64,000 bases of DNA from Candidatus Pacearchaeota archaeon (lineage in GTDB: Archaea > Nanobdellota > Nanobdellia > Pacearchaeales > GW2011-AR1). Shown one piece after another: positions 1 through 64,000 of this stretch. The stretch spans positions 1,779 through 65,778 of the forward strand of contig JAGLOA010000003.1 of NCBI GenBank assembly GCA_023139205.1, written 5' to 3'. The translations under genes were made by a program, and so were the position numbers. The notes below the pieces were generated by a model. That model made no database searches. It was not told the DNA's origin and worked only from the letters and a program-made list of their open reading frames with translations. How positions within the stretch are numbered: the stretch's first letter is position 1; each line of letters opens with the position of its first letter.

Positions 1-1
1 C

Positions 2-493
2 ACAACAAATCTTTCTGCAAAAACTTTAGCAAAATTAAAAAAAGAAGATTTACCTGCAAAGTTTTTTGCCTTAGGAAAAGTTCTAAGAAATGAAACAGTA
101 GATTGGAGCCATGGATTTGAATTTTATCAAACAGAAGGAATCGTAGTTGATGAAAATGCAAACTTCAGACATTTACTGGGATACTTAAAACAATTCTATA
201 CTAAAATGGGTTTTGAAAAAATAAGATTTGCTCCAGCATATTTTCCCTACACAGAACCTTCAGTAGAAATTCATGTCTGGCACCCTGAAAAAAAAGTCTG
301 GCTTGAATTAGGCGGGGCAGGGATTTTCCGTCCAGAAATATCAATTCCCTTGTTAGGGAAAAAAGTTCCGATATTAGCTTGGGGGCAGGGATTTGACAGG
401 ATAATTATGGACTATTACAAAATAAAAGATTTAAGAGAACTTTACAAAAATGATTTAACTAAATTAAGAAAAATGAAACACTGGATGAAATGA
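2..493 (+). CDS. pheS: phenylalanine--tRNA ligase alpha subunit, C-terminal part (5' end lies outside the window)
   Basis: Reading frame is open from the window edge. Translation has FRNE..VDWSHGFEFYQTEG and GAGIFRPE, the class II aaRS motif 2/3 region of archaeal PheS. Stop at 493. Confidence 0.8.
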   Translation, partial: TTNLSAKTLAKLKKEDLPAKFFALGKVLRNETVDWSHGFEFYQTEGIVVDENANFRHLLGYLKQFYTKMGFEKIRFAPAYFPYTEPSVEIHVWHPEKKVWLELGGAGIFRPEISIPLLGKKVPILAWGQGFDRIIMDYYKIKDLRELYKNDLTKLRKMKHWMK

Positions 494-508
494 AAAATAA
501 AATAAATA

Positions 509-565
509 TGCGATTTTCGTCGGAGGCAATTAAAAAAATCGCCCTTCCGTGTCGAGTGGAAAATA
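509..565. repeat. GC-rich stem-loop element A, copy 1, in the pheS-pheT spacer just upstream of the pheT SD
   Basis: GCGATTTT(510-517) pairs with AAAATCGC(535-542); loop is cgtcggaggcaa. About 80% identical to 7174-7235. Confidence 0.5.
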
Positions 566-590
566 GAAAAAAACCTGGAGGTTGTTTTCA

Positions 591-2237
591 ATGGCAAACA
601 TAAACTTGAACAAAAAACAATTTGAAAAAGAAATAGGAAAATTAAATGAAAAAATGCAAAATAAAATTGCAATGTTTGGGTCTCCTTTAGAAAGTTTTGA
701 CAATGAAAAAATTGAATTAGAAATTTTCCCAGACAGACCAGACTTACTTTCCTATCAGGGATTCAAAAGATCTTTTTTAGCATTCTTAGAAAAAAAACCA
801 GGATTAAAAGAATACAAACTAAATAAACCAAAAAAAGATTACAAAGTAATAATCGACTCTTCTGTAAAAAAAATCCGTCCTTACACTGTTTGTGCAATTG
901 TAAAAAATTTGAAATTTGATGATGAAAAAATAATTGAAATAATTGAAATGCAGGAAAAACTCCACACTACAATTGGACGAAAAAGAAAAAAAGCAGCAAT
1001 TGGAATTTACCCTCTTGAAAAAATAAAACTTCCCATAACTTACAAAGCAATTGAACCAGATAAAATTAAATTTATACCTCTTGAATCAGAAAGAGAAATG
1101 TCAGGACTTCAAATTTTACAAAGACATTCAACCGGAAGAGAATATGCTCATTTACTAGCAGGAAAAGAAAAATTCCCAATATTCTCAGATGCGAATAAAA
1201 ATATCCTAAGTATGCCTCCAATAATAAATTCCCAATTAACAGGAAAAGTAAATGAAAAAACAAAAGATGTTTTTGTAGAATGTTCTGGTTTTGATTTAAA
1301 GGTATTAGAAAAATGCCTGAATATAATTGTAACAAGTCTGGCAGACATGGGAGGAGAAATTTATCAAATGGAATTAAAAGATTCAAAGAAAAAAATAACT
1401 CCTGACTTAACACCAGAAAAAACAAAAATATCTTTAGAAAACACCAACAAATTACTGGGATTAAACCTAACCCTAAAAGAATTACAAAAATTACTAGAAA
1501 AAATGGGACATAATTGCAATAAAAATAATGTAAAAATAGCTCCTTGGAGAACAGATATTTTACATGAAGTTGATTTAATTGAGGATGTCGCAATTGCCTA
1601 TGGTTATGACAAATTTGAACCAGAAATCCCAAAAATAGCAACTATTGGAAAAGAAGATAAAAAAGAATCAATCAAAAGAAAAATCTCAGAAATACTTGCT
1701 GGACTTAAAATGTTAGAAATATCAAACTATCATTTAACAACTAACCAAGACCAATTTACAAAAATGGGAATACCAAAAAAACAAGAAAAAGATTTCATAG
1801 AACTAGAAGAATCTAAAACCAATTATTCAATACTAAGAAAAGACCTGACTCATTATTTAATGAAAATTCTTTCTGGAAACATAGATTCAGAATATCCTCA
1901 ACAAATTTTTGAAACAGGGAAAGTTTTTCAGTTAAATAAAGAGAAAATAAATGAAAAACAAAATCTTGCAGTAGCACTTGCTCCGGGAAATTTTACAGAA
2001 GTAAAACAAATTCTTAAATATTTTTTTAAAATGATTAATTTAGAAATAAAATTAAAAGAACCTGAAAAACCAAGTCCTTGGTTTATTGAAGGAAGAACAG
2101 CAGAAATTATTTTCAAAGATAAGACTTTAGGATTTATAGGAGAAATTCATCCAAGAATATTAAAAAATTGGAGAATAAAAATGCCAGTTGCACTTTTTGA
2201 AATAGAATTAGAAGAAATCTTTAGAGAATTAATTTAA
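591..2237 (+). CDS. pheT: phenylalanine--tRNA ligase beta subunit (archaeal type)
   Basis: 550-aa ORF directly downstream of pheS with B3/4- and B5-like regions. GGAGG at 576-580 sits 10 nt before ATG 591; the track's TTG at 582 is less likely. Confidence 0.8.
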   Translation: MANINLNKKQFEKEIGKLNEKMQNKIAMFGSPLESFDNEKIELEIFPDRPDLLSYQGFKRSFLAFLEKKPGLKEYKLNKPKKDYKVIIDSSVKKIRPYTVCAIVKNLKFDDEKIIEIIEMQEKLHTTIGRKRKKAAIGIYPLEKIKLPITYKAIEPDKIKFIPLESEREMSGLQILQRHSTGREYAHLLAGKEKFPIFSDANKNILSMPPIINSQLTGKVNEKTKDVFVECSGFDLKVLEKCLNIIVTSLADMGGEIYQMELKDSKKKITPDLTPEKTKISLENTNKLLGLNLTLKELQKLLEKMGHNCNKNNVKIAPWRTDILHEVDLIEDVAIAYGYDKFEPEIPKIATIGKEDKKESIKRKISEILAGLKMLEISNYHLTTNQDQFTKMGIPKKQEKDFIELEESKTNYSILRKDLTHYLMKILSGNIDSEYPQQIFETGKVFQLNKEKINEKQNLAVALAPGNFTEVKQILKYFFKMINLEIKLKEPEKPSPWFIEGRTAEIIFKDKTLGFIGEIHPRILKNWRIKMPVALFEIELEEIFRELI

Positions 2238-2355
2238 AAAATTATTATTTTAATTTAAATCTAAATTATATAATTCTTGTATTTCTTCTTCACTCAAAAC
2301 TCTATTCAAAATAATCCTTCCGAAGAATTTCGCAGAATATTCTACGCAGGTTACT

Positions 2356-2853
2356 TCAACCAAAGTAACCTTTTCCATTTACTTCAGATTTATTATCCCA
2401 ATTCTTTTTTATAACTTCAACAATTTTTAATAAATCTTTTTTAATTTCCTGCCAAACTTTATAAGATTCTTTAATAAAATCTATTTCCTTTTTTTCAGAA
2501 AATTCAATATCTAATTCAATTAAATTAACTTCAATTTTTGCTAATTTTTTATAAGCATCTGTTAATTTATTTTTTTCTTCAATTCCAATTGATTTTACAA
2601 TAGAAAAAACAAACATTGGAGAATTAACCGGATGCAAAAGAGCTTCTACAAACCTAAGATAATTTGAAAACTTATCTGCCATAAATCTTCTTATTTCTCT
2701 GATCAAAAAATCTGTTTCAACATCTGCAAGCTTCTCTATCTGAAAATCCTCATTAAATTTCTCAAAATCAGGTAAATTAAATTTTTCCTTGATTTTCCCA
2801 TAACTTTCTTTTAAATTTTCTAAATCTGATTTTTTCTCCATCATAGATTTCAA
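2356..2853 (-). CDS. hypothetical protein
   Basis: 165-aa ORF directly downstream of tRNA-Thr on the same strand; no recognisable motif. Confidence 0.4.
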   Translation of the reverse strand: MKSMMEKKSDLENLKESYGKIKEKFNLPDFEKFNEDFQIEKLADVETDFLIREIRRFMADKFSNYLRFVEALLHPVNSPMFVFSIVKSIGIEEKNKLTDAYKKLAKIEVNLIELDIEFSEKKEIDFIKESYKVWQEIKKDLLKIVEVIKKNWDNKSEVNGKGYFG

Positions 2854-2879
2854 GAATAAGCTTTTATAAATTTAATGCA

Positions 2880-2954
2880 AGCCACTTCTGAGATTCGAAC
2901 TCAGGACCTCTTCATTACCAATGAAGTGCTCTTCCAAAACTGAGCTAAAGTGGC
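2880..2954 (-). tRNA. tRNA-Thr (anticodon GGT)
   Basis: Reverse complement folds as a cloverleaf. GCCACTT/AAGTGGC is a perfect 7-bp acceptor, D arm is GCTC..GAGC, anticodon stem CTTCA/TGAAG with loop TTGGTAA, T arm CTGAG-TTCGAAT-CTCAG. Confidence 0.85.
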
Positions 2955-2996
2955 ACAACATTAATTAAAAAAGATCCTATAAAAAATTATTTATAA

Positions 2997-3278
2997 TTAC
3001 TTTTTAGCAAATTTAAGAACAATAAATATCAAAAGCACAATTAAAAATGCAAATGAAATAAATCCAAAAACCATAGCCAAAAGTAAAAACAAATTCTTAA
3101 GGAGAACTGCACTTAAAAAATTATACAAAACAAAACACACTACAGAAAATATTGCAAATAAAATCAAATTCCTCACAATAAGTTTAATTTTTTTCTTAGT
3201 TGCACGAACTGGTTTTTTCGAAATTTTTCGAACAACTTTCTTCTTAGAATCTTTTTTCACACTCTTTTTCTTAGCCAT
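2997..3278 (-). CDS. small lysine-rich membrane protein (hypothetical)
   Basis: 93 aa with a K-rich N-terminus followed by two hydrophobic helices. Confidence 0.35.
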   Translation of the reverse strand: MAKKKSVKKDSKKKVVRKISKKPVRATKKKIKLIVRNLILFAIFSVVCFVLYNFLSAVLLKNLFLLLAMVFGFISFAFLIVLLIFIVLKFAKK

Positions 3279-3313
3279 TTTATAATATATAATAAAGCAT
3301 ATAGTTTTTAAAT

Positions 3314-3616
3314 TTATCCTGAAGTAACATTTCCTTTCCAGTTCATCTTAATAGCATTCACAGTTATTGATTTTAAATTATTAAAAAAAGAACCGAACCA
3401 AACAAAATAAAGACTAGATGCCTCCTTTAATCCATCAATAGTTCTAAAATTAACTTCTTTTCCTTCAAAAACATAACCAGAAGTTACATAAAGAAATAAT
3501 ATCATAGCAATTAACAAAATAGCAAAAATTTTATGTTTCATCCTCTTTAATTCAACAATAACCCAAATAGCTATAACCAAAGAAGCTACAAGGAGTATCG
3601 CAACACCGATTTCCAT
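3314..3616 (-). CDS. small membrane protein (hypothetical)
   Basis: 100 aa with hydrophobic helices. Confidence 0.35.
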   Translation of the reverse strand: MEIGVAILLVASLVIAIWVIVELKRMKHKIFAILLIAMILFLYVTSGYVFEGKEVNFRTIDGLKEASSLYFVWFGSFFNNLKSITVNAIKMNWKGNVTSG

Positions 3617-3656
3617 AACAATTAAAATAAAAACAAGTATAAAAATATTTCTAATA

Positions 3657-3781
3657 GCCCCACCAGAATTCTCAAAGAAGTTCTCGCCTGTCTTTCAGGT
3701 TCTCGCACCCTTTTTTATGATGTGCTCTTTTTGGATATCGGGGCCTTGGAGGTCATCCCTTGGGAAACCTTGGTTCGAAAA
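3657..3781. repeat. GC-rich mosaic repeat element B, copy 1, abutting the 3' end of tRNA-Gln
   Basis: Modules it shares with the copies at 26930-27037 and 53059-53178: cagaattc, gaagttctcgc(acc), ggggcct(t/c)g(g/a)ag, ggaggtcatccc(t/g)tggga. Confidence 0.5.
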
Positions 3782-3854
3782 TAGCCCTACCAGGATTCGA
3801 ACCTGGGTCACAAGGTTCAGAACCTTGCATACTTGACCACTATACTATGGGGCT
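3782..3854 (-). tRNA. tRNA-Gln (anticodon CTG)
   Basis: Reverse complement is AGCCCCA..TAGGGCT with one C/A acceptor mismatch. Anticodon stem CAAGG/CCTTG with loop TTCTGAA; T arm CCAGG-TTCGAAT-CCTGG. Starts with AGCCCC like archaeal tRNA-Gln. Confidence 0.7.
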
Positions 3855-3975
3855 TGATATTTTTACAAATTAAAACTATTAAAAACTTCCGAATCAATAA
3901 ATTTAAAGAATACTTCTTCTTTAAAAATAAATAGAAGAAAAAGAGATAGGGAAAGTCTCTACTTATTTCAGACAG

Positions 3976-4182
3976 GTGAATGTAGCTGCCATAAAACTTT
4001 CAGATAATTTGAAAGTAGGCGACAAAATACAAATCAAAGGGCATACAACTAAATTAGAACAAGAAGTAAAAAAGATCCAAATAGATAGAAAAGAGGGTAC
4101 AGAAGCAAAAAAAGGTGACCATACAGGAATAAAGGTTTCTGAAAAAGTTCGACCAAATGACAAAGTTTTTCTAGTAGAATAA
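3976..4182 (+). CDS. small beta-barrel protein, possibly EF-Tu domain-2-like (hypothetical)
   Basis: 68-aa ORF starting at GTG; G/K/V-rich strand-like pattern. Confidence 0.3.
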   Translation: MNVAAIKLSDNLKVGDKIQIKGHTTKLEQEVKKIQIDRKEGTEAKKGDHTGIKVSEKVRPNDKVFLVE

Positions 4183-4218
4183 AATTTATAAAAGAATTTC
4201 AACTTATTTTTCTTAAAT

Positions 4219-4379
4219 GCCCCTGTAGTCTAGAGGCCAAGGATGCCACCCTCTCAAATCAGATTAAGAGAAAGAGGTGATTTAGTCTCGGTGAGAGAAA
4301 AAGTCTATGCATCTCAATGCAGCCTTTTCTCTGTATTTGGAGAACGGTGGTGACCCGAGTTCAAATCTCGGCAGGGGCG
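4219..4379 (+). tRNA. intron-containing tRNA, most likely tRNA-Glu (anticodon CTC), with an approximately 88-nt intron after position 37
   Basis: Perfect acceptor GCCCCTG/CAGGGGC and T arm CCGAG-TTCAAAT-CTCGG. Anticodon stem CCACC(4246-4250) pairs with GGTGG(4346-4350) only after removing about 4257-4344; anticodon loop is CTCTCAA. Confidence 0.7.
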
Positions 4380-4576
4380 TTTTACAGATGCATTCGTTAT
4401 TCATACATAAAACAAGAATGTATCTGTCCGATATTCGGACAAATTAGTTTAAACAAAAAAAGGAAGCTTCTAAAAGAAACCATTGGTGTCTTTTAAGTTC
4501 AAATTTTGGAAGGGGCGTTCAACTATAATTTTAAAAAGAGTTTGAGATTTATATTAAAAAAGAGGAATTTTTCAAA

Positions 4577-5134
4577 ATGTCTTGGTTTGAAGTTGAAACA
4601 AAAGTCAAAATAAAAAACATAAAAGATCTAAAAAGAAAAGTAAAAAAAATTGCTAATCTAAAAAAGAAAGAGATAAAAAAAGATAATTATTTTTCTTTAA
4701 CAAAAAAAGAATATCCAATAAAAGCATTTAGAATAAGAACTAACGGAAAAGAACATGTGGTTAATTTCAAAAAATGGGTTAAAAAAGATTGGGACAAAAA
4801 CATTGTTGTTAAAGAAGAATTTGAATTCCAGGTAAAAAATCCAGAAATTTTTTTAGCTTTAATGAAAGACTTAGGTTTTGAACAATGGATTAATAAAACA
4901 AAAAATTCTGAAATTTATTCACACAAAAAATATAAAAAATTAACAATTGAATTAAACAATGTAAAAAAATTAGGAGATTTTATGGAAATAGAATATCTTG
5001 CTAAAAAAAATGAAATAAATAAAGCTAAAAAAATAATAAGAAAAACCTTAAAACAATTAGAAATAAATCCTTCTCAAATAAATAATACTGGCTACACAAA
5101 AATGCTTTGGAAAATAAAAAATGAAAAAAAATAA
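4577..5134 (+). CDS. CYTH-domain protein (class IV adenylate cyclase / triphosphatase-like)
   Basis: N-terminal EVE.K pattern and conserved acidic/basic positions of the CYTH fold; overlaps ackA by 14 nt. Confidence 0.5.
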   Translation: MSWFEVETKVKIKNIKDLKRKVKKIANLKKKEIKKDNYFSLTKKEYPIKAFRIRTNGKEHVVNFKKWVKKDWDKNIVVKEEFEFQVKNPEIFLALMKDLGFEQWINKTKNSEIYSHKKYKKLTIELNNVKKLGDFMEIEYLAKKNEINKAKKIIRKTLKQLEINPSQINNTGYTKMLWKIKNEKK

Positions 5135-6197
5135 GAAAATACTTGTATTTAATGTGGGAAGTTCCAGCATAAAATATAGTTTATTTCATAATCTGAAAAG
5201 AATAAGTTCTGGGAACAAAGAAAGATTAAAAACAAAACACGATTATCAAAAAGCAGTAAAAGAAATACTTGAAAAATTCAAACAAGAAAAAATAAATTTA
5301 ATTGCCCACAGAGTAGTTCATGGAGGGGATTTAAATAAGCCCTCCAAAATAAACAGAGAAATAAAAAATAAAATAAAAGAATTTTCTGAATTTGCACCAT
5401 TGCATAATCCAAAACAATTAATGGTCATAGAATTAATTGACGCCGAAGGTGATCCCTCTGGGAAGAAAAATTCCAAAATTCCTCAATACGCTCTTTTTGA
5501 TACAATGTTTTTCTCAGACCTTCCAGAAGTTTCAAAAACTTACGCAATTCCAAAAGCACTTACAAAAAAATTAAACATAAGAAGATATGGCTTTCATGGA
5601 TTTTCTCATCATTATGTTTCAAAATCATTAAAAGGGAAAACAATCACTTGCCACCTTGGTTCTGGATCAAGTATTTCTGCAATAATTAATGGAAAACCAA
5701 TAGACACAAGCATGGGACTAACTCCTTTAGAAGGTTTAATCATGGGAACTCGCTCAGGAAACATAGATCCTGGATTAATTCTTTATTTAGAGAAAAAAGG
5801 ATATAACACAAATGAGATATTAAATAAAAAATCAGGACTAAAAGGAATTTGCGGACACAATGACTTTAGAGATATATTACAAAAAATGAATAAAGATAAA
5901 AATTGTAAACTTGCTTATAACATGTTCATTTATAGAATAGTAAAAATAATTGGTTCATACATTACAGCAATGAATGGTCTAAACAATCTTGTTTTCACAG
6001 CAGCAATAGGGGAAAATGTTCCAAGATTAAGAAAAGACATTTGTAAACAATTAAGCTTCATGAAATTAAAATTAAACAAAAAGAAAAATCAAAAAAACAA
6101 AGAAATAATTTCTTCAATAAACTCAAAAGTAAAAGTTTTTGTTAAAAAAACTAATGAAGAACAAATGATTGTTGAGGAGGTTTTAAAATGCCTTTAA
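5121..6197 (+). CDS. ackA: acetate kinase
   Basis: Motifs VFNVGSSSIKY, HRVVHGG, APLHNP, RRYGFHGFSH, CHLGSGSSI, DTSMG, GTRSGNIDPG, FTAAIGEN. Confidence 0.85.
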   Translation: MKKNKKILVFNVGSSSIKYSLFHNLKRISSGNKERLKTKHDYQKAVKEILEKFKQEKINLIAHRVVHGGDLNKPSKINREIKNKIKEFSEFAPLHNPKQLMVIELIDAEGDPSGKKNSKIPQYALFDTMFFSDLPEVSKTYAIPKALTKKLNIRRYGFHGFSHHYVSKSLKGKTITCHLGSGSSISAIINGKPIDTSMGLTPLEGLIMGTRSGNIDPGLILYLEKKGYNTNEILNKKSGLKGICGHNDFRDILQKMNKDKNCKLAYNMFIYRIVKIIGSYITAMNGLNNLVFTAAIGENVPRLRKDICKQLSFMKLKLNKKKNQKNKEIISSINSKVKVFVKKTNEEQMIVEEVLKCL

Positions 6198-6763
6198 AAA
6201 TTCCAGTTGAAATATCTGCAAGACACATCCATCTTTCAGAAAGAGATTTTGAAAAATTATTTGGAAAAAACAAAAAACTAACACCAATAAAAAAAATCTC
6301 TCAACCAATGCAATTTGCATCAAAAGAAGTTGTTGAGTTAGTTAACAAGAAAAATAAAATCGAAAATGTAAGAATTCTGGGTCCATTTAGAAAAAAATCT
6401 CAAATTGAAATTTCATTAACAGATGCTTATCATTTAAAATTAAAACCCTTGCCAAAAATAAAATTATCCGGAGATCTAACAGGAACTTGTAAAGTCTTAG
6501 TTAAAGGTCCAAAAACAAATATTAAAATTCCTTGCATAATTGCAAAAAGGCATTTACATGCTTCAGAGGAAGAAGCAAAAAAACTCAAAGTAAAAAACAA
6601 TCAAAAAATTTCCATAAAAGTAAAAAGTGAAAGAGAAATAACTTTTCATAACATAATTACAAGAATTTCAAACAAATACAAACTTGCATTGCATTTTGAC
6701 ACAGATGAAGGAAATGCTGCAGGAATAACAGAAAAAACTTTTGGGGAAATAAAAAAGTATTAA
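6188..6763 (+). CDS. pduL: PduL-type phosphate acetyl/propanoyl-transferase
   Basis: Two PduL repeats, each with an (S/K)xRH(I/L)H(L/A)S motif. GAGGAGG SD at 6174-6180. Overlaps ackA by 10 nt. Confidence 0.7.
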   Translation: MPLKIPVEISARHIHLSERDFEKLFGKNKKLTPIKKISQPMQFASKEVVELVNKKNKIENVRILGPFRKKSQIEISLTDAYHLKLKPLPKIKLSGDLTGTCKVLVKGPKTNIKIPCIIAKRHLHASEEEAKKLKVKNNQKISIKVKSEREITFHNIITRISNKYKLALHFDTDEGNAAGITEKTFGEIKKY

Positions 6764-6795
6764 AAACTCTAAAACCCAGATAGTGGAGTATAAAA

Positions 6796-7077
6796 ATGGA
6801 AAAACCAAAACCCTTAACAAAAAGACAAAAAATAATTGTAAAAACAAAAGCTTCTGCAAAAAAATTAAAAAGAGAAATAAAAAAATCAATAAGTACTGCA
6901 ATTGTTGCTGCATTTGGTTTTTTAATTGCTTTGTCTTGGAGAGATGTAATAAAAGAATACGTTAATAAAATTTCCTCTCTAAGCCCTATTCAGGGGAATC
7001 TAATTAGTGCTGTAATAATAACGATTATTTCTGTAATTGGAATTTTAATTATTACCAAATTTTTATCAGGAGAATGA
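6796..7077 (+). CDS. small membrane protein (hypothetical)
   Basis: 93 aa with a basic N-terminus and two TM helices. Confidence 0.4.
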   Translation: MEKPKPLTKRQKIIVKTKASAKKLKREIKKSISTAIVAAFGFLIALSWRDVIKEYVNKISSLSPIQGNLISAVIITIISVIGILIITKFLSGE

Positions 7078-7817
7078 ACCATAAGAATATTTTTCAGATA
7101 ATGAAAATACTTTCAAAAAAATATATTTTTACTGAAAAAACAACTTTAAATCGCATGCGAAAAAAACACAGCAATGCGACTTTCATCGGAGGCAAAGAAA
7201 AAAAGTCGCCCTTAAGTGCTTCGAGGAAGGAGCGCGAGGAAAATCAAGGGGTTTCCTCGCACGCTTTTAAAATATTGATTTCTTGCTTATTATCATTAAG
7301 AGCAAGAGATGAAAACACAAAAAAGGTTTCAAAAAAATTATTCACAATAGCAGACACCCCAAAAAAGATTTCAGCAATTCCTCTAAAAAAATTAGAAAAA
7401 ATAATCTACAGCTCAGGGCATTATAAGAAAAAAGCAAAAACTCTCAAACACGTTTCAAGTGAACTTATCAAAAAATTCAATTCAAAAGTTCCTGACACAA
7501 AAGAAGAATTACTGAGCATAAAAGGGATTGGACCAAAAACAGCAAACATTGTTTTAGCGTTTGCTTTTAATAAATTAGTTCTGCCAATTGATACTCATTG
7601 TCATAGAATCCCCAACAGACTTGGCTGGGTAAAAACAAAAACAGCTGAAAAAACAGAAAAACAATTAGAAAAAATTCTTGAAAAGAGATATTGGTCAAAC
7701 TTCAATGCAATCTTTGTTCAGTTTGGAAGAGAAATCTGCCAACCAATATCTCCGTGGTGTTCTAAATGTCCCCTTAAAAAATATTGCCCAAAAATTGGAG
7801 TTATTAAAAGAAGATAA
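7074..7817 (+). CDS. nth: endonuclease III (HhH-GPD DNA glycosylase/lyase with a 4Fe-4S loop); true start is probably internal
   Basis: ILISCLLSLRARDENT helix, HhH SIKGIGPKTANIVL, catalytic D in PIDTHCHR, and C-x6-C-x2-C-x5-C at the C-terminus. The N-terminal 60 aa include GC-rich element A copy 2. Confidence 0.8.
   Translation: MNHKNIFQIMKILSKKYIFTEKTTLNRMRKKHSNATFIGGKEKKSPLSASRKEREENQGVSSHAFKILISCLLSLRARDENTKKVSKKLFTIADTPKKISAIPLKKLEKIIYSSGHYKKKAKTLKHVSSELIKKFNSKVPDTKEELLSIKGIGPKTANIVLAFAFNKLVLPIDTHCHRIPNRLGWVKTKTAEKTEKQLEKILEKRYWSNFNAIFVQFGREICQPISPWCSKCPLKKYCPKIGVIKRR
7174..7266. repeat. GC-rich element A, copy 2, with an extra second hairpin, inside the 5' region of the nth ORF
   Basis: GCGACTTT(7176-7183) pairs with AAAGTCGC(7202-7209), compensatory relative to copy 1. 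A second stem GCGAGGAAA/TTTCCTCGC lies at 7234-7260. Confidence 0.5.
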
Positions 7818-7852
7818 CAAACTTTAAAAACCAATTTCTCTAAAATTTAATT

Positions 7853-7969
7853 ATGAAACGGTCATCAAGAAGATGGAAGAAAAAAGGTCAAATGCGTTGG
7901 AAATGGCAGCGTAAAAGACTTAGAAAAGAAAAGCATAAAAGAAAGCTAAGAAAAGCTAGAAGCAAATAA
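7853..7969 (+). CDS. rpl41e: 50S ribosomal protein L41e (absent from the ORF track because it is too short)
   Basis: 38 codons translating to MKRSSRRWKKKGQMRWKWQRKRLRKEKHKRKLRKARSK, the extremely basic RWKKK..MRWKW signature of L41e. Confidence 0.7.
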   Translation: MKRSSRRWKKKGQMRWKWQRKRLRKEKHKRKLRKARSK

Positions 7970-8028
7970 TTCTAAATATATTCCCGCATCAGCATAATCT
8001 TTATTAACCAATTTTCAATAAAATAAAT

Positions 8029-8988
8029 ATGGTGAGCGGAATTTGGACTGAAAAATACAGACCATCTCAATTCTTAGAGATCGTTGGTCAGGATGATATT
8101 ATCAAAAGAGTAAAAGCCCTGACAAACTCTCTAAACATACCTCATTTGCTCTTTGCAGGACCAGCAGGAACAGGAAAATCAACCCTTGCCTTAGTAGTTG
8201 TAAAAGAACTTTTCAAAGAAACCTGGAAAGAAAACTACCTTGAATTAAATGCTTCTGATGAAAGAGGAATTAATGTAGTAAGAGAAAAAGTAAAAAGTTT
8301 TGCAAGGACAAAATCATTAGGAAATGTCCCATTTAAAGTGATTTTTCTGGATGAAGCAGACGCTTTAACACCTGAAGCTCAACAAGCATTAAGAAGAACA
8401 ATGGAAAATTATGCTGCAACATGTAGATTTATTCTTTCCTGCAATTATTCAAGCAAAATAATTGATCCAATTCAATCAAGATGTGCGATTTTTAGATTTA
8501 AACTTCTTGAAAAAATAGATATTGAAAAAATAATCAAAAGAATATCAGAAACTGAAAACCTAACAATCTCACCAGAAGCAGCAGAAATTCTATATGAAGG
8601 AAGTGAAGGAGATTGCAGAAAATGTATTAACATCTTACAATCAACAGCTTCAATTTCTCCTTCAATTACTGAAGATCTTGTTTCAACAATGATCTCCAAC
8701 ACAAGACCAAAAGATATCAAAATTGTATTAGACTATGCATTATCTGGAGATTTTCAGAAATCAAGAGAAAAACTTTTAGATATGATGCTTAGAGAAAGCA
8801 TCTCAGGGCAAGATGTAATTAAAGCAATTCAAAAAGAAGTTTGGAACCTTCCAATTGAACCAGAAATCAAAGTCAAATTAACAGAAAAAACAGGTGAAAC
8901 AGAATTCAGAATAGTTGAAGGCTCTGACCCATTTGTTCAACTACAATCTCTTCTAGCAAGTTTTGTCTTGGCAGGATTAGGAAAATGA
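8029..8988 (+). CDS. rfcS: replication factor C small subunit
   Basis: WTEKYRP start, Walker A GPAGTGKS, Walker B DEAD, SRC motif (QSRCAIF). Confidence 0.9.
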   Translation: MVSGIWTEKYRPSQFLEIVGQDDIIKRVKALTNSLNIPHLLFAGPAGTGKSTLALVVVKELFKETWKENYLELNASDERGINVVREKVKSFARTKSLGNVPFKVIFLDEADALTPEAQQALRRTMENYAATCRFILSCNYSSKIIDPIQSRCAIFRFKLLEKIDIEKIIKRISETENLTISPEAAEILYEGSEGDCRKCINILQSTASISPSITEDLVSTMISNTRPKDIKIVLDYALSGDFQKSREKLLDMMLRESISGQDVIKAIQKEVWNLPIEPEIKVKLTEKTGETEFRIVEGSDPFVQLQSLLASFVLAGLGK

Positions 8989-9054
8989 TGTTAAAAAGTG
9001 CCAAGATTCTTGTGCCCCGAAGGGGTATATTGGCTGGATTAGGGAAGGTGTAAA

Positions 9055-9453
9055 ATGCCCTATACAACCAAAAAAAAATTTGAAGAAAATTATAAAAATT
9101 GTAAAAATTATTTAAAAGAATTAGAATCCATAAAACCAAAGCCTAAAGAAGAATATCCAAATATACCGGATTTTGGATCTTGTTTAAAAGATATTGAAGA
9201 AATGACGTGTAAAATACATATAGATGATAGAAACAATATGATTGAACACCAAAATAAATATCTAAAAAAAGAAATAAAGTGGTGTAAAAAAAATTTAGAA
9301 GATTTAACAAAATCAAAAAAAGAATCTATTTTTGGATTAATCAACTATAAAAAAATACATACTTTAGATTGGGGGAAATTAGATATGAAAGATTTTAGAA
9401 CATATCTTAATGGGAGGGTAAGAATGTATAGTCCTAATCCTATTGAACATTAA
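9055..9453 (+). CDS. hypothetical protein inserted between rfcS and rfcL
   Basis: 132-aa ORF with no motif. Preceded by a degenerate copy of the rfcS 3' end (9030-9047) and a CCCCGAAGGGG hairpin (9015-9025). Confidence 0.4.
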   Translation: MPYTTKKKFEENYKNCKNYLKELESIKPKPKEEYPNIPDFGSCLKDIEEMTCKIHIDDRNNMIEHQNKYLKKEIKWCKKNLEDLTKSKKESIFGLINYKKIHTLDWGKLDMKDFRTYLNGRVRMYSPNPIEH

Positions 9454-9456
9454 AAA

Positions 9457-10737
9457 ATGGATAATGAAAATTTTTCTTATATAACATCAGTAAGAGGCAA
9501 TGAAGAGATGCCAACCTTTAACACCCCAAAGAATGGAGTGTACGAGAGAAATCAAGGGGTTTCCTCGCCTTGGACTGAAAAATACAGACCTAAAAAATTT
9601 GAAGACCTCAAAGGTCAAAATGAAGCAATAAATAAAATAAAAAACTTTATAGAAAACTTTTCTTCTTCTAAGAAAAAAGCATTAATTCTTCATGGTCCTC
9701 CTGGAACAGGGAAAACTACAATAACACATATAATTGCAGAAGAAACAAATTCAGAAATATTTGAATTAAATGCTTCTGACTTAAGAAATAAAAATAAATT
9801 AAAAGAAATTTTAAAACCTGCAATTGAACAAAGATCTTTAATCAAACAAAAAAAAATAATCTTAATAGATGAAGTAGATGGAATCTCAACAGTAGACAGA
9901 GGGGGATTAACAGAACTTGTATCTTTAATAAAATTAAGTTCTTATCCATTAATAATGACTGCAAATGATGCATGGAACAAAAAATTAAGTCCCTTAAGAA
10001 AAACTTCAGAATTAATACAATTAAAAGAAATTGATTATCACACAACCAAAGAAATTCTATTCAGCATCTTAAGAAAAGAAGGGCTTTTCATCGACAATAA
10101 CATAATAACAAACCTCTCAATAAAAGTAAAAGGAGATATAAGAGCTGCAATAAATGATTTACAAACAATCTCCCATACAAAAGATCACTCTTCATTAAAT
10201 CTCGACGAAAGAAACAAGGAAATTGATATTTTCCACGCACTAAGAATGATCTTCAAAGGAAAAGCAACACAAGAAATACTAAAAGTTTTTGATTCAGTAA
10301 ATATGCCAATAGACAAGAAACTTTTATGGATAGAAGAAAATATTCCTTTAGAATATCAGGGAGAAGAATTAGCAAATGCCTGTGAAAGATTAAGCAGAGC
10401 AGATATTTTTAAAGGAAGAATATACAAACAACAATATTGGAGATTTTTAGTTTATGAAAATATACTTTTAAGCTATGGAGTTTCTGCTGCGAAAAAAAGT
10501 GTTAAAACAGGGTTTACAAGTTACAAAAAACCAACAAGAATTTTAAAAATCTGGATGAACAATCAAAAAATAGCTAAAAGAAAAACAATTGCAAAAAAAT
10601 ATTCAAGATATGTCCACATTGGAGAAAAACGTGCATTGCAGGAATTTTTTATAATCAAACAAATCATAAAATCAAATCCAACAATTTCAAAAGAGTTGAA
10701 ACTTAACGAAGAAGAAGTTGAATATTTAGCAAAGTGA
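9457..10737 (+). CDS. rfcL: replication factor C large subunit; start may be ATG 9508
   Basis: WTEKYRPKKF, Walker A GPPGTGKT, Walker B DEVD. The N-terminal extension carries a fragment of repeat element A (9549-9568). Confidence 0.85.
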   Translation: MDNENFSYITSVRGNEEMPTFNTPKNGVYERNQGVSSPWTEKYRPKKFEDLKGQNEAINKIKNFIENFSSSKKKALILHGPPGTGKTTITHIIAEETNSEIFELNASDLRNKNKLKEILKPAIEQRSLIKQKKIILIDEVDGISTVDRGGLTELVSLIKLSSYPLIMTANDAWNKKLSPLRKTSELIQLKEIDYHTTKEILFSILRKEGLFIDNNIITNLSIKVKGDIRAAINDLQTISHTKDHSSLNLDERNKEIDIFHALRMIFKGKATQEILKVFDSVNMPIDKKLLWIEENIPLEYQGEELANACERLSRADIFKGRIYKQQYWRFLVYENILLSYGVSAAKKSVKTGFTSYKKPTRILKIWMNNQKIAKRKTIAKKYSRYVHIGEKRALQEFFIIKQIIKSNPTISKELKLNEEEVEYLAK

Positions 10738-10794
10738 ATTAGACGCAAGAGGATATAGATTATATAAATATTTAAAAAAGAAAAAGAGTAAATT

Positions 10795-11028
10795 ATGGAC
10801 ATGGTAAATTTAGGCGCTAAACAAATTGCTCAAAAAGCAGCAGAATATTTGCAAGAATTAAAGAATGTCTCTGATATTTCTTTGGAGGAAATAGAATTGG
10901 TAGGAGAGGGATATTGGTTGGTCACCTTGAGCTATACTTCTTATAACATATTAGATTCAAAAGAACATTGGAAAGTTTTCAAGATAGATGCTTCTACAGG
11001 GGAAGTTCTCTCTATGAAATCCAAATAA
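10795..11028 (+). CDS. small hypothetical protein, possible antitoxin-like partner
   Basis: 77 aa; its stop lies 1 nt before the next ORF. Confidence 0.3.
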   Translation: MDMVNLGAKQIAQKAAEYLQELKNVSDISLEEIELVGEGYWLVTLSYTSYNILDSKEHWKVFKIDASTGEVLSMKSK

Positions 11029-11029
11029 A

Positions 11030-11566
11030 ATGGGAAAACCATTTACTCTAGATAAACGAATAATTCAAAGATATGCATCAAAAGGTTTAATTTTAGATAC
11101 AAAATTGTTTATCCTTTTTTTAGCTGGAATTTATAATCCCAACTCAATAGGAAAGAATAAACTAACAAAAGAATTTAGCATAGAGGATTGGGAATTAATA
11201 CAAATATTTCTTAAAGCTTCAAATAATAAAATCTTGGTGACTCCCCACATACTCACAGAAAGTTCAAATTTTCTAGAAAGAGATTTAAAAGGAGAATTCC
11301 AAATTTGGTTCAAAAAAATCTCAAAAGAACTAATGAAAATGAAAGAATTTTTGATTGAAAAAAATAAAATATTATCTATCCCAGAAACTCAAAGATTTGG
11401 GATAACAGATATAGGAACAATAATCACCCGTAAAATTTGTGGGGGGCTTATAATAACTAGTGATTCAAACCTAGTGAGAGAATATTCAAAAAAAGGGGTG
11501 CCCATACTAAATTTTAATCATTTAAGAAATATTTACTGGGCAAAGAAAAAAGGGATTTTATCTTAA
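11030..11566 (+). CDS. hypothetical protein, possibly a PIN-like nuclease
   Basis: LILDTKLFILFLAG and TPHILTES resemble the PIN D..T/E pattern; this is weak. Confidence 0.3.
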   Translation: MGKPFTLDKRIIQRYASKGLILDTKLFILFLAGIYNPNSIGKNKLTKEFSIEDWELIQIFLKASNNKILVTPHILTESSNFLERDLKGEFQIWFKKISKELMKMKEFLIEKNKILSIPETQRFGITDIGTIITRKICGGLIITSDSNLVREYSKKGVPILNFNHLRNIYWAKKKGILS

Positions 11567-11705
11567 CTAACACTAAGCTCCAGTATCAGAACCTATTCAT
11601 CCCCATCCAAATCCAGGAGAAGGAGAATCACTTGACAAGCTGTAAACATTAACTCTCTCTTCTTTTTTCATTTTTACCAAACCTAAATCAATAAAAATAA
11701 AAAAC

Positions 11706-12530
11706 TTAATTCAATTCGTCTAAAATTTTTGACAAATCTTCTAATGGTCTATAACCACTTACAAAATACCTACCATTAATCACATTTGCAGGAGTTCCTG
11801 TTGCACCATACTTTTCTGCAACATCTCTGTTCGCACTTAAATCAAGTGCATAGATAGTTATCTCTGGATATTTTTCTTGTGCTTCAACCAAAACCGGATG
11901 GTATTTAGTGCACCATCCACAGCCAGCACCATAAAACGAAATCAAAGTTTTAGGAATTAAATCATAATTTGCAAATTCATTAATTCTCATAGAAGCATCA
12001 TATTCTTCTGATTCTTCAACATCAAAAGATAATATTTTTGATTTAATATCTTCAGGCAATTCATTTTCAAAAACACTCCAATCAACAGATTCTGGTCGTT
12101 GAGTCTGTTGGTCTGATTGAGAAGAATCTTCTTCATTAATTGCTGCTAAAGGAATTAAACTTGAAGTGAAATATTCTCCATCCATTGTAACATAAACTGG
12201 AAAATCTTGTCCTTGAATTGAAAGAGTAACTTTATAAAAACCATTTTCTTCGACCACATTAATTAATTCTGCATTAGCTCCTTGTGCATTTGCAAAATCA
12301 AGAACAGCCTCTCCAGCAACATCTTCTGAAATAACAGAACCAGTTATACCTGAAAAACTTCCAATTACAAAAATAAACGTTATAACTCCTAAAACAATTG
12401 TTGAAAGAATCCACGGATTTTCCCTTAATTTTTTAGTAACAGTATCTTTTTTATCAACAACTTTTTCATTAACACCTTCTGAAATATTTTCATTTTCACT
12501 TTCCATTAAATAAAAATATGAAAAAGTCAT
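11706..12530 (-). CDS. membrane-anchored thioredoxin-fold thiol-disulfide oxidoreductase
   Basis: N-terminal TM helix, CGWC active-site motif, C-terminal GTPANVING thioredoxin fold. Confidence 0.55.
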   Translation of the reverse strand: MTFSYFYLMESENENISEGVNEKVVDKKDTVTKKLRENPWILSTIVLGVITFIFVIGSFSGITGSVISEDVAGEAVLDFANAQGANAELINVVEENGFYKVTLSIQGQDFPVYVTMDGEYFTSSLIPLAAINEEDSSQSDQQTQRPESVDWSVFENELPEDIKSKILSFDVEESEEYDASMRINEFANYDLIPKTLISFYGAGCGWCTKYHPVLVEAQEKYPEITIYALDLSANRDVAEKYGATGTPANVINGRYFVSGYRPLEDLSKILDELN

Positions 12531-12594
12531 TTAAAAACATTTTGGTAAAAAAAATTATCAATAACTATAAAAATATCTTTAATTTTATTTTAAT

Positions 12595-13905
12595 ATGGCA
12601 TATGATATAATAGTCGGAAGAAATGCATCTGACAAAAAAGAGTTGGGAGACAAAGGTCTTGTTTTTATTGGTAAAGGTTATGTAAAAATGGGGCAATACA
12701 CTTCTCTGAGTAATAAAATTTATATGGACATTGCAAGAAGTCATGTTATTCTTGTCGCAGGGAAAAGAGGTTCTGGAAAATCTTACACCCTCGGAGTTGT
12801 TGCAGAAGAACTCTCTAATCTTCCCAAGGAAACAAGCCAAAATATTGCTTCATTAATTTTTGACACAATGGGAATTTATTGGACAATGAAATTCCAAAAT
12901 GAAAAAGATAAAAAATTATTACAGGATTGGGAACTAAAACCAAAGAATCTTCCTGTAAAAATCTTTGTTCCTTTTGGGCATTATGAAAATTATCTTGAAA
13001 AAGGGATTCCTGCAGATGAACAGTTTGCATTAGATGTAACTGAACTCAATCCTGAAGATTGGATTATTACCTTTGGATTAAAATTAACAAACCCCATAGC
13101 TGTTTTAATTGAAAGAACAATTACTAAACTAAAAAAAACAGGAGAATTCAATCTTCAGGAAATAATTTCAAATTTAGAAGCAGATGAAAAAACTTCAAGA
13201 GAAATAAAAAACGCAGCAGTAGGATTATTCGAAGCAGCAAACACTTGGGGAATTTTCGCAAAAAAACAAAAAGAATCAACCCAGGTAAAAGATTTAATTA
13301 ATGCAGGTTCAACTTCAGTTTTAGATTTAAGTGTCTATAGTTCTATTGGAGCATTTAACGTAAGAGCATTAGCAATAAGCTTAATCTCAAGGAAAATTTT
13401 CAACCAAAGAATGGATGCAAGAAAAAAAGAAGAAATCAAATCCATTTCTAAAAATCTTGAATATTCCTCAATACAAGAAAAAAAAGAAACACCTTTAGTC
13501 TGGATGTTCATTGATGAAGCCCACGAGTTCCTTCCTTTAAATTCCAAAACAATTGCAACAGATGCTCTAGTTCAAATTTTAAGAGAAGGAAGACAGCCAG
13601 GAATTTCTTTGGTTTTAGCAACACAACAGCCAGGACAAATACATAGAGACGTAATGACTCAATCAGATATTGTAATCTCACACAGAGTTACTTCCCAGCC
13701 AGACACAGAAGCATTAAACCAAATTATGCAAAGCTATCTGTTAAATAGTATTCAAAAATACATGGACGAACTTCCAACACTAAAAGGTTCTGCAATAATT
13801 CTCGATGACAATTCAGAAAGAATTTATCCTTTAAGAGTAAAACCAAGATTTACTTGGCACGGGGGAGAAGCACCGACTGCAGTGAAAAGAGAAAAGAAAT
13901 TATAA
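12595..13905 (+). CDS. HerA/FtsK-like ATPase (DUF87 family)
   Basis: Walker A GKRGSGKS, Walker B WMFIDEAHEF, QQPGQ region. Confidence 0.6.
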   Translation: MAYDIIVGRNASDKKELGDKGLVFIGKGYVKMGQYTSLSNKIYMDIARSHVILVAGKRGSGKSYTLGVVAEELSNLPKETSQNIASLIFDTMGIYWTMKFQNEKDKKLLQDWELKPKNLPVKIFVPFGHYENYLEKGIPADEQFALDVTELNPEDWIITFGLKLTNPIAVLIERTITKLKKTGEFNLQEIISNLEADEKTSREIKNAAVGLFEAANTWGIFAKKQKESTQVKDLINAGSTSVLDLSVYSSIGAFNVRALAISLISRKIFNQRMDARKKEEIKSISKNLEYSSIQEKKETPLVWMFIDEAHEFLPLNSKTIATDALVQILREGRQPGISLVLATQQPGQIHRDVMTQSDIVISHRVTSQPDTEALNQIMQSYLLNSIQKYMDELPTLKGSAIILDDNSERIYPLRVKPRFTWHGGEAPTAVKREKKL

Positions 13906-13933
13906 ATAGATGTTCCTTCGAGAGGATAATAAT

Positions 13934-14269
13934 TTATTTTCTATTATTTTTTAATTTATCAATTTTTAATGAGAGAATCATCAAACAGAAGAAGATTAAC
14001 GAAATAACAAAACTAACATTCCTTTGAAATTCCAATCTCTTTCTTTCATTTCCACAGATATTTATATCTCTCATATTTAAATAAGCATCTTCTAAATCAT
14101 TGCTATCGAGTTTTAACTCTTGTTTACACACATCATAATCAAATGAGGAATATATTCCTTTATAATTAATAAACATTAATACAGAAATTATAAAAAAGAC
14201 TATCAAAATCCCAGATACCACCAAACCCCTATTTTCTTTAACTATCTTTTTCATTTCTATTAAGATCAT
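13934..14269 (-). CDS. small membrane protein (hypothetical)
   Basis: 111 aa with TM helices. Confidence 0.3.
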   Translation of the reverse strand: MILIEMKKIVKENRGLVVSGILIVFFIISVLMFINYKGIYSSFDYDVCKQELKLDSNDLEDAYLNMRDINICGNERKRLEFQRNVSFVISLIFFCLMILSLKIDKLKNNRK

Positions 14270-14295
14270 AAAAGAAGGATTAGTTTTAAGTTTTT

Positions 14296-15126
14296 CTATA
14301 AAACCTGAAAATCAACCCTTAATCTAATTTTGTAAGGTGCAATTTCACCTGCTGATTTTACATTTAAAATTTTAATTTTCTTTTTGAATTTTTTAGCTTC
14401 TTGTTTTATTTTTTCTACGACTAAATCAATTTTGTCGGTATCACAAAAATCATAATAATAAATTCTTGTATTTTTTTTGCTTAACATAAAAGCTTGTTCA
14501 AGAAAACTATCTCTTAATTGAGGTCTTGGCATTACAATAACATCAAACTTTGCCCCTTGTAAAAATTCTTGAAGAGAATTTTTCGGGGCACACCCTTGGG
14601 TGTCAACACTAGAACCTATTACTCTCTTAATATCTCCAGAAACCAACTCAACTTTATCTTTTAATTTATTTAACTCAATATTTAATTTTGCATATTTGTT
14701 TGCTTCACGATTTAATTCATTTGAAAAAACTCTTTCTGCTTTGGAATTTTTAGCAATAATAATTGAAAAAGGTGCGACACCTGCAAACATCACCAAAACA
14801 TTTTCTCCTTTTTTTATTTTTGAAGCAATTTCTTTTCTCTCATTACTTAATCTAGGAGAAAAATAAGTTGAATCAATATTAAACCTAAAAACACAACCAT
14901 TTTCTTTATACAAAACTTCTTTTGTTTTTTCACCAGCTAAATACTTTGTAGAAATCTTTCTTAATCGACCTTTAATTCTTCCCTGTTTTTCTAAAACAGT
15001 TTTAACTGATTTTTGTTCTTTCAATAATTTTTCAGTAAATCTCTTTTTATCTTTTTGTTTAAACTCTTTAGGAAACCTAACAACTGCTATATTCCCTAAA
15101 ATATCAAAAGCCCGTTGTTTTTTCAT
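14296..15126 (-). CDS. trm5: tRNA (m1G37) methyltransferase, Trm5/Taw2 family
   Basis: FDILGNIAVV..FSPRLSNER pattern with a class I SAM-MTase fold region. Confidence 0.65.
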   Translation of the reverse strand: MKKQRAFDILGNIAVVRFPKEFKQKDKKRFTEKLLKEQKSVKTVLEKQGRIKGRLRKISTKYLAGEKTKEVLYKENGCVFRFNIDSTYFSPRLSNERKEIASKIKKGENVLVMFAGVAPFSIIIAKNSKAERVFSNELNREANKYAKLNIELNKLKDKVELVSGDIKRVIGSSVDTQGCAPKNSLQEFLQGAKFDVIVMPRPQLRDSFLEQAFMLSKKNTRIYYYDFCDTDKIDLVVEKIKQEAKKFKKKIKILNVKSAGEIAPYKIRLRVDFQVL

Positions 15127-15562
15127 AAATCTTTTTAACCTCCTCTAAAAATTCTTCTGAATCTAAAATTGCATTTTCTGCGTCTTCCTTCAAGATATTC
15201 AAATCAAAACCATATAAAATTTCATGTCTATCTTCTCGTAAAATATTAAAAGAATTAATTAAATGTTGAGGGATTTTATCAGAATATTTTTCATTGATAT
15301 AAACATAAGTTGCATAATGACTTTTTTCCTGGATCCCCTCTTTATATAATATGGCTCGTACAGCATGAAACATCGAAGTATAAACAGATAAAACTGAATT
15401 ATTAAAAAATCCAGCACCAAATAATTTCTTCGCTTCCTCCAACTTTGCTTCAGCTATTTTTATACTTGAATTTGCTTTTTCTAAATTAGGAGAAATTTTT
15501 CTCAATATTCTTTTTTTAAAACAATCATTAACATCCATTTTATTCAACAATAGGTTTTTCAC
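15104..15562 (-). CDS. HEPN-domain protein, toxin-like partner of the adjacent MNT
   Basis: REDRHEILYG resembles the HEPN R-x(3-6)-H motif. Overlaps the MNT gene by 23 nt. Confidence 0.6.
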   Translation of the reverse strand: MKNLLLNKMDVNDCFKKRILRKISPNLEKANSSIKIAEAKLEEAKKLFGAGFFNNSVLSVYTSMFHAVRAILYKEGIQEKSHYATYVYINEKYSDKIPQHLINSFNILREDRHEILYGFDLNILKEDAENAILDSEEFLEEVKKIYEKTTGF

Positions 15563-16094
15563 CTACCAAACAAACCCCCTTAGTAATTACTTCCTGATAA
15601 AATGCTTTATTTATTTTTGCTTGTTTTTTCCATTCAAACCAAGAGAAAATATGCGAATTAAGTTCTCTATCAAATTTCTTTTGATACTGAAAAATAATCT
15701 CCCTTATTTTTTTCTTATCTTTTCCAATCACCAATAAATCAATATCACTTTTCTCGTCATCCAACCCTTCTGCAATGCTCCCAAAAATAACAACATAAGA
15801 AACTTTTTTTTCTAATGCTTTGATTATCCCAGAATCTTCTACTTTCTTCAGAGAAAAAATAAGTTTTATATTTCTAAAAACAATTGAATCAAGATTTGCT
15901 TTAAAATATCTTAAATTAGCTTTTCTTTCATCTTTAATCAAATTCTCGTTCAAAAATAAATTCAAAAATCTCTGAGCACTATTCAAACTTATTTTCAATT
16001 TTCTGGAAAATTCTCTCAAATGAATTTCTTCGTAAGGATTTTCAACAAAAAAATTCAACGCTTTAAGTACCAAAAAACTGTATTCTTTTTTCAT
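15540..16094 (-). CDS. minimal nucleotidyltransferase (MNT) with an N-terminal wHTH
   Basis: GSIAEG..SDIDLLV nucleotidyltransferase motif. Confidence 0.7.
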   Translation of the reverse strand: MKKEYSFLVLKALNFFVENPYEEIHLREFSRKLKISLNSAQRFLNLFLNENLIKDERKANLRYFKANLDSIVFRNIKLIFSLKKVEDSGIIKALEKKVSYVVIFGSIAEGLDDEKSDIDLLVIGKDKKKIREIIFQYQKKFDRELNSHIFSWFEWKKQAKINKAFYQEVITKGVCLVGEKPIVE

Positions 16095-16104
16095 ACAATT
16101 GTAT
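16093..16104. promoter_or_regulatory. perfect 12-bp palindrome ATACAATTGTAT at the start of the MNT-HEPN operon, an operator candidate
   Basis: Read directly from the sequence; it overlaps the start codon at 16092-16094. Confidence 0.4.
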
Positions 16105-16178
16105 TATATTTTGACATATTTAAACTTTTCTTTTTAAATAATATAAAACTTTATAAAAACAAATTCCGTACATCAATC

Positions 16179-17372
16179 ATGCAAAAGAGGAATTTAATAA
16201 TTGTTTTAGGATTATCTTTGATTAATTTTGTGAGTGCAGCTAGTTTTTCTTTAGAAAATGTTTTTGATGGAATTGATCCTTCAACAATTACTTTAGGTGC
16301 AGTTTTTATAATTTCATTTGCATTAATTTACTGGGCATTATCAAGGGTGATTAAAGATGGAACAACAGGGGAACCAAACAAAGGAATTGTAGGAGTAACT
16401 TCAATCACAGCCGCTCTTTTTGCAACATGGGGGATAAATACTTTAAATATTGATATAGAAAATTACTTAAAATTAGGATTAATTTTCGTAGCTTCATTTG
16501 TCCCAATAAATTTCATATTATCAAGAGTAATAAAAAACAAAACAACAGGGGAACCAAACAAAGGAATTGCAGGAATGATTTCACTTGCATTAGCCCTAAT
16601 AATTACTTATGGGGTAAATACATTTGATTTTGATATAGAAAATTTATTTTTTGATATGGGACTTCCAACAGACATCTTTACGATTATACTCCCAATAATA
16701 ACAATAATAATAATTATAGCAGGGATAATCTTTGCAATTGTAAAGTTCAAATTTGTGAGAAAGTATTTTCTATTTATCCTTGGAGGATTATTTTTTCTAT
16801 TAAGTTTCATAGTATATGAAGGAAATAGATTGTTCATGATTATTCTTGCAGTTATTTCTGGAGTAATTGGACTTTTTCTGAAGTTTAAAAAAAAAGATAG
16901 TGTAGGGGGAGGAAATTATAATTATAAACAAACACGTGAAGAAAAAAGATATAGACAACAATTAGAAAAAGAGAAATATTATCAACAAAAAGATGTAAAC
17001 AAGAAATTAAAGAGAAATTGGGAACAACAACAAAGAGAAAAACAAATGAAAGCTGTAGGGGAATTTGGAAAGAAATGGGGAGGAAAGATAGGGAAAGGTG
17101 CTGAAACTGTAGGAAAAGGAGTAAAATGGACAGCAAATAAAAGCACAAGACCAATAAGAAAAAGAATAAGAGCTCAAAAGATAGCAAATAGACGAGAAGA
17201 AAGATTAGCAAAAGAACAACCCGGGATTAGTAAATGGCAAAGAGCAAATTATAGAGCGAGATATAAAGAATTAAGAAAGCAATATGATAAAATTGGTAAG
17301 CAAAATCCCAATGATCCAAGATTACCAGGATTAGCACAAGAAGCAAAAAGATTAATTAAATTAATAAGATAA
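16179..17372 (+). CDS. membrane protein with an internal tandem duplication and a K/R/Q-rich tail
   Basis: Signal/TM at the N-terminus. Two ~60-aa repeats LSRVIK(D/N)(G/K)TTGEPNKGI(V/A)G, with DNA repeats at about 16340-16400 and 16520-16590. Start chosen at ATG 16179 rather than the track's 16020. Confidence 0.5.
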   Translation: MQKRNLIIVLGLSLINFVSAASFSLENVFDGIDPSTITLGAVFIISFALIYWALSRVIKDGTTGEPNKGIVGVTSITAALFATWGINTLNIDIENYLKLGLIFVASFVPINFILSRVIKNKTTGEPNKGIAGMISLALALIITYGVNTFDFDIENLFFDMGLPTDIFTIILPIITIIIIIAGIIFAIVKFKFVRKYFLFILGGLFFLLSFIVYEGNRLFMIILAVISGVIGLFLKFKKKDSVGGGNYNYKQTREEKRYRQQLEKEKYYQQKDVNKKLKRNWEQQQREKQMKAVGEFGKKWGGKIGKGAETVGKGVKWTANKSTRPIRKRIRAQKIANRREERLAKEQPGISKWQRANYRARYKELRKQYDKIGKQNPNDPRLPGLAQEAKRLIKLIR

Positions 17373-17374
17373 AA

Positions 17375-18415
17375 CTAAAACCATTTAGTTAATTGATTTT
17401 GCTTTCTTTCCTCAAAAACTTTCCTTAATTTCTCCAATTGCTTATTAACTCTCTCTTCAGAAAAATCATGTTCTTCAACTAAAATTCTCTTTATTTTTTC
17501 CTCGTTAATTTTTTCAAACTCAAAACCAAAACCTTCAACATTTGGCTTATGAAATAATTCAAAAATTTCCTTCCAATCAAATTGATCTTCTTCAGGAAGA
17601 CTATGAATCCTTTCTTTAACTTCTTCAAAAATTAAAACTGGTTGCTTGTACTTTTGCACAAGTTCTAATGCTTTTTTTTGCCCAATCCCTGGGACTCCTT
17701 TTGGATTATAATCTGTTCCAACAAGAATCCCCAGACAAATCAATTGATCTAAATCTATTTCCAAAACATCCAAAACTCTTTCCAAATCAATCAACTCTGG
17801 TTTTACCTCCACCCAACCAGTAAAAGTTTTTCTTCTTCTTGCTAAAGTTAAATTCCTGATTAAATTAGGAGTTCCAAAAAGAAGACTATCATAATCCTGA
17901 CTTGCACTTGCATAAATATCCTCATTAATTTTACAAAGATGTGAAGCCTCTGCCTCTCCTTCTCCAGGAGCCTGAACAATAGGAATTCCCATTGCAATCA
18001 AAAGTTCTTTACTCTCTTTAATCATTTCATCGTCAAGACGAATCAACTGACTCCCATATCTTCTCATTGCAGACAAATCCTCTTTTTGTTTAGCTTCTTC
18101 ATATCTTTCTTTAGCCAAATCTCTTCCTTCCTGCCTTTTTTTATGTGTCTTAGATTTTAATTCAGGTGCCTTGCCATCAAAAACATAAACTAATTTTATT
18201 CCCTCTGAAAGAAGAGAAATATTTCTATAAAAAACTCCAGAAAGATGACTTGTAACCCTTTTCTTATTATCCATTAAAGGAGTTCCATCTACCTGCCTCA
18301 CACTAGAAAGAAACTGATACAAAGTATTAAACGCATCAACACAAAGAGTTTTTCCTTTTAAATCTGAAATTTCAATTTCCTTACGCGGAATAATGTCTTT
18401 AATATTTAATCCCAT
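17375..18415 (-). CDS. fen: flap endonuclease 1
   Basis: XPG N/I domains and a C-terminal PIP box QNQLTKWF. Confidence 0.9.
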   Translation of the reverse strand: MGLNIKDIIPRKEIEISDLKGKTLCVDAFNTLYQFLSSVRQVDGTPLMDNKKRVTSHLSGVFYRNISLLSEGIKLVYVFDGKAPELKSKTHKKRQEGRDLAKERYEEAKQKEDLSAMRRYGSQLIRLDDEMIKESKELLIAMGIPIVQAPGEGEAEASHLCKINEDIYASASQDYDSLLFGTPNLIRNLTLARRRKTFTGWVEVKPELIDLERVLDVLEIDLDQLICLGILVGTDYNPKGVPGIGQKKALELVQKYKQPVLIFEEVKERIHSLPEEDQFDWKEIFELFHKPNVEGFGFEFEKINEEKIKRILVEEHDFSEERVNKQLEKLRKVFEERKQNQLTKWF

Positions 18416-18449
18416 TAAAAAATAAAGTACTAGAAATATAAATAGTTAT

Positions 18450-18857
18450 CTAATCAAAAAGAGATAATTGTGATTCATTAGATAAATTTCTTTTAGGAGT
18501 TTCAACAAGAACTTTATTTCCAAAAGAAGTTACAGAATAAGGTTTCATAAAATAAACAAAATTATTAAACCCATCTTCAAGAGCTTCATTTTCAGCTTGA
18601 GATTTATTATCATAAGGTCCAACAACCTCTCTTATAACACATTTTAAAAAATCATAAGTTCTAGATACTAAAACCCCTCTCCCCGGAACATAATCACCAA
18701 ATTCACAAGAGATAGTTCCTTCCACTTGATTATTCACATTAACTTCTCTCTTAATTTTTTCTGCTAAATCTTCTAAAGAAGTTGGACTATTTGTTCTTTT
18801 AATTTCATTCCTAATCTTATCCAAAGATTTTCTAAATAATTCTCTATCTCCTTCCAT
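18450..18857 (-). CDS. hypothetical protein between fen and polB
   Basis: 135-aa ORF ending QLSLFD, a weak PIP-like sequence. Confidence 0.35.
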   Translation of the reverse strand: MEGDRELFRKSLDKIRNEIKRTNSPTSLEDLAEKIKREVNVNNQVEGTISCEFGDYVPGRGVLVSRTYDFLKCVIREVVGPYDNKSQAENEALEDGFNNFVYFMKPYSVTSFGNKVLVETPKRNLSNESQLSLFD

Positions 18858-18941
18858 AATATAACTACTTTAAAGGGGTATATAAATCTTATTATTTAGA
18901 ATATTCCTAATGTTTAAATAATTAAAATCCTCCTTAAATTA

Positions 18942-21398
18942 ATGAAAACAGACTTCATCCCAATAGACTATGGCTATTTTGATTTCCAGGGAAAAAACTA
19001 CGCAAAAATTATAGGAAGAAATCAAGAAGGAAAAAGAGTTTGCATAATTGATTCTTGCCCTGTTTACTTATGGGCGATATTAAAAGATAATCTAAAACAA
19101 GATAAAATAAACAAGCTAATTAAAGAAATAAAAAAAATAAAACTTGATTTAAAGGGGAGAAAAACAAAAGTAGAAAAAGTAGAATTACATGAAAAAAATT
19201 ATTTAGGCAAAAAAGTAAAAGCAATAAAAATTTTTGCAACAAATTACAAAGACTTACATGATATCACCGATAAATTAGGGATGCCTGAAATAGAAAAAAG
19301 AAGAGGATATGATCTAGGATTTATTTCTCATTACATTATAGAGAGAGAAATTACTCCTTTATGTTGGTATGAAATTGAAGGGGAAATGTTAAATAATTCT
19401 CAAGAATTTGGGGGAATAGACATGGCTCTTGATGTTGATTTTTGCATTAAACTTGAAACATCTAAAAAAATAAAAGAGGAGAAAAAATTCACCCCAAAAA
19501 CACTTGCTTATGATATTGAAACAGATGAATTAAAAATAGGTCAGGGAGAAATTCTCATGGTTTCTTTAGTTTCAGAAAATTTCAAAAAGGTTATAACCTG
19601 GAAAAAATCTAAACAAAAACCCTCTTGGGTGGAATACGTTGAAGATGAAGCAGAACTCTTGGAAAAATTTGTTGAATATGTTAGAGAGATATCCCCAGAT
19701 TTTCTTGTAGGATATTTTTCAGATGGATTTGATTTACCCTATCTAAAAGCAAGAGCAGAAAAACACAATGTAAAACTCTCTCTAGGATTAGACGACAGCC
19801 AGCCAAAATTTACAAGAGGAATAAATTTAAAAGGAAAAATAAACGGAATTGTCCATATAGACCTTTTAAAATTCATTAAAACCGCTTACTCTCAATACAT
19901 GCAATCTGAAACACTTTCATTAAATGAAGTTTCAAAAGAATTTTTAGGAGATACAAAAAAAGATTTTAAATTAAAACATTCTTCAAAAATAGAAGAAAAA
20001 GATTGGGAGAAATATTATGAATACAACTTACATGATTCTGTTTTAACATTAAAATTATTTGAAAAAATGTGGCCAGACCTTTTAGAATTTTCAAAAATAA
20101 TGAAAGAACCAATTTTCGAGGTCTCAAGAAATGGTATGTCAAAAAATGTTGAATCTTATATTCTGCACAACCTAGAAAAATTTAATGAAATACCTGAAAA
20201 AAAACCAGGATATCATGAGATTTCTGAAAGAAAACAAAGAGGAAAATATCAAGGAGCTTTTGTTTTTGAACCTACCCCAGGACTTTATGAAAACATTGCA
20301 ATGTTTGACTTTACAAGCAGTTATGGAAGTGTTATTGTAACTTATAATTTATCTAAATCAACATTTTTAGAAAAAGAAAAAGAAAATTCTTATAACATAG
20401 AAACAGAAGGTAAAAAAATTTATTTCACTAAAAAACAAGGATTCTTCCCTGAAATGTTAAAAGAAATTATAGAAAAAAGAAAAAAATACAAACAAGAATT
20501 AAAACAAAACCCAGATGTAATTAAAAAAGCAAGAAGTAATGCCTTTAAACTTTTAGCAAACGCAGCTTATGGTTATCAGGGTTTTTTCGGTGCAAGATAT
20601 TATTGTGAAGAAGCAGCTGCAGCAACAGCAGCTTTCGCAAGAAAATTAATAAAAGAATCAATAGAAAATATAAACAAAGAAGGATATAAAGTTATATACA
20701 GCGACACTGATTCAATAGCATTTCTTCAAAACAAGAAAACAGAATCACAGGTTTTAAAATTCTTAAAAAAATTAAATTCAGAACTTCCCGGAATAATGGA
20801 GCTTGAATTAGAAGGATTTTTCAAAAGAGGTTTATGGGTTACAACAAGAGCCGGAACATCAGGAGCAAAAAAGAAATACGCACTTTTAGGAAAAGATGAT
20901 AAAATAAAAATAAGGGGATTTGAAACAGTCAGAAGAGACTGGTGTGGATTGGCTAGACAAACACAAAACAGAGTAATAAGACAAATTTTGAAAGACGGAA
21001 ATGAAAAAAAAGCTTTAGAAAATGTTAAAGAAGTAATTAAAAAAATAAAGCAAAGAAAAATAGACAAAGAAGATTTAATTATAAAAACCCAGCTTAAAAA
21101 ACCAATTTCAGAATATAAAGCAATTTCTCCCCATGTAATTGCTGCAAGAAAAATGAAAGAAAAAGAAATTCCTGTAAGCCAGGGAAATTTAATTGAATAT
21201 TATATTGCAGAAACAAAAGATAAAAAGAAATTAGTTAGAGATAAAGTAAAACTCCCTAATGAAAAAGGGGAATACAACATAGATTATTATTTAAACAAAC
21301 AAATTCTTTCAGCAGTAGAAAATATTTTTCAGGTTTTTAATTTAAATATAAAAGAAATAATAGAAGGAAAAAAACAAATGACTTTAGGAGATTTTTGA
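18942..21398 (+). CDS. polB: DNA polymerase B
   Basis: Exo I YDIETD, motif B KLLANAAYGYQGF, motif C YSDTDS, C-terminal QMTLGDF PIP-like end. Confidence 0.9.
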   Translation: MKTDFIPIDYGYFDFQGKNYAKIIGRNQEGKRVCIIDSCPVYLWAILKDNLKQDKINKLIKEIKKIKLDLKGRKTKVEKVELHEKNYLGKKVKAIKIFATNYKDLHDITDKLGMPEIEKRRGYDLGFISHYIIEREITPLCWYEIEGEMLNNSQEFGGIDMALDVDFCIKLETSKKIKEEKKFTPKTLAYDIETDELKIGQGEILMVSLVSENFKKVITWKKSKQKPSWVEYVEDEAELLEKFVEYVREISPDFLVGYFSDGFDLPYLKARAEKHNVKLSLGLDDSQPKFTRGINLKGKINGIVHIDLLKFIKTAYSQYMQSETLSLNEVSKEFLGDTKKDFKLKHSSKIEEKDWEKYYEYNLHDSVLTLKLFEKMWPDLLEFSKIMKEPIFEVSRNGMSKNVESYILHNLEKFNEIPEKKPGYHEISERKQRGKYQGAFVFEPTPGLYENIAMFDFTSSYGSVIVTYNLSKSTFLEKEKENSYNIETEGKKIYFTKKQGFFPEMLKEIIEKRKKYKQELKQNPDVIKKARSNAFKLLANAAYGYQGFFGARYYCEEAAAATAAFARKLIKESIENINKEGYKVIYSDTDSIAFLQNKKTESQVLKFLKKLNSELPGIMELELEGFFKRGLWVTTRAGTSGAKKKYALLGKDDKIKIRGFETVRRDWCGLARQTQNRVIRQILKDGNEKKALENVKEVIKKIKQRKIDKEDLIIKTQLKKPISEYKAISPHVIAARKMKEKEIPVSQGNLIEYYIAETKDKKKLVRDKVKLPNEKGEYNIDYYLNKQILSAVENIFQVFNLNIKEIIEGKKQMTLGDF

Positions 21399-21407
21399 AA
21401 TTTAACT

Positions 21408-21797
21408 TTGGAATTTAATATTAACTTTAAAGTAGTAAAGAAACAAAAGATTTATAAAGAGGAGATTAATTCTATTTTTAAAGAAATTAAAATGAATAAA
21501 AAATATAAAATTGAGTATGACAAACTAAAGAATTGTGGCTCTGGTGCACTTGTTAGAAAGAAAATTTCAGGGGATACTTCCATGGGAAAATATTTAGGAA
21601 TAGTAATTAAAATAGACAAAGAAAATGTTTTAAAAGAATCATATTTTAAAAAAAATAAAGAACTTTCTCCAGAACAAGTAAAAGAAATTTGTTTAGATGC
21701 ATTTAAAACCCATTATAAATGGCTAACAACAAGTGATAAATATGATGTTCCAAATATACCCGGTACTCTTGAATCTTTTATCACTAAAGTAGGATAA
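21408..21797 (+). CDS. hypothetical protein on a small insert bracketed by duplicated polB 3'-end repeats
   Basis: 129-aa ORF that lies between the 21-bp direct repeats at 21376-21396 and 21905-21925. Confidence 0.4.
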   Translation: MEFNINFKVVKKQKIYKEEINSIFKEIKMNKKYKIEYDKLKNCGSGALVRKKISGDTSMGKYLGIVIKIDKENVLKESYFKKNKELSPEQVKEICLDAFKTHYKWLTTSDKYDVPNIPGTLESFITKVG

Positions 21798-21927
21798 AGA
21801 TAAATCTTTTAAGACGCCCAATTTCTTTTTTATTAATTCTCGAATTTTAGTTTAACTATATTTTTGCTCTCTCACTTATTGAACATATCAAATTCTTATA
21901 AAAAAAATGACTTTAGGAGATTTTTAG

Positions 21928-22242
21928 TTATTTAGCAAGAAATTGTAATATGTGAATAGTCATTATTCCGCAACCAATAGCAATTCTTATACTTCTTGTA
22001 AGTTGTTTTTTAATTCCCATATTTTTATGCTCACTTATTCTATAAACTCCTTCTATTATTAAAAAAATTGCAATAGAAAAAGCAAGTAAATCCATAGTTA
22101 TAGGGTCTAAATAACTACAACCACTATTAACCGATTCTTGACCAATCAATTGAACACTCATAACAATAATTATTACAAGTAAACATAAAATTCCAGTAAA
22201 AATTTTTGTTTTAGTAAAACTTGTCATCCTCTTTTTCTTCAT
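21928..22242 (-). CDS. small membrane protein (hypothetical)
   Basis: 104 aa with three hydrophobic helices. Confidence 0.3.
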   Translation of the reverse strand: MKKKRMTSFTKTKIFTGILCLLVIIIVMSVQLIGQESVNSGCSYLDPITMDLLAFSIAIFLIIEGVYRISEHKNMGIKKQLTRSIRIAIGCGIMTIHILQFLAK

Positions 22243-22275
22243 TAATAGAAAAATGACAAACCATTTAAATACGTT

Positions 22276-23169
22276 TTGATAAAAGAAAATATGAATAAAG
22301 AAAAAATAATCAAAGCAGGGAAAATAGCATCAGAAGTTAAAGAATATGCAAAATCAATTATAAAAAAAGATATGCCTCTTTTAGAAATAGCTGAAAAAAT
22401 AGAAGCTAAAATAATTGAATTAGGCGGAAAACCAGCTTTTCCAACAAATCTTTCAATTAATGAAATTGCTGCACATTTTACTCCGTCTTACAATGATGAA
22501 ACTCTTGCTTCAGGACTTTTAAAAATAGATTTGGGAGTTCATGTTGATGGTTGGCTTTCAGATACTGCATTTTCTTTAGACTTAGAAAATAATCAAGAAA
22601 ATCAAAAACTTATAGAAGCATCTGAAAAAGCTTTAGAAAATGCAATAAAAATTTCTAAAAAAAATATTTCCACAAGTGAAGTAGGAAAAACAATCCAAGA
22701 AACAATTGAATCTTATGAATTTGCTCCAATAATTAATCTTTCTGGACATTCAATGGAAGAATATGAATTACATTCTGGAATAACAATTCCAAATATTGAC
22801 GATAAAAAACAAATTTTTCTTCAGGAAGGACTTTATGCAATAGAACCTTTTGCAACATTTGGAAACGGGAAAGTTCATGATGGAAAACCTTCTGGAATTT
22901 ATATGATTATAGATACAAAAAATCCAAGAAGCCAAATTGCAAGAGAAGTTTTAGATTTTGTTTCAGAAGAATATCAAACACTTCCTTTTTGTTCAAGATG
23001 GATTATAAAAAAATTAGGAACAAAAGCATTATTTGGATTAAAACAATTAGAAAACAATGGAAACTTACATCACTTCCCACAACTCATAGAAACATCACAC
23101 TCAAAAGTTGCCCAAACAGAAAACACAATTTTAATTGAAAAAGATAATGCGATTGTGACTACAGAATAA
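22276..23169 (+). CDS. map: methionine aminopeptidase, type 2
   Basis: Pita-bread fold motifs including the DLGVHVDGWLSDTAFS metal ligands. Confidence 0.85.
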   Translation: MIKENMNKEKIIKAGKIASEVKEYAKSIIKKDMPLLEIAEKIEAKIIELGGKPAFPTNLSINEIAAHFTPSYNDETLASGLLKIDLGVHVDGWLSDTAFSLDLENNQENQKLIEASEKALENAIKISKKNISTSEVGKTIQETIESYEFAPIINLSGHSMEEYELHSGITIPNIDDKKQIFLQEGLYAIEPFATFGNGKVHDGKPSGIYMIIDTKNPRSQIAREVLDFVSEEYQTLPFCSRWIIKKLGTKALFGLKQLENNGNLHHFPQLIETSHSKVAQTENTILIEKDNAIVTTE

Positions 23170-23170
23170 A

Positions 23171-24242
23171 TTATTTTTTACTCACTTTTATTTTTCTAAT
23201 ATCTTCAAAAGAACTTAAGAAATTCTCTCCTGCTTTTTTATTAGAAGCCTGGAATTTTAGATTTAATCCAGATTTTGTGTGCAAATCAATTTCTGAATAT
23301 AAAACAACAGGAATCTGATAATTATTGTTAAACCTTTTATCAGGACCTCCACTTTTATTCATATATTTCCAATTATGTCCAACTACTTCTGTATCTTTTG
23401 GAACTCCTTGGTCTTCAATAAATTTTGTTATAAGGGTATTAATCTGTAATTCAGAATAAAGAGCTATACCTACTTTTTTTCCTTGATATATTAAAATCCT
23501 ATCGGGAAAGAAATAATATTGTTTATTATCAATTTTAAAACCATAAGGAATTATATTTGAATCAAAAAAAGGTGGCAATTCTTGGAGAATCTGAAATGAT
23601 TTTCTATTAACCAAATTTGAAGCTCCTGAATTTCTTTTCCAATCATCAGTTAATTGTTGGGTTTCAATTCTCCAAATTTTATCTGTTTTTTTAAATTCTT
23701 CAAATCCATCGTTAATCTTATCAAATGGACTTTTGATTTCTTTATCCAATTCATAAACAATGGTTACTGTTTTTCTTTCCACATCTTTTTTAAATAAATA
23801 AGAGTAGGAAGCGATTGATAGAAGGATCATTATAAAAGTTAACCATCCAGGAGAACCTGCTCCTAAAGCAATAACAAAAATAATTATAGAAGATATTAGG
23901 GAAATGGTGCTATATTTTACTAAAGAATTTTTTTTCAGTAATTTCTGTAAGCAAATTATCTGGTGATGAATTTTGAAAATTCTTTATGTCCGCACTTTCA
24001 ATACGATTTTTTTCAATCTCCTGTTCTGGGATTTCATATTTTGTCTTTTGTTTATAAGACTCAGAAAAACCACCGATTTTTTTTCTGTAATAAAATCCTT
24101 GACGACCTAAATGGATAAAGGTTCCATTTGGTCCAACAGATAATCTTGCACCTTTAATTCCTGTTGAAATCCCAATACCCCTTGTTGAAAAATTGAGTGC
24201 AAAAGGTCCAAATGATTTCCTTCTCCTAATGAAAAAACCCAT
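23171..24242 (-). pseudogene. DUF4236 family protein split by a frameshift at an A8 run; the two ORFs are 23910-24242 (N-terminal domain) and 23171-23830 (TM plus C-terminal domain)
   Basis: N-terminal MGFFIRRRKSFGPFALNFSTRGIGIS matches the DUF4236 signature. The downstream frame stays open upstream of its ATG and encodes a TM helix. The frames differ by 1 nt at the T8/A8 run 23929-23936. Confidence 0.5.
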
Positions 24243-24328
24243 AAAATAAAAGTGAGTTAATTTATATATAAACTTTTTGTAGATTACCTTCTTTCTCTTA
24301 ACCTATAAAAATTCTTAAGCATAACAAC

Positions 24329-26512
24329 CTACTTTCCCTTCTTAACAACTTTCTTCTCAACTTTCTCTTTCTTAATTTCAGGCTCAATTATCTTCCCACT
24401 ACTTTCCAAAGTTTCTTTTAATGCTTTATCAAAATCTTCTTTTGTTATTACCATTTTTAACTTATCTGATTTTTTAGTCTTGTAATATTTTTTAATTGCA
24501 TTTATTCCTGCTTTTCTGCATAAAGATTCTATATCTGCTCCTGTCCAGGAATCTGTTTTATCAACATAATCTAAAATATTCAAAGATTTATCAAGAGGCA
24601 TTGTTCTTGTATGAACCTTAAAAATTTCTTCTCTTGTTTTTTTATCAGGGATTCCAAGTTCAACTATCTCATCAATTCTTCCTGGCCTCAATAAAGCAGG
24701 GTCAATTAAATCTGGTCTGTTTGTCGCAGCAATAACAACAACCTTCTCTAATTCCTCAATTCCATCTAATTCAGTTAATAATTGATTAACAACTTTTTCA
24801 GTAGAATCTGACAAAGAACTTCCACGGGATTTTGAAATAGAATCAAATTCATCAAAAAAGATTATTGAAGGAGCAACCTGCACAGCTTTCTTAAATATCT
24901 CCCTGACATGTTTTTCAGATTCTCCAACCCATTTTGAAATTAATTCAGGACCTTTTACTGAAATAAAATTTGCATTTGCTTCTGTTGCAACAGCCTTGGC
25001 TAAAAGAGTTTTCCCTGTTCCAGGAGCACCAGTTAACAAAACACCCTTAGAAGGTTTGATTCCTGCCTTGACATATAAATCAGGTCTAATCAAAGGTAAC
25101 TCCACCAACTCCCTTAACTTATCCTTAGCTTTTTCCAATCCCCCAACATCACTCCATCTTACATGAGGTTTATTTATCAAAACTTCCCTCATTGCAGAAG
25201 GCTCCACAGTTCTCCCGGCATCAATAAAATTCTCCCTTGAAACTTTTATCTTATCCAAAATCTCAGTTGGAATTTTTTCCTGCATATTTTTAAGTTCTGA
25301 AAAATAAGGCTTTATTGATTTAAGAGCAGCCTCCTTGCATAAAATATCTATATCTGCTCCAGTATACCCAATTGTTCTTCTGGCAATCTCATCAAAATTC
25401 ACATCTTTAGCCAGAGGCATACCTCTTGTATGAATCCTCAAAATCTCTTTCCTCCCTTCCTCACTAGGAGGATTAATTTTTAATTCCCTATCAAATCTTC
25501 CAGGTCTTCTCAAAGCCTCATCAATATCATCAGGTCTGTTTGTTGCAGCCATTACAACCAACTGCCCACGAGATTTCAAACCATCCATTAAAGTCAATAA
25601 TTGAGCAACAATCCTCTTCTCTGTCTGATCTATCCCCTCTCCTCTCTTCGGAGCAATGGAATCAATTTCATCAATAAAAATTATAGAAGGGACGTTTTTT
25701 TCTGCTTTCTCAAATATTTCCCTGATATGTTTTTCACTCTCTCCATAAAACTTAGACATTATTTCTGGTCCTGCTATTGAAAAAAATGCAGCATCTGTTT
25801 CAGTTGCAACAGCCTTAGCTAAAAGAGTTTTCCCTGTTCCAGGAGGACCTGTTAATAAAACTCCTTTTGGAGCCCCAACACCAAGCTTCTGAAATACTTC
25901 TGGATGCTTCATTGGAAGCTCAACCATTTCTCTGATAGACTCTATCTCATTTTTCAATCCTCCAATATCCTCATAAGAAATACCAGTTGAACGCAAATCA
26001 CCTGAATAAACTTCATCAGAAACAATAATTTTTGTTGAAGGAGAAACAACCACATTTCCTTTTGGATTTAGTTTAGAAATAACATAACTCAATTTTGTTC
26101 CAAATACATCAATAACAATAACCTGATTTAAAACAAGAGGTCTGTCTAATAATTTTAAATGAAAATATTCAACAGGGTCGTTGCTGAACCTTACCCCTTC
26201 CTGCAACGGAGAAAGAGTTATTGATTTGGCTTCCTGAAAATCTGTTTTAAAAATCTCTATTTGCTCGCCTATTGAAGCATTTATATTTGAACGCGTAACC
26301 CCATCCAGCCTTATAATTTCTTTTGCTTCATTTTTCTTTAAAGCCCTCATAACCTTAACAACTCCTAAAACTTTTCCTTTAATCGCTATTAAATCCCCAG
26401 AAACCAAATTAAGAGAATCCATAACTTCAGAAGAAATCCTGGCAACACCTTGATCTATATCTTCCTGCATTGATTCTGCAACTTCTAAATTTATTATTTG
26501 TTTTTTAGTCAT
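24329..26512 (-). CDS. cdc48: CDC48/VCP-like AAA+ ATPase (paralog 1)
   Basis: CDC48 N domain followed by two AAA modules with Walker A GPPGTGKT / GAPGTGKT. Confidence 0.9.
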
Positions 26513-26892
26513 TTTCTTTTTTCAAAATAAATCTCCAAAACTCCATTTTTAAAAGTATGATTAACTTTTTTATGATTTACAAAACTAGGAAGTATCTTTT
26601 TAAAATATTCCCCTCTGCTTAATTTCCTTGCAAGATATTCCTGAATATTTTCAAGATTATTTTTCTTGGCAGTTATTTCTATTTCTTTTTTTGTAATATC
26701 AACCTTTATATCTTTTTCAGAATAACCAGGCAATTCAAAAACCAAAAACAATTTATCTTTGGTTTCTATAAAATCAATTATTCTTTCATCATCTTCTCCT
26801 TTAATAATATTCTCCGAGCTATGTAAATTTGATCTTTGACCAAAAAAGTCTCTTACAATATTTTCAAAAGGGTCTTCATCAAAAAAACTCAT
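26509..26892 (-). CDS. hsp20: small heat-shock protein, Hsp20/alpha-crystallin family
   Basis: Alpha-crystallin-like FLVFELPGYSEKDIKVDI region; overlaps cdc48 by 4 nt. Confidence 0.75.
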   Translation of the reverse strand: MSFFDEDPFENIVRDFFGQRSNLHSSENIIKGEDDERIIDFIETKDKLFLVFELPGYSEKDIKVDITKKEIEITAKKNNLENIQEYLARKLSRGEYFKKILPSFVNHKKVNHTFKNGVLEIYFEKRK

Positions 26893-26929
26893 TTTATGCC
26901 CCTAGTAAAAATCTTTTCAGAAGATTTTC

Positions 26930-27037
26930 TCTCAGACCTACTTGGTTCGGGGCCTCGAAGAGGTCTTGTCCCTCCTTGGGATACTCGCACCTTCTTGGTG
27001 TACGCACGAAGTGTGTCCCTTATACACCCAAGGGTGT
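26930..27037. repeat. GC-rich mosaic repeat element B, copy 2, in the hsp20 5' leader/promoter region
   Basis: Shares ttcggggcctcgaagagg, tcgcacct(c/t)cttggtgtac and cccttggg modules with copies 1 and 3. Internal pairs CCCTTGGG/CCCAAGGG and ACACCC/GGGTGT. Confidence 0.5.
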
Positions 27038-27066
27038 AAAAATTTAATTTATTAATTTTTATCATT

Positions 27067-29364
27067 TTATCCTAAATAACTATTCTCCACAGGTATTGCT
27101 GCCTTTGCAGATTTTAAATAATTCTCCTCAATTTTTTTATAAACTTCAATGGTTGATTTATTTACACTTGGCTTAACTTTATTTAAAGCCCCGTCAAAAT
27201 GTTTTTTCTTTACTTGATCTGAATCTATAGATTCCCTTAAAGCCAACATTGCAGCTTCCCTAACCAATGCTTCTAAATCTGCCCCGCTATAACCAATTGT
27301 CTTTTTAGCTAAATCCTTAATTTTAACATCCTTAGCCAAAGGCATATTTTTTGTATGAATCTCCAAAACTTTTAATCTACCTTCTTCTTCAGGAGTATTA
27401 ACTAACAAAATTTTATCAAATCTTCCAGGCCTCAATAAACCTGGGTCCAACATATCTGGTCTGTTTGTCGCTCCAATAACAAGAACATCATGCAAATCCT
27501 CAAGACCATCCATTTCTGCAAGCAACTGATTCAATACTCTCTCAGTAACCTTTGTCCCTGTTTCTGATCCTCTCTTCCCTGCCAAAGAATCAACCTCATC
27601 AAAAAATATAACACAAGGAGAAACTTGTCTTGCTCTCTCAAAAATCTTTCTCATCCCTTCTTCTGATTTACCAACCCACATGCTTAACAAAGAAGGTCCT
27701 TTAACCTGAATAAAATTAGCTTCTGATTCTTTTGCAACAGCCTTAGCCAATAAAGTCTTACCTGTTCCAGGAGGACCATAAAGCAAAATTCCCCTTGAAG
27801 GCCGAATACCCATTCTTGTAAAACTCTCAGGATATTTCATAGGCCATTCCACAGCTTCTTTTAATTCCATTTTAACAGAATTTAATCCTCCAATATCCTC
27901 CCACCCAATATTTGGAGTCTCAACCAAAACTTCCCTCATTGCAGAAGGTCGAACAACTTTCAAAGCATCCATAAAATTTTCTTTTTTAACAATTAACTTT
28001 TCTAAAATCTCATGAGGAATTTGCTCTTCTTCATCTAATTTCATTTGAGGCAGAAACTTCCTTAAAACACTCATAGCAGCCTCCTTGCTCAACGCCTCTA
28101 AATCAGCACCAACAAAACCATGCGTTACAGAAGCAATCTCATCTAATTTAACACCCTTTGTTAAAGGCATACCTCTTGTATGAATTTTTAAAATTGAAAG
28201 TCTTCCTTCTTTACTCGGAACATTAATTTCTACTTCCCGGTCAAATCTTCCAGGTCTTCTTAATGCAGGATCAAGAGCATTAACTCGATTAGTTGCTCCA
28301 ATAACTATAACATTCCCTCTTCCTTTAAGACCATCCATCATCGTTAATAATTGACTAACAACTCTCCTTTCAACTTCCCCTCCCACCTCTTCTCTTTTTG
28401 GAGCAATAGCATCTATTTCATCAATAAAAATTATAGTTGGTGCAGTCTTCTCTGCTTCTTCAAAAATATCTCTAATTTTTTTTTCACTTTCTCCATAAAA
28501 CTTAGACATTATTTCTGGTCCATTAAGCAAAATAAAATTAGCTTCTGATTCATTTGCAACAGCCTTAGCTAAAAGAGTCTTACCTGTTCCAGGAGGACCA
28601 TGCAATAAAACTCCCTTTGGAGGTGCTATTCCCAATTTCTGAAAAATTTCCGGATGCTTCATAGGAATTTCTACCATCTCCCTTATTTTCTTAATCTCTT
28701 CAGAAAGCCCACCAATATCTTCATAATTAATCTCAGGGATTTTTTCATCAGTTATTTCAACAGCTTTAGGATTTAATGTAACTTCTGTATTTTCAGAGAT
28801 ATAACATGGCTGATTTGGATTTGCATTAACAACTAAAAATTTAATTTGAGAAATTCCTCCGCCCAAATTTCCAAAACCCATGTTTTCAAACGCATCGCCA
28901 AATAATCCTCCAAGATCTTCATTAAGTCCCATCTCTGAAAATAAATCTCTTCTTCTTTGTACCCCTCCTAAAACAACAAGGTCTCCTTTTACAAGAGTTC
29001 TTCCTAAAAGCCCTCTCCTTAAACTTTCAGGATCTCCCTGAACCATAATTCCTTTTTGTGCAGGAGCAATCATTATTTTTTTTGCTTCTTTAACCTCTGC
29101 CTTAGAGATTGTAACAACATCTCCAATACCTGTTTTTGCATTTCTTCTTAAAATACCATCAATTCTTATAATTCCTTCACCAACATCAGCAGGATAAGCT
29201 TTATCTGCAATAGCAACTGTTTCCTTCCCACCTTTTATAAGAATAACATCTCCTCTTTTAATCCCTAACTCTCTCATTATTTCACTATCTAATCTAGCAA
29301 TTCCCTTATATGCATCATCCTGCAATGCTTCAACAACTTTTAATTGAATTTCTTTTTTATCCAT
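27067..29364 (-). CDS. cdc48: CDC48/VCP-like AAA+ ATPase (paralog 2)
   Basis: N domain followed by two AAA modules (GPPGTGKT twice). Confidence 0.9.
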
Positions 29365-29367
29365 TTT

Positions 29368-29745
29368 TTATTTTTTTAATTCATGAAAATTTAAAGATAA
29401 TCTTCCCATATCTTCAAAACACAATTTAACCATATTGTCCATAATTTTTTTTTGCTCATTCATAAATGAAACTATTTCCTTTGGGATTGAAACAGCATAA
29501 CTATTTCCTACAAGTCTCATCTTAACTCTAAATTCCTTATTTTTTAAATTTATAAATTTAATGTACTCTTGCTCATCAACAGGGTGAATCAATTTTTCAT
29601 GACATTTTGGACAAATCATGGCTCTAAACAAAAATCCACTTTTAACAATCTTAGCTTTTTGCATTTTAAAATTACATTTCCTGCACAAAATTGTGTTATC
29701 AAATATATCTGACATTTTTAAGGTATATACTTTAAGTATATACAC
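29368..29745 (-). CDS. zinc-ribbon plus AbrB/SpoVT-like swapped-hairpin protein (putative regulator)
   Basis: CRKC..CPKC ribbon followed by RVKMRLVGNSYAVSIPKEIV. Confidence 0.45.
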   Translation of the reverse strand: MYILKVYTLKMSDIFDNTILCRKCNFKMQKAKIVKSGFLFRAMICPKCHEKLIHPVDEQEYIKFINLKNKEFRVKMRLVGNSYAVSIPKEIVSFMNEQKKIMDNMVKLCFEDMGRLSLNFHELKK

Positions 29746-29813
29746 AAAAGATATACTATTTAAATGTTTTGGGAATAAAACATTTTAAAAACAAAAATAT
29801 CCTCTTCTTTAAA

Positions 29814-30452
29814 ATGAAAACTAAAAAAATATTAAATACAACAAAAAAATTTTTAGAAAAGTTTTGGTTTTTATTATGGAAAGATAACAGCTTAAAGGGG
29901 TGGCTTATCTCAATAATTTTCCTTTTTGTCTTAATAAAATTTATTCTCTTTCCTGGTTTAAGTTTAATCACAGGAACTGCCTTGCCTTTAGCAATTGTTG
30001 AATCCTGCAGTATGTATCATGAAGGAGATTTTCTCTCTAACTTTAATAATTGGTGGGAAAAACAAGAAACAAAATATTCTCAGTTTAATTTAGAAAAAAA
30101 TGGATTTGAAAATTTTATATTTAAAAAAGGTTTTAACAAAGGAGACATATTATTTATTATTGAAGCAAAACCAGAAAAACTAAAAATAGGAGACGTAATA
30201 ATCTTTAATGCAGATAAAAAAAATCCAATAATTCACAGAATAATAAAAATTGAAAATCAAGACGGAGAATACATTTTTTCAACAATCGGGGACAATAATA
30301 ATGGACAATTAAGTTTAGAAAAAAATATCAAAGAAGACCAGTTAGTAGGAAAAGCTATTTTCAAAATTGCTCCTTTAATAGGCTGGGCAAAATTAATCTT
30401 TTACGAAAACTTAAGACCTACCTCAGAAAGAGGTTTATGCGAACAAAACTAA
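29814..30452 (+). CDS. signal peptidase I (archaeal Sec11-type)
   Basis: TM helix, SCSMYH putative catalytic Ser region, IHRII, GDNN box. Start at ATG 29814 inside the track ORF 29769. Confidence 0.55.
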   Translation: MKTKKILNTTKKFLEKFWFLLWKDNSLKGWLISIIFLFVLIKFILFPGLSLITGTALPLAIVESCSMYHEGDFLSNFNNWWEKQETKYSQFNLEKNGFENFIFKKGFNKGDILFIIEAKPEKLKIGDVIIFNADKKNPIIHRIIKIENQDGEYIFSTIGDNNNGQLSLEKNIKEDQLVGKAIFKIAPLIGWAKLIFYENLRPTSERGLCEQN

Positions 30453-30552
30453 AACAAAAACTTTTTAAAGAAAACTAATTAAAAATTAAGATGGAATTTT
30501 GTCTAACAATAACCAAACTTGTTGATACAGAATTAGTAAGGGGGAATCTATA

Positions 30553-30861
30553 ATGGAATTCTGTCCTAAATGCGGTGCAGTGCTTATTCAAAAAAGAAAA
30601 AATGCTGGATGCCCAAGATGTAATTATTCTGCAAAAGGAAAAGCAAAAATAATTGCTTCTGAAAAAATAGAAGAAAAAAAAGAAATAGAAGTAATTTCAA
30701 ACAAAGATTCTCAAGTTCTACCTATAGTTGGAGAAGAATGCAAGAAATGTGGAAATAAAGAAGCTTATTTCTGGACAGTTCAAACTCGTTCAGGAGATGA
30801 AGCAGAAACAAAATTCTTCAAGTGTACAAAATGTGAATTTACTTGGCGTGAATATAGGTAA
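30553..30861 (+). CDS. tfs: transcription factor S / RNAP subunit M-like
   Basis: N-terminal CPKCG..CPRC ribbon plus C-terminal TFIIS-type CKKCG..RSGDE..CTKC with the acidic loop. Confidence 0.75.
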   Translation: MEFCPKCGAVLIQKRKNAGCPRCNYSAKGKAKIIASEKIEEKKEIEVISNKDSQVLPIVGEECKKCGNKEAYFWTVQTRSGDEAETKFFKCTKCEFTWREYR

Positions 30862-30994
30862 TTAATTCTTAGCAGACAACATCTTTTTAAATCAAAAGTT
30901 ATTTACTGAATTACGGCTCCGTAGCTTCCCAAGGAGGGATGATCTGCTTTGCAGACCTCAGCCTTTTAAGTTACTTCGCAGTCGCCCCAAAAAT

Positions 30995-31069
30995 GGCTCC
31001 GTAGCTCAGCTTGGTCAGAGCACCAGACTCTTAATCTGGGTGTCGAGGGTTCAAATCCCTTCGGGGCCA
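30995..31069 (+). tRNA. tRNA-Lys (anticodon CTT)
   Basis: Acceptor GGCTCCG/CGGGGCC, anticodon stem CCAGA/TCTGG with loop CTCTTAA, T arm GAGGG-TTCAAAT-CCCTT, discriminator A. Confidence 0.85.
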
Positions 31070-31139
31070 TTTCTAATTTTGGTAAAATGGTAAGAAAATT
31101 ATTAGTAAAGTTTAAAGGGATTAAATTATTCTATTATTT

Positions 31140-31658
31140 ATGAAGAAAAGAAATCCTAAAAGCGAAGGAGAAGAATTAATCGGAGAGTTTTTTACAGAGA
31201 ACGACATCAAATTTGAAGAAGAAAAAGAGATACTTAATCTTAAAGGAGATAAATTTCAAAAAAGAGTGGCGGATTTTTATCTACCTAAATACAAAGTTTA
31301 TGTAGAATTCTTTGGCCAATGGAATGTTAGTGATTTCCATAAAAATAGATATAAAAATAAAAAGTATGTCTATAAAGAAAATAATGTTTCTTGTATCTAT
31401 CTCTATCCAGATAATTTGGGAATACTCAATTTCATTTTTAAAAGGAGATTAAAAGATGTTTTAAGAAGTCATAAAAACAGAAAAAAAGAATTGTATAAAT
31501 TCTATTTTGACAACTTTTTAGAAAAATCTGGGATATCAATCTTGATAATATTCATATTAATTTTTGCTGTTGGTAATTTTTGGGCGTATGTTGGTTCAGG
31601 AGTTTTATTCTTAGGGACAGTGTATGAATTTTTTATTAAAGAAATTTTAAAAAATTAA
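31140..31658 (+). CDS. hypothetical protein with a C-terminal TM
   Basis: 172-aa ORF. Confidence 0.35.
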   Translation: MKKRNPKSEGEELIGEFFTENDIKFEEEKEILNLKGDKFQKRVADFYLPKYKVYVEFFGQWNVSDFHKNRYKNKKYVYKENNVSCIYLYPDNLGILNFIFKRRLKDVLRSHKNRKKELYKFYFDNFLEKSGISILIIFILIFAVGNFWAYVGSGVLFLGTVYEFFIKEILKN

Positions 31659-31910
31659 AAAAACACCCAGAGCCACCCCCCTTCCCAACCTTTTCAAATT
31701 CCTAGCAAGAATTGCTCTTTGCTCAATTTTTCTAGTCACCAAAATTCTCTTCTTTCCTTTTGAAGTTGGATTTTTTATTGTCTGCCCAGCTTTTGCATTT
31801 ATAATCACATCAAGAAGTCTTAAAGGAATTTTCTCTTCTTTAGGAATTTCCAAATCATAATGAAGTTTTCCAAGTCTGTGGATTGCTCTTTGAATCCATT
31901 TCTTTACCAT
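31647..31910 (-). CDS. small basic protein (hypothetical; possibly a ribosomal or RNA-binding protein)
   Basis: 87 aa, K/R-rich. Confidence 0.3.
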   Translation of the reverse strand: MVKKWIQRAIHRLGKLHYDLEIPKEEKIPLRLLDVIINAKAGQTIKNPTSKGKKRILVTRKIEQRAILARNLKRLGRGVALGVFLIF

Positions 31911-31939
31911 AACACAAAATAGATATTAGAATATATAAA

Positions 31940-32443
31940 TTATTTTTTTCTGGATGGGGATTGAATTTTTCCCCTAATAGTTTTTATGTTCTTTTGCCAA
32001 TCTTCCTTAGACATAATGTGCTTTGGTTCTTTATTGGAAAGAACATCCAAAGGAGAATACTTTTCATTCTCAGCTCTTAAAAAAAAGTGAAAGTGAATAT
32101 GGGGCATATGTTGGTTTGCTGATTCACCATTATTATTAATAAGATTAAACCCATCAAATTCTCCGTTGTCAATAAATTCCATTGATATTTTTTTTATCAT
32201 ATCTCTAATCTCTAGAACTTCTTCATCATTAAGATCTCCTATAAAATCAACATGACGATTAGTTATAATCATGAGGTGTCCAAAACTTAGTGGACTACGT
32301 GGGTAAATCATTAAAGCATACTTACCCTTAAGAATAAGTTGCTGATCTAATTCTTCTTTTTCACAAAACGAACATTTTCTATTTTCCATATTTTCTCCGG
32401 ATAATTTCCAAAATGAATTTGGAACCACGTTCCCCTTTGTCAT
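31940..32443 (-). CDS. HIT-family hydrolase
   Basis: Histidine triad HMPHIHFHF. Confidence 0.8.
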   Translation of the reverse strand: MTKGNVVPNSFWKLSGENMENRKCSFCEKEELDQQLILKGKYALMIYPRSPLSFGHLMIITNRHVDFIGDLNDEEVLEIRDMIKKISMEFIDNGEFDGFNLINNNGESANQHMPHIHFHFFLRAENEKYSPLDVLSNKEPKHIMSKEDWQKNIKTIRGKIQSPSRKK

Positions 32444-32563
32444 TAATATAATAATCTTCTCCAGATAATTTTCTAATACACCAACCTTTTCAAATTCCTA
32501 ACAATTTTACGCAATGCTAACTACTATAAAACCAGTCTTATTCAGGGCGATGATAAATTAGAA

Positions 32564-32851
32564 TCATCTAATTAGTCTTTGTATATTCTCGATAGCATCT
32601 GCAACTTCTCTACCTTTCTTGGTAAGTTGTATAATTTTTATTCGCCCCTTTTTTTCAAATACAACTAACTTCAAGATTTCTAAGGTTTGCAAAATCTTCA
32701 CTGCATGGCTGTAAGTACAATCTACTTCCTTAGCCAAAAGACTACCATACCTCATCCTTGTATTCTTTTTCAGAGAAACCAACATAAGAGCCGGCTTTCT
32801 TCTAAAAAAGACATCAAAATTGTCTTTCATTTGAAAACGTTCATCATCCAA
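32564..32851 (-). CDS. winged-helix transcriptional regulator
   Basis: wHTH pattern in a 95-aa protein. Confidence 0.45.
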   Translation of the reverse strand: MDDERFQMKDNFDVFFRRKPALMLVSLKKNTRMRYGSLLAKEVDCTYSHAVKILQTLEILKLVVFEKKGRIKIIQLTKKGREVADAIENIQRLIR

Positions 32852-33033
32852 TTAAAGCAAGATTCCCAGATTCAACCGAGAGTATTTCTTTCATTTAATA
32901 TGCATGATTTAACCTATATATTCCAGACAGTATATCCCTTATAAATCTTTTGATAACCTCGACGTTACCCCCAATCAATAAGGAATTTTCACGATTTCAC
33001 AAAGTTTATTAACAAAAAACTTATTTTTATTTC

Positions 33034-33645
33034 ATGAAAAAGAAATCAAAAATTTTAGCAATTGGAGATCTTCACGGAGACACAGGTCTGGTAAAAAAAT
33101 TAGCTAAAAAAGCAAAAGATGAAAATGTGGATTTAGTCATATTAACAGGGGACCTGACATTCGCAGAACAATCTACAAAAAATCTAATTGGTCCGTTTAT
33201 AAAAGAAAAAAAACAAGTTCTGTTAATTCCAGGAAACCATGAATCTGTAGCAACAATAGATTTTCTAGCAGAAATGTATCCAAACACAAAAAACATTCAT
33301 GGATATTCTTTCAAAAAAGGAGGCATAGGAATTTTCGGGGCAGGAGGAGCAAACATGGGGATAAACACTGTGAGAGATTCAGAAATTTTTGATTTATTAA
33401 AAAAAGGTCATGAAAAAATTAAAGATTTAAAGAAAAAAATAATGGTAACCCACATGCATCCTAAAGGAAGTAAAGCAGAATTCTCAGGATTTGAAGGAAG
33501 CAGAGCAATAAAAAAAGCAATAAAAGAATTTCACCCAGACATTGCAATTTGCTCGCACATTCACGAAGCTTCAGGAATAGAAGAACAAATGGGGAAAACA
33601 AAAGTAATTAATGTCAGCAGAAAAGAAAAGATTTTTGAGATCTAA
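33034..33645 (+). CDS. metallophosphoesterase (calcineurin-like)
   Basis: GDLHGD, GDLT, GNHE, HMHP motifs. Confidence 0.75.
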   Translation: MKKKSKILAIGDLHGDTGLVKKLAKKAKDENVDLVILTGDLTFAEQSTKNLIGPFIKEKKQVLLIPGNHESVATIDFLAEMYPNTKNIHGYSFKKGGIGIFGAGGANMGINTVRDSEIFDLLKKGHEKIKDLKKKIMVTHMHPKGSKAEFSGFEGSRAIKKAIKEFHPDIAICSHIHEASGIEEQMGKTKVINVSRKEKIFEI

Positions 33646-33711
33646 AATTGGAATAAAAAAAGTACATCAAAAAGGAAGTTCATTTGAAGTATTTCTTCTC
33701 GGGAAAAAGCT

Positions 33712-34107
33712 TTATTCTTCAGAAATTTTTTCTGTTCCACAGTAAATTTCTTCAACATTAAGAATTATTCCTGATTTTGGAGATATTACCAGACTTGATC
33801 TTTTATCTTCAATCCACTCAACAGTATCCTTAAATATCTTATCATCTCTATGAAATTCAGTGGTGCCTTTAATTTGATAAGATTTTTTATTTTCTTTATC
33901 TAATACAACAAAAGAGATTCTAGGATTTTCAAGTAAGTTTTCTAAGGTTTTAGAAAATTTATTATTTGCAATTAAAATTTGTTTATCATTATACACTTTA
34001 AGAAATTTCAGATAGATAATGTTTGGAATACCCTCTTTTGTTGAAGTTGACAAGATATGCAATTCTTGCTTATTAATTATTTCTTGTATGTATTTTGGAA
34101 TTTTCAT
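33712..34107 (-). CDS. PNPOx-like FMN-binding split-barrel protein
   Basis: Pattern of a pyridoxamine-5'-phosphate-oxidase-like fold; this is weak. Confidence 0.4.
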   Translation of the reverse strand: MKIPKYIQEIINKQELHILSTSTKEGIPNIIYLKFLKVYNDKQILIANNKFSKTLENLLENPRISFVVLDKENKKSYQIKGTTEFHRDDKIFKDTVEWIEDKRSSLVISPKSGIILNVEEIYCGTEKISEE

Positions 34108-34289
34108 AATAAAATAAAAGATTAAGTTACTTATTTAAAACTTTTGCTTAAATTAAATTGCTAAAGCCTTTTTCTCGATTTCATATAACAACTTTTAATC
34201 AAACTCTTCATTCAAAACATCTAAATTTTCTGAGATTAATCTAAAAATTTATAAAAGAACCTTAATCTTAATTTAACAAGGTAAATAAC

Positions 34290-34811
34290 ATGAGTCTATT
34301 GAAAAAATTATTCGAAAAGAATCCAAAAATTGATTTCTCCCAATCAATCTTTTTTGTTAGACAATTTAGACAGAAGAATTATGACAGAGAAATTGATGAA
34401 GGAATGTCATCTGGAATGAAAAGGTATGCAACATTGGATGTGACAAAGCTCTCTAAAAAACAAGCTAGACAAGTTATTGGAGAATTAATAGAAGAAGTAC
34501 AAGATTTTAGTTTATGTAAACTTGTTCAATTAGCAGGTTTTACTAAAAAAGATAAACGTTATTTAATCTTAAGTGGAGAATCTCATATATTCTATGAGAA
34601 ATCTACAAAGGATGTAATTTTAAACAGGATGAAAAGTACTACAAAAGAATTACCAGTTGAATATCTAAAAGCACATGTAACGCCACTCATTCAAGGAGAA
34701 TTGTATAAACCAACTAATTTAGGTCCATACGGAAGTACTGGAAATCCTTGTTTAGGAATTTCACAACATCCTGATGCACAAAAACTAAGAGAAAAAGGGA
34801 TAATAAAATAA
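34290..34811 (+). CDS. hypothetical protein on the repeat-flanked insert
   Basis: 173-aa ORF. Confidence 0.35.
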   Translation: MSLLKKLFEKNPKIDFSQSIFFVRQFRQKNYDREIDEGMSSGMKRYATLDVTKLSKKQARQVIGELIEEVQDFSLCKLVQLAGFTKKDKRYLILSGESHIFYEKSTKDVILNRMKSTTKELPVEYLKAHVTPLIQGELYKPTNLGPYGSTGNPCLGISQHPDAQKLREKGIIK

Positions 34812-35158
34812 TTTACACCAGTCCATTATATTTTTCTTCTATTTATCTTCATTTTAACAAAACCCCAATTCTAAATCAGGCATAATAAATTTTATCAAAT
34901 TTAGTCCAGAAAATAATTAATGTCAGCAGAAAAGAAAAGATTTTTGAGATCTAATACAAAAATTTTGGATTCATAATACCCTTAGCTTTTATATTAAACT
35001 TTTTTATCAACTCTTGACTAACCCCTTTCTTAGAAAGGTACTTTGATATTTTCTCAAGAGAATTCACTTCTTCTCTAATCGGTCCACTTCCTTTACCTGA
35101 AGTAAATCTAACTTCCAAAAAAGTTGAATTTCTTAGGAGATAATTAAACACACAAAAA

Positions 35159-35872
35159 CTATTTTGATTTAGGTCCAATTTCTTCTAATCTTTTTTTATT
35201 CTTAATATATCTCAATGCAATTTTTTCAAGACCTTTTTCAGAATGAATGTCTTTTATTCCATCAAATAATAATTTTGCCCCTTCTAAAACAGGATACAAA
35301 TTTGGGTTATTTTTTACATAATTTGGGATTACTTTTTGAGGAGATATTTCTGTATCTTGTATTAATTGATGTATTCTTTGAATAAAAAAGCCCATCTGAC
35401 TTTCCCTTTCTTCAGGAGTTTTTGAAGGCATATAATGTGAGATAAATTCATGAGATTGATATGCTGGGAAAAAATGCATCCCTCCAAAATTATCATTTGG
35501 TGCACCATAAGGGCTTCTAATATCTGTTCTTAACCCAATAACAAATTTTCCCATTAATTTTGCGTAAGAACTTTCAACAACAACACCTTCATCAAGAGGT
35601 TCATCAAAATTCGCTAATACAACATCACTTTTCGGGATAAAAACCCCCATGTCAAGAAAATAAATTACATTTTGAACTGCAGAACTAATTTGGTCTTGCT
35701 GAAGCTTCCCAGAAAGGGCATTTGTTAAATTTCCAAATTCAAATCCATCTCTTTGCGGGAAATTTGTTTTATAACCAAATCTTTCTAAACCTTCAACTAA
35801 TTGAGAATTAAAATGAGTCTCTCTCCCATTGAATAATGCTGCTGCAGGATAAATTATTATTCTGTCTTTCAT
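35159..35872 (-). CDS. nucleoside 2-deoxyribosyltransferase-like protein
   Basis: DEGVVVESSYAKLMGKFVIG resembles the NDT/YtoQ active-site region. Confidence 0.5.
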   Translation of the reverse strand: MKDRIIIYPAAALFNGRETHFNSQLVEGLERFGYKTNFPQRDGFEFGNLTNALSGKLQQDQISSAVQNVIYFLDMGVFIPKSDVVLANFDEPLDEGVVVESSYAKLMGKFVIGLRTDIRSPYGAPNDNFGGMHFFPAYQSHEFISHYMPSKTPEERESQMGFFIQRIHQLIQDTEISPQKVIPNYVKNNPNLYPVLEGAKLLFDGIKDIHSEKGLEKIALRYIKNKKRLEEIGPKSK

Positions 35873-36036
35873 TTTATTCAGAAAATTATGTTTTATTATA
35901 AATTTACTTGTGTTTGTGTGCTATAATTTTGGAGAAGCAAAAAAATTAATTTTTTATTTAATTTAACAACTTTTAATCAAACTTCTTTCTTAAACTATTC
36001 AAAAAATTATAAAAACCCTTCTTCTTCTCAATAATC

Positions 36037-38451
36037 ATGGCAAAAAAACCAAAAAAATTCAGAGAAGAAAAAATAGCTGAAAATTATTTTCCAGTTGATA
36101 CAAGTGATTTAAAATATACAACTGAAAAACAAGTAAAAGAATTTACCCCAAATCCAGAAGAAATCTTAAAAAAATCCACAGAAAAAAAAGTCTTAAATTC
36201 TCAACCTAAAGAAGAAATAACAAAAGGGGCAGTTGAAAAAGTTTACAAAAAACCAAGCAGAAGTTCTTTAGAAAAAGTAGAAAAAAGAACTTACAAAAAA
36301 AGAAAATCAAGAAAAACAAATAAAATAGAATATTCTCCCCCAAAGATTAAATTGAAAAAATCAGGTTATGAATTAATAATCACAGAAAAACCTCAGGCTG
36401 CATTAAAAATAGCTAATGCTCTTGGAAAAGCTGTCCAAAAAACAAATGCCAAAGTTCCATATTATGAGGTTGACAGAAATAAAGAAAAAATAATTGTCGC
36501 TTGTGCAGTAGGGCATTTATTTACATTAAAACAAAACACACCCAGTTCAGTATTCCCAACTTTTGACATAAGCTGGATTCCAAATTATCTTGCAAGAAAA
36601 AAAGATTTCACAAAAAGATATTATGATACTTTATTAAAATTAGCAAAAGGTGCTGGAAGTTTAACAGTAGCAACAGATTTTGATGTTGAAGGAGAAGTTA
36701 TTGGATTAAATGTTGTGAGATTTATCTGTAATCAAAAAGATGCAAACAGAATGAAATTTTCAACTTTAACAGAAAAAGAACTAAATAAAGCATATGAAAA
36801 TAAATTAAAAAAGATTGTATGGGGACAGGCAATTGCAGGAGAAACACGGCATTATTTAGATTGGTTTTACGGAATAAACTTATCAAAAGCTTTAATGAAT
36901 GCAATAAAAACAACAGGGAAATTCAGAATAATGTCTATTGGAAGAGTGCAGGGTCCAGCATTAAATATGATTGTAAAAAAAGAAAGAGAAATCCAAAAAT
37001 TTGAATCTGTTCCTTACTGGCAAATCTTCATAACAGTAAAAAATTCTCATATTCTAGAATTAAAGCATAATAAAGACATCTTAGGCCCTGAAAGGGTCAT
37101 GAACGGAATTGATAAGTTAGAAAAATTTGAAAATCTAGACGGAAAAACCGCTCAGGCAAAAACAAAAAAAACAGAGCAAATTTTACCTCCTCATCCTCCA
37201 TTTAATTTAACTACTCTTCAAATAGAAGCATACAAATTCCACGGAATAACTCCTTCAAAAACATTGAGAGCAGCACAATCACTTTATCTCGCAGGATTAA
37301 TCTCATATCCAAGAACTTCTTCTCAAAAATTACCAAAAGAAATAAACTACAAAGAAATTTTAGATAAATTAAAAATAAGATATAAAGTCAGCAAATTAAT
37401 AACTAAAAAAGAACCAATTGAAGGGAAAAAATCAGATCCTGCACATCCTTCAATTTATCCTACAGGAAACAAACAAATATTATCTGGAGACGAAGAAAAA
37501 ATCTATAATTTAGTTGTGAAAAGGTTTCTTTCTCTTTTTTGCGATGATGCAATTATTGATAAAAAAACAATTACTGCAACAATTGATAATTTAATATTTA
37601 GTACAAGAGGTTCTGCAGTAAGAAAAAAAGCATGGATGGAAATCTATCCAAGTAAATTAAAAGAAAATCAAATTCCAGATTTAGAAGGAGAAGTAAAAAT
37701 TATAAAAACAAAAATAGAAGAAAAAGAAACCCAACCCCCTAAAAGATATTCTCCAGCTTCTATACTTTCTGAACTTGAAAAAAGAAATCTTGGAACAAAA
37801 GCAACAAGGTCCTCAATATTAGAAACATTATATGATAGAGGGTACATAAGAGACCAAAGTGTAAAAGCAACCCCTCTAGGAATGGCTTTAATTGAAAGTT
37901 TAGAAAAACATTCTCCAATAATTATTGATGAATCATTAACAAGAAGTTTTGAGGCTTCAATGGATTCTATTAAAGAAGCTAAAAAAGATTTCGAGAAAAA
38001 AGAAGAAAAAATAATTTCAAAGGCAAAAAAAGCAATAACAGATATTGCGAAAGACTTTAAAAAAAATGAAAAAGAAATTGGGAAAGAACTTCTAAAAGCA
38101 AATGTAGAATTTAGAGAACAGCAAAAAATAGAGAATAAATTAATACAATGTCCTGTTTGTAAAAAAGGAAACTTAGCGATAACTTACTCTAAAAAAACAA
38201 GGAGATTTTTTATTGCATGTGATGCTTATCCAAATTGTAAAACAACTTTTTCTCTTCCTCCAAACGGGCAGATTAAAAAAACAGAAAAAATTTGTGAAGA
38301 ATGTAATTATCCGATGTTAATGAGATTAATGAAAGGCAGAAGACCTTGGATTTTTTGTTGGAATCCAAAATGCCCTACAAACGCAGAATGGGCGAACAAG
38401 TCTGCGAAATATAATCCCGAAGGTAAATCAGAAAAATCTGAGCAGGCTTGA
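36037..38451 (+). CDS. topA: DNA topoisomerase I (type IA) with an N-terminal K-rich extension and C-terminal zinc ribbons
   Basis: Toprim ELIITEKP..DFDVEGE, catalytic region SYPRTSS, C-terminal C4 ribbons CPVC..C..C and CEEC..C..C. Confidence 0.85.
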   Translation: MAKKPKKFREEKIAENYFPVDTSDLKYTTEKQVKEFTPNPEEILKKSTEKKVLNSQPKEEITKGAVEKVYKKPSRSSLEKVEKRTYKKRKSRKTNKIEYSPPKIKLKKSGYELIITEKPQAALKIANALGKAVQKTNAKVPYYEVDRNKEKIIVACAVGHLFTLKQNTPSSVFPTFDISWIPNYLARKKDFTKRYYDTLLKLAKGAGSLTVATDFDVEGEVIGLNVVRFICNQKDANRMKFSTLTEKELNKAYENKLKKIVWGQAIAGETRHYLDWFYGINLSKALMNAIKTTGKFRIMSIGRVQGPALNMIVKKEREIQKFESVPYWQIFITVKNSHILELKHNKDILGPERVMNGIDKLEKFENLDGKTAQAKTKKTEQILPPHPPFNLTTLQIEAYKFHGITPSKTLRAAQSLYLAGLISYPRTSSQKLPKEINYKEILDKLKIRYKVSKLITKKEPIEGKKSDPAHPSIYPTGNKQILSGDEEKIYNLVVKRFLSLFCDDAIIDKKTITATIDNLIFSTRGSAVRKKAWMEIYPSKLKENQIPDLEGEVKIIKTKIEEKETQPPKRYSPASILSELEKRNLGTKATRSSILETLYDRGYIRDQSVKATPLGMALIESLEKHSPIIIDESLTRSFEASMDSIKEAKKDFEKKEEKIISKAKKAITDIAKDFKKNEKEIGKELLKANVEFREQQKIENKLIQCPVCKKGNLAITYSKKTRRFFIACDAYPNCKTTFSLPPNGQIKKTEKICEECNYPMLMRLMKGRRPWIFCWNPKCPTNAEWANKSAKYNPEGKSEKSEQA

Positions 38452-38487
38452 GAGTAAAAAGAGGGAAGAAAAATCTGATTTAAAAAT

Positions 38488-39111
38488 TCACTTTCTTTTT
38501 CTTTTAATTCTCACATGCGGACCATCTCTTCTTCTAAATTTTAAATTCTTTCCTAAAAACAAAAGCATAAAAGTTCCTATTAAAGAAAGCACCCCACTAA
38601 CTACAAAAAGAGGAGAAAAACCAAAACTATCTACAACAAAACCAGCTATAAAACTAGCACCAGCCAGACCAAATCCAACTAATGAAATTTCAATCCCCCA
38701 TTCAAAATTTTCATGACAATGATCAAGATGTCTTGAAAAAAACCCATACCAGGGAGTAAATGCAAAAGCGCCAGCTAAACCAATTAAAAACTGAATCCCA
38801 TAAACATGAATTGGCAGTCTGGCAAACAAATAAAGAAAATAAGCCAGACTAAAAATAAAAAACCCTATCACCATTGAATAAAAATCATCAAGCTCACCTT
38901 TTTTCTTATCTAAAAAATAAGCAATAGGAACACGGAAAGTTGACTTCGTTAACCAAAGAATCGCCATTGCAATTCCAACAACTTTCGCATTTCCCCCTTC
39001 AATTGACTGAACTAAAAAAATAGCAAAAACCGGATTAATAAATCCCATAGCAGTATTAAATAATAAATCAGCTCCAATTAAATTTCTAATCACCTTATTT
39101 ACATTAACCAT
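38488..39111 (-). CDS. MFS-type transporter, half-size (6 TM), possibly truncated
   Basis: Hydrophobicity pattern only. Confidence 0.4.
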   Translation of the reverse strand: MVNVNKVIRNLIGADLLFNTAMGFINPVFAIFLVQSIEGGNAKVVGIAMAILWLTKSTFRVPIAYFLDKKKGELDDFYSMVIGFFIFSLAYFLYLFARLPIHVYGIQFLIGLAGAFAFTPWYGFFSRHLDHCHENFEWGIEISLVGFGLAGASFIAGFVVDSFGFSPLFVVSGVLSLIGTFMLLFLGKNLKFRRRDGPHVRIKRKRK

Positions 39112-39146
39112 AAATCATTCTGGGAAAAAACATTTATTAATCTTAT

Positions 39147-40394
39147 CTAAAACCATTCAACTAAATTCTTCTGAGTCTTAATTTGATTTAATAATTTACT
39201 TTTTTTAATAATTTCAGAACAATCAAAATTATATTTTATTTTTCCAATTTTCTTAGCACTTTCAATAAGCTCTTCTCTACTATTAAAAATCATTTTCTTT
39301 TCTAAAGCTTTTCTTACAGATTCACGAACAACCCAAACACCTAACGAAGCCCAATAAGAAGGAGTTTCAATCCTAATTACCAAAACACTTGCTTGTTTTT
39401 TTATTGATTCCAAATATTCTAAAATTGGGAGCCGTGTAGCATAATAACCTCCTGCAGTAGCAAAAGCATAATTTTTTCTTCCAAAATAATTTTCAGAATC
39501 TGTTGACGCTTTAAGCTCTAAAGAAGGATTCCATGAACTTCCAGGAAGATATAACTCAAAAAGTTCATAACTCCAAACATTTGGGAAAAGCATTATCAAA
39601 TAACAATTACCCATAAACTCTTCAAAAAACAATTCATAATTCTCAATCCATTTATAATCTCTAATTTTTTCCAAAAGATTTCTTGCCAAAATATCATCAG
39701 TTGCAGTAATACTCCAACGAGTCGGAACAAATTTTTTATTTTTCTTTAAACCCAAAACACCAACACTCAAAATCTTGCTCAAAGTATATTCATTAAAATT
39801 ATTTTTATATAACAACCCAACACCCTCTGAAGCCTTAATTTCATCATTCATAACATTCTCAACTTTTTGATGAATTTTCACATTGCTTGTAATCTTCGCC
39901 TTTTTTAATCCAGCCCTCATTCCATGAGGAGCCAAAACTCGGTCTTTATTTTTATCAAACCTCATTTTATTTTTCAATTCAATTTCAATATCCACTGGTT
40001 TACAGGCAATTGCAATTTCCTGAGAAATCTGAACAAACTTTTTATTTAATCTGGAATCAGTAACTTTACTCTGAAACCTGGAATTCAATAAACTACTTCT
40101 TAATTTAATTACATCATTAATCTGAAAATTATTCTCTGCCCAATATTTAGCATCATCATAAACCCAGGCATTTTCTTCTTTTTCCAAAGGAGACAAAATA
40201 CCAATATTCACTAAAGGATATTTTAATTTAGAGCCAATAAAAACACTTGGAGGAGAAATACTCTCAAACTTTGAAACACTTTTCAAATCTTTATATTTAA
40301 AATTAGTATCAGCTACTTTCCTAACTATCTCAAACTTAATATTTTCAGACATACAAAATAAAATAATAAGAAGTTTATATTTTTTTATAAACAA
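39147..40394 (-). CDS. Nre-family PCNA-associated DNA repair protein
   Basis: TRWSITATDD motif and a C-terminal PIP box QKNLVEWF. Confidence 0.5.
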   Translation of the reverse strand: MFIKKYKLLIILFCMSENIKFEIVRKVADTNFKYKDLKSVSKFESISPPSVFIGSKLKYPLVNIGILSPLEKEENAWVYDDAKYWAENNFQINDVIKLRSSLLNSRFQSKVTDSRLNKKFVQISQEIAIACKPVDIEIELKNKMRFDKNKDRVLAPHGMRAGLKKAKITSNVKIHQKVENVMNDEIKASEGVGLLYKNNFNEYTLSKILSVGVLGLKKNKKFVPTRWSITATDDILARNLLEKIRDYKWIENYELFFEEFMGNCYLIMLFPNVWSYELFELYLPGSSWNPSLELKASTDSENYFGRKNYAFATAGGYYATRLPILEYLESIKKQASVLVIRIETPSYWASLGVWVVRESVRKALEKKMIFNSREELIESAKKIGKIKYNFDCSEIIKKSKLLNQIKTQKNLVEWF

Positions 40395-40423
40395 AACAAA
40401 TATTTAAAAAGAAAAATCAAATT

Positions 40424-40786
40424 TTACTGATCACTATGGGTTAAAAAATTAGGATCTCCAACAATCTTACGCTTATGAATTCCAAAACTTTCTCTACTCA
40501 AAGCATTAAACCTATCCAAATCTTCCCAATCCATATTACAAATAGAAAATTTTCTTACAACATAACTATTTTTTTCAGGAATAAACTTAAGTTTTGTTAA
40601 TCTTTGATAACTTTCAAGATTTGCATCAATTATTTTATTAACTTTTTTCCTATATTTCTTTTCAAGAGAAATTTTATTATAAACCCTACTTTGCAAATAT
40701 TCTTTAGTAAAACTAAAACCAATATTATTCAATAAGTTATCAAATTCTTTTTCAACAACTTCATTTAATCTTCTTAATCTCATCAT
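40424..40786 (-). CDS. hypothetical protein
   Basis: 120-aa ORF overlapping the upstream ORF by 4 nt. Confidence 0.3.
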   Translation of the reverse strand: MMRLRRLNEVVEKEFDNLLNNIGFSFTKEYLQSRVYNKISLEKKYRKKVNKIIDANLESYQRLTKLKFIPEKNSYVVRKFSICNMDWEDLDRFNALSRESFGIHKRKIVGDPNFLTHSDQ

Positions 40787-41298
40787 GTCCTTAGCTTTAA
40801 CCTATTCCCATAAATTTCATATTTTAATTGCCTTTTTCGTGCAAGATAAATATTCATAGGTTCATGATTTCCCCCGAAAAGTAAGCCATTTTTATTAGAA
40901 ATCTCTTTACTAGCATCACTCAAAGGATTATAAATTGAATCAAATACAAGATACCATTCTTTACCTTTTTTAGTAGAACAAAAATAATCTCTTGCTACTT
41001 TTTTAAAAGAATCATCTTCAATCAAACAATTTAAATTCTTTATGGAAGAACAATATTTCTGGCTTGTTTTTTCAAGTTTATTAATTTCATCAGAAGAATG
41101 AAAACCCATTTCAATCAAATCTTTTTTTTGTTCTTCAGATAAATAACATTCAACTGCTTTGCCTGGAAAAATCTTCCTTAGTTTTTTAACATTCCCAGAA
41201 GAAATTTTAAGATGTCTCGAAATTATTTTATTCTCTTTTCTTTCATTTAAATAAGATTTATCTTTCTTCTTTGTTGGATTAATAAAAGATACACTCAT
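40783..41298 (-). CDS. hypothetical protein
   Basis: 171-aa ORF. Confidence 0.3.
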   Translation of the reverse strand: MSVSFINPTKKKDKSYLNERKENKIISRHLKISSGNVKKLRKIFPGKAVECYLSEEQKKDLIEMGFHSSDEINKLEKTSQKYCSSIKNLNCLIEDDSFKKVARDYFCSTKKGKEWYLVFDSIYNPLSDASKEISNKNGLLFGGNHEPMNIYLARKRQLKYEIYGNRLKLRT

Positions 41299-41384
41299 AA
41301 TAAATAAAATCTACCACAATTCTTAAAGATTGTTGTAATTTTTACCATATAAATCTTTAAAAAAAGCTTCTTATTAAAAAAATA

Positions 41385-41717
41385 ATGAAAACATTAAAAA
41401 TAGAAGGCTATGAACAAATATCTGAGAGCCAATACAACGACCTTCCAGAAAATGAAAGATTAAAAACTCTCAAAGATAATGAAACTGAAATTTATTATTT
41501 CAGGGAAACAGGAAAATTAGAAGAAGATTTAATGGACTTTGAAAATGAAAAAATGGCTATTAAAATTCATGGAGATGGACTTAAAATAATTAATAAAACA
41601 AAAAAAGACTTATTTTTAGGTTATAAAAACAATTTCGGATTCCTTGTTAAAGCTATTGAAAAAGCGAAAGTATTTGCAGAAAAATATCAAAAGGGGCTAA
41701 GAGAAAAATTAAAATAA
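41385..41717 (+). CDS. hypothetical protein
   Basis: 110-aa ORF. Confidence 0.3.
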   Translation: MKTLKIEGYEQISESQYNDLPENERLKTLKDNETEIYYFRETGKLEEDLMDFENEKMAIKIHGDGLKIINKTKKDLFLGYKNNFGFLVKAIEKAKVFAEKYQKGLREKLK

Positions 41718-41836
41718 ACCACAACAAGGAAATAAATTCTCTTCTTTCAAAAAAATCAGAAAAAGAATTAATAGAATATATAAAAAAATCAGAAGATGAA
41801 TTAATAAAAGAACTAAAAAAAGAGAGTAAAAAAATT

Positions 41837-42328
41837 ATGCCAAAAAATAAACAATCAAGATTAAAAGATATCTTTGAAGAATCAATAAAAGAACATTGTA
41901 AAAAACCCTCTTCTGAACCAAAATCTTATGAAGAATTAATAAAACCTATTTATGGGGTTGTTAAAGATATTAAAGGATATAATTACAATCCTTTTAATGA
42001 AACAAGATTTGGGGAGAAATCTAATATTCATAACTCTGGTTATAGAGCAACTTTAGAAATTATGCTTGAAAATGATTCTTTAACAAAAAAATTAATCTTC
42101 AATGGAGGAAATTGCCAGATTGGGGAAGGAGACAAAATTAAAGCCTATGTATTTGCAGGAGAAACAAGAATAATAGGAATCTCGAACTTCAAACATAGTA
42201 ATTATAAAAAAGAAATTTTTATACCAAGAAAACTTGATAAAGAAGAAATTGCACTTTATATTGAAAAAATAAAAGAGGGTAAAGCAAAAGAAACATATTA
42301 TAGTGTAAACTACTCTCCAAAAAAATAA
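41837..42328 (+). CDS. hypothetical protein
   Basis: 163-aa ORF. Confidence 0.3.
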   Translation: MPKNKQSRLKDIFEESIKEHCKKPSSEPKSYEELIKPIYGVVKDIKGYNYNPFNETRFGEKSNIHNSGYRATLEIMLENDSLTKKLIFNGGNCQIGEGDKIKAYVFAGETRIIGISNFKHSNYKKEIFIPRKLDKEEIALYIEKIKEGKAKETYYSVNYSPKK

Positions 42329-42330
42329 TT

Positions 42331-43059
42331 CTAAATCCAACGCTTTTTGAAAACACCTTCATTCTTAATTTCAAAACTCATTTCTTTTTGAGGCAAACTC
42401 CTGTGCTTTAACAAAACAGCTTTTCTCTTCCCTCGATTATTTTTTAACTCAATAATACATTTACTCCAATACTTAAACAAATCTCCTCCAACAATATTTG
42501 TAGATTTCTCAACACCATTTTTCAAATCTCTCTCAGATAAAAACTCTGTATAAACCTGATTAGTAATCAAAATAGGGATTTGTTTTTTTCTGGAAATTTC
42601 TGCAAGTATCCTCATTTGCCTGGCAATTTCTCTATTTACTTCCTGAATTTTTGCTTTCTCTTTTTCTTTAACTGCCTCTCCCAACTCCAACCTATAAAGC
42701 ATAGCCATTCCATCAATAACAATCAAACTAACATGACCAGACCTTATTTTATTTAATAATTTCAAAAAAGATTTTTTCTGCTCATCAAAATTTGTAGGTT
42801 CTAATAAAAAAATATTCTCTAAAACTTTTTCATAATCTTCTCCGACAATTTGTTTAACCCTCTCTACAGAAAACCCCCCTTCTGTATCAATAAAAATAAT
42901 TTTATTCTCTTTTTTTGCCTGACTGCAACAAGCTAAAACACTCAAATTAGTTTTTCCACTTCCAGGAGACCCGGCAATCATTGTTATAATTCCTTTCTCA
43001 TATCCTCCATCCAGCCACTTATTCAAATCAAAACTACCTGTTGAAATTTTATTTACCAT
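42331..43059 (-). CDS. radB: RadB/KaiC-like RecA-superfamily ATPase
   Basis: Walker A GSPGSGKT and Walker B LIVIDG. Confidence 0.7.
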   Translation of the reverse strand: MVNKISTGSFDLNKWLDGGYEKGIITMIAGSPGSGKTNLSVLACCSQAKKENKIIFIDTEGGFSVERVKQIVGEDYEKVLENIFLLEPTNFDEQKKSFLKLLNKIRSGHVSLIVIDGMAMLYRLELGEAVKEKEKAKIQEVNREIARQMRILAEISRKKQIPILITNQVYTEFLSERDLKNGVEKSTNIVGGDLFKYWSKCIIELKNNRGKRKAVLLKHRSLPQKEMSFEIKNEGVFKKRWI

Positions 43060-43433
43060 AAATATCCTTCTTCTCTGAGAGAAATTATTATTTTTTCAGT
43101 TATCTCTGAAAGAAGATATTTATCAAAATTCTTAACAAATTCAGCCTTTTTTATTTCAGAGGGGGGTTTTCCTAGATTTCCATTTAATTTTCCAAAATAA
43201 ATCCTTGCTTCTAAATAAGATTTACTATGTGGGGTCATACCCGTGAAAGAATTATAATAATTACCGATAAAAACCTTTGTTCCTGAAAGCTCCTCTTTAA
43301 ATTCCCTGTGCAAACAATCTATATCAGACTCTTCTCCTTCAGGTTTTCCCCCTGGAAGAATCCATATTTTTCTTTTTTTAACTAATAAAATTCCTTCATC
43401 ATTAATTACTGCCAAATTAATTGCTTTTCTCAT
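43053..43433 (-). CDS. NUDIX hydrolase
   Basis: Nudix box GGKPEGEESDIDCLHREFKEELSG. Confidence 0.7.
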   Translation of the reverse strand: MRKAINLAVINDEGILLVKKRKIWILPGGKPEGEESDIDCLHREFKEELSGTKVFIGNYYNSFTGMTPHSKSYLEARIYFGKLNGNLGKPPSEIKKAEFVKNFDKYLLSEITEKIIISLREEGYLW

Positions 43434-43472
43434 ATTAAAATAAACTTTTTAGAATTAATAAGTATTATTATA

Positions 43473-43736
43473 TTACTTCAAATTCTTAAAATCAGATTCC
43501 AAATTATCTAACTCTTTTGTTATAGAACTAATAGCATCATTTATTGCTTTTTTTGCTGTCTTGCCTTTTGTTTTTACTAAAAGAATTGGTTTTTCAGTAG
43601 GATGTTTTCTTTTCCATGCTGCAAATGTAACTGAAGAATCCTTATTAAGATAAACCTTAAGAATCTCTACAATTGTCAAACTTTCAAATTCAACTTCAAT
43701 TTCATCTTTTGAATTTTTAAGAATATTAAGTTCCAT
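43473..43736 (-). CDS. rpoL: DNA-directed RNA polymerase subunit L
   Basis: RpoL/Rpb11-like 87-aa protein with TFAAWKRKHP. Confidence 0.6.
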   Translation of the reverse strand: MELNILKNSKDEIEVEFESLTIVEILKVYLNKDSSVTFAAWKRKHPTEKPILLVKTKGKTAKKAINDAISSITKELDNLESDFKNLK

Positions 43737-43758
43737 AATAAAAAATCTCTAACTCTAT

Positions 43759-44166
43759 TTATAAAACTTCTGTTTTTTCAATTAAAGTCGCCAAATCTTT
43801 TTCCAAATCTTTCTCCAGTTTTATAATCCCTTCTTCATTTGAAACTATTTTATTTACTAAAAAATCGGGTATATCTACAGCTCCAAAATATTCAACATCT
43901 TCTACTCTTCTTTTTGAAATAACTTCTTCACCTTCTTTTATTGCCCAATCTCCTATTGAAAAAAAATCAAATCTTTTTTCTTTATCAAAACCATAACCTA
44001 ATAACGCTTTTCCCTCAAAATAAAGTCTATTTTGCTTATTTTTCAATCCAGGAACAAAGGCGAGATCTCCCTCACTTACCAAAATAGAATATTTATGAAC
44101 TTTCATCTTTTCCCTCTTCCTCAAAATCTTCTCTAAAAAATTCATCTGATTTTTTGAATATTTCAT
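43759..44166 (-). CDS. hypothetical protein
   Basis: 135-aa ORF. Confidence 0.3.
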   Translation of the reverse strand: MKYSKNQMNFLEKILRKREKMKVHKYSILVSEGDLAFVPGLKNKQNRLYFEGKALLGYGFDKEKRFDFFSIGDWAIKEGEEVISKRRVEDVEYFGAVDIPDFLVNKIVSNEEGIIKLEKDLEKDLATLIEKTEVL

Positions 44167-44875
44167 TCTCTTTTTTTTCTTTCATTTCCTTTAAATCAGA
44201 AATAGTCAGCATTTTAGCATTTACTGGATTAAAACCAAGTCCTTCTTCAAAATCTTTTTTAACAGGTTCAACTTGCTCTTCAAACGAGGAAGTTTGCTTC
44301 TGCTCCTTAAAAATCCTGATTCCTAAATAATTTTCTAATTTTCCAATAATTCTAAATCCATTTTTAGGGATAACCCCTCTTTCAAGAACATTAATAGCCC
44401 CAACAGGCTCTAAAATGTTTTCTGCCAAATCTTCAGCAGTCAAATGCTTCATTCTCCTCGCTCTCATAATAACCCAATGAAAATTATGAATCAAATCAGA
44501 AGTGTCCTGAGAAACCTCCTGCAAATTAAAATTTTCATCTACAACTTTCTTTAATTCACAATCTTGTTTACCCAAATATTCCTTTTTCTTCTCTAAAGCA
44601 AGATCTCTTTCATACTCCTCCATATTAATCCCAGAAAGCTTAACAAGCCTGTCATAAATTACAGACCTTTTTGGTTGTCTAGAAGGATTTAAATTAGAAA
44701 CAATCTCTCTCATTTTCTCTTCTTCCTTTTCTTTAGCTGGACGTTGTTTTAAAAAAGGGTAACCCTCCTCCAAAGCACATTCTTTACAAATCCTGACAAT
44801 TCCTTCTTTAGAAATCACTTCAAATAACTTCCTCTCCTTCCCAGAAACCCCGCATTTAAAACACTCTTCAAACAT
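44093..44875 (-). CDS. zinc-ribbon plus HTH (MBF1/XRE-like) protein
   Basis: CFKCG..C..C at the N-terminus and an HTH-like segment TAEDLAENILEPVGAINVLERG. Confidence 0.4.
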   Translation of the reverse strand: MFEECFKCGVSGKERKLFEVISKEGIVRICKECALEEGYPFLKQRPAKEKEEEKMREIVSNLNPSRQPKRSVIYDRLVKLSGINMEEYERDLALEKKKEYLGKQDCELKKVVDENFNLQEVSQDTSDLIHNFHWVIMRARRMKHLTAEDLAENILEPVGAINVLERGVIPKNGFRIIGKLENYLGIRIFKEQKQTSSFEEQVEPVKKDFEEGLGFNPVNAKMLTISDLKEMKEKKENEIFKKSDEFFREDFEEEGKDESS

Positions 44876-44925
44876 AAATAAGAAAACCCCTAATCTTTTT
44901 TAACTATTTGTATAATACAAAAATA

Positions 44926-45579
44926 TCAATTCAAATGCTTCTCAATATCCTCAATAGTCTCTAAATCAGTTATTTTAACAGATTCGTCAATTAAAATAGT
45001 TGGAAATTCTTTTACATTATATTTATCCAAAAGCAGATTAATTGAAGAAATCTCATTATCTGCTGCGATAGGGATCAGCATGATCTTGTTTCCCTTTTCT
45101 TCTTTTAATTCAGATAACAATTTTGAGAAAAATCTCTGCTTAGATTTTTGTTCAATTGACGGACCATCATACTTATAAAAATAAACAAGATTATGGTAGT
45201 CAGAATTACACTTTTCTTTTATCCTGATACTATTAATCCAAAATAAAGTTCTCAAAAGATCATACCTCTTATGTTGAAAAATTATTCCCTGATTAATTTT
45301 ATTTGCATCTTCATATCTTTGAATAAGTAAAGCCTCTTCAAAAATTTTATCTGCAAATTTTATATTTTCCTCAACTAAAATATCACAATCAAAATCAATA
45401 ATTTCTAATGCATCTTTTTGTATTCTTTGATCAAGAAGCTCCATTTCAGCTTCTAAATACAATTTATTCACCTTATCGATTCTTGAAGATTCAAGCATAT
45501 AACCCATAAAAATCCCAATATTAAAAACAACAAAAGTTAATATTAATGCATATAAAAAAAAATATTTCTGGTTAACCAT
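44926..45579 (-). CDS. membrane-anchored hypothetical protein
   Basis: N-terminal TM helix; 217 aa. Confidence 0.35.
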   Translation of the reverse strand: MVNQKYFFLYALILTFVVFNIGIFMGYMLESSRIDKVNKLYLEAEMELLDQRIQKDALEIIDFDCDILVEENIKFADKIFEEALLIQRYEDANKINQGIIFQHKRYDLLRTLFWINSIRIKEKCNSDYHNLVYFYKYDGPSIEQKSKQRFFSKLLSELKEEKGNKIMLIPIAADNEISSINLLLDKYNVKEFPTILIDESVKITDLETIEDIEKHLN

Positions 45580-45580
45580 T

Positions 45581-46804
45581 TTATCTCCACTGATAGTTTC
45601 TTTTAATAAATTTGTATATTGCAGTTATCAAAATAGGAGCATACATTATAAGATAAACAAATGAGTAAAAAAGAAGATTAAAAATATTCTGCTTCTTCAG
45701 TATTTTTTCTTTCATAATAGATAAAACTAAAATAGTGAAAGTAAATCCAAGGATAAATAAAATAAGTCCCAAATAATTAAGAAAGCTGGGAGTAATATAA
45801 AGGTCATTCATGGTTATAAGAGGGGTTCCTATTTGAATAGAATATTTAGCGAAAATATAATCTCCCAAAATTCTGGTTGTAATTAAATAAACAAATAAAC
45901 TCAGCCCAAGCAATCCTAAAAACAATTGAATCACAAAAAAAGGCAATATAAAAAGACCGAGCATACCTTTTCTTAAAAAAGACTTTTTATATTTTGAAAT
46001 ACATTGCAATCCCCCAACAGTCCATCTTATTCTTTGCTTATACCAAGGTTTAACTTTGTCTGGGACAATTGTCGTTGCATTAGTAGACAAACACATTCTT
46101 ACTTTATAACCTGCATGAATCAAATGCCACGCAATTTCAATATCCTCAGTCATATTTGTTGTATCAAAACCGCCAATTTCTTTTAATAAAGATTTTCTGT
46201 ACATCGCCAAAGGCCCAGGAGTAACATAAATTCCATCAACATAACCAAGAAGTTTTCTTGTAAAAGCAATTACATTATATTCAATTACCTGCAACTTCTC
46301 AAAAAATTTATTTCTGTTTCTCGGAACAAAAACACAAGTAGCAGCCCCAACTTTCTCATCATCAAAAAAACCAACCAATTTCTTAAAAGAATCTTTAGCA
46401 GGATAACTATCTGCATCCACCACAACCACCAATTCCCCTTTAGCCATTTCAACTCCCTGATTCAAAGAATCTCCTTTTCCAGAATTTTTTTTATTCACCA
46501 ACTTCAACTTAGGATATTTTTTCAACAAACTTTCAACAATTTTTTGAGTATCGTCTGTAGAACCATCATTTAAAACAATTAACTCTCTTATAGGGTATTC
46601 TATGTCAAAAACAGCTTCAATTGTACCCTTAATAGTGCTCTCCTCATTAAATGCAGGAACCAAAACAGAAATAGAATATTCTTTTTTAGTTTTTGGAAAA
46701 TCCCATAATCTCTTTTTGTTCCAAATAAATAATAATAAAAATAAAAAAAGAAAATAAATCGAAAGAAACATAAATCCAAGATAGATTATTGAAAGAATTT
46801 CCAT
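45581..46804 (-). CDS. processive family-2 glycosyltransferase (membrane; synthase-like)
   Basis: DGSTDDT, DAD, and QRIRW (QxxRW) motifs plus multiple TM helices. Confidence 0.7.
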   Translation of the reverse strand: MEILSIIYLGFMFLSIYFLFLFLLLFIWNKKRLWDFPKTKKEYSISVLVPAFNEESTIKGTIEAVFDIEYPIRELIVLNDGSTDDTQKIVESLLKKYPKLKLVNKKNSGKGDSLNQGVEMAKGELVVVVDADSYPAKDSFKKLVGFFDDEKVGAATCVFVPRNRNKFFEKLQVIEYNVIAFTRKLLGYVDGIYVTPGPLAMYRKSLLKEIGGFDTTNMTEDIEIAWHLIHAGYKVRMCLSTNATTIVPDKVKPWYKQRIRWTVGGLQCISKYKKSFLRKGMLGLFILPFFVIQLFLGLLGLSLFVYLITTRILGDYIFAKYSIQIGTPLITMNDLYITPSFLNYLGLILFILGFTFTILVLSIMKEKILKKQNIFNLLFYSFVYLIMYAPILITAIYKFIKRNYQWR

Positions 46805-46805
46805 A

Positions 46806-47357
46806 TCATTCTTCAGTTGATTCTTCTTTTAAAGATTCTTGTCTTTTAAGATCAGAATCACTAACATTAAAATAATCATAAAAATCATTGCTCAAAGTAA
46901 TCTCATAAGTATGCCCAATCTTTTTTTTCTTAATTAAACCTAAATCAGTAAATTTTTTTATGTGATCATAAGATTTATTCCCTCGAATTTGAACAATTAC
47001 AGATTGATTAATTGGCTGCTTAAATGCAATTATCGCTAAAGTTTCCTGCTCTGCTTTTGAAAACTCTGCAGAACCTGTAGCTAATTTATTTATTATTTCA
47101 AAATATTCCTGCCTAACATCCATTTTCCACAAATCATTTTTTTTAACAATCTCAATTGCTGAATCTTGTTTTTCATATTTATCTTTAAGTTCCTCAATTA
47201 ATTCCGGGATAATAATTGGATTTAAATCAGAAAGAGAAATCAATTCCTGCATAGACAAAAATCTCCCAGAAACAAAAAAAACAGCTTCAAGTTTCTTTAA
47301 ATCCTCTTTTCTCCTAGAATTATCAATCTCATCAATAGTACTGCTCATTGGTTCCAT
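46806..47357 (-). CDS. scpB: segregation and condensation protein B
   Basis: Tandem wHTH ScpB pattern: ITLSNDFYDYF, AIIAFKQPI. Confidence 0.6.
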   Translation of the reverse strand: MEPMSSTIDEIDNSRRKEDLKKLEAVFFVSGRFLSMQELISLSDLNPIIIPELIEELKDKYEKQDSAIEIVKKNDLWKMDVRQEYFEIINKLATGSAEFSKAEQETLAIIAFKQPINQSVIVQIRGNKSYDHIKKFTDLGLIKKKKIGHTYEITLSNDFYDYFNVSDSDLKRQESLKEESTEE

Positions 47358-47447
47358 AACTTAACAAAAGAAATGATGTTTAAAAGTATTTTTGATTAGT
47401 TAATTCATCACAACAATTTTTATAAAGTTTAGAGATACATTTTTAAT

Positions 47448-47660
47448 ATGATTAATGAAGAATATTTTAAAGAAAAGATAGACAAAGAACATATATCTCC
47501 GGAAGATATTTTAAATTCATATAATCCTTTAACAAAAGAGATGATTGAAAAAGGAAAAATTTGGAACCATGTTTGGGGACAAACTGATTGGGGACAAGAA
47601 TCTTGGGGACGAGAATGGGGCAAGGATTGGGGAAAAGAAACTTGGAATCAAGCTAGCTAA
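47448..47660 (+). CDS. candidate RiPP precursor peptide with C-terminal tandem W-G-x-x repeats
   Basis: 70 aa; the C-terminal 30 aa are VWGQTD WGQES WGRE WGKD WGKET WNQAS, from imperfect 12-15-bp DNA repeats. The stop is 1 nt before the next gene. Confidence 0.45.
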   Translation: MINEEYFKEKIDKEHISPEDILNSYNPLTKEMIEKGKIWNHVWGQTDWGQESWGREWGKDWGKETWNQAS

Positions 47661-47661
47661 A

Positions 47662-48363
47662 ATGTCTGTTTTAAACTATTCTCTAGGGAAAAACAAAAAA
47701 ATCTTATTCTTTGGGGTTAATCACAGTAATTCTGATTTTTTACAAATAAAGAATTTAAAAGATAATCTTGTAAAATTTAATCCAGATCTTATTTTAATTG
47801 AAGGGGGATTTGAAAGAGCAAATTTTGAAACTGAAAAAGAATCAATATCTCAGGGGGAATTGGGATTTGCATCTTATTTTTCAAAGAGAAATAATTTTGA
47901 ACTTCTCGGAAATGACCCTCCTGAAAAAGATTCGATAAACTTTCTAAATTCTATTTATGGGGGAAATTTTTCTTTTTTGTATTTTGTTTTGAGAAATTTT
48001 TCTTATTTCATCTCAATTAAAAAGATTTCTTCAGATGAAAAAGGGTTGCTTTTTGCTATAGAAGACTTTGTAAATACTTTTAATGAAGATATTCCTCTTT
48101 TCTCAATTCAAAAATTTAAAGAATTTTTCTTTACAATATTCAAAAAGCCATTTTCTTTTAAAGAGAATTATTCCTCATACGCTTCTTCCCTATCTCAAAA
48201 CAAAAAAATGAAGCAGGCCACAAAAAGACTAAGTCTTTTTAGAGATTTTTATATGTTTAACAAAATATTAAATTCCCTTAAAGAAAAAGATAGAATTTTT
48301 ATAATTAAGGGAGAAAGTCATTTAGAAATATTTAAAAGATATTTTAAAGATTTTTTTGAGTAA
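47662..48363 (+). CDS. TraB/GumN-family protein
   Basis: ILFFGVNHSNSD..PDLILIEGGFER near the N-terminus and IFIIKGESHLE near the C-terminus, which match the TraB family pattern. Confidence 0.4.
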   Translation: MSVLNYSLGKNKKILFFGVNHSNSDFLQIKNLKDNLVKFNPDLILIEGGFERANFETEKESISQGELGFASYFSKRNNFELLGNDPPEKDSINFLNSIYGGNFSFLYFVLRNFSYFISIKKISSDEKGLLFAIEDFVNTFNEDIPLFSIQKFKEFFFTIFKKPFSFKENYSSYASSLSQNKKMKQATKRLSLFRDFYMFNKILNSLKEKDRIFIIKGESHLEIFKRYFKDFFE

Positions 48364-49609
48364 AAAAATGATATTTCAATTAGAAACATTTGAAGACGAA
48401 ATAAAATTCATTGCAGATAAAGATACTGGTAAATGGGTTCTTGGAAGAGACATAACACAAGAAGTTATTAAAAAAATTTCAAATCCATTTTTAGAAAAAA
48501 TTCCTAAACGTGTTGGCAAAATTGTTTTAAATATGGGAAGAGAATGCAATCTTGACTGCACTTATTGTTTAGTAGGAAATTTAAAAGAACAAACTTTAAA
48601 ACTAAATATGAAAGTTGGAAAAAAAGTTCTAGAAGCAGTTTCTGAGATGGATCTACATGAAAGAAATATAGTATTTCATGGGAGTGAACCTATGATGAAT
48701 TATAAAGTTATTAAGAAATTACTAAGGTTTAATAAAGATAAATTAAGAAACAAGATTTCTTTTTCCATACAATCAAATGGGACTCTTTTTACAAAAGAAA
48801 ATTTAAGATTATTAGAATCTTATCGTGTGGGAATTGGAATTAGTTTGGATGGTAAAGAAGAACATCAAAACAAACAAAGACCCTACAAAAAAGGAATGTC
48901 CTCTTATAAAAAAGTTATTAAAAATATGGAGATGGTAAAAAATTTTCAAGGAAATATCTCTACTATAACTGTTGTTACTAAAAATAATGTTTCTGATTTA
49001 GTTAAAATTACTAAATCTTATGAAAATCAAGGAATAGAATCTGTCTTATTTGCACCTGTCAGTCCAACAAAAAATTTTCAAGACATCCCAAATCAAAAAA
49101 TTCTTACACAAAACATACAAGAGGTTATAGATAAATACATAAAAAACACAGAAAAAGGTGTTTCCACCTTAAAGATTAGAAATTTAAGGGATTATTTAAG
49201 AATATTTTTTAGAGAAAAAACAACTTCAAACTGCTTACAATGCGGATCTGGAACATCTCAACCAATTTTAGCAATTGATTCTGATGGAACTATTTATCCC
49301 TGTGATTTTTTTTGGGGAAATGAAGAATATAAAATCGGAAATATTTTTAAAATGAGCCTTAAAGAAGCCTTAATTTCAGAGAAAAATATGAGATGTTTTA
49401 GAAATGTTAACGAAATTCCTACATGTGGGGATGCTTGCAATTGGAAACGCTTTTGTGGAGGAGGATGTCCTGGAAGCAATGTTTCATCAGATAGAGGATT
49501 AAATGAAAATTCTCATTATTGCCAATATAACAAAAAAATGTTTGAATATATAGCTAAAAAAATTCCCTTGTTGCACACAAAAGGATTAATTGGGAAGCTT
49601 ATTGAATAG
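48356..49609 (+). CDS. radical SAM enzyme with a C-terminal SPASM domain
   Basis: CNLDCTYC (CX3CX2C) and FHGSEP; C-terminal CLQCGSG..PCDFF..CGDACNW..CGGGCPG. Confidence 0.85.
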   Translation: MSKKMIFQLETFEDEIKFIADKDTGKWVLGRDITQEVIKKISNPFLEKIPKRVGKIVLNMGRECNLDCTYCLVGNLKEQTLKLNMKVGKKVLEAVSEMDLHERNIVFHGSEPMMNYKVIKKLLRFNKDKLRNKISFSIQSNGTLFTKENLRLLESYRVGIGISLDGKEEHQNKQRPYKKGMSSYKKVIKNMEMVKNFQGNISTITVVTKNNVSDLVKITKSYENQGIESVLFAPVSPTKNFQDIPNQKILTQNIQEVIDKYIKNTEKGVSTLKIRNLRDYLRIFFREKTTSNCLQCGSGTSQPILAIDSDGTIYPCDFFWGNEEYKIGNIFKMSLKEALISEKNMRCFRNVNEIPTCGDACNWKRFCGGGCPGSNVSSDRGLNENSHYCQYNKKMFEYIAKKIPLLHTKGLIGKLIE

Positions 49610-49716
49610 TTCTCTCCAAAACATAAGTTCTAAATAAATCTCAAACAATTTTAATAAATAAATTTCTAAACTTTATACAACAAGATTTAAAAATCGTTCT
49701 TTCTTTAAGAATATTA

Positions 49717-50289
49717 ATGAAAAAGAAAAAAAGAGGGATAACAATAAAATTAGTTTTTTCTAACAGATGGCTTTATACTTTTATTGTAATTGGAATTTTA
49801 GCGATAATTGGTGTTGGTGTTTACGCATTAACAGCAGGAGAGACTCCAGACCCAGGACATAATATCCAAAATATTGGTCCTCCAAGTGATTGTGTTAATG
49901 GACAAGTTTTGCAATTTATTGATGGAGCTTGGGGATGTGTGAATTTACCTGGAGGAGAGACTATTCTAAAAACAAAAATAGTAGAAATAGGTAATTGGGA
50001 TATGAATGCTAATAGCTATGTGATGGTAGCTCATGGCTTAGGTAGCAATTATAAAAAAATAAGAGATATACGAGTTATGATTCGCAGAGATGATAATTTA
50101 GGTCATTTTTTACTTGATAAATTTCAAGATGCAACTGATCCTGTTTTAATTATGGGAGGAGTTTATTCAATAACTAGTGTAAATATTGTTATACAAAGAC
50201 GAACTGATGGTCATTTTGATCGTGATACTTTTGAGGTTATGGGCGATGATGGAAACAGAGGTTGGATATACATAGTTTATGAAGAATAA
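49717..50289 (+). CDS. hypothetical secreted/membrane-anchored protein
   Basis: N-terminal TM; 190 aa. Confidence 0.35.
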   Translation: MKKKKRGITIKLVFSNRWLYTFIVIGILAIIGVGVYALTAGETPDPGHNIQNIGPPSDCVNGQVLQFIDGAWGCVNLPGGETILKTKIVEIGNWDMNANSYVMVAHGLGSNYKKIRDIRVMIRRDDNLGHFLLDKFQDATDPVLIMGGVYSITSVNIVIQRRTDGHFDRDTFEVMGDDGNRGWIYIVYEE

Positions 50290-50298
50290 AACTAAATC

Positions 50299-50907
50299 TT
50301 AAATCTCAGCATCTGTCCAAAAATCATATATCTTAAATTTGACTTTTTTTTCATTAAAATAATCTTTAATTTTCTTTACACTTTCCAATGGAATAAGTAT
50401 GGCACTTTTTCCTAATTTAATTCCGTTCAATTGTTGAACCAATCCAAGGTAATTTTGTTTATTTAATTTAAACCCAAATAATTTTCTAAACACTCCTATT
50501 CTTTTTTTATCAGGCTTTATATTTTCAAAAACAAAAACAGAATAAGAATAATTTTTTTCTGCATTTGCTCTATATTTTCCATAAAGCAAAATTCCAGTAT
50601 TTATTATTGCTCTTTTCAAATCTTTCCACTCTTCACTCTCAATATCCCCCGCAATAATTGAAAACTCATTTTTCACCCCTTTCAACCTCCATTTCTTAGC
50701 ATTTTCAGTTTTATAAAATTCTTCTTGCAAAACCTGTATCTTTTTATTCTTTTTTTTATCAATATCTACAAATAAATCTATATCTGAATCAGAATCAAAA
50801 TCTCCCCTTGCAACAGAACCATAAAGAATAATCTTTCTTATGTCTATCTTTCGCACTAAAAAACCTGCAAATTCCATAGCATAAGAAATAAGATTATTTC
50901 TTTTCAT
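50299..50907 (-). CDS. nucleotidyltransferase (MNT) domain protein
   Basis: GSVARGDFDSDSDIDLFV motif. Confidence 0.65.
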   Translation of the reverse strand: MKRNNLISYAMEFAGFLVRKIDIRKIILYGSVARGDFDSDSDIDLFVDIDKKKNKKIQVLQEEFYKTENAKKWRLKGVKNEFSIIAGDIESEEWKDLKRAIINTGILLYGKYRANAEKNYSYSVFVFENIKPDKKRIGVFRKLFGFKLNKQNYLGLVQQLNGIKLGKSAILIPLESVKKIKDYFNEKKVKFKIYDFWTDAEI

Positions 50908-51298
50908 TTTTTAATCCCTCATTTATAATTTTTCTTAATTCCTGAAAATTCCTTAATACATTCTCTATTCTGAATTTTGGTTTTCTTGAACCATAACACA
51001 AAGCAATTCTTTCAAGCTCTATTTCTTTCATAAAAGAAAGAATTTTATTCTTTAAAGGAAAATCAAAAGGAAGTTTCTTATTAATTAAATTTTTATTTTT
51101 AAAAATTCTATGGTCAAACTGATCTCCAGATCCCTCTATTAAATGAAGTTTATGTAAAAATAAAGAAAACAATTCAACAGAACCTTGCGAAACATTAAAA
51201 CCAATATTTCTCTGATTTTTTATAACTCCCTCATCTATTGCCCGATTAATATTTTCAAGATGTTCTTTAAATGCTTCTTCATGTTGTTCAATTTTCAT
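50894..51298 (-). CDS. putative HEPN-like partner of the MNT (antitoxin/toxin pair 2)
   Basis: Alpha-helical 134-aa protein overlapping the MNT gene by 14 nt; no clear R-x4-6-H motif. Confidence 0.4.
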   Translation of the reverse strand: MKIEQHEEAFKEHLENINRAIDEGVIKNQRNIGFNVSQGSVELFSLFLHKLHLIEGSGDQFDHRIFKNKNLINKKLPFDFPLKNKILSFMKEIELERIALCYGSRKPKFRIENVLRNFQELRKIINEGLKNEKK

Positions 51299-51300
51299 TG

Positions 51301-51391
51301 TTACAAATGTAATTATTTTTTATTACAAATGTAATTAACTATTTAAGTCTTTTTATATTACAAAAGTAACAATTTTTTATTACAAATGTAA
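51301..51391. promoter_or_regulatory. four copies of the inverted-repeat operator-like motif TTACAAATGTAA upstream of toxin-antitoxin pair 2
   Basis: Copies at 51301-51312, 51323-51334, 51358-51369 (one mismatch) and 51380-51391. Confidence 0.5.
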
Positions 51392-52480
51392 CTAAACCTT
51401 AAATCTCAAAATAGCGCCAATCCCTCCAAGATTCTTGAATTGCTCTCCTTCCTCTGTTTCAGTGGAAATAATCTCAAAATCTGAACCCATATCTCCAGCT
51501 ATTTTTTTTAATTCTTTTGCAATCTTTTTATCAATCTCTTTAGATAAAAACAACATATCTACTGCACCATATTCCAAAGCTTTCTTAGTATCCTCCTCTT
51601 TCAATGTAGCTAAATAAGGTTTCTCCCCTAAAGTTTCAAAAAACCTTTCCAAAACTTTTTTCTCATGAATAATTTCCTGACCTGCTAAAATGTCTTGAGA
51701 TTTTATAACAAGTTCTTTTAAACCAGATTCATCAGAATCCCCAATATCAATTTTTCCAATAAATTTTTCTCTTAATTTTGTAGCTAAGTATTCTCCATCA
51801 ATAAACTCATCTTTTGTTGGAATAGGCCCTCCAATTAAAATTCCTTTAAGTTTTGTCATCTCAAAAAAAATAGTTTTCATTTCATCTGCAATCCTTTTAT
51901 AAAAATCTTTAGTTAATCCTTCGGTAATTCTATGGAATCTTTGGGCACTCTGACCCCCGGCCCTAACCTTACTTGGAACACCAGAAGTCATTTTTTGCAA
52001 AACTTCTATTCTTTTTCCTTCTAATAATCCAATAGTTGCTTCTTTCCTGTCCATTACAAGAAGCCCAAAAACTTCATCAACTTCAAGCATTGTTTTTAAT
52101 GGTTCTAAAACAAATTCCTTGTCACACCTATATAATCTTGTCTTTAAAGGCATAGGAGGTTCAATATCCCATAATTGCAAATCCTGTTGACCATCTACCA
52201 GAGAAACATTTCCGCAAAATAAAGCAAGACCATTTTCAGGAGTTTTCTTCAAAGTTTTTAAATGCCTTACAATCTTCTCTAATGCCTCAGTAACATTCTT
52301 TCTCGTAGAAGTAGACTTAATATTTTTAGAAGTAGATTTTTCAGCTTCAAGCTGTCTCTGAACAGAATTAACATCATAACCCTCAGAAATATAAACAGAA
52401 ATAAGTTCAGTATGTTTCCCTTTATATTCTTCAAGTTCTTCTAAAAGTTCTTCTAATTCAAATTTTGTTAATACTGTCAT
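51392..52480 (-). CDS. prf1: peptide chain release factor aRF1
   Basis: NIKS and GGQ motifs. Confidence 0.8.
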   Translation of the reverse strand: MTVLTKFELEELLEELEEYKGKHTELISVYISEGYDVNSVQRQLEAEKSTSKNIKSTSTRKNVTEALEKIVRHLKTLKKTPENGLALFCGNVSLVDGQQDLQLWDIEPPMPLKTRLYRCDKEFVLEPLKTMLEVDEVFGLLVMDRKEATIGLLEGKRIEVLQKMTSGVPSKVRAGGQSAQRFHRITEGLTKDFYKRIADEMKTIFFEMTKLKGILIGGPIPTKDEFIDGEYLATKLREKFIGKIDIGDSDESGLKELVIKSQDILAGQEIIHEKKVLERFFETLGEKPYLATLKEEDTKKALEYGAVDMLFLSKEIDKKIAKELKKIAGDMGSDFEIISTETEEGEQFKNLGGIGAILRFKV

Positions 52481-54939
52481 TCTAAAAACCCCACCTTAAA
52501 TTGTTTCCCTTCTTTAATTTCTTTTGCATTTGTAACATTTTTCAAATCATCTAACATCTCTTTCAAATCCCCATAATTTGTTTTATTAATTGTTAAAATG
52601 CATTCTGCATTCATAGATTTTTGATTCTTTGTTTTTTCTTGTCTAACATTAGATAAAACTTCATAAAATAAACTTAAATCTTTATTTGAATCTTCAAACT
52701 TTCCAGTTCTTGGCCAAGAACTAATATGAATTGACTTGTCCTTTTCAATTTTCTTAAAATGTTCTTGATAAATTTCTTCTGTAACAAAAGGCATAATTGG
52801 GGCAATCATTTTTAAAATAGCTAAAAGAGATTTATACAAAGTATATTGTGCAGAAAGTTTCTTATCCCCTTCTCCCTGATAAACTCTTTTCTTTACAATC
52901 TCCAAATAATTATCGCAAAAATCATTCCAAAAAAAACTCTCAATCTCTTGCTTTACTTTTGAATATTCATATTTTTCAAAATTCTTTCCAGCTTCATTTA
53001 CAACATAATCTAATTTGTTTAAAAACAATTCATCCAACTTTTCCAACTTCTTTTGTTTTGCCCCAGAATTCAGTGTTTTGGGGCTTCGGAGAAGTTCTCG
53101 CACCTCCTTGGTGTACACCGAGGCCTCCCTCTTCGGGAGGTCATCCCGTGGGAAGCGGTGCGACCCATCCCATCCCTCTAAATTCATAAAAACAAATCTA
53201 GATGCATTCATTAATTTAGTTATCATTTTTTTTCCTGTAACTAAATCTTTTTCCTGATAATCTAAATCATTTCCTAACTTAGAACTTGCGGCAGCAAACC
53301 TCAAAGCATCTGCACCATACTCTTCCATAATTTTAATTGGGTCAAGAACATTTCCTTTTGACTTTGACATTTTCTCTCCGCCAAGCGTAACAAAACCAGA
53401 AATCACAATATCTTTCCAGGGAATTTCTTTTTCATGCAAATAAGATTTAACAATTGTATAAAATGCCCAAGTTCGAATTATATCATGTGCCTGTGGACGA
53501 AAAGAAAAAGGTAAACCAATCCTCCCTTTTGCCTGTGCTAATTCTGCAGCAATCTGAGGAGTCATAGAAGAGGTAGCCCATGTATCTAAAACCATTTTTT
53601 CAGGCTCAGCAATTTTATGACACTTAGGACATTTTTTTTCAACTTGCAAAGGATCAACAGGGAGCTCATTTTCAGAAGGCAAAATAATTTCCCCGCAAGA
53701 ACATTCCCAAACAGGAATAGGAATTCCAAAATGCCTGTTCCTTGAAATACTCCAATCCCATTCTAAACCATTAACCCAATTATCATATCTCTTATGCATA
53801 AATTCAGGATACCAATTTATCTTATTTCCCTGAGCAATTAATTTATCTTTTTTGTCTAAAATTTTAATAAACCATTGCTCTGTCGGCAAGAATTCAATTC
53901 CAGTTCCACATTTATCATGACAATTCAAAACATGACTAATTTCTTTTTTCTCTTTAATCAAACCCTCTTTTTTCAAATCTTCTAAAATCTTTTTTCTTGC
54001 GTCTTTAATTTTCAAACCCTTATACTTTCCAATATTCAAAGTCCCATCTTTTTCTAAAACAATTTTTGGATTAAGACCATGACGATTAATTGCATCCACA
54101 TCAAATCTATCTCCATAACTGCAAATCATTAAGACACCAGTCCCTTTATCAATTTCAGCAGATTTATCTTCAAGAATAGGAACTTCTTGATTAAACAAAG
54201 GAACTTTTGCTTTTTTTCCGACGAGAGTTTTATATCTCTTATCCAGAGGATTAACAAAAACTGCAACACAAGCCCCCAATAATTCAGGACGGGTTGTAGC
54301 AACCAATAAATCTTTTTTGTTGCATTTAAACTTCAAAGTTGAAAACAAACTCGTCTCTTCTTTATCTTCCAATTCTGCCTGAGCAATAGAAGTTTGGCAT
54401 TCAGGACACCACAAAGTTGGAAACTCTTTTTTATAAGCTTCTTTTTTCTTAACTAAATCAATAAAAGATTTCTGAGAAACTTTTTGTGAATGTTTATCAA
54501 TTGTCGAATAATAAATATCATAATCTGAAGAAATTCCTAAATCCCTAAAATCTTTAATGCAGATTGGAGTAACTTTTTTAAGAGTTTTCAAACACAATGC
54601 AATAAATTTAGAACGACCCATATCCTTGCTTTTAACTTTGTTTTCCTTTTCAATAAATCTCTCTGTAGGCAAACCATTATCATCTGTTCCAAAAGGATAA
54701 AAAATATTCTTCCCTTTCATTCTCATAAATCTAATTATAAAATCCTGCTGCGAATAACTAAAAGCATGCCCAATATGCATTCTCCCAGAAATATACGGCG
54801 GAGGAGTATCTACGCTAAAAATCTCTTCTTTCCTCTTTGCATCAAACTTGTAAATCCCTTGGTTTTCCCAGAATTTTCTCCATTTTTCTTCAATACCCTT
54901 AAAATCAAATTTAGACTTTGCCATGAGGAAAATACCCAC
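52477..54939 (-). CDS. valS: valine--tRNA ligase (class I aaRS), containing an in-frame GC-rich insertion
   Basis: HIGH-like PPPYISGRMHIGHA, KMSKS, WNDFCDNYLE. Roughly 40 extra residues, encoded by repeat copy B3, follow NASRFVFMNLEG. Confidence 0.75.
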   Translation of the reverse strand: MGIFLMAKSKFDFKGIEEKWRKFWENQGIYKFDAKRKEEIFSVDTPPPYISGRMHIGHAFSYSQQDFIIRFMRMKGKNIFYPFGTDDNGLPTERFIEKENKVKSKDMGRSKFIALCLKTLKKVTPICIKDFRDLGISSDYDIYYSTIDKHSQKVSQKSFIDLVKKKEAYKKEFPTLWCPECQTSIAQAELEDKEETSLFSTLKFKCNKKDLLVATTRPELLGACVAVFVNPLDKRYKTLVGKKAKVPLFNQEVPILEDKSAEIDKGTGVLMICSYGDRFDVDAINRHGLNPKIVLEKDGTLNIGKYKGLKIKDARKKILEDLKKEGLIKEKKEISHVLNCHDKCGTGIEFLPTEQWFIKILDKKDKLIAQGNKINWYPEFMHKRYDNWVNGLEWDWSISRNRHFGIPIPVWECSCGEIILPSENELPVDPLQVEKKCPKCHKIAEPEKMVLDTWATSSMTPQIAAELAQAKGRIGLPFSFRPQAHDIIRTWAFYTIVKSYLHEKEIPWKDIVISGFVTLGGEKMSKSKGNVLDPIKIMEEYGADALRFAAASSKLGNDLDYQEKDLVTGKKMITKLMNASRFVFMNLEGWDGSHRFPRDDLPKREASVYTKEVRELLRSPKTLNSGAKQKKLEKLDELFLNKLDYVVNEAGKNFEKYEYSKVKQEIESFFWNDFCDNYLEIVKKRVYQGEGDKKLSAQYTLYKSLLAILKMIAPIMPFVTEEIYQEHFKKIEKDKSIHISSWPRTGKFEDSNKDLSLFYEVLSNVRQEKTKNQKSMNAECILTINKTNYGDLKEMLDDLKNVTNAKEIKEGKQFKVGFLE
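53059..53178. repeat. GC-rich mosaic repeat element B, copy 3, in-frame inside valS
   Basis: ccccagaattcag...ggggcttcggagaagttctcgcacctccttggtgtac...gggaggtcatcccgtgggaag. Confidence 0.5.
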
Positions 54940-54975
54940 AACAACTTTTAAAAACTATCCTTTTCTACCTTAAAT

Positions 54976-55134
54976 ATGGCAGACAGCAATGTAAACATGC
55001 CCTCAGGATTTGGAGGGTTAATGAGATTTAAAGAAGAATATGCAAGTATTTTCAATCTAAAACCAACACACATAATCTTATTTGTAATTTTAATAGTAAT
55101 CTTTAGATTTTCTTTAGAATTCTTTATAAAATAA
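54976..55134 (+). CDS. secG: preprotein translocase subunit SecG/Sec61beta (not in the ORF track)
   Basis: 52 aa: MADSNVNMPSGFGGLMRFKEEYASIFNLKPTHIILFVILIVIFRFSLEFFIK, with an (S/G)GL(M/I)R(F/Y) motif and a C-terminal TM. Confidence 0.55.
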   Translation: MADSNVNMPSGFGGLMRFKEEYASIFNLKPTHIILFVILIVIFRFSLEFFIK

Positions 55135-55135
55135 A

Positions 55136-55465
55136 ATGTTTCCAGGATTAAACCCAAAAAAAATGCAGGCAGTAATGAAACAGATGGGAATAGCCCAGGA
55201 AGAAATTTCTGCTTCAAGAGTTATAATTGAAAAAACAGATAATTCTAAGATAATTATTGAATCCCCTTCTGTAACAAAAATAAAAATGCAGGGGCAGGAG
55301 ACTTTTCAGATTGCAGGAGAAATTTCAGAAGAATCAGGGGAAATTGGAATTTCAGAAGAAGATGTTCAAACTGTAATGGAAAAAACAGGAAAATCAGAGG
55401 AAGAAGCAAAAGAGGCTTTAGAAAAAACAGGTGATTTAGCGGAGGCAATTCTTGAGTTAAGTTAA
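55136..55465 (+). CDS. nac: nascent polypeptide-associated complex protein
   Basis: NAC domain plus a C-terminal UBA-like EEEAKEALEKTGDLAEAIL. Confidence 0.8.
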   Translation: MFPGLNPKKMQAVMKQMGIAQEEISASRVIIEKTDNSKIIIESPSVTKIKMQGQETFQIAGEISEESGEIGISEEDVQTVMEKTGKSEEEAKEALEKTGDLAEAILELS

Positions 55466-55573
55466 TAAGGATTCTATAAAGTTTGATTAAAAGTTGTTAT
55501 ATCTAATTTAGAATTCTAGAGAAAAGAATGAAATCAAAAGCTTTATATACTACTACATAGTTACAATTATAAA

Positions 55574-56032
55574 ATGGATTTAGAGAAACAACAAGGATTA
55601 GGGGAGAATTATGCTCAAGCAAAAAAGGGGCTCTCATTTATAAAATTTGGAGCTGATGTTGTTAAAGTTGGTGCAGGTTTTTATGTTGGTTTTATGGATG
55701 GACAGGGAACACCAGTTAATCCTTCAACAAGATATACTTTTCTTGCTACACCTTCTGTTTTAAGTGCGGTATTCTCTACTACTTCTAATTATGTATTCCA
55801 AAAAATGCTGAAATATTCTTTAAAAAATCATCCATCTATTTTTGAAAAAAATATTAGGGAATATGAATGTGAAAATAATGAAAAAGAAGAAATTCAAAAA
55901 GCCCTGAAAAAAATAGCTCATCACAACTTCATGCCAGAGATATTTAAGAAATCTGCTAAAGATACTGGAATTACAACAATTAAAACAGGAGTTGGTTATG
56001 CTGTCGGTTATGGTTTAGCTAAATTAATTTAA
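55574..56032 (+). CDS. hypothetical protein
   Basis: 152-aa ORF. Confidence 0.35.
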   Translation: MDLEKQQGLGENYAQAKKGLSFIKFGADVVKVGAGFYVGFMDGQGTPVNPSTRYTFLATPSVLSAVFSTTSNYVFQKMLKYSLKNHPSIFEKNIREYECENNEKEEIQKALKKIAHHNFMPEIFKKSAKDTGITTIKTGVGYAVGYGLAKLI

Positions 56033-56217
56033 TTACTTTTATCTTTTATTCTTTTAATTAATTGAACTTCACACTTAAAGACACAGACTTCTGACTTTGA
56101 ATTTTTCGGCTTGGCAAACATTGCACCAAATTTTAGCTCTAACAAAAAAAACCACAATAATCTACATTTTTCTTCTATCACCAACAAATATAATAATTCC
56201 AAATACCTTTATTTTAC

Positions 56218-56682
56218 ATGGAAAAATTCCTAGAATCTATCCAAGAAGCTGAAAAAATAATTAAAAATGTTGACCATATGATTTACATAACTTTTCCTTT
56301 GATTAAAGAAAAAAAACTTTTATTAAAAATACTTCTGGAAACAAAAATCGCAATTGCCAACTGCATCAACTCAATACTCCAGTATGAATATATCTACAAA
56401 AGAATTACTTTATACAAAAGTGCAAAAACTAATTTTATGACATTCATCCAAAAATGTTCCCAAAAATATGAAATAACAAAACAAGAAATTAAACTAATTT
56501 TAGAGTTATTTGACATTATTGAAAAACATAAACACAGCCCAATAGAATTTATAAAAAATGAAAAAATTATAATTCTCTCAGAAAACTTAAATCCAAAAAT
56601 CATCACAATTGAAAAAATCAAAGAATTTCTCTTATTATCTAAAAGCATCCTAACAAAGACCAAAAAAAGAATCTTAAGATAA
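56218..56682 (+). CDS. hypothetical protein (paralog of 56746-57186)
   Basis: 154 aa with a similar length and helix pattern to its neighbour. Confidence 0.35.
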   Translation: MEKFLESIQEAEKIIKNVDHMIYITFPLIKEKKLLLKILLETKIAIANCINSILQYEYIYKRITLYKSAKTNFMTFIQKCSQKYEITKQEIKLILELFDIIEKHKHSPIEFIKNEKIIILSENLNPKIITIEKIKEFLLLSKSILTKTKKRILR

Positions 56683-56745
56683 ATATAAAAAGCCTTTAAT
56701 CTTAATAGATTATACTTCTAATTTTAAAAATTAAAGGAGAATTCA

Positions 56746-57186
56746 ATGGAAGAAATAATTCAGGAAAAAATAAGTGCAGATCATCTTTTATATGTTAGCC
56801 TTAAATATACAAAAACTTGTGATGTAATAACAAATCTTCTCTTAAGATGGAGTAAGATGATTGAAACAAGTATAGAAGGTATTTTAGAACATGCAAAAAA
56901 GAAAAAAAAGATTTCTTTAATTTCTTCAAATCCTATTGGAAAAATAGAACAAATAAGGAAACTTTTCAAAAAAGATAAAGAATTTCTAAAAGTAATTGAT
57001 ATGTATGAGATGTTCAGAAAAATTAGAGAACTAAGAACAGAAAGAAGTGGGGAGTTTAGAAAAAATGTAAACTTAAAAGTTTTTTACAGAGGAAAAGAAA
57101 TAAACATAAATTTAGAACAATTAAAAATTTACGCAGAAGTACTGGAAAAGTTTATAAGTACTACAAAGCAATTTCTTCTATCTTAA
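56746..57186 (+). CDS. hypothetical protein (paralog of 56218-56682)
   Basis: 146 aa. Confidence 0.35.
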   Translation: MEEIIQEKISADHLLYVSLKYTKTCDVITNLLLRWSKMIETSIEGILEHAKKKKKISLISSNPIGKIEQIRKLFKKDKEFLKVIDMYEMFRKIRELRTERSGEFRKNVNLKVFYRGKEININLEQLKIYAEVLEKFISTTKQFLLS

Positions 57187-57212
57187 AATAAAATTTAAGA
57201 TTAATTTTCAAA

Positions 57213-57986
57213 ATGCAAAAAGTAATTGTTATTACATCTGGGAAAGGAGGGGTTGGAAAAACAACTACAGCAATAAATCTAGGTGCAGCTATAAATTATT
57301 TTGGAAAAGAAGTCTTAATAATTGATGGAAACTTATCTACACCAAATATTGGAATCCATTTAAACTCTCCTGAAGTCCCTGTAAATTTAAATCATGTACT
57401 TCTAAAAAAAGCAGATGTATTTGAAGCTGTTTATGAACATGAATCTGGGATGAAAATCATGCCGTCTTCTTTATCAATAAAAGAATTAAAAAATATAAAA
57501 CCAGAAAAAATCAAAGATTTTAAAGAAGACTTCAAAAAAATTTCAGAATATGTTATAATAGATAGTGCTGCAGGGTTAGGAGCTGAAGCAAGTGCAGTTA
57601 TTGAAGCAGCAGATGAATTAATAGTCGTAACAAATCCAGAAATTCCTGCAATTACAGATGCATTAAAAGCAATAAAAGTAGCAGAAGAAATGAAAAAACC
57701 AGTTATAGGAGTTATTATGACCAAGGTAAGGAAAAACAAAATTGAAATGCAGCCAGAAACAGTAAAAGAAATGTTAGAAACACAGATTTTGGGAATGGTC
57801 CCTGAAGATATTGCAATTCAAAAATCCTTAAATCTTAAAGATGCTGTTATCCATACTTACCCAAAAAGCAAAGCATCAAGAGCCTACAAAGAAATAGCAG
57901 CAAAACTATTAGAAATAGAATATGATTCAAACCAAGACAAAGAAAATATTTTTGAAAAAATTGGAAGAATTTTTAGAGAAGATTAA
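57213..57986 (+). CDS. minD: MinD/ParA-family ATPase
   Basis: Deviant Walker A GKGGVGKTTT. Confidence 0.8.
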   Translation: MQKVIVITSGKGGVGKTTTAINLGAAINYFGKEVLIIDGNLSTPNIGIHLNSPEVPVNLNHVLLKKADVFEAVYEHESGMKIMPSSLSIKELKNIKPEKIKDFKEDFKKISEYVIIDSAAGLGAEASAVIEAADELIVVTNPEIPAITDALKAIKVAEEMKKPVIGVIMTKVRKNKIEMQPETVKEMLETQILGMVPEDIAIQKSLNLKDAVIHTYPKSKASRAYKEIAAKLLEIEYDSNQDKENIFEKIGRIFRED

Positions 57987-58125
57987 TTCTCAAGAAATTA
58001 GGATTTAAGGTTAAATTTAAAAATAAAGGAATATAGGTATATAAAAGGAAAAGATTTATTATAGTAAAAGACAATAAAATTAATAAAACAATCCCCCTCT
58101 AATTTTATGGAGGTAAAACAGTTTA

Positions 58126-58365
58126 ATGGAAATTAGTAACTTAACTTTTGATGATGAATCGAAAAAAGAGGTTTTAGATTTGTTTGAAAAAACTATTGAT
58201 CAAGAAGGATTTATAGTTGAAAAAGAAGATATGACCCAAAGAGTTTTAACAACAAAAGGTGAAGAAATTCTTTTTGAAGAATGGGGGGGCGTAGTTAAAG
58301 GCTCAGAATCTTTCATCAAATCAGATACTTTTTCTCTAATTGAACTTGCAAAAAAATTAAATTGA
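58126..58365 (+). CDS. hypothetical protein
   Basis: 79 aa; overlaps the next ORF by 4 nt. Confidence 0.3.
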   Translation: MEISNLTFDDESKKEVLDLFEKTIDQEGFIVEKEDMTQRVLTTKGEEILFEEWGGVVKGSESFIKSDTFSLIELAKKLN

Positions 58366-59177
58366 TTTTTTTAGATAAATTAAAAACCATATTTGAAGGT
58401 AAATTTGGAGATATCTTAAGTAATAATAAATTTTCATTGTTTCATTTTTCAAAAAATGTTAATGAACCACTAGAAGTAAAAAATGAAAATACCTTAAAAA
58501 TAGATTTAACTAAATTAAACGAGGAAGAAAAAGAATTATTCAAAAAAGAAATAAGAAACATTACAATCCAAAAAGAAGGAGATGCATTTTTAATAAATAA
58601 AACTATTAGAAAAACACAAAAAATAAAAAAAAATCTCCCAAAAGACGCAGATGAACTTTTATTAAAATTTTATAGAAATAAAATTTCTCCTGAAATGTAT
58701 AAGGCGTTGGAAGCATCACTTATAGTTCGTAACGCTTTCATAAATAATGAAGATATAACTGAATTAAAAAAAGATATAAGAAACAAATATCCAACTTTTG
58801 GGAATAATCTTTGCAATCTAACAACAAGAAACTATTTTGACGATCACTTCAAAGAATTGTATCTTAAGATGTTGGAGGAGGAAGATTTTAATATTAGAGT
58901 TTATCAAAAGAAAATTGAATATATTGTAAAATCTTTACCTTATATAGCCTTTATTGCAAAAGATAAGACCTATGATGAATTAAGCGGTGAAGTTATGTTT
59001 AAACTTGCTAAACTAAAAATGTATGGGACTGGGAAATTGATCTTACATGGACTTGGGAAAGGAAACGTAGAAACTACATTAAAAATATTAGAAGAATATA
59101 GAAATGATAAAGATACATGTATTGATATAGAAATTAATCCAAAAAGAACGATAATAACTGCAACATTAATGTTTTAA
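58362..59177 (+). CDS. hypothetical protein
   Basis: 271-aa ORF. Confidence 0.3.
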   Translation: MIFLDKLKTIFEGKFGDILSNNKFSLFHFSKNVNEPLEVKNENTLKIDLTKLNEEEKELFKKEIRNITIQKEGDAFLINKTIRKTQKIKKNLPKDADELLLKFYRNKISPEMYKALEASLIVRNAFINNEDITELKKDIRNKYPTFGNNLCNLTTRNYFDDHFKELYLKMLEEEDFNIRVYQKKIEYIVKSLPYIAFIAKDKTYDELSGEVMFKLAKLKMYGTGKLILHGLGKGNVETTLKILEEYRNDKDTCIDIEINPKRTIITATLMF

Positions 59178-59179
59178 AT

Positions 59180-59509
59180 TTAACTAACCCTACTCCCAAC
59201 TTCTATATCTTTATCAGGTTCTACTAATCTCACTTTTCCTTTATTACAAGCAGCTAAAACCATTCCCTGACTTTCAACTCCTCTTAATTTTCTAGAAGCA
59301 AGATTTGCAATTAAAACAATTTTCTTTCCTTCAAGATCTTCCTTAGAATAATGTTGTTTTATTCCAGCACAAACAATTCGTTTTTCTTCTCCTAAATCAA
59401 TTACAAGTTTGTAAAGTTTATCAGCTCCTTCTATTTCTTCAACTTCCAAGATTTCTCCTACAACTAAATCAAGTTTTTCCCAATCTTCAAAATTAATTAT
59501 ATTTTTCAT
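59180..59509 (-). CDS. tRNA-binding protein (Trbp111/EMAP-like domain, as at the MetRS C-terminus)
   Basis: KLDLVVGEILEVE..GIKQHYSKEDLEGKKIVLIANL pattern. Confidence 0.65.
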   Translation of the reverse strand: MKNIINFEDWEKLDLVVGEILEVEEIEGADKLYKLVIDLGEEKRIVCAGIKQHYSKEDLEGKKIVLIANLASRKLRGVESQGMVLAACNKGKVRLVEPDKDIEVGSRVS

Positions 59510-59532
59510 TTTATTTTCTTAAAATTTAGAGT

Positions 59533-60342
59533 TTAAATATTTTTTTCACAATATTGATTTAAATAACAATCATTACATTTAGGATTTATGGGTTTGCACC
59601 ATTTTCTTCCAATTTCCCAACAAGAAAAATCAAATATTCCTGGATATTCTGGATTTAATTCTTTAGCACTATAAATTAAAATTTCGTTTGTTGACTTCTT
59701 AGGAATAAAACCTATTCTCTCAAAAACTTTTTTTACTTGCATATCTGGAGAAATATCAATTCCATTATAATCGCTCATTGAAATTTTAAAACTTCTTGCT
59801 AAAATATTTGCACTCATAGTTGCTATTTTAATACCAACCCCACGAAACTCTAAAAATCTTCTAACTAAAAGATTACTACTTAGATTCCCTTTCCAGATAT
59901 TTGAAGCATCATCATTATATTTTTCATGTATCTTTTGGATGGCTAAATAAAAATTTATAGCCATTTGTTCATTAAAACGATGCAATTTTTTTTCTTGAAA
60001 AATTCTTTTACAATTTTCTTCACTTAATAAAAGAAGTTTCTGAAATTCAAAAGTTCCGATTTCTTTTGAAAATAAATAAGGAATAACCCATGCTTTTTCT
60101 GCTTTAATTTGTCTATCCATAACACAAGCAAGAACATAAGCATGAGGATTTTTTTCAAGATCATTCAATAAAATATCTGCTTCTTTATTTCCAGAAAATT
60201 CTATAAATTTTTTAGGAGCATTCATTAATTCCTCGCCTCTTTTTAATAAAATTTCTCTTATTTTTTCTTTATCTGCTTCAAGATTTTTAGGTTTAATCTT
60301 TGGCAAAATAATTTTTCCTTCTTTATCAAATTGCAAACTCAT
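59533..60342 (-). CDS. HhH-GPD-like DNA glycosylase with a C-terminal Fe-S loop
   Basis: HhH-like RGVGIKIATMSANIL and C-x6-C-x2-C-x5-C (CKPINPKCNDCYLNQYC). Confidence 0.5.
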   Translation of the reverse strand: MSLQFDKEGKIILPKIKPKNLEADKEKIREILLKRGEELMNAPKKFIEFSGNKEADILLNDLEKNPHAYVLACVMDRQIKAEKAWVIPYLFSKEIGTFEFQKLLLLSEENCKRIFQEKKLHRFNEQMAINFYLAIQKIHEKYNDDASNIWKGNLSSNLLVRRFLEFRGVGIKIATMSANILARSFKISMSDYNGIDISPDMQVKKVFERIGFIPKKSTNEILIYSAKELNPEYPGIFDFSCWEIGRKWCKPINPKCNDCYLNQYCEKNI

Positions 60343-60343
60343 T

Positions 60344-60574
60344 TTATAATCCTTTTTTTAATCCTTTTTTTAATCCTTTTTTTAAACCAGAACTTTTTAA
60401 TCCTTCCTTTAATCCGTCTTCCAACCCAAAATCAATTTTCTTAAACAAAATCTCTTGCTTTTTAATGTTTTTTGCACTAAATTGTTTTGTAATTTTCTCA
60501 CTAGACTCTGGGATAAAAGGCCAAAGTAATTCAGCAATTTTCAAAATACTTTCCTTCGTTGGGCTTACCCACAA
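60344..60574 (-). pseudogene. metG: truncated methionyl-tRNA synthetase remnant (C-terminal anticodon-binding end plus a (K/G)GLK repeat tail), probably cut by the adjacent IS insertion
   Basis: 76-aa ORF with ILKIAELLWPFIPESSEKI like the MetRS anticodon-domain end. No catalytic domain lies upstream; an IS starts about 30 bp away. Confidence 0.35.
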
Positions 60575-60733
60575 CTTGCTATGATTAAGTTGTTGATTCT
60601 TAGCATCAAAGAATCAACCTTTTTCTTATCGAATTTTTTAAAAATTAACGCAATCATTTATGAATAACTACAAGAAATTATTCTGCCCGAAAAGTCTGGC
60701 ATAAAAAATAGCATTACCGAGAACCCTTAATTC

Positions 60734-61930
60734 TTAGGTTTTTTTAGTCTTTCTCGTAGATGCTAACTTTTCTTTAAGTTCAGCTTTTCGGTTAATATAC
60801 TCTTCCATACATTCTTTAAAATCAACATTAATTTTTCTTTCAAATATTTCAGCAATAAGACGGCAAATATTGTTGCAAATAAATTTCATCAGTAGTTCAT
60901 TTGTTTGACTAACAAAATTTTTACAACGTAAGAACTCACCAAACTTACGCTTGTTTATAGAGAAAGCTGCTTCAACTTGAGGTCTTTGTCTATACTGATA
61001 ATAAAATTCCTCTTTATGATTTTTAAAATAATCAAAAGCAATTTTCCATATATCTGGAGATTTTTCTTGAGGATTTGCATTTTTCTTAAACGGAATTATT
61101 GGAATTGCTCCTAATTTTTCAATTATCTGAAGTGTTCTATAGGAGCTATAAGCTTTATCTCCAGAAATCATTCTTGGTTCTGAGTTATAAAACAATTGCC
61201 CTAAGAGTTCAGGAACTTGTTTATCGTCAGAATAGTTTCCAGGCGTAATAACGCAAGAATAAACAGCATGGGTAACAGTTCCAACAGCTATATGTGCTTT
61301 AAGATAATTTCTTTTTAGGTTATGTAGTTCTTTTCCATCTACTCCTTTTTTGAATCTGACCCTCATCCATCTTTCATATTGATAACTTCCAAATCCTGAA
61401 GAGTCCATTGCAATCATATCACTATCAATAAATTTTAATGGTATTGCAGTTATGTGTAATATTCTTAAAAGTAAATCTTTAGTTCCCTCACAATTTAGAA
61501 AATCATTAAGAGTGTTCACGCCAGGCGACTTAAAAATAAACCCCAAATTTTCAAATAATTTTAAGTCAGAGTTTAAAACTCTTCCAGATGTATTTGTATA
61601 AAGTTTTAACCCTAAAGAAAAAATTAAATCTGAGAGTTTAGCTTTTGGTCTTCCTCCAGATGATTCTGTTTCTCCTTCATCAAAAATTTCTGCTAATTCA
61701 GAAAGAAGTATCCAAAACATTCTTTTTTCATTTGTTAAAGCTAAATGAACAAGACGGTGATTTGTGGATTTATGTGTAGATAAACATGTCTGAACAACTT
61801 CAGGTTTTTCTGTTTTGAAAGATGCTTCTCTTTTTTCTCTTTTTGCTATTTCATCAGAAAGTTTGTATTTCTTTACATATTTTCCATCGCTTTCTACTAC
61901 AATTTTTTCTCCTCTATATATTTTTGCCAT
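60734..61930 (-). CDS. DDE transposase (IS4/IS5 family, DDE_Tnp_1-like)
   Basis: DSSGF ... SGDKAYSS ... YRQRPQVEAAFSINKRKFG (D, D, E/K-R signature). Confidence 0.8.
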   Translation of the reverse strand: MAKIYRGEKIVVESDGKYVKKYKLSDEIAKREKREASFKTEKPEVVQTCLSTHKSTNHRLVHLALTNEKRMFWILLSELAEIFDEGETESSGGRPKAKLSDLIFSLGLKLYTNTSGRVLNSDLKLFENLGFIFKSPGVNTLNDFLNCEGTKDLLLRILHITAIPLKFIDSDMIAMDSSGFGSYQYERWMRVRFKKGVDGKELHNLKRNYLKAHIAVGTVTHAVYSCVITPGNYSDDKQVPELLGQLFYNSEPRMISGDKAYSSYRTLQIIEKLGAIPIIPFKKNANPQEKSPDIWKIAFDYFKNHKEEFYYQYRQRPQVEAAFSINKRKFGEFLRCKNFVSQTNELLMKFICNNICRLIAEIFERKINVDFKECMEEYINRKAELKEKLASTRKTKKT

Positions 61931-61931
61931 T

Positions 61932-62069
61932 TTATTTTTCCTCCCTTGTTTCTAAAAGACGATTGATTATTTCGTCGTAGCTTTCTCTTTTGCAAAGTTT
62001 TAACTTTACAAGCTTAGCTACAGTTATTTTATTCATCCATATCATTGTTTTGTGTTTTGGTAATGTCAT
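61932..62069 (-). CDS. small ORF upstream of the transposase (possible accessory/regulatory protein)
   Basis: 45 aa, MTLPKHKTMIWMNKITVAKLVKLKLCKRESYDEIINRLLETREEK, directly abutting the transposase start. Confidence 0.3.
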   Translation of the reverse strand: MTLPKHKTMIWMNKITVAKLVKLKLCKRESYDEIINRLLETREEK

Positions 62070-62373
62070 TTTGTTTTTCTCCTATTTTATTGGAGTATAG
62101 TGGCTCTCCCCATAAAAGAGCCATTGTTTTTTAGATAATCCCATAACTTATCCTGTAAGTTAATCCCATAAATTAACTTGTCGTCGGTAATTAGTCCCAT
62201 AATCTAATTTCCTTGCTTATACATCCATTGTATACTGTATCTATAACATACAGAGTATTTAAACTTTACTATTTTTTATAATTCGGTGGTATGGCGTATC
62301 TATTATAATCCGTAAGATTTATAAATGCTAAATACCATAGATATATAATAATAAATATATACAAAGACAAAAA

Positions 62374-62634
62374 ATGGCAAAAAAAGAGGATAAACCAAGA
62401 TTTGAAGAAGCAAGAGAACTATTCTCTAATGAGAAGAAAGAAAGAGTGATAGAAAAAGATGTTTTTCAAGATAAATTTACAGGACAAATTTCTTTAAGAC
62501 TACCGAAGGACATCTGTCTTTCAAAAAGAATAAATAAAAATTCTAAATTTGGGATAATAATAAATCCAAAAAAGGAAACATGGGACGAATTAAAAGAAGA
62601 AGACCTCATCATCAGGTTAATAAAAAAGAAATAA
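62374..62634 (+). CDS. hypothetical protein
   Basis: 86 aa; its stop overlaps the next start (ATAATGG). Confidence 0.35.
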   Translation: MAKKEDKPRFEEARELFSNEKKERVIEKDVFQDKFTGQISLRLPKDICLSKRINKNSKFGIIINPKKETWDELKEEDLIIRLIKKK

Positions 62635-62888
62635 TGGTAAAAAGAAAACTACTTAACAAAGTCGAGAAGCTGATTTTAAACACACTATTCAAGGAAGACA
62701 TTCCTTTGACACCCAATGCTCTTGCAACGATAACTGGACTTGCTTATGTTACTGCAAAAAAATATCTTATTCAAATGACTAAAGAAGGTCTTTTAGTTGA
62801 AGCTGAAAAGAAAAAAGCTATGAAAAAAGAAAAAGGAAAACGAGGCGAAAGTAGGAAATATATGATTAATACAGATATATGGTGTTGA
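62634..62888 (+). CDS. winged-helix transcriptional regulator
   Basis: LTPNALATITGLAYVTAKKYLIQMTKEGLL wHTH; start at the internal ATG of track ORF 62580. Confidence 0.4.
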   Translation: MVKRKLLNKVEKLILNTLFKEDIPLTPNALATITGLAYVTAKKYLIQMTKEGLLVEAEKKKAMKKEKGKRGESRKYMINTDIWC

Positions 62889-63092
62889 TAAAATGAAAAA
62901 TAGTTATGAAAAAATGGCTGGAGAAAATAGATAAAAATGAAAAGGAAAAATTTACTCTTAATTATAAATGTCAAAAAAGCATACAGATAAACTTACATGA
63001 ACTCATCTTTCTCATCTTACTTGTTTCGGCTACTAATTTTATTGTAGGGTTAGTTACCTAAATTATAAAAACAAGGATTTCATAGTTTAATT

Positions 63093-64000
63093 ATGGGATT
63101 TAAGTTGATTATAAGTAAATATGGATTAGCAATAGTATTAGCTTTCATTTCTGCGATGACGGGTTGCTTATCTTTTTTCCCAAATTTAATAAGAAATGAA
63201 ATACTAAAATACTTATTACCATTATTTTTTCTTTTAGGTTTTATATTAGAAATTATAAGAATAGTTGCAACTGAAAACAAGCCTGTAGATATTTCATTAG
63301 AGAGTAAGGAAGAGTTAAGAGAATCTATTAAACAAGATACACAAAAAACTGTCAAGACTTATTCAGATAATGTTAAACGAAAAGTTGAAAAATTTAATAA
63401 AGAAAAATTAAGTCGTTATGATTCCACAGAACTTTTAGTAAATCTTGTTAAAAATAATTATGTTTCGATTAAGGAAGTTGAAAAGATACTGCCAAATGAG
63501 CAATTTATCTCTGTATTTTGCTATCCCACTGGAGGTCCAACAATTCCAAAAGATGCTCGTTTAAGCAGGTTATACCCTCAATTATTCTCTGATTTAGGCT
63601 TTGTTAGGCTTGGGGCGAACTTCTTTATAATTCCCGAAAGAAATCTTCTTCCAAAAGAACTAAGAGGAATTGATGTTCTAACAAATCATATCAAAGAAGG
63701 AATTATTATTTATTCAAATGAAGAATGGAAAAATAATCTTACCAAGATAAATTCTACGGGACATAAAATTATGTATCGGAACTGGAAAGATAAAGAGAAC
63801 CCTCTAAAATATGACTTCTTAGTCTATAAAATTAATATGACTGATCTTAAACATGTTTTCATTAAAGAAAGTTCTTTTACTAATGATTTTTTAAAAGAAC
63901 TTGCCTCAGTTGCAGATATAAGAGCAATAAGATTAAATGAAGTAGATAAAGCAAACATAAAAGATTTTATCCTAAAATCAAGTCTTAACATTCTCATATT
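63093..64000 (+). CDS. hypothetical membrane-anchored protein, 3' end outside the window
   Basis: No stop from ATG 63093 to the window end; N-terminal TM helices. Confidence 0.4.
   Translation, partial: MGFKLIISKYGLAIVLAFISAMTGCLSFFPNLIRNEILKYLLPLFFLLGFILEIIRIVATENKPVDISLESKEELRESIKQDTQKTVKTYSDNVKRKVEKFNKEKLSRYDSTELLVNLVKNNYVSIKEVEKILPNEQFISVFCYPTGGPTIPKDARLSRLYPQLFSDLGFVRLGANFFIIPERNLLPKELRGIDVLTNHIKEGIIIYSNEEWKNNLTKINSTGHKIMYRNWKDKENPLKYDFLVYKINMTDLKHVFIKESSFTNDFLKELASVADIRAIRLNEVDKANIKDFILKSSLNILI

Follow-up and report, generated by a model that had tools for sequence, protein, structure and literature searches.

The window, by which we mean the whole 64-kb stretch of archaeal DNA that was analysed, has a G+C content of 29% and carries three copies of a GC-rich, structured element that we call family A. 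The first copy lies in the leader of pheT, the second inside nth, the gene for endonuclease III, and the third at the 5' end of rfcL (Table 1). A sequence-only reading of this DNA had proposed that one element is represented at all three sites, and a covariance model (R1), constructed from 33 independent copies (alignment A3), matched all three. R1 found exactly these three family A copies in the 64-kb window, all on the plus strand, and no further sense-strand match at E < 0.001. The stem that had been described in copy 1 agrees with the sequence, as do the stem of copy 2, in which a T-to-C change on one arm is offset by an A-to-G change on the other, and the second hairpin of that copy. The 20-mer said to recur, AAATCAAGGGGTTTCCTCGC, is indeed identical at 7241-7260 and 9549-9568, with 0 occurrences expected from dinucleotide shuffles. 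The identity between 509-565 and 7174-7235, given earlier as about 80%, is 71% overall (44/62) and reaches about 86% only over hairpin 1 and the adjoining CCCTT. Likewise, the element placed at 509-565 in the pheT spacer is present there, but it is a full-length copy, with R1 spanning 507-593 and including a second hairpin. Perfect 8-bp hairpins with at least four G/C pairs and a loop of 10 to 22 nt occur four times in the 64 kb, and two of the four are the nth copy. The covariance models of Rfam 15 gave no match in the window at the gathering score except tRNAs, and at E values up to 5 they gave only tRNAs, and no family A match, in positions 1-12000.

Table 1. Family A copies, their parts and associated reading frames in the window, with one reading frame of family B.
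Feature	Position	Strand	R1 score	Remarks
Copy 1, model match	507-593	+	46.2 bits, E 1.7e-10	pheT leader
Copy 1, whole element	494-590	+		'pheT-type' subfamily; A/T-rich 5' extension 494-509, hairpin 1, linker, hairpin 2
Copy 1, hairpin 1	510-542	+		GCGATTTT 510-517 / AAAATCGC 535-542, loop CGTCGGAGGCAATTAAA
Copy 1, hairpin 2	566-589	+		GAAAA 566-570 / UUUUC 585-589; from the MFE fold and the covariance-model alignment
uORF through copy 1	490-603	+		xxA-TGN frame relative to the pheT ATG
Copy 2, model match	7173-7263	+	106.8 bits	Pristine; inside the nth ORF 7074-7817
Copy 2, hairpin 1	7176-7183 / 7202-7209	+		GCGACTTT / AAAGTCGC
Copy 2, linker	7210-7233	+		
Copy 2, hairpin 2	7234-7242 / 7252-7260	+		GCGAGGAAA / TTTCCTCGC
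In-frame endonuclease III insertion	7167-7262	+		About residues 32-62, 31 residues, HSNATFIGGKEKKSPLSASRKEREENQGVSS
Copy 3, model match	9478-9571	+	43.5 bits	Degenerate, full-length; 5' end of the rfcL ORF 9457-10737
Family B leader uORF	27065-26889	-		59 codons, ATGA end, before a gene starting at 26892

Copy 1 fills the space between the pheS stop codon (491-493) and the pheT ATG (591-593) and ends one base before that ATG. Its second hairpin is AT-rich, with inner pairs AACC 572-575 / GGUU 580-583, and the pheT Shine-Dalgarno sequence, GGAGG at 577-581, lies in and beside the hairpin 2 loop, 9 nt 5' of the ATG. GGAGG stands at the same position in operon-internal genes of the window. Members of the same subfamily precede rpS10 (locus L059) and rpL24e (L023) in other genomes, and their 3' halves are nearly identical. 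An upstream open reading frame (uORF) runs through the whole of copy 1. Its ATG (490-492) overlaps the pheS stop TGA in an ATGA, a second in-frame ATG follows at 508-510, and the first nucleotide of its stop codon, TAA at 601-603, is 10 nt 3' of the A of the pheT ATG.

Copy 2, with a minimum free energy (MFE) of -30.3 kcal/mol (z = -2.3), lies in frame within the gene for endonuclease III. The core of the element had been thought to lie within N-terminal extensions of both nth and rfcL. This is true of rfcL, but in nth the element is an internal insertion between TTLNRMRKK and AFKILIS, both of which are conserved in orthologs (alignment A2); the junction of host and insert includes NRMRKKHSNATFIGGK. 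Most endonuclease III orthologs are 215 to 218 amino acids long and read TTLNRMRKKP-NAFKILIS without an insert. The sequence-only reading would have been contradicted by nth and rfcL orthologs that encode the same residues in DNA that is not GC-rich. The residues proved to be absent instead, and nearly all of 24 aligned insert-free nth orthologs simply do without them, an outcome that favours insertion. A minority of relatives have 25 to 36 extra residues at the same point as the window protein. Copies at this site range from pristine to decayed, examples being those of the window, L038, L008, L009 and L063. In L062 and L064 the site is occupied by a sequence of another kind, unrelated to family A but likewise folding into two hairpins, and it is evidently a permissive hot spot. 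An AlphaFold2 model of the window protein has pLDDT below 50 at residues 31-60, the sole long segment of low confidence, and confident helices flank it; in this host, the only one modelled, the insert is thus predicted to sit in a disordered, permissive region.

In copy 3, stem 1 is mostly lost and hairpin 2 has two mismatches, and the 3' 20 nt are those shared with copy 2. An in-frame rfcL ATG (9508-9510) lies within the former 3' arm of stem 1 (GATGCC). The window rfcL ORF has 38 residues ahead of the W of WTEKYRP; among the orthologs listed, 118 of 120 begin with M(x)(x)W[TV]EKYRP or have only a short extension. Pristine copies exist at the rfcL site elsewhere, as a leader in L060 and fused in frame in L006, and together with the copies of the window and L063 they range from pristine to decayed. 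The best reading of the window rfcL is that a decaying copy has been turned into an N-terminal extension. In L006 (protein P0207) a pristine element precedes WTEKYRP and is partly read in a frame other than that used in nth, which points to selection on nucleotides and not on a peptide.

Family A is widespread among DPANN archaea. A scan with exact patterns of one genome per species gave 17 loci, all in DPANN metagenome-assembled genomes (Woese-, Pace- and Nanoarchaeota), and a pattern scan of metagenomes gave 35 more, again all DPANN. The pattern scans thus yielded more than 50 copies beyond the window, often several per genome, and R1 detected extra divergent copies in the flanks of the recovered loci. 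A search for all copies and a covariation test had been proposed as a check on the putative helix; the further copies do carry compensatory changes. In A3, with its 33 copies, both sides have changed at six of the eight stem 1 pairs and three of the nine stem 2 pairs, and 97% of cells are paired, versus 44 to 61% when the partners are slid. Among 52 copies aligned by the model, and hence in an alignment fitted to it, both-side changes occur at 15 of 17 pairs. Stem 1 is in neither search pattern, so its covariation is unbiased; variants include GCGACTTT/AAAGTCGC, GTGGCATC/GATGCCAC, GCGATATC/GATATCGC, GCAGTATC/GATACTGC, GTGACTTC/GAAGTCAC and others. Selection for the helix, first claimed from one compensatory change in the window, is upheld by the stem covariation in both sets of copies.

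The core of the element is about 85 nt long; a 13-nt A/T-rich 5' extension brings it to about 100 nt, and an additional, optional hairpin to at most about 115 nt. Hairpin 1 has 8 bp, and its loop is conserved as UCGGAGGCAA or UCGGAUUGCAC. Between it and the 9-bp hairpin 2 is a linker rich in purines, CCUUCAGNGCUUCGAGGAAGGAGC. The loop of hairpin 2 contains a Shine-Dalgarno-like AAGGGGU or, in one subfamily, GGAGGU. Since the A/T-rich tract (consensus approximately AAATTAAATAT) is found conserved 5' of most copies, it belongs to the element. Copies from the same genome have genome-specific features in common; those of SI047_bin24, for example, have an additional hairpin in the linker. The CCUU that follows stem 1 may form a pseudoknot with the AAGG of loop 2; this pairing (38-41 / 74-77) and a competing linker helix (38-42 / 54-58) are both 97 to 100% paired and hardly vary. 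Since exact patterns from the 3' half led to most of the copies, the conservation of that half is partly a matter of ascertainment. The proposition that the element is more conserved than its flanks is true of the copies ascertained by pattern but fails for L008 and L009, which were found by protein homology and are no more conserved than their flanks.

There were about 18 copies inside genes, all in frame, in 10 unrelated host families: Trm5/TYW2, UMP kinase, ERCC4, PCMT, a small methyltransferase, DUF167, LigD_N, nth, rfcL and GatB. All are in sense orientation, keep the frame of the host and are free of stop codons in it; the chance of the frame being kept across 10 host families is about (1/3)^10. 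By inspection, the sense consensus is free of stops in all three frames, and two of the three antisense frames contain stops. Among the hosts, each of the three sense frames is in use and yields a peptide rich in K, R, E, S and G, and 1-nt indels can bring two frames into use in a single copy. The insert stands just before the FD.I strand in three Rossmann-fold methyltransferases. A 35-residue insert, a short query, had three matches among 1.8 billion protein representatives, two of which were small ORFs of tandem elements, and a concatenated three-frame peptide, too short a query to be useful, had one match in protein space.

These reading frames bear on whether the insert has a meaning as protein. 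The hexapeptide NQGVSS, which the nth and rfcL genes of the window both encode, had been singled out, and one may imagine a peptide module (..ENQGVSS..) with a function of its own that spread by recombination. Different hosts, however, read family A in all three frames, and it occurs in untranslated and antisense contexts as well; conservation lies in base pairing and not in codons, and the insert is predicted to be disordered. We find a protein-level module hardly credible, and NQGVSS does not hold up as a meaningful peptide. That the insert is never translated, being removed from the mRNA by the tRNA splicing endonuclease at a bulge-helix-bulge (BHB) or by self-cleavage, we regard as very improbable. 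Such removal would suit a GC-rich, structured sequence in a genome of 29% G+C that occupies the same position in orthologs, is patchily present and has related sequence in tRNA introns. Introns need neither a kept frame nor freedom from stops, yet both are found in 10 host families. Furthermore, a strict hBHBh' motif is absent at the borders of 13 of 14 internal copies, in a scan whose sensitivity was moderate on one control intron. Relaxed BHB motifs are about 1.8-fold more frequent than in shuffles, with no common positions, and no ribozyme match was found with Rfam. Archaeal BHB introns in tRNA, rRNA and Cbf5 mRNA resemble family A as GC-rich structured inserts at fixed positions with a patchy distribution, and two antisense copies do lie in tRNA introns; the family A copies in mRNA differ in having no conserved BHB motif and in being always in frame.

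The remaining contexts are mostly starts of genes. About 35 copies are leaders, in which hairpin 2 ends 0 to 1 nt 5' of an ATG, and the gene that starts there has a normal N-terminus. The preference for gene 5' ends that had been suggested from the window is thereby borne out, about two-thirds of copies finishing 0 to 1 nt before a start codon. Hosts include EF-1beta, SRP54, an RNase J-like protein, RPA, rpS3Ae, rpS10, rpL24e, PheS, PheT, EndA, a KH protein, SPP and RfcL. The SD-like loop 2 stands about 9 nt 5' of the main ATG and is partly paired in the MFE structure. A uORF crosses the whole element in 20 of 28 leader copies and is missing from the other eight. Of these 20 uORFs, 17 are in the xxA-TGN frame and stop 1 to 13 nt (once 31 nt) past the main ATG, and five spanning uORFs form exact ATGA overlaps. 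The uORF ATG lies 10 to 40 nt 5' of stem 1, and a TATA-like box is found 28 to 29 nt 5' of it, the same geometry as in the ordinary leaderless genes of the window; in operons the ATG instead overlaps the stop codon of the upstream gene. Every copy in an mRNA context is in sense orientation, and no antisense copy was seen there. The only two antisense copies, scoring 32 to 38 bits, are in tRNA introns, in tRNA-Lys CUU of L035 and in L033, where they make up most of introns of about 98 nt; antisense copies are thus confined to a place where translation sets no constraint. One further copy is located 3' of the stop codon of an aCPSF1-like gene (L018), beside a diverged 48-nt duplicate of the tail of that gene.

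Taken together, these contexts lead us to conclude that family A is probably an interspersed repeat of DPANN archaea, mobile or once mobile, that has been kept only where it is harmlessly translated. The data establish the repeat family with its structure, orientation, frames and contexts, together with one fresh insertion; we infer its mobility, its translational coupling and the reason for which its stems are maintained. It would be selfish DNA in compact, AT-rich genomes, persisting where it leaves expression unbroken. Inside genes, in sense orientation and in frame, it would be translated as a loop insertion of about 30 residues, as is to be expected of an element with no stop in any sense frame and a hydrophilic, disordered peptide. 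At gene starts, a uORF would begin at a leaderless ATG or at an ATG overlapping the stop of the upstream gene, cross the element and stop on or just past the authentic ATG. Ribosomes translating it would unwind the hairpins and then reinitiate, with help from the SD-like loop 2, which lies about 9 nt 5' of the main ATG. Such a coupled chain may exist in the window, formed by pheS, the uORF at 490-603 and pheT. In archaea, termination-reinitiation is an established process where stop and start codons overlap (Huber et al. 2019, PMC6728339), and the leaders recreate the ATGA or close overlaps on which it acts, at 490-603, in L050 and in the family B leader at 27065-26889. The upstream cistron of family A differs from the established cases in being a uORF borne by the element, with no conserved peptide, and not a normal gene.

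The same features might be put to use by the host. The sequence-only reading had considered a structured cis-regulatory RNA in the leaders of translation and replication genes, and a restriction to such leaders does not agree with about 18 internal in-frame copies and two copies in tRNA introns. The heterogeneity of the hosts and the many intragenic copies led us to reject a riboswitch or another leader-specific RNA; one copy is in a 3' UTR. A wider version is unlikely, in our judgement, but deserves to be set out. Here family A would be a host-functional cis-acting RNA module, for example a conserved operator bound by an RNA-binding or ribosomal protein, or a device by which initiation at the main ORF depends on translation of the uORF, serving a regulon of informational genes, with the internal copies secondary. 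Distant genomes have the element at the same host sites (nth, Trm5, EF-1beta, pheT, rfcL, GatB, SRP54 and RPA), and this recurrence, with the near-invariant linker and hairpin 2, could reflect a host function instead. Strong covariation, loops and linker that are nearly invariant across distant genomes, exact abutment on the start codon, an SD-like loop that is partly paired, one relative uORF frame in 17 of 20 cases and the presence of the element at the same genes in several genomes (EF-1beta, pheT, rfcL, SRP54, GatB, RPA and rpS3Ae) would all suit such a module. The exact abutment of 0 to 1 nt, moreover, is unexplained by tolerance filtering alone and points to target specificity or function. 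The module fits poorly, however, with internal copies deep within the enzyme domains of unrelated genes, with antisense copies in tRNA introns and a copy past a stop codon, and with a fresh insertion in L050 (see below). Two of the three window copies are degenerate (copy 3) or belong to a diverged subfamily (copy 1), the closest relatives of the window nth (81 to 82% identity) have no element, and the hosts have no single function in common beyond that of genes typical of reduced genomes.

Direct signs of movement come from L050, where a perfect 37-nt duplication of a pheS/Nudix ATGA junction flanks the 13-nt A/T-rich tract and an 84-nt core. The uORF ends in the duplicated pheS tail and overlaps the downstream ATG again. 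This is a fresh insertion. The features peculiar to single genomes, the spread from intact to decayed copies at one site, the diverged duplicate in L018 and a 9-nt repeat around family B in the window point the same way. Clear target duplications were found at only two or three copies, and elsewhere just an ATG is common to both sides. A long duplication is evident only in L028, L050 and L018, and as a general rule it was discarded, the N-termini of uORFs and main genes being no more alike than shuffled ones (p = 0.25). The element has no terminal inverted repeats; its ends are the A/T-rich tract and ..CCTCGC, with a likeness of only 4 to 5 nt (GCGA/TCGC) in one subfamily. No transposase, integrase or reverse transcriptase linked to the element was found in a non-exhaustive survey of about 485 kb of loci. 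An association with IS200-type elements was dismissed, since Y1_Tnp was found by tblastn in one of about 60 loci (L064), without a flanking element. Viral contigs scanned with a 19-mer of the linker gave 0 matches.

The window also holds a second element, family B, to which a sequence relation had been suggested. The family A model matches no family B copy and alignment is poor, so that the proposed kinship finds no support. Family B has the same lifestyle, being in frame in a class-I aminoacyl-tRNA synthetase gene and also in a uORF-bearing leader (Table 1), and in the window a 9-nt direct repeat, ATAAAATGA, is found on both sides of it. GC-rich segments resembling family B adjoin tRNA genes in the window.

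The tRNA introns raise the question of descent. Family A might be a retro-mobile or otherwise mobile derivative of such introns, an antisense RNA excised from pre-tRNA and copied back to DNA with variable duplications. In its RNA form it would consist of two hairpins followed by a U-rich tail, and among gene insertions only those translatable in sense would survive. This derivation has a slim chance of being correct. It would accommodate the two antisense copies that constitute most of their introns, duplications that vary in length (9, 37 and 48 nt), an A/T-rich tract at one end only and the family B-like segments beside tRNA genes. Against it, there is no reverse transcriptase near any copy, the intron copies are only two and of low score, and an intron would tolerate any DNA transposon; these data favour neither direction of descent. 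A bolder proposal combines this origin with the leaders. Far from being a passive passenger, family A would represent a new class of translation-dependent mobile elements, possibly derived from excised tRNA introns copied back with variable target duplications, that targets start codons and ATGA junctions. With a start context of its own, a frame-neutral body free of stops and a hairpin that presents an SD sequence, it would create a coupled uORF and in time rewire translation initiation in a sizeable share of the informational genes of DPANN archaea. We consider this quite unlikely.

Of the known systems, the interspersed repeat that we favour for family A most recalls the Rickettsia palindromic elements (RPEs), hairpin repeats that, in a reduced and AT-rich genome, have inserted into many unrelated genes while keeping the reading frame (PMC10969869). 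Judged by sequence features, family A would be RPE-like as a functional class, not as a homologous family, fitting in being multicopy, in frame, hairpin-forming and, in the one host modelled, located in a region predicted to be permissive. RPEs are translated as an extra surface peptide in housekeeping genes (PMC10969869), and translation of this kind is predicted for family A. The two, between which no kinship in sequence is expected, differ in domain of life, in length (85 to 100 nt for family A and about 100 to 150 nt for RPEs) and in the use by family A of all three frames. Family A, moreover, mostly adjoins start codons, with an SD-like loop and a uORF that runs over the main ATG, a niche undescribed for RPEs. 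RPEs, too, are not known to have an associated transposase.

Mobile GC-rich hairpins are also present in very AT-rich genomes as the GC clusters and 'byp' elements of yeast mitochondria, sometimes in coding regions. Translation bypasses the byps, and most GC clusters lie between genes, whereas family A is in frame and apparently read through; no take-off and landing codon pairs were seen at family A copies. REP/BIME-RAYT systems and the PATEs of IS200/IS605 resemble family A in having hairpin structure take precedence over sequence, two hairpin modules and no terminal inverted repeats. REPs are extragenic, however, and family A does not flank the one Y1 transposase gene that was found, nor was a conserved target tetranucleotide recognised for it. 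Like MITEs, such as the SM elements of Sulfolobus and the Correia elements, family A is small, non-autonomous, multicopy and co-transcribed and can bring expression signals, SD-like in its case. Unlike them it has no terminal inverted repeats, and it is strictly sense and frame-neutral; its few evident target duplications differ in length.

Our literature searches gave no account of such elements in DPANN archaea, and as far as they go, family A would be the first archaeal counterpart of the in-frame repeats of Rickettsia. Its position on start codons, through a presumably coupled uORF, would be a new niche for a repeat. There are consequences for annotation as well. Gene callers extend or misplace starts where the element is present (rfcL and GatB), insertions of 30 residues are annotated as lineage-specific features of proteins (nth, Trm5, PCMT, UMP kinase and the class-I aminoacyl-tRNA synthetase), and element-borne uORFs are called as genes, an example being P0241, the L050 uORF. 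Such insertions could mislead phylogenies of DPANN archaea that are based on indels. For the biology of these organisms, family A may offer a natural system for the tolerance of mobile DNA in ultra-compact genomes, for the combination of leaderless and SD-led initiation and for the exchange of sequence between tRNA introns and repeats.

Family A, the two-hairpin GC-rich repeat of DPANN archaea, was also examined at loci fetched from other DPANN genomes and metagenomes. At the pheS/Nudix ATGA junction of L050, the element is flanked by a perfect 37-nt duplication, AAATCAACTAAGGAAACTTAAATGGCTAATAAAATGA, and the copy is a recent insertion. The insertion also made a uORF, a short reading frame crossing the leader copy, whose 49-amino-acid product has been entered as a gene (P0241) in the public protein collection. 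In L018, a pristine copy is followed by a second, GC-richer copy of the final 16 codons of the aCPSF1-like gene, in frame with the element, and this looks like an internal insertion mended by duplication of the gene's tail. Two other public small ORFs called as proteins, P0242 and P0243 (72 and 95 amino acids), each consist of two element-derived peptides in tandem, which shows that the element also occurs in tandem arrays at other places.

Coordinates of elements, inserts and associated genes in the window and in the fetched loci
Feature	Sequence	Coordinates	Strand	Context	Score
Family A copy	L050	1130-1310	minus	pheS/Nudix ATGA junction	
Pristine family A copy	L018	6130-6330		directly past stop codon of aCPSF1-like beta-CASP gene	
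Family B element	window	53060-53189	minus	in frame within ORF 52477-54924	
Family B leader copy	window	26889-27070	minus	GC-rich element crossed by uORF	
nth gene with unrelated insert	L062	10001-10741		same site as family A insert in nth	
nth gene with unrelated insert	L064	2996-3724		same site as family A insert in nth	
IS200-like Y1 transposase gene	L064	1857-2300	minus		PF01797, E 8e-33
Family-B-like GC-rich segment	window	3671-3781		abuts 3' side of tRNA-Gln (3782-3854, minus strand)	
GC-rich segment	window	30905-30993		upstream of tRNA-Lys(CTT) 30994-31070	
tRNA gene with ~90-nt intron	window	4219-4379	plus		Rfam tRNA model, 44.6 bits
Antisense family A copy	L035	5026-5107		within tRNA-Lys CUU intron	32-38 bits (range with L033)
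Antisense family A copy	L033	7528-7609		within tRNA gene intron	32-38 bits (range with L035)

Family B, another GC-rich family of the window, shares the lifestyle of family A, as seen in a class-I aminoacyl-tRNA synthetase gene with a KMSKS motif, in which the translated insert reads ..GWDGSHRFPRDDLPKREASVYTKEVRELLRSPKTLNSGA..; the family A covariance model did not match this element. The family B leader copy is crossed throughout by a uORF of 59 codons (27065-26889, minus strand) that starts 1 nt past the TAA of the preceding gene and whose TGA stop overlaps the ATG (26892) of the following one, and a 9-nt direct repeat, ATAAAATGA, lies on both sides of the insertion. This copy sits between a cluster of two tandem AAA+ (CDC48-like) paralog genes (24500-28650, minus strand) and the next gene; the internal repeats of the paralogs (families D1-D4) are 65-84% identical.

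The unrelated nth inserts of L062 and L064 are AT-richer and are predicted to form two hairpins (minimum free energy, -25 to -30 kcal/mol). Either they belong to a third element family, or they have diverged to an extreme degree while keeping the structure. The transposase gene of L064 lies 700 nt from the nth gene bearing the insert. Family A elements do not flank it, and no other IS200-like Y1 transposase gene was present in the ~485 kb of fetched loci.

The GC-rich segment preceding tRNA-Lys(CTT) in the window begins with a copy of that gene's 5' end, GGCTCCGTAGCT, and the intron-containing tRNA-Lys of L035 is preceded by the same arrangement; candidate explanations for the segment are a conserved leader, the remnant of a tRNA half and the scar of an integration event. 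ARAGORN detected neither the intron-bearing tRNA gene at 4219-4379 of the window nor those of L035 and L033. The introns of the latter two are ~98 nt long and consist mostly of antisense family A sequence, which hints at a connection between interspersed repeats and tRNA introns.

What the first reader, a model, noticed from the sequence alone, without database searches (positions are those of the whole stretch)
3657..3781. Family of GC-rich, self-complementary mosaic repeat elements in an AT-rich genome (other copies at 26930-27037 and 53059-53178)
**Seen in the sequence:**
- Three 110-125-bp islands of about 55-60% GC share reshuffled modules.
- The modules are cagaattc / gaagttctcgc(acc), ttcggggcctcgaagagg ~ ggggcttcggagaag ~ atcggggccttggagg, tcgcacct(c/t)cttggtgtac, and ggaggtcatccc(t/g)tggga.
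- Each copy is full of internal inverted repeats (CCCTTGGG/CCCAAGGG, CCTCCC..GGGAGG, CCCCAGAA..TTTTGGGG).
- The locations are all different: directly 3' of tRNA-Gln, in the hsp20 leader, and inside valS.

**Inference:**
- This is a miniature non-autonomous mobile element (MITE-like, or like the palindromic elements described in Rickettsia), or a family of small structured RNAs.
- I am not aware of such a family being described for DPANN-type archaea.
Basis: seen in the sequence. Interest (0 to 1): 0.7.

Follow-up and report, generated by a model that had tools for sequence, protein, structure and literature searches.

The report
GC-rich hairpin mini-elements inside archaeal genes
The three GC-rich islands belong to a real, previously undescribed family of small hairpin-forming repeats that have inserted into and beside genes of tiny DPANN archaea, usually in frame and so probably translated as extra protein loops, much like the palindromic elements of Rickettsia.

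Summary
The window (Ca. Pacearchaeota, 29% GC) carries three clear copies: c2 26896-27037, c3 53060-53161 and a new one, c5 14550-14604. It also carries two decayed copies: c1 3645-3781 and c4 30915-30994.

The shared 20-mer CTCGCACCTYCTTGGTGTAC occurs in 29 stretches from 17 species-level genomes, all Pace-/Woese-/Nanoarchaeota, and in 41 metagenome contigs.

- **Anatomy.** On the gene-sense strand the element runs 5'-GCACC...GGGGC-3' and consists of four short hairpins. Covariation supports them: 22 of 26 pairs show compensatory changes, and 0 of 500 shuffles match. Optional modules are nested inside.
- **Mobility.** Filled versus empty sites are seen in valS (+102 nt), metS (+69 nt) and Trm5. 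These insertions have no target-site duplication and no terminal inverted repeats.
- **Position and orientation.** Of 77 unique copies, 42 lie inside ORFs that stay open. All but one run the same way as the host gene.
- **Reading frame.** Two of the three frames dominate (15:16:1), which argues that the elements are translated.

No bulge-helix-bulge intron motif, Rfam family or Pfam family fits. Best reading: selfish, non-autonomous, modular hairpin elements, analogous to Rickettsia palindromic elements and yeast mitochondrial GC clusters. The mobilising enzyme is unknown.

The parts
53060..53161 (-). Copy c3: 102-nt element inserted in frame (34 codons) in valS. It has the short form of hairpin H1, then H2, the 20-mer hairpin, and nested module Y inside the terminal hairpin.
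   Evidence: The 34-residue insertion is absent from 11 ValRS homologues, including ones 81% and 78% identical. DNA of the empty sites in L002 and L003 gives the exact ends GCACC...GGGGC. Family-model score 49.1 bits, E 1e-11.
26896..27037 (-). Copy c2: 142-nt element between the CDC48 stop codon and the hsp20 start codon. It has long H1 with nested module X, then H2, module Z, the 20-mer, and extra terminal hairpins. It ends 3 nt before the hsp20 ATG.
   Evidence: nhmmer E 7e-16; family model 39-42 bits; sequence; flanking genes identified by Pfam.
14550..14604 (-). Copy c5 (new): minimal element made of the terminal hairpin plus H1 only, in frame in the Trm5/TYW2 methyltransferase gene (14296-15126, minus strand), just before the FDVIVMPRP strand.
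   Evidence: Family model 39.8 bits, E 4.5e-9; sequence; Pfam PF02475. Homologues of 256-262 aa lack the ~18-residue insertion, while a clade 73-83% identical to the window protein shares it.
3645..3781 (-). Copy c1 (the finding's own coordinates): a decayed composite. It keeps module Y, two partial 20-mer/H2 junctions and a short-H1 3' arm. It lies directly 3' of tRNA-Gln.
   Evidence: Exact 18-mer shared with c3; 12-mer GAAGTTCTCGCC shared with c3; family model 13.4 bits, E 0.07, ranking 5th of all window positions with filters off.
30915..30994 (+). Copy c4: decayed element directly 5' of tRNA-Lys, on the same strand as the tRNA. It keeps module Z (TCCCAAGGAGGGA), an H2-like hairpin TCTGC-TTT-GCAGA and a degenerate H1.
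   Evidence: 13-mer shared with c2; family model 16.4 bits, E 0.011, ranking 4th in the window; sequence.
26984..27003 (-). Conserved 20-mer in c2. The sense strand reads GTACACCAAGAAGGTGCGAG, forming hairpin CACC-AAGAA-GGTG.
53097..53116 (-). Conserved 20-mer in c3. The sense strand reads GTACACCAAGGAGGTGCGAG, forming hairpin CACC-AAGGA-GGTG.
52477..54939 (-). Host gene valS (valine-tRNA ligase), open through c3.
14296..15126 (-). Host gene for the Trm5/TYW2-type tRNA methyltransferase, open through c5.
26509..26892 (-). hsp20 gene, whose start codon lies 3 nt downstream of c2.
3782..3854 (-). tRNA-Gln(CUG). Its last 17 nt are repeated (15 of 17 identical) at the far end of c1.
30995..31069 (+). 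tRNA-Lys(CUU). Its first 12 nt, GGCTCCGTAGCT, are repeated exactly at 30915-30926, the start of c4.

Best explanation
These are copies of a family of small (about 55-140 bp), non-coding, non-autonomous mobile elements specific to DPANN archaea of the Pace-/Woesearchaeota (Nanoarchaeota) group.

**Anatomy, read on the sense strand of the host gene.** An element runs from 5'-GCACC to GGGGC-3' and is usually followed by host A residues. It is a string of short GC-rich hairpins:
- a terminal hairpin CACC-CAAG-GGTG;
- a second hairpin CACC-AAGGA-GGTG, which lies within the conserved 20-mer;
- a third, CCTC-TTC-GAGG;
- a long one, GCCCC...AAAAATCTTC-loop-GAAGATTTTT...GGGGC.

Hairpins can be missing, and extra small modules can sit inside their loops. 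That is why the window's copies look like reshuffled mosaics.

**Shown:**
- the elements insert into new sites, without target-site duplication or terminal inverted repeats;
- their lengths are mostly multiples of three;
- most surviving copies lie inside genes, in the gene's own orientation, and leave the reading frame open.

**Inferred:**
- they are translated as hydrophilic Gly/Pro/Arg/Lys/Ser-rich surface loops or terminal tails, and are tolerated rather than useful;
- the hairpins are kept because propagation depends on them, either as single-stranded DNA or RNA structures recognised by an unidentified trans-acting enzyme, or through recombination and gene conversion between copies;
- the orientation bias results mainly from selection on the encoded peptide, plus the A-rich composition of coding strands.
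For: **Not chance**
- Exact 18-20-mers are shared between copies, against 0.00-0.01 expected.
- The 20-mer occurs in 29 stretches from 17 species-representative genomes, all DPANN, out of 185,579 species scanned. It also occurs in 41 metagenome contigs and in no viral contig.
- A profile search finds 88 hits, 77 of them unique, in 551 kb.

**Structure**
- RNAalifold finds 6-8 pairs with compensatory changes in the long hairpin.
- On 75 distinct copies aligned to the family model, 92.5% of cells are paired, 22 of 26 pairs have double-sided changes, 0 of 500 shuffles reach the observed values, and slid controls give 30-54% pairing.

**Mobility**
- valS carries +34 codons only in this genome; relatives 81% and 78% identical have a gap-free empty site.
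- metS of relative L002 carries +23 codons compared with L003.
- The N-terminal Trm5 site is filled in L049/P0198, P0121 and P0136 but empty in the window.
- The window's c5 site is empty in the 256-262-aa homologues.

**Translation**
- 42 of 77 unique copies sit in ORFs open for at least 150 nt on both sides; 17 more lie at 5' ends and 9 at 3' ends.
- Frame use among interior copies is 15:1:16, although all three frames of the conserved core are free of stops.
- One copy forms the C-terminal tail of ribosomal protein L32e, ending at the L19e start codon.

**Orientation**
- Only 1 of 77 copies (L018) lies antisense in a long ORF.
- Sense-strand frames average GRAVY -0.98 against +0.14 for antisense frames. 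Stops occur in 45 of 123 sense frames and 65 of 123 antisense frames.
- A-runs outnumber T-runs 2.7-4 fold on coding strands.

**Module gain and loss at one site**
- P0136 (minimal element) and P0150 (full element) differ at the same Trm5 site.
- Different hairpin-3 variants occupy the same GluRS site.

**Analogy**
- Yeast mitochondrial GC clusters are GC-rich palindromic mobile elements that 'merge and shuffle' (PMC4478555).
- Rickettsia palindromic elements (RPEs) insert in frame into genes (PMC10969869).
Against: - No mobilising enzyme or autonomous parent element was identified, and the window's 69 ORFs were not screened for one.
- Elements at orthologous GluRS sites are as conserved as the flanking coding DNA or more so (74-98% against 66-84%). 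Plain junk DNA would not behave this way. It needs either in-place constraint, homogenisation between copies, or the ascertainment bias of searching with an exact 20-mer.
- The loop AAGGA(GG) is invariant even where the stem co-varies (CACC/GGTG to TCCC/GGGA). This hints at a sequence-specific partner.
- The measured causes of orientation bias (a 3-4 fold target asymmetry, peptide hydropathy) may not fully explain a 76:1 bias. The roughly six intergenic copies are also co-oriented with the adjacent gene.
- Translation is inferred from reading frames only. No peptide or transcript data were available.
- All sequences come from metagenome assemblies.
- The covariation alignment was fitted to the model whose structure it then tests.
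Confidence: 0.7

Rival explanations
1. A functional cis-acting RNA motif. The hairpin array is kept by selection where it sits in mRNAs, for example as a binding site for a protein, a ribonuclease or the ribosome. The invariant loop plus stem reads AAGGAGGUG, complementary to the 3' end of 16S rRNA. On this view spread by insertion is secondary.
For: - Strict co-orientation with transcription, including intergenic copies.
- Compensatory changes in all helices.
- An invariant AAGGA loop across co-varying stems.
- Elements at orthologous GluRS and Trm5 sites are retained across species and are at least as conserved as the flanking coding DNA.
- c2 sits 3 nt from the hsp20 start codon, and another copy sits at the L32e/L19e junction.
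Against: - Copies are spread over unrelated genes and positions: aminoacyl-tRNA synthetases, Trm5, deoxyhypusine synthase, ribosomal proteins, and N- and C-termini. No common functional context is apparent.
- Close relatives do without them at the same sites.
- Only 2 of 30 evaluable copies are followed by a real start codon.
- Whole hairpins, including the 20-mer, are dispensable (c5, L002 copy).
- Minimum free energy does not favour the sense strand (p=0.09).
- The frame bias points to selection on the peptide, not only on the RNA.
- The conservation estimate is biased, because loci were found with an exact 20-mer.
Confidence: 0.12
2. A new kind of intervening sequence. The element would be removed from the transcript, as an archaeal intron cut by the tRNA-splicing endonuclease, or skipped by the ribosome, as the GC-rich 'byp' elements of yeast mitochondria are. 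The host proteins would then be unaltered.
For: - Sense orientation relative to the host gene is what introns require.
- The window contains a tRNA with a long intron.
- Insertions sit in essential enzymes, one just before the catalytic strand of Trm5.
Against: - No bulge-helix-bulge motif occurs at a consistent position in any orientation.
- All 42 interior copies keep the frame open, and lengths cluster at multiples of three (84, 87, 102). An efficiently removed sequence would not need either property.
- Frame use is strongly non-random.
- Copies form C-terminal tails that run to a natural stop codon.
- No Rfam intron or ribozyme family matches.
Confidence: 0.04
3. A selected protein module. 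On this view the peptide encoded by the element is the functional unit, a short linker or interaction motif spread between proteins, and the DNA hairpins are incidental.
For: - Two recurrent peptides, APKGVHQGGARTSSRPR... and (V/A)YTKEVREPLRGPEKSS.KIFTKGK, occur in many proteins.
- The c5-type peptide is conserved in a clade of Trm5 orthologues.
Against: - The same DNA is read in two, occasionally three, frames, giving unrelated peptides. At one orthologous site both frames occur (L047 against L048/L063).
- Intergenic and tRNA-adjacent copies exist (c1, c2, c4).
- Base-pair covariation is a nucleic-acid-level signal.
- No Pfam family matches the peptides.
Confidence: 0.05
4. Stand-alone small structured RNA genes. 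GC-rich islands in AT-rich archaeal genomes are often non-coding RNA genes.
For: - GC-rich, strongly folding islands: z about -3.4 for the antisense strand of c2 and c3.
- Helices show covariation.
Against: - About 88% of copies overlap open reading frames of ordinary genes.
- Flanks are not conserved, so there is no common promoter or terminator.
- No Rfam family matches, even at E up to 10.
- Copy architecture is too variable for a single RNA.
Confidence: 0.03
5. Chance resemblance among unrelated GC-rich patches.
For: Pairwise BLAST E-values within the window alone are modest, 0.002-0.02. c1 and c4 are weak matches.
Against: - Shuffle expectations are 0.00-0.01.
- There are 70 external exact matches, confined to one archaeal lineage.
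- Consensus, ends and structure are consistent across copies.
Confidence: 0.01

Closest known systems
Rickettsia palindromic elements (RPEs)
   Same: - Short, hairpin-forming, non-coding repeats in an AT-rich, reduced genome.
- They insert into protein-coding genes in frame, so that they become extra peptide segments of otherwise normal essential proteins.
- There are also intergenic copies.
- The mobilising mechanism is unknown (PMC10969869; own knowledge of Ogata et al. 2000).
   Different: - Different domain of life, with no sequence relationship established.
- RPEs are about 100-150 bp and each family is described as giving one conserved peptide. Here two reading frames are used about equally, and the element is modular (55 to about 140 bp), with dispensable hairpins and nested modules.
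- The orientation and frame statistics come from 77 copies across many genomes, not from one genus.
Palindromic GC clusters and double-hairpin elements of fungal mitochondrial genomes
   Same: - GC-rich palindromic islands in very AT-rich genomes.
- Sporadic distribution with presence/absence polymorphism.
- 'Merger and shuffling' of clusters into new mosaics (PMC4478555), which matches the reshuffled modules seen here.
   Different: - Those elements are organellar.
- They are mostly intergenic or in introns and rRNA variable regions.
- Putative short target-site duplications are reported for some.
- They are not known to populate dozens of protein-coding genes in a strict orientation.
MITEs in the strict sense, including the archaeal MITEs of Sulfolobus, Halobacterium and Haloquadratum
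   Same: Small, multicopy and non-autonomous, with no coding capacity of their own.
   Different: - No terminal inverted repeats beyond a 4-of-5 match (GCACC against GCCCC).
- No target-site duplication at the two sites where an empty allele is available.
- No related insertion sequence found.
- Classical MITEs are mostly intergenic and disrupt genes when they land in them.
IS200/IS605-derived palindrome-associated elements and REP sequences
   Same: - No inverted terminal repeats and no target duplication.
- Sub-terminal hairpins at both ends.
- A constant short sequence context at one end: an A-run after GGGGC on the sense strand, equivalent to a T-run before the element on the other strand.
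   Different: - No Y1/HUH transposase gene was identified or searched for systematically.
- REPs are extragenic by definition.
- Orientation here follows the local gene direction (c4 is opposite to c2, only 4 kb away) rather than a single replication direction.
Archaeal bulge-helix-bulge introns, including the few in mRNAs (cbf5), and mitochondrial translational-bypass ('byp') elements
   Same: Short inserts in the sense orientation inside genes of organisms whose tRNAs carry introns. Byp elements are GC-rich inserts in AT-rich coding DNA.
   Different: - No bulge-helix-bulge motif.
- Frames are always open, and frame usage is biased.
- This argues for ordinary translation rather than removal.

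Membership tests
MITE (strict sense) | Small, non-coding, multicopy | tested here: met
   Elements of 55-142 nt. 77 unique copies in 551 kb of loci and 5 in the 64-kb window.
MITE (strict sense) | Terminal inverted repeats | tested here: not met
   The ends defined from empty sites are GCACC... and ...GGGGC. The reverse complement of the 3' end (GCCCCTAGTA) matches the 5' end (GCACCCAAGG) at only 4 of the first 5 bases, and not beyond.
MITE (strict sense) | Target-site duplication | tested here: not met
   The filled valS and metS sites align to empty alleles with no duplicated bases and no loss. The direct repeats around c1 and c4 are tRNA ends, seen only next to tRNAs.
MITE (strict sense) | A related autonomous insertion sequence with the same ends | not tested
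   No split ends flanking an ORF were seen among the profile hits. Genomes were not screened for transposases.
Rickettsia-palindromic-element-like intragenic selfish repeats (a kind, not a homologous family) | Hairpin-forming repeat inserted in frame in protein-coding genes, leaving the ORF intact | tested here: met
   42 of 77 copies are interior to open ORFs. The valS, metS, Trm5 and GluRS alignments show clean in-frame insertions.
Rickettsia-palindromic-element-like intragenic selfish repeats (a kind, not a homologous family) | Absent from orthologous sites in relatives (mobility) | tested here: met
Rickettsia-palindromic-element-like intragenic selfish repeats (a kind, not a homologous family) | Sequence homology to RPE-1 to RPE-10 | not tested
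   No RPE sequences were available to compare. Given a lineage-restricted archaeal distribution, homology is not expected.
IS200/IS605-type palindrome-associated element / REP | No terminal inverted repeat, no target-site duplication, sub-terminal hairpins | tested here: met
IS200/IS605-type palindrome-associated element / REP | Insertion next to a fixed tetra- or pentanucleotide | tested here: inconclusive
   GGGGC is followed by A in 30 of 30 evaluable copies, and usually by AAA. However, coding strands are 40% A, and the A may belong to the element.
IS200/IS605-type palindrome-associated element / REP | Cognate Y1/HUH transposase (TnpA or RAYT) in the genome | not tested
   Only five window ORFs were scanned against Pfam.
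Archaeal bulge-helix-bulge intron | Bulge-helix-bulge motif spanning both boundaries | tested here: not met
   A scan for 3-nt bulge / 4-bp helix / 3-nt bulge with 3-bp flanking helices found no motif at a recurrent position in 31 copies, on either strand.
Archaeal bulge-helix-bulge intron | The host function requires excision (frame or structure disrupted if retained) | tested here: not met
   Frames are always open and lengths are mostly multiples of three.
Any Rfam RNA family | Covariance-model match | tested here: not met
   Only tRNAs reach gathering scores. Nothing credible appears at E up to 10 on the three islands.
Mitochondrial GC clusters / double-hairpin elements | GC-rich palindromes in an AT-rich genome that merge and shuffle | tested here: met
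   48-61% GC against 29%. Nested modules X, Y and Z, and minimal versus full forms at the same site. The feature is described in PMC4478555.
Mitochondrial GC clusters / double-hairpin elements | Organellar genome; homology to the described M1-M4/GC42 clusters | tested here: not met
   The host is a DPANN archaeon. This is an analogy only.

The most novel reading that the evidence does not exclude
The hairpin array may be more than tolerated junk: an RNA-level agent specific to DPANN archaea. Two versions fit the data. In one it is propagated through a transcript intermediate, which would explain why 76 of 77 copies lie in the sense orientation of transcribed genes. In the other it has been recruited as a signal inside mRNAs, read by the ribosome or by an RNA-binding protein. 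Its invariant loop plus stem, AAGGAGG(UG), is complementary to the 3' end of 16S rRNA. Orthologous copies also keep their hairpins by compensatory change and evolve no faster than the coding DNA around them. Either version would be a new class of intragenic archaeal RNA element.
Probability: 0.12. Interest if true: 0.85.

Novelty: new variant of a known kind. Interest (0 to 1): 0.62.

Why it matters
- **Convergence across domains of life.** In-frame, hairpin-forming selfish repeats inside essential genes are known from Rickettsia, and related GC-rich palindromes from fungal mitochondria. The same life-style across Pace- and Woesearchaeota would show that AT-rich, reduced symbiont genomes acquire such passengers convergently.
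- **Protein length variation.** It would explain part of the puzzling length variation and 'lineage-specific insertions' in DPANN universal proteins.
- **Practical consequences.**
  - The elements inflate and fragment protein families.
  - They can mislead indel-based phylogenetic markers.
  - They may cause assembly breaks in MAGs.
  - They provide a ready marker for strain-level variation.
- **Evolutionary value.** The family offers many natural insertion experiments in aminoacyl-tRNA synthetases, Trm5, ribosomal proteins and other proteins. Its modular gain and loss of hairpins is a tractable case of how non-autonomous elements diversify.
- **Open question.** The mobilising machinery in organisms with so few genes is unknown.

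Tried and rejected
- **Known RNA families.** Rfam at gathering score and at E up to 10 gave only tRNAs.
- **C/D-box or kink-turn RNA.** I considered this because of GGGATGA and CTGA strings. I dropped it once the family consensus showed these are not conserved.
- **Split, permuted or intron-containing tRNA gene.** I considered this for c1 and c4 because tRNA ends are repeated there. Most family members have no tRNA nearby, so this is at most a local peculiarity.
- **Bulge-helix-bulge intron.** An explicit motif scan found nothing consistent.
- **Strand of the functional structure.** Minimum free energies of 21 copies do not differ significantly between strands. G-U counts are mixed.
- **Portable ribosome-binding or start-codon cassette.** Only 2 of 30 copies precede a real start codon.
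- **Orientation bias explained by A-run targets alone.** The asymmetry is only 2.7-4 fold.
- **Diversity-generating retroelement target/template repeats.** Rejected because copies lie in many unrelated genes and positions.
- **Viral or plasmid origin.** Two motif scans of viral contigs found nothing.
- **Counting host proteins by the encoded peptide.** The word-index search returned nothing.
- **The repeat finder on the whole window.** The output was swamped by AT-rich low-complexity matches.
- **Literature.** Five searches found no description of such elements in DPANN.
Full report
**1. What is in the window**

The window is 29.0% GC. Its ValRS is identical to a protein that NCBI names as from 'Candidatus Pacearchaeota archaeon'. 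The three islands named in the finding are 48%, 55% and 61% GC.

- tRNA-Gln(CUG) at 3782-3854, minus strand;
- an Hsp20 gene at 26509-26892, minus strand, with CDC48 upstream at 27067-29364, minus strand;
- valS at 52477-54939, minus strand.

The shared modules are not chance. CTCGCACCTYCTTGGTGTAC occurs twice, against 0.00 expected. GGAGGTCATCCCKTGGGA occurs twice, against 0.01 expected, even with three mismatches allowed. Within-window BLAST alone gives only modest E-values of 0.002-0.02. The decisive evidence comes from outside the window.

**2. The family outside the window**

An exact-match scan for the 20-mer over one genome per species (185,579 species) returned 29 stretches. They come from 17 assemblies, every one labelled Pacearchaeota, Woesearchaeota, Nanoarchaeota or uncultured archaeon, with up to four hits per genome. 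The same scan of JGI metagenomes returned 41 contigs. Two motif scans of viral contigs returned none.

Aligning the flanks gives a clear consensus. Written on the strand antisense to the host genes, it reads:

TTTGCCCC-tagt-AAAAATCTTC-loop-GAAGATTTTT-c-GGGGC | CTC-GAA-GAGG | TT | CTCGCACCTCCTTGGTGTAC | ACC-CTTG-GGTGC

A profile built from 14 copies finds 88 hits, 77 of them unique, in the 551 kb fetched.

In the window the profile finds c2, c3 and a new copy c5 at 14550-14604. A covariance model run without filters ranks the window's copies as follows:
- c3 at 49.1 bits, c5 at 39.8 bits and c2 at 39.1 bits;
- then c4 (30915-31009) at 16.4 bits, E 0.011, and c1 (3645-3715) at 13.4 bits, E 0.07;
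- all other positions at 12.9 bits or less.

So the finding's own coordinates (c1) hold a decayed mosaic copy. The well-preserved copies are c2, c3 and c5.

**3. Anatomy**

Two filled-versus-empty comparisons fix the ends.
- ValRS of this genome has 34 extra residues relative to 11 homologues, including proteins 81% and 78% identical. At DNA level, removing exactly GCACC...GGGGC (102 nt, 53060-53161) restores a gap-free alignment: EGWDG-S-KQKK against EEYKG-K-KPKK.
- In relative L002, MetRS has 23 extra residues (69 nt, again GCACC...GGGGC) compared with L003.

Neither site shows duplicated target bases or terminal inverted repeats. Both insertions lie in the same loop of the class Ia synthetase fold, just after the NxxxR helix that opens the anticodon-binding domain.

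The interior is a string of four short hairpins. RNAalifold recovers the long hairpin with 6-8 compensatory pairs. On 75 distinct copies aligned to model R1:
- 92.5% of cells are paired;
- 22 of 26 pairs show double-sided changes (126 cells);
- none of 500 shuffles reaches any of the measures;
- sliding the partners gives 30-54% pairing.

That alignment was fitted to the model, so it leans towards the structure. The independent MAFFT alignment shows the same covariation.

Clear examples of co-varying stems:
- hairpin 3: CCTC/GAGG, CTTC/GAAG, CCTT/AAGG and CCTGC/GCAGG;
- the 20-mer hairpin: CACC-AAGGA-GGTG against TCCC-AAGGA-GGGA.

The 'mosaic' look has two causes.
- Hairpins are dispensable. 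c5 and the L002 copy lack the 20-mer and hairpin 3.
- Small modules are nested in loops or between hairpins: TCAGACCTACTTGG in c2, L005, L011 and L002; GAGGCC...GGAGGTCATCCCGTGGGAAGC in c1, c3, L029 and L031.

Minimum free energies do not tell which strand folds.

**4. Where the copies sit**

Position of the 77 unique copies:
- 42 lie in reading frames open for at least 150 nt on both sides;
- 17 lie at the 5' end of an open frame;
- 9 lie at the 3' end;
- 9 lie in neither.

Only one copy (L018) lies antisense in a long ORF. Intergenic copies are also co-oriented with the nearest gene. In the window, c4, on the plus strand beside a plus-strand tRNA, is opposite to c2 only 4 kb away. Orientation therefore follows local transcription, not one replication direction.

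Hosts include ValRS, MetRS, GluRS, the LeuRS N-terminus, Trm5, deoxyhypusine synthase and the C-terminal tail of ribosomal protein L32e.

Interior copies that carry the 20-mer use the three frames 15:1:16, giving two recurrent peptides: APKGVHQGGARTSSRPR... and (V/A)YTKEVREPLRGPEKSS.KIFTKGK. The conserved core has no stop in any frame. The near-absence of the third frame (CTPRRCENL) therefore points to selection on the peptide, and hence to translation. Copies are not all independent, because some are orthologous.

Estimated lengths cluster at 84, 87 and 102 nt. Sense-strand frames are strongly hydrophilic (mean GRAVY -0.98) and antisense frames are not (+0.14). Antisense frames also carry more stops, 65 against 45 of 123. 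With the 2.7-4 fold excess of A-runs over T-runs on coding strands, this gives a plausible but unproven account of the orientation bias.

**5. Old and new insertions**

Recent insertions:
- c3 is unique to this genome among 120 listed ValRS relatives, which are 773-807 aa against 815 aa.

Older insertions:
- c5 is shared by a clade of Trm5 orthologues 73-83% identical to the window protein. It is absent from the 256-262-aa forms.

Variation at a single site:
- At the same Trm5 site, P0136 carries the minimal form and its close relative P0150 the full form.
- A second, N-terminal Trm5 site is filled in three orthologues but empty in the window.
- Five GluRS orthologues carry the element at one site, with two different hairpin-3 variants. 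Excluding the 20-mer, the element is 74-98% identical between them, against 66-84% for the flanks.

This last point is the main observation that plain 'junk' does not predict. It could reflect constraint in place, homogenisation or replacement by other copies, repeated insertion into a tolerant loop, or simply the bias of having found these loci through an intact 20-mer.

**6. Alternatives tested**

- No Rfam family matches.
- No bulge-helix-bulge motif occurs at a recurrent position.
- No Pfam family covers the peptides.
- Only 2 of 30 copies are followed by a genuine start codon. The idea of a portable translation-initiation cassette, or of an hsp20-specific leader, is therefore not general.
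- tRNA adjacency is not general either.
- Literature searches found nothing for DPANN. A 2024 review lists archaeal MITEs only from Sulfolobus, Halobacterium, Haloquadratum, Desulfurococcus and 'several other' genomes (PMC10969869).

**7. Interpretation**

*Shown:* a lineage-restricted, multicopy family with a defined consensus, ends and hairpins; presence/absence polymorphism; in-frame residence; orientation and frame bias.

*Inferred:*
- the copies are translated and tolerated as hydrophilic loops;
- the hairpins matter for propagation;
- modules are exchanged by nested insertion or by recombination between copies.

*Unknown:* the enzyme or process that moves them.

The closest analogues are Rickettsia palindromic elements, which share the in-frame life-style, and mitochondrial GC clusters, which are GC-rich palindromes in AT-rich DNA that merge and shuffle (PMC4478555). 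The lack of terminal inverted repeats and target duplications, together with sub-terminal hairpins, is also what IS200/IS605-derived elements look like. No such transposase was sought or found, so that remains a lead only.

I put 0.7 on the selfish, translated, mobile-element reading. I put about 0.12 on a genuine RNA-level function or RNA-mediated spread, and little on the other readings.

**8. Caveats**

- All sequences are metagenome assemblies.
- External loci were ascertained with one exact 20-mer, so copy numbers, conservation and the share of full-length forms are biased.
- 'Open frame' was judged from stop codons, not from curated gene models.
- No expression data were available.

Noticed in passing
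window 3653-3671 and 3782-3800: c1 is bracketed by an imperfect direct repeat of the tRNA-Gln 3' end: GAATCCTGGTAGGGCTA in the tRNA and GAATTCTGGTGGGGCTA at the far end of c1. The functional tRNA has a C6-A67 mismatch in its acceptor stem. The displaced copy carries the G seen in the tRNA-Gln of another genome (L040, 16 of 17 identical). The 3' arm of the short form of hairpin H1 (CACTGAATTCTGGGGC) in c3, L018, L023 and others also resembles a tRNA T-loop plus acceptor 3' strand.
   Followed up: partly
window 30915-30926 and 30995-31006: A perfect 12-nt direct repeat, GGCTCCGTAGCT, which is the first 12 nt of tRNA-Lys, brackets c4. Together with c1, both tRNA-adjacent copies are flanked by duplicated tRNA ends. 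The copies inside genes show no duplication.
   Followed up: partly
window 4219-4379 (+): A tRNA gene of 161 nt was found by Rfam (44.6 bits) but missed by ARAGORN. By eye it is tRNA-Glu(CUC) with an intron of about 88 nt at the canonical position after the anticodon.
   Followed up: no
window 7156-7271 (+), inside ORF 7074-7817: Another GC-rich (about 50%), strongly folding island (z -2.7 on both strands) lies in frame in the N-terminal part of an endonuclease III gene. Solved homologues align only from residue ~61-64 of the window protein to their residue ~30, which leaves about 33 extra residues. The island contains AAGGAGCGCGAGGAA, close to the family's AAGGAGGTGCGAGAA, in the sense orientation. 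It may be a distant relative or a second family. It has no family-model hit.
   Followed up: partly
Trm5 homologues P0142, P0161, P0176, P0177, P0185, P0188, P0207, P0218 and others (alignment A7, columns ~240-320): The loop of Trm5 that holds c5 carries unrelated insertions of 10 to about 55 residues in many other DPANN orthologues. Several share motifs such as LPAHL(R/C)SQ and RAKR(D/A)NLP. This suggests further families of in-frame inserts and a hot-spot loop. P0136 and P0150 also share an 11-residue insert, APPGVPQNLWG, near the C-terminus.
   Followed up: no
window 53060-53161 (valS) and L002 842-905 (metS): Two independent insertions in two different class Ia aminoacyl-tRNA synthetases lie in the structurally equivalent loop, just after the N..R helix that begins the anticodon-binding domain.
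   Followed up: partly
window 60434-60613 (-): Only the last ~40 residues of a MetRS-like protein (KESILKIAELLWPFIPESSEKITKQFSAKNIKKQEILFKKI) match the MetRS of relatives L002 and L003. The upstream part does not align in that frame. It may be a truncated, frameshifted or rearranged metS.
   Followed up: no
window 24329-26512 and 27067-29364 (-): Two paralogous CDC48/AAA+ genes flank hsp20 and c2. Their four AAA domains account for the largest direct-repeat families in the window, at 65-84% identity.
   Followed up: no
window 47552-47657 (+): A GC-richer stretch made of repeated TTGGGGAC/ATGGGGCA units, inside an ORF and apparently encoding a Trp/Gly-rich repeat. It is not related to the element family.
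   Followed up: no
L011 5366-5482 and neighbours; L029 1697-2072; L067; L066; L046; L036: Some genes carry two to three element copies close together or in tandem, for example inside a 3.2-kb ORF in L011 and three copies within 400 nt in L029. This points to local clustering, or to repeat-rich proteins that tolerate many inserts.
   Followed up: no

What the first reader, a model, noticed from the sequence alone, without database searches (positions are those of the whole stretch)
21376..21925. polB 3' end (PIP-box codons MTLGDF-stop) duplicated 529 bp downstream, bracketing a 129-aa ORF
**Seen in the sequence:**
- aaatgactttaggagattttt occurs at 21376-21396 (the end of polB, ending in TGA).
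- It occurs again at 21905-21925, there followed by TAG.
- The segment between the copies encodes one hypothetical protein (21408-21797).
- The architecture matches the 41-bp case at 33605/34914: a gene 3' end duplicated on both sides of small cargo.

**Inference:**
- Two independent events of the same mechanism suggest an active or formerly active system.
- It would insert small cassettes at gene 3' termini while preserving the host gene end; here that end is the PCNA-binding tail of the replicative polymerase.
Basis: seen in the sequence. Interest (0 to 1): 0.6.

Follow-up and report, generated by a model that had tools for sequence, protein, structure and literature searches.

The report
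Insertion scar at polB gene end
The repeated 21 bases are the scar of a small foreign gene that slipped in between the DNA polymerase gene and its tightly packed neighbour in a tiny archaeon, and similar scars at other gene ends suggest these streamlined genomes gain genes this way without a dedicated insertion enzyme.

Summary
AAATGACTTTAGGAGATTTTT occurs exactly twice (21376-21396 and 21905-21925), far beyond chance. The first copy is the end of polB. The second is non-coding and abuts the stop codon of a convergent membrane-protein gene.

The organism is a Pacearchaeota (DPANN) archaeon. In about 130 related loci the order FEN1, polB, MetAP is conserved, but the polB-MetAP gap varies from 57 bp to 5 kb. 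In one relative (L071) polB abuts the membrane-protein gene directly. The window aligns to it without gaps once the 529 bp are removed. So this is an insertion of an orphan gene (101-129 aa, no homologue anywhere).

The same architecture recurs: the 45-nt case in this window, and independent events in relatives, three of them at polB. Gene 3' ends carry a downstream repeat in 13 of 1133 cases, against 0-2 of about 1150 in controls. The cargoes are toxin-antitoxin pairs, small enzymes and orphans. No integrase, inverted ends or shared repeat core was found. In two events the repeat is followed by a different but homologous gene tail.

Best reading: homology-anchored, integrase-free recombination that displaces the old gene end. 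No dedicated cassette system is shown. The insert is fixed in all seven or more samples.

The parts
18942..21398 (+). Family B DNA polymerase gene (818 aa), ending in the conserved C-terminal motif KKQMTLGDF and stop TGA
   Evidence: ORF. Pfam DNA_pol_B_exo1/exo2/DNA_pol_B on the identical product. Tail conserved in about 130 orthologues.
21376..21396 (+). Repeat copy 1: the last 21 nt of polB up to the T of the stop codon. Extends to 21371 with one mismatch.
21397..21904 (+). Inserted segment (508 nt between the repeats; 529 nt with one repeat copy). About 24% GC. No similarity to polB and no terminal inverted repeats.
   Evidence: Absent in the L071 arrangement.
21408..21797 (+). Cargo ORF, 129 aa from TTG (101 aa from the ATG at 21492). 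It is an orphan gene. Its reading frame is continuous with polB and separated from it only by the TGA.
   Evidence: self-hit only among 5.8 and 1.84 billion proteins. No Pfam or PHROG hit. Frame shown.
21451..21458 (+). TTTATAAA, a TATA-box-like hexamer-plus 34 nt upstream of the ATG at 21492. Inferred to be the cargo gene's own archaeal promoter.
   Evidence: Read. This is inference from general knowledge of archaeal promoters and was not tested.
21905..21927 (+). Repeat copy 2 plus TAG: the displaced, non-coding polB end. An A8 run (21900-21907) precedes it, which reads as T8 on the strand of the neighbouring gene. Inferred to be retained as that gene's terminator.
   Evidence: Only a 14-codon open frame leads into it (read). 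It occupies the position of the polB end in L071.
21928..22242 (-). Convergent small membrane-protein gene (99-104 aa). Its stop codon directly abuts repeat copy 2.
   Evidence: A 66%-identical homologue abuts the polB stop in L071.
22276..23169 (+). Methionine aminopeptidase gene, the conserved right border of the variable islet
   Evidence: Peptidase_M24. Synteny.
33601..33645 (+). Second event, repeat copy 1: the last 45 nt, stop included, of the metallophosphoesterase gene 33034-33645
33646..34909 (.). Second event, cargo: a PNPOx-like gene (33712-34107, minus strand) and a 173-aa hypothetical gene (34290-34811, plus strand)
   Evidence: Relatives have the phosphoesterase gene followed directly by topoisomerase I, or by one unrelated small gene.
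34910..34954 (+). Second event, repeat copy 2 (44 of 45 identical). It overlaps the stop of the convergent ORF 34951-35178.

Best explanation
The two 21-nt copies are the scar of one insertion event. In the ancestor, polB ended ...ATGACTTTAGGAGATTTT-stop and this stop directly abutted the stop of a convergent membrane-protein gene. That arrangement still exists in relative L071.

A roughly 0.5-kb piece of foreign DNA, carrying one orphan gene with its own TATA-like promoter, entered this zero-spacer junction. The incoming DNA carried or restored the last codons of polB. The resident polB end was pushed downstream. It survives as a non-coding remnant, probably tolerated or retained because it holds the neighbour's oligo-T terminator.

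I infer that the insertion was made by the cell's general recombination machinery, not by an element-encoded enzyme. Two routes fit. One is one-sided homologous recombination anchored in the conserved polB sequence, with an illegitimate join a few tens of bases upstream of the resident stop codon (homology-facilitated illegitimate recombination). The other, equivalent in outcome, is a single crossover between the chromosome and a circularised fragment carrying the polB end.

In these very compact genomes convergent genes are often 1-2 nt apart. Only insertions that duplicate the shared gene end leave both neighbours intact, so such scars accumulate at gene termini in variable islets between core genes.

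Shown: the insertion, its recurrence, the lack of recombinase, inverted ends or a common core, and donor-type tails in two events. Inferred: the recombination route and the terminator role.
For: 1. Empty-site arrangement. In L071 the polB stop (7059) abuts the stop of the membrane-protein homologue (7060). The window with 21399-21927 removed aligns to L071 without a gap through the junction, 98 of 130 identical.

2. The polB-MetAP interval is a hypervariable islet. It spans 57 bp to about 5 kb and holds 189 protein clusters, mostly singletons. These include toxin-antitoxin modules, GNATs and methyltransferases.

3. Independent events share the architecture:
- window 33601/34910 (45 nt);
- L005/L078, polB end, 44 nt, cargo MNT+HepT;
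- L095, polB end plus the next gene's start, cargo a kinase and a small membrane ORF;
- L019, 88 nt at a PUA-domain gene end, cargo PIN+MazE;
- L035, the mirror image at a gene start.

4. Enrichment. 72-nt segments at ORF 3' ends have an isolated exact repeat of at least 17 nt within 5 kb downstream in 13 of 1133 cases. Interior segments give 0-2 of about 1150, and 3' ends searched upstream give 1 of 1184.

5. Incoming DNA carried a homologous gene end. In L005 the 44-nt repeat is followed by QDSLKKWF* in copy 1 but QESLFF* in copy 2. In L019 the tails are KEKS* and KEKTN*.

6. The L019 cargo recurs at 74% nucleotide identity in a different context in L037.

7. No recombinase signature. No Pfam or PHROG integrase or transposase hit in any cargo. 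No terminal inverted repeats. No shared core among repeats of 21-88 nt. No box-II-like motif in the window or the islet proteins.

8. Tight packing. Convergent gene gaps in the window include 1, 2, 2, 2 and 9 nt. A RadB/Rad51-family gene, an Nre gene and a HerA-like gene lie in the window.

9. The same logic has been proposed for orphan 3' ends in Rhs and T6SS loci (PMC5361080).
Against: - No donor locus was found, because the cargo ORF is an orphan. The claim that the incoming DNA carried a polB end is therefore shown only for the L005 and L019 events, not for this one.
- Here the two copies are identical and end at the stop codon, so this event alone cannot separate homologous capture from site-specific integration.
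- No within-species empty site or circle was seen.
- A test for mosaicism along polB was inconclusive, because the closest relative is only 80% identical.
- The recombinase search covers 64 kb plus the islets, and partly rests on a motif heuristic and a truncated family list.
- Detection required exact repeats of at least 17 nt, which biases the sample towards recent events and closely related donors.
Confidence: 0.6

Rival explanations
1. The repeats are attL and attR of a miniature, non-autonomous integrative element. A site-specific recombinase encoded elsewhere in the genome (or on a virus or plasmid) recombined an attP that mimics the polB 3' end with the chromosomal polB end, as elements that target tRNA genes or gene 3' ends do.
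For: The architecture matches gene-3'-end att sites: an identical core, the host gene restored, and identity ending at the stop codon. Element-supplied alternative tails, as in L005 and L019, are also typical of attP mimics. Three independent events hit the polB end in different species.
Against: No integrase lies in or next to any of the five cargoes, which at 0.5-1.3 kb are too small to encode one. The repeats at four different genes share no core and vary from 21 to 88 nt, so several different recombinases would be needed in roughly 1-Mb genomes. No recombinase-like motif was found in the window or in 449 islet proteins. Of more than 130 polB loci, only three lineages show any polB-end repeat within 6-7 kb. 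No excision polymorphism was seen.
Confidence: 0.2
2. A local two-step origin. The polB-end/neighbour junction was first tandemly duplicated by slippage or unequal exchange, which created a neutral spacer. The 0.5 kb then arose or was inserted inside it. The orphan ORF might even be born de novo from read-through sequence.
For: Exact tandem duplications of gene-end/next-gene-start junctions (77-80-nt units) exist in relatives L004, L026 and L061. The cargo ORF is an orphan, and its frame is continuous with polB across a single TGA.
Against: The expected remnant of the first copy's stop codon is not seen to the left of copy 2 (read). The divergent homologous tails in L005 and L019 cannot come from an in-situ duplication, given the near-perfect identity of the adjacent repeat. 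A 130-codon open frame in 24% GC DNA is unlikely to arise from non-coding sequence; the stop frequency is about 6% per codon.
Confidence: 0.1
3. The repeat is a target-site duplication made by a transposase or casposase-type staggered cut, followed by fill-in.
For: Direct repeats flank an insert. An IS4/IS5-type DDE transposase gene lies in the window at 60734-61930.
Against: No terminal inverted repeats. Duplication lengths of 21, 32, 44, 45 and 88 nt are far longer and more variable than known duplications from DDE transposases or Cas1. No transposase lies in the cargo. An unrelated insert would not supply a homologous alternative polB tail.
Confidence: 0.05
4. The second copy is the last trace of a decayed polB paralogue or of a tandem duplication of the polB 3' region, or else a misassembly at a 21-mer.
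For: 21 nt equals a common assembler k-mer size. A weak 45-nt similarity (73%) exists between 21057 and 21609 (D11).
Against: Local alignment of the cargo against polB is no better than controls at DNA or protein level: 10 of 200 shuffles and 6 of 37 other window segments reach the DNA score, and 115 of 300 shuffles reach the protein score. The offset is 552, not 529. The identical structure appears in contigs from at least seven samples and three assembly sources. Companion events have repeats of 41-88 nt.
Confidence: 0.03

Closest known systems
Homology-facilitated illegitimate recombination and 'orphan' 3'-end displacement in Rhs/CDI/T6SS effector loci of bacteria (PMC5361080; PMC3967940; de Vries & Wackernagel 2002 and Prudhomme et al. 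2002, as cited there)
   Same: Incoming DNA is anchored by homology to a conserved upstream gene. A new 3' end plus cargo is installed. The resident 3' end is pushed downstream and keeps a short stretch of homology to the main gene. No element-encoded recombinase is involved, and repeated events build small variable arrays.
   Different: Here the host is a DPANN archaeon. The anchors are housekeeping genes (polB, a phosphoesterase, a PUA-domain gene) rather than polymorphic toxins. The displaced pieces are only 21-88 nt. The cargo is unrelated to the anchor gene. The mechanism is inferred, not demonstrated.
Integrase-mediated integration into gene or tRNA 3' ends (for example SGI1 at trmE, dusA-specific islands, archaeal SSV/pNOB8-type elements; PMC8409611, PMC7253208)
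   Same: Direct repeats consist of the target gene's 3' end, and the inserted DNA restores the gene.
   Different: No integrase, no conserved att core across events, kilobase-or-smaller cargo, and no excision polymorphism detected.
Flexible genomic islets or hotspots between conserved core genes (described for many bacteria; variable hotspots in ANME-1 archaea, PMC13385816)
   Same: A hypervariable gene set between syntenic core genes (polB and MetAP; phosphoesterase and topoisomerase I), rich in toxin-antitoxin modules and orphan genes.
   Different: Hotspot replacement by double crossover in the flanks leaves no duplication. Here a junction scar survives and reveals a one-sided event.
Casposon and transposon target-site duplications
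   Same: Direct repeats flank an insert. Some casposons target gene 3' ends.
   Different: Those duplications have a fixed short length, and the elements carry inverted termini and Cas1 or a transposase. None of this is seen here.

Membership tests
Site-specific integrative element (attL/attR) | Integrase gene within or next to the bracketed DNA | tested here: not met
   Cargo proteins have no integrase hit in Pfam or PHROGs. No box-II-like motif in the window or islet proteins (heuristic).
Site-specific integrative element (attL/attR) | Direct repeats made of the target gene's 3' end, with the gene restored | tested here: met
Site-specific integrative element (attL/attR) | The same core sequence is used by independent insertions of the element family | tested here: not met
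   Repeats at polB, the phosphoesterase gene, the PUA-domain gene and others share no core. Even the three polB-end events cover different stretches, of 21, 38 and 44 nt.
Site-specific integrative element (attL/attR) | Occupied and empty sites, or excised circles, within a population | tested here: not met
   All twelve same-species loci, from at least 7 samples, carry the insert with 100% identity. An empty arrangement is seen only in another species (L071). Raw reads could not be examined.
Transposon or casposon (target-site duplication) | Terminal inverted repeats and an element-encoded transposase or Cas1 | tested here: not met
Transposon or casposon (target-site duplication) | Duplication of a fixed, short length | tested here: not met
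   Lengths of 21-26, 32, 38, 44, 45 and 88 nt.
Integron gene cassette | attC-type imperfect inverted repeat at the cassette end, and an IntI integrase with attI | tested here: not met
   Only weak AT-rich inverted matches at the cargo ends. No integrase found.
Homology-facilitated illegitimate recombination / orphan-end displacement | The scar consists of a displaced copy of the conserved anchor gene's end, downstream of newly acquired DNA | tested here: met
   Recurrent and enriched at 3' ends.
Homology-facilitated illegitimate recombination / orphan-end displacement | The incoming DNA carries its own homologous version of the anchor gene's end | tested here: inconclusive
   Met in the related events L005 (QDSLKKWF* versus QESLFF*) and L019 (KEKS* versus KEKTN*). 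It cannot be seen in the window event, because the copies are identical up to the stop.
Homology-facilitated illegitimate recombination / orphan-end displacement | Microhomology at the illegitimate junction, and an identifiable donor | tested here: inconclusive
   An A-run of 4-5 nt lies at the left edge of copy 2, which is uninformative in 28% GC DNA. No donor was found.
C-terminal PCNA-interacting (PIP) motif of archaeal PolB | Qxx[LIM]xx[FYW][FYW] at the extreme C-terminus | tested here: inconclusive
   QMTLGDF* has Q, L and a single terminal aromatic residue. The pattern KKQxxLG[DE]F* (or ...KWF*) is conserved in about 130 orthologues. PCNA binding cannot be tested with these tools.

The most novel reading that the evidence does not exclude
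Pacearchaeota might possess a dedicated, so far unrecognised way of loading small gene cassettes at the 3' termini of core genes. This could be a recombinase acting in trans, or a repair pathway specialised for one-sided capture. It would regenerate the host gene end each time and could re-use the regenerated site. The tandem arrays of HerA-tail copies in relatives would be its repeated products.
Probability: 0.1. Interest if true: 0.8.

Novelty: new variant of a known kind. Interest (0 to 1): 0.4.

Why it matters
DPANN archaea have tiny, tightly packed genomes and few recognisable mobile elements, yet their gene content varies greatly between relatives. These scars give a concrete, sequence-level picture of how new genes enter: orphan genes, toxin-antitoxin pairs and small enzymes go in at junctions where there is literally no spacer, next to essential replication genes. 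Entry works by duplicating the shared gene end. This apparently uses host recombination only.

If general, it provides a simple marker for dating and counting recent gene gains in uncultured archaea: a gene-end repeat within a few kb downstream. It would also extend a mechanism known from bacterial toxin loci to archaeal housekeeping genes. For polB itself, it shows that the PCNA-binding tail sits at a recombination-prone border and can be swapped between lineages (L005).

Tried and rejected
- **Homologues of the cargo ORF.** A word-indexed search of 5.8 billion proteins, a full HMMER scan of 1.84 billion representatives, Pfam and PHROGs and viral contigs returned only the protein itself.
- **Structure prediction** of the 101-aa form gave pLDDT 42. 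That is too poor for a fold search, so none was run.
- **Decayed polB copy.** Rejected by alignment against shuffles and against other window segments.
- **Terminal inverted repeats or attC-like hairpins.** None convincing.
- **The bacterial promoter and terminator scan** is uninformative for an archaeon.
- **Mosaicism of polB, to detect a donor-derived 3' part.** Identity profiles are patchy for all relatives and no conclusion is possible at 80% identity or less (a first attempt timed out).
- **Within-species empty site or alternative context.** Exact-protein look-ups for polB, the cargo ORF and the membrane protein found only the occupied arrangement. The MetAP look-up found nothing.
- **Context of the 173-aa cargo homologue (L152).** It sits at another site with no flanking repeats.
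- **Rfam and ARAGORN on GC-rich repeat elements in relatives.** No family matched.
- **Full integrase survey of the islets.** Only the 25 most frequent Pfam families of 114 were visible. This was supplemented by a motif heuristic, so absence is not proven.
- **A first version of the enrichment script** timed out and was rewritten.
Full report
**Observation**

The 21-mer AAATGACTTTAGGAGATTTTT occurs exactly twice in the window, at 21376-21396 and 21905-21925. No further match appears even with three mismatches. Chance expectation is 0.03 matches, and none of 100 shuffles gives two. Reading the sequence, the match extends leftwards to 26 nt with one mismatch.

Copy 1 is the end of an 818-aa family B DNA polymerase gene (18942-21398) with tail ...EGKKQMTLGDF and stop TGA. 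Copy 2 is followed by TAG. Only 14 codons are open upstream of it, so it is not the end of a gene.

Between the copies lies one ORF (21408-21797). It is 129 aa from a TTG, or 101 aa from the ATG at 21492 as NCBI annotates it.

**Context**

The window comes from a Pacearchaeota (DPANN) genome of about 28% GC. In 65 species-level genomes and 80 metagenome contigs the order FEN1 (minus strand), polB (plus), then MetAP (plus) is conserved. The distance from the polB stop to MetAP ranges from 57 bp to about 5 kb.

The proteins encoded in that interval fall into 189 clusters, most seen once or twice. Among them are nucleotidyltransferase/HEPN and PIN/MazE toxin-antitoxin pairs, GNAT acetyltransferases and methyltransferases. 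The polB-MetAP interval is therefore a hypervariable islet between core genes. The polB tail KKQxxLG(D/E)F* (or ...KWF*) is conserved in all orthologues. This fits a C-terminal PCNA-interacting motif as known for archaeal PolB, though binding was not tested.

**It is an insertion**

Directly after copy 2 comes the stop codon of a convergent 99-104-aa membrane-protein gene (21928-22242). In contig L071 a 66%-identical homologue of that gene abuts the polB stop with no spacer. If 21399-21927 is removed from the window, the sequence aligns to L071 without a gap through the junction, with 98 of 130 positions identical. Copy 2 thus sits exactly where the polB end lies in the uninterrupted arrangement. 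The 529 bp (one repeat plus 508 nt) are extra.

The extra DNA is not a decayed polB copy. Its best local alignment to polB is no better than to shuffled sequence or to other window segments, at DNA or protein level.

It is not an assembly artefact either. Twelve same-species loci, from at least seven samples and three assembly sources, are 100% identical over 21300-22000 wherever they cover it. The same data show no within-species empty site.

**The cargo**

The ORF has no homologue among 5.8 billion clustered proteins, 1.84 billion representatives scanned exhaustively with HMMER, Pfam, PHROGs or viral contigs. A single-sequence structure model was unusable, with pLDDT 42.

A TTTATAAA motif 34 nt upstream of the ATG at 21492 could be its own archaeal promoter. 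This is inference from reading. Oddly, the ORF's frame is continuous with polB, separated only by the TGA. TGA is a normal stop here, used by 13 of 69 genes, so I treat this as unexplained rather than as evidence for read-through.

**Recurrence**

A scan of the window and all fetched loci for isolated direct repeats found more events of the same build.

- **Window.** The phosphoesterase gene end brackets a PNPOx-like gene and a 173-aa gene. Close relatives have the phosphoesterase gene followed directly by topoisomerase I, or by one unrelated small gene.
- **L005/L078.** A 44-nt polB-end repeat brackets an MNT+HepT toxin-antitoxin pair.
- **L095.** A polB-end/next-gene-start repeat brackets a kinase-like gene and a small membrane ORF.
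- **L019.** An 88-nt repeat of a PUA-domain gene end brackets a PIN+MazE pair. That pair recurs at 74% nucleotide identity in another context in L037.
- **L035.** The mirror image: a 32-nt repeat of a gene start brackets two genes.

A controlled count used 123 non-redundant loci (1.22 Mb). Segments of 72 nt at ORF 3' ends have an isolated exact repeat of at least 17 nt within 5 kb downstream in 13 of 1133 cases. Gene-interior segments in either direction give 0-2 of about 1150, and 3' ends searched upstream give 1 of 1184. Some events are counted from both convergent genes. About eleven are unique.

**Mechanism**

None of the cargoes encodes an integrase or transposase. There are no terminal inverted repeats. 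The repeats range from 21 to 88 nt and share no core, even among the three polB-end events. No tyrosine-recombinase box-II-like motif occurs in any ORF of the window or in 449 islet proteins (a heuristic). This argues against a transposon-type duplication and against a single site-specific recombinase.

Two events are especially informative. In L005 the 44-nt repeat is followed by QDSLKKWF* in the functional copy but by QESLFF* in the displaced copy. The displaced copy overlaps the convergent neighbour. In L019 the tails are KEKS* and KEKTN*. So the incoming DNA brought its own homologous version of the gene end.

That is what one-sided homologous capture predicts. [quoted passage not shown] A single crossover with a circularised fragment predicts the same. 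It is also what an attP mimic would look like, so the integrase rival cannot be excluded.

The window carries RadB/Rad51-family, Nre and HerA-like genes. Convergent genes here are often only 1-2 nt apart. In such junctions only insertions that duplicate the shared end leave both genes intact, along with the neighbour's oligo-T terminator (here the T8 run encoded by 21900-21907). This would explain by selection why scars sit at gene termini. The terminator role is my inference.

**Verdict**

The reading as an insertion that preserves the polB tail, repeated elsewhere, is supported. The idea of a dedicated, active cassette-insertion system is not supported by anything found. The insert is fixed in the sampled population.

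I rate it a new variant of a known kind, orphan-end displacement by homology-anchored recombination, here in DPANN housekeeping genes. Interest is moderate.

**Loose ends**

The most intriguing by-product lies outside the window. In three relatives the last 14 codons of a HerA-like gene are repeated two or three times in tandem. Differences between copies fall almost only at third codon positions: 27 of 33 differences, 25 synonymous against 4 non-synonymous codon changes. This implies selection on the peptide in the extra copies. No explanation tried here accounts for it fully.

Noticed in passing
L011 1677-1953; L019 552-874; L035 61-231 (the gene is single-copy in the window at 12595-13905): The last 14 codons of a HerA-like ATPase gene (...WHGGEAPTxxKxEKxL*) are repeated 1-2 extra times in tandem, in units of about 117-152 nt, in three species. 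The copies keep their length and stop. They differ from the main tail almost only at third codon positions (27 of 33 differences; 25 synonymous against 4 non-synonymous codons). The GC-rich spacer between them is 96% identical between units. Possible readings are translated micro-ORFs (for example MRVWARIGEAPTSIAKEKKL*) or displaced orthologous ends. There is no Rfam or tRNA hit.
   Followed up: partly
L004 near 11850-12020 (gene 10841-11944); L026 near 12870-12990; L061 6434-6633: The 3' end of an RsmB-like RNA methyltransferase gene, together with the start of the next gene, is exactly duplicated in tandem (77-80-nt unit, up to 2.5 copies) in three different species.
   Followed up: no
window 34186-34205 and 35964-35983: A 20-nt exact repeat (TAACAACTTTTAATCAAACT) lies in two divergent-promoter regions: upstream of the 173-aa cargo gene and upstream of topoisomerase I. 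It is interleaved with the phosphoesterase-end repeat pair, which suggests more than one recombination event built this islet.
   Followed up: partly
window 21396-21797: The cargo ORF's reading frame is continuous with polB. Only the TGA at 21396-21398 separates them, and the 31 codons before the annotated ATG are open. This could be chance (a few per cent) or a hint of co-translation or read-through. TGA is otherwise a normal stop here.
   Followed up: partly
window 23171-23830 and 23910-24242 (minus strand): Two adjacent ORFs match the C-terminal (219 aa, profile positions 170-382) and N-terminal (110 aa, DUF4236, positions 1-43) parts of one phage-associated family, phrog_17982. This looks like a split or frameshifted gene next to MetAP.
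   Followed up: no
window 4219-4379 (plus strand): Rfam finds a fourth tRNA spanning 161 nt, presumably with a long intron. ARAGORN did not report it.
   Followed up: no
window 60734-61930 (minus strand): An IS4/IS5-type DDE transposase gene (Pfam DDE_Tnp_1, E 4e-20). It is the only recognisable mobile-element enzyme seen in the window.
   Followed up: no
window 15104-16094 (minus strand): A HEPN plus nucleotidyltransferase (MNT) toxin-antitoxin pair sits upstream of the FEN1/polB block. It is the same kind of module as the cargo of the L005 polB-end insertion.
   Followed up: no
L056 6001-9633; L060 6001-9642: polB matches in two pieces (residues 1-589 and 584-815) separated by about 1.16 kb. 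This suggests an intein or other intervening sequence in polB of these two more distant relatives.
   Followed up: no
window 31685-31704 and 32481-32500: A 20-nt exact isolated repeat (CCAACCTTTTCAAATTCCTA) brackets the HIT-family gene 31940-32443. It does not coincide with a gene terminus and its origin is unclear.
   Followed up: no
L004 4183-4220 / 5360-5397; L003 1-55 / 908-962; L051 1390-1421 / 5575-5606: GC-rich 32-55-nt intergenic direct repeats in otherwise AT-rich genomes. One pair flanks the FEN1 gene. There are no Rfam matches. They may be small RNAs or miniature elements.
   Followed up: no
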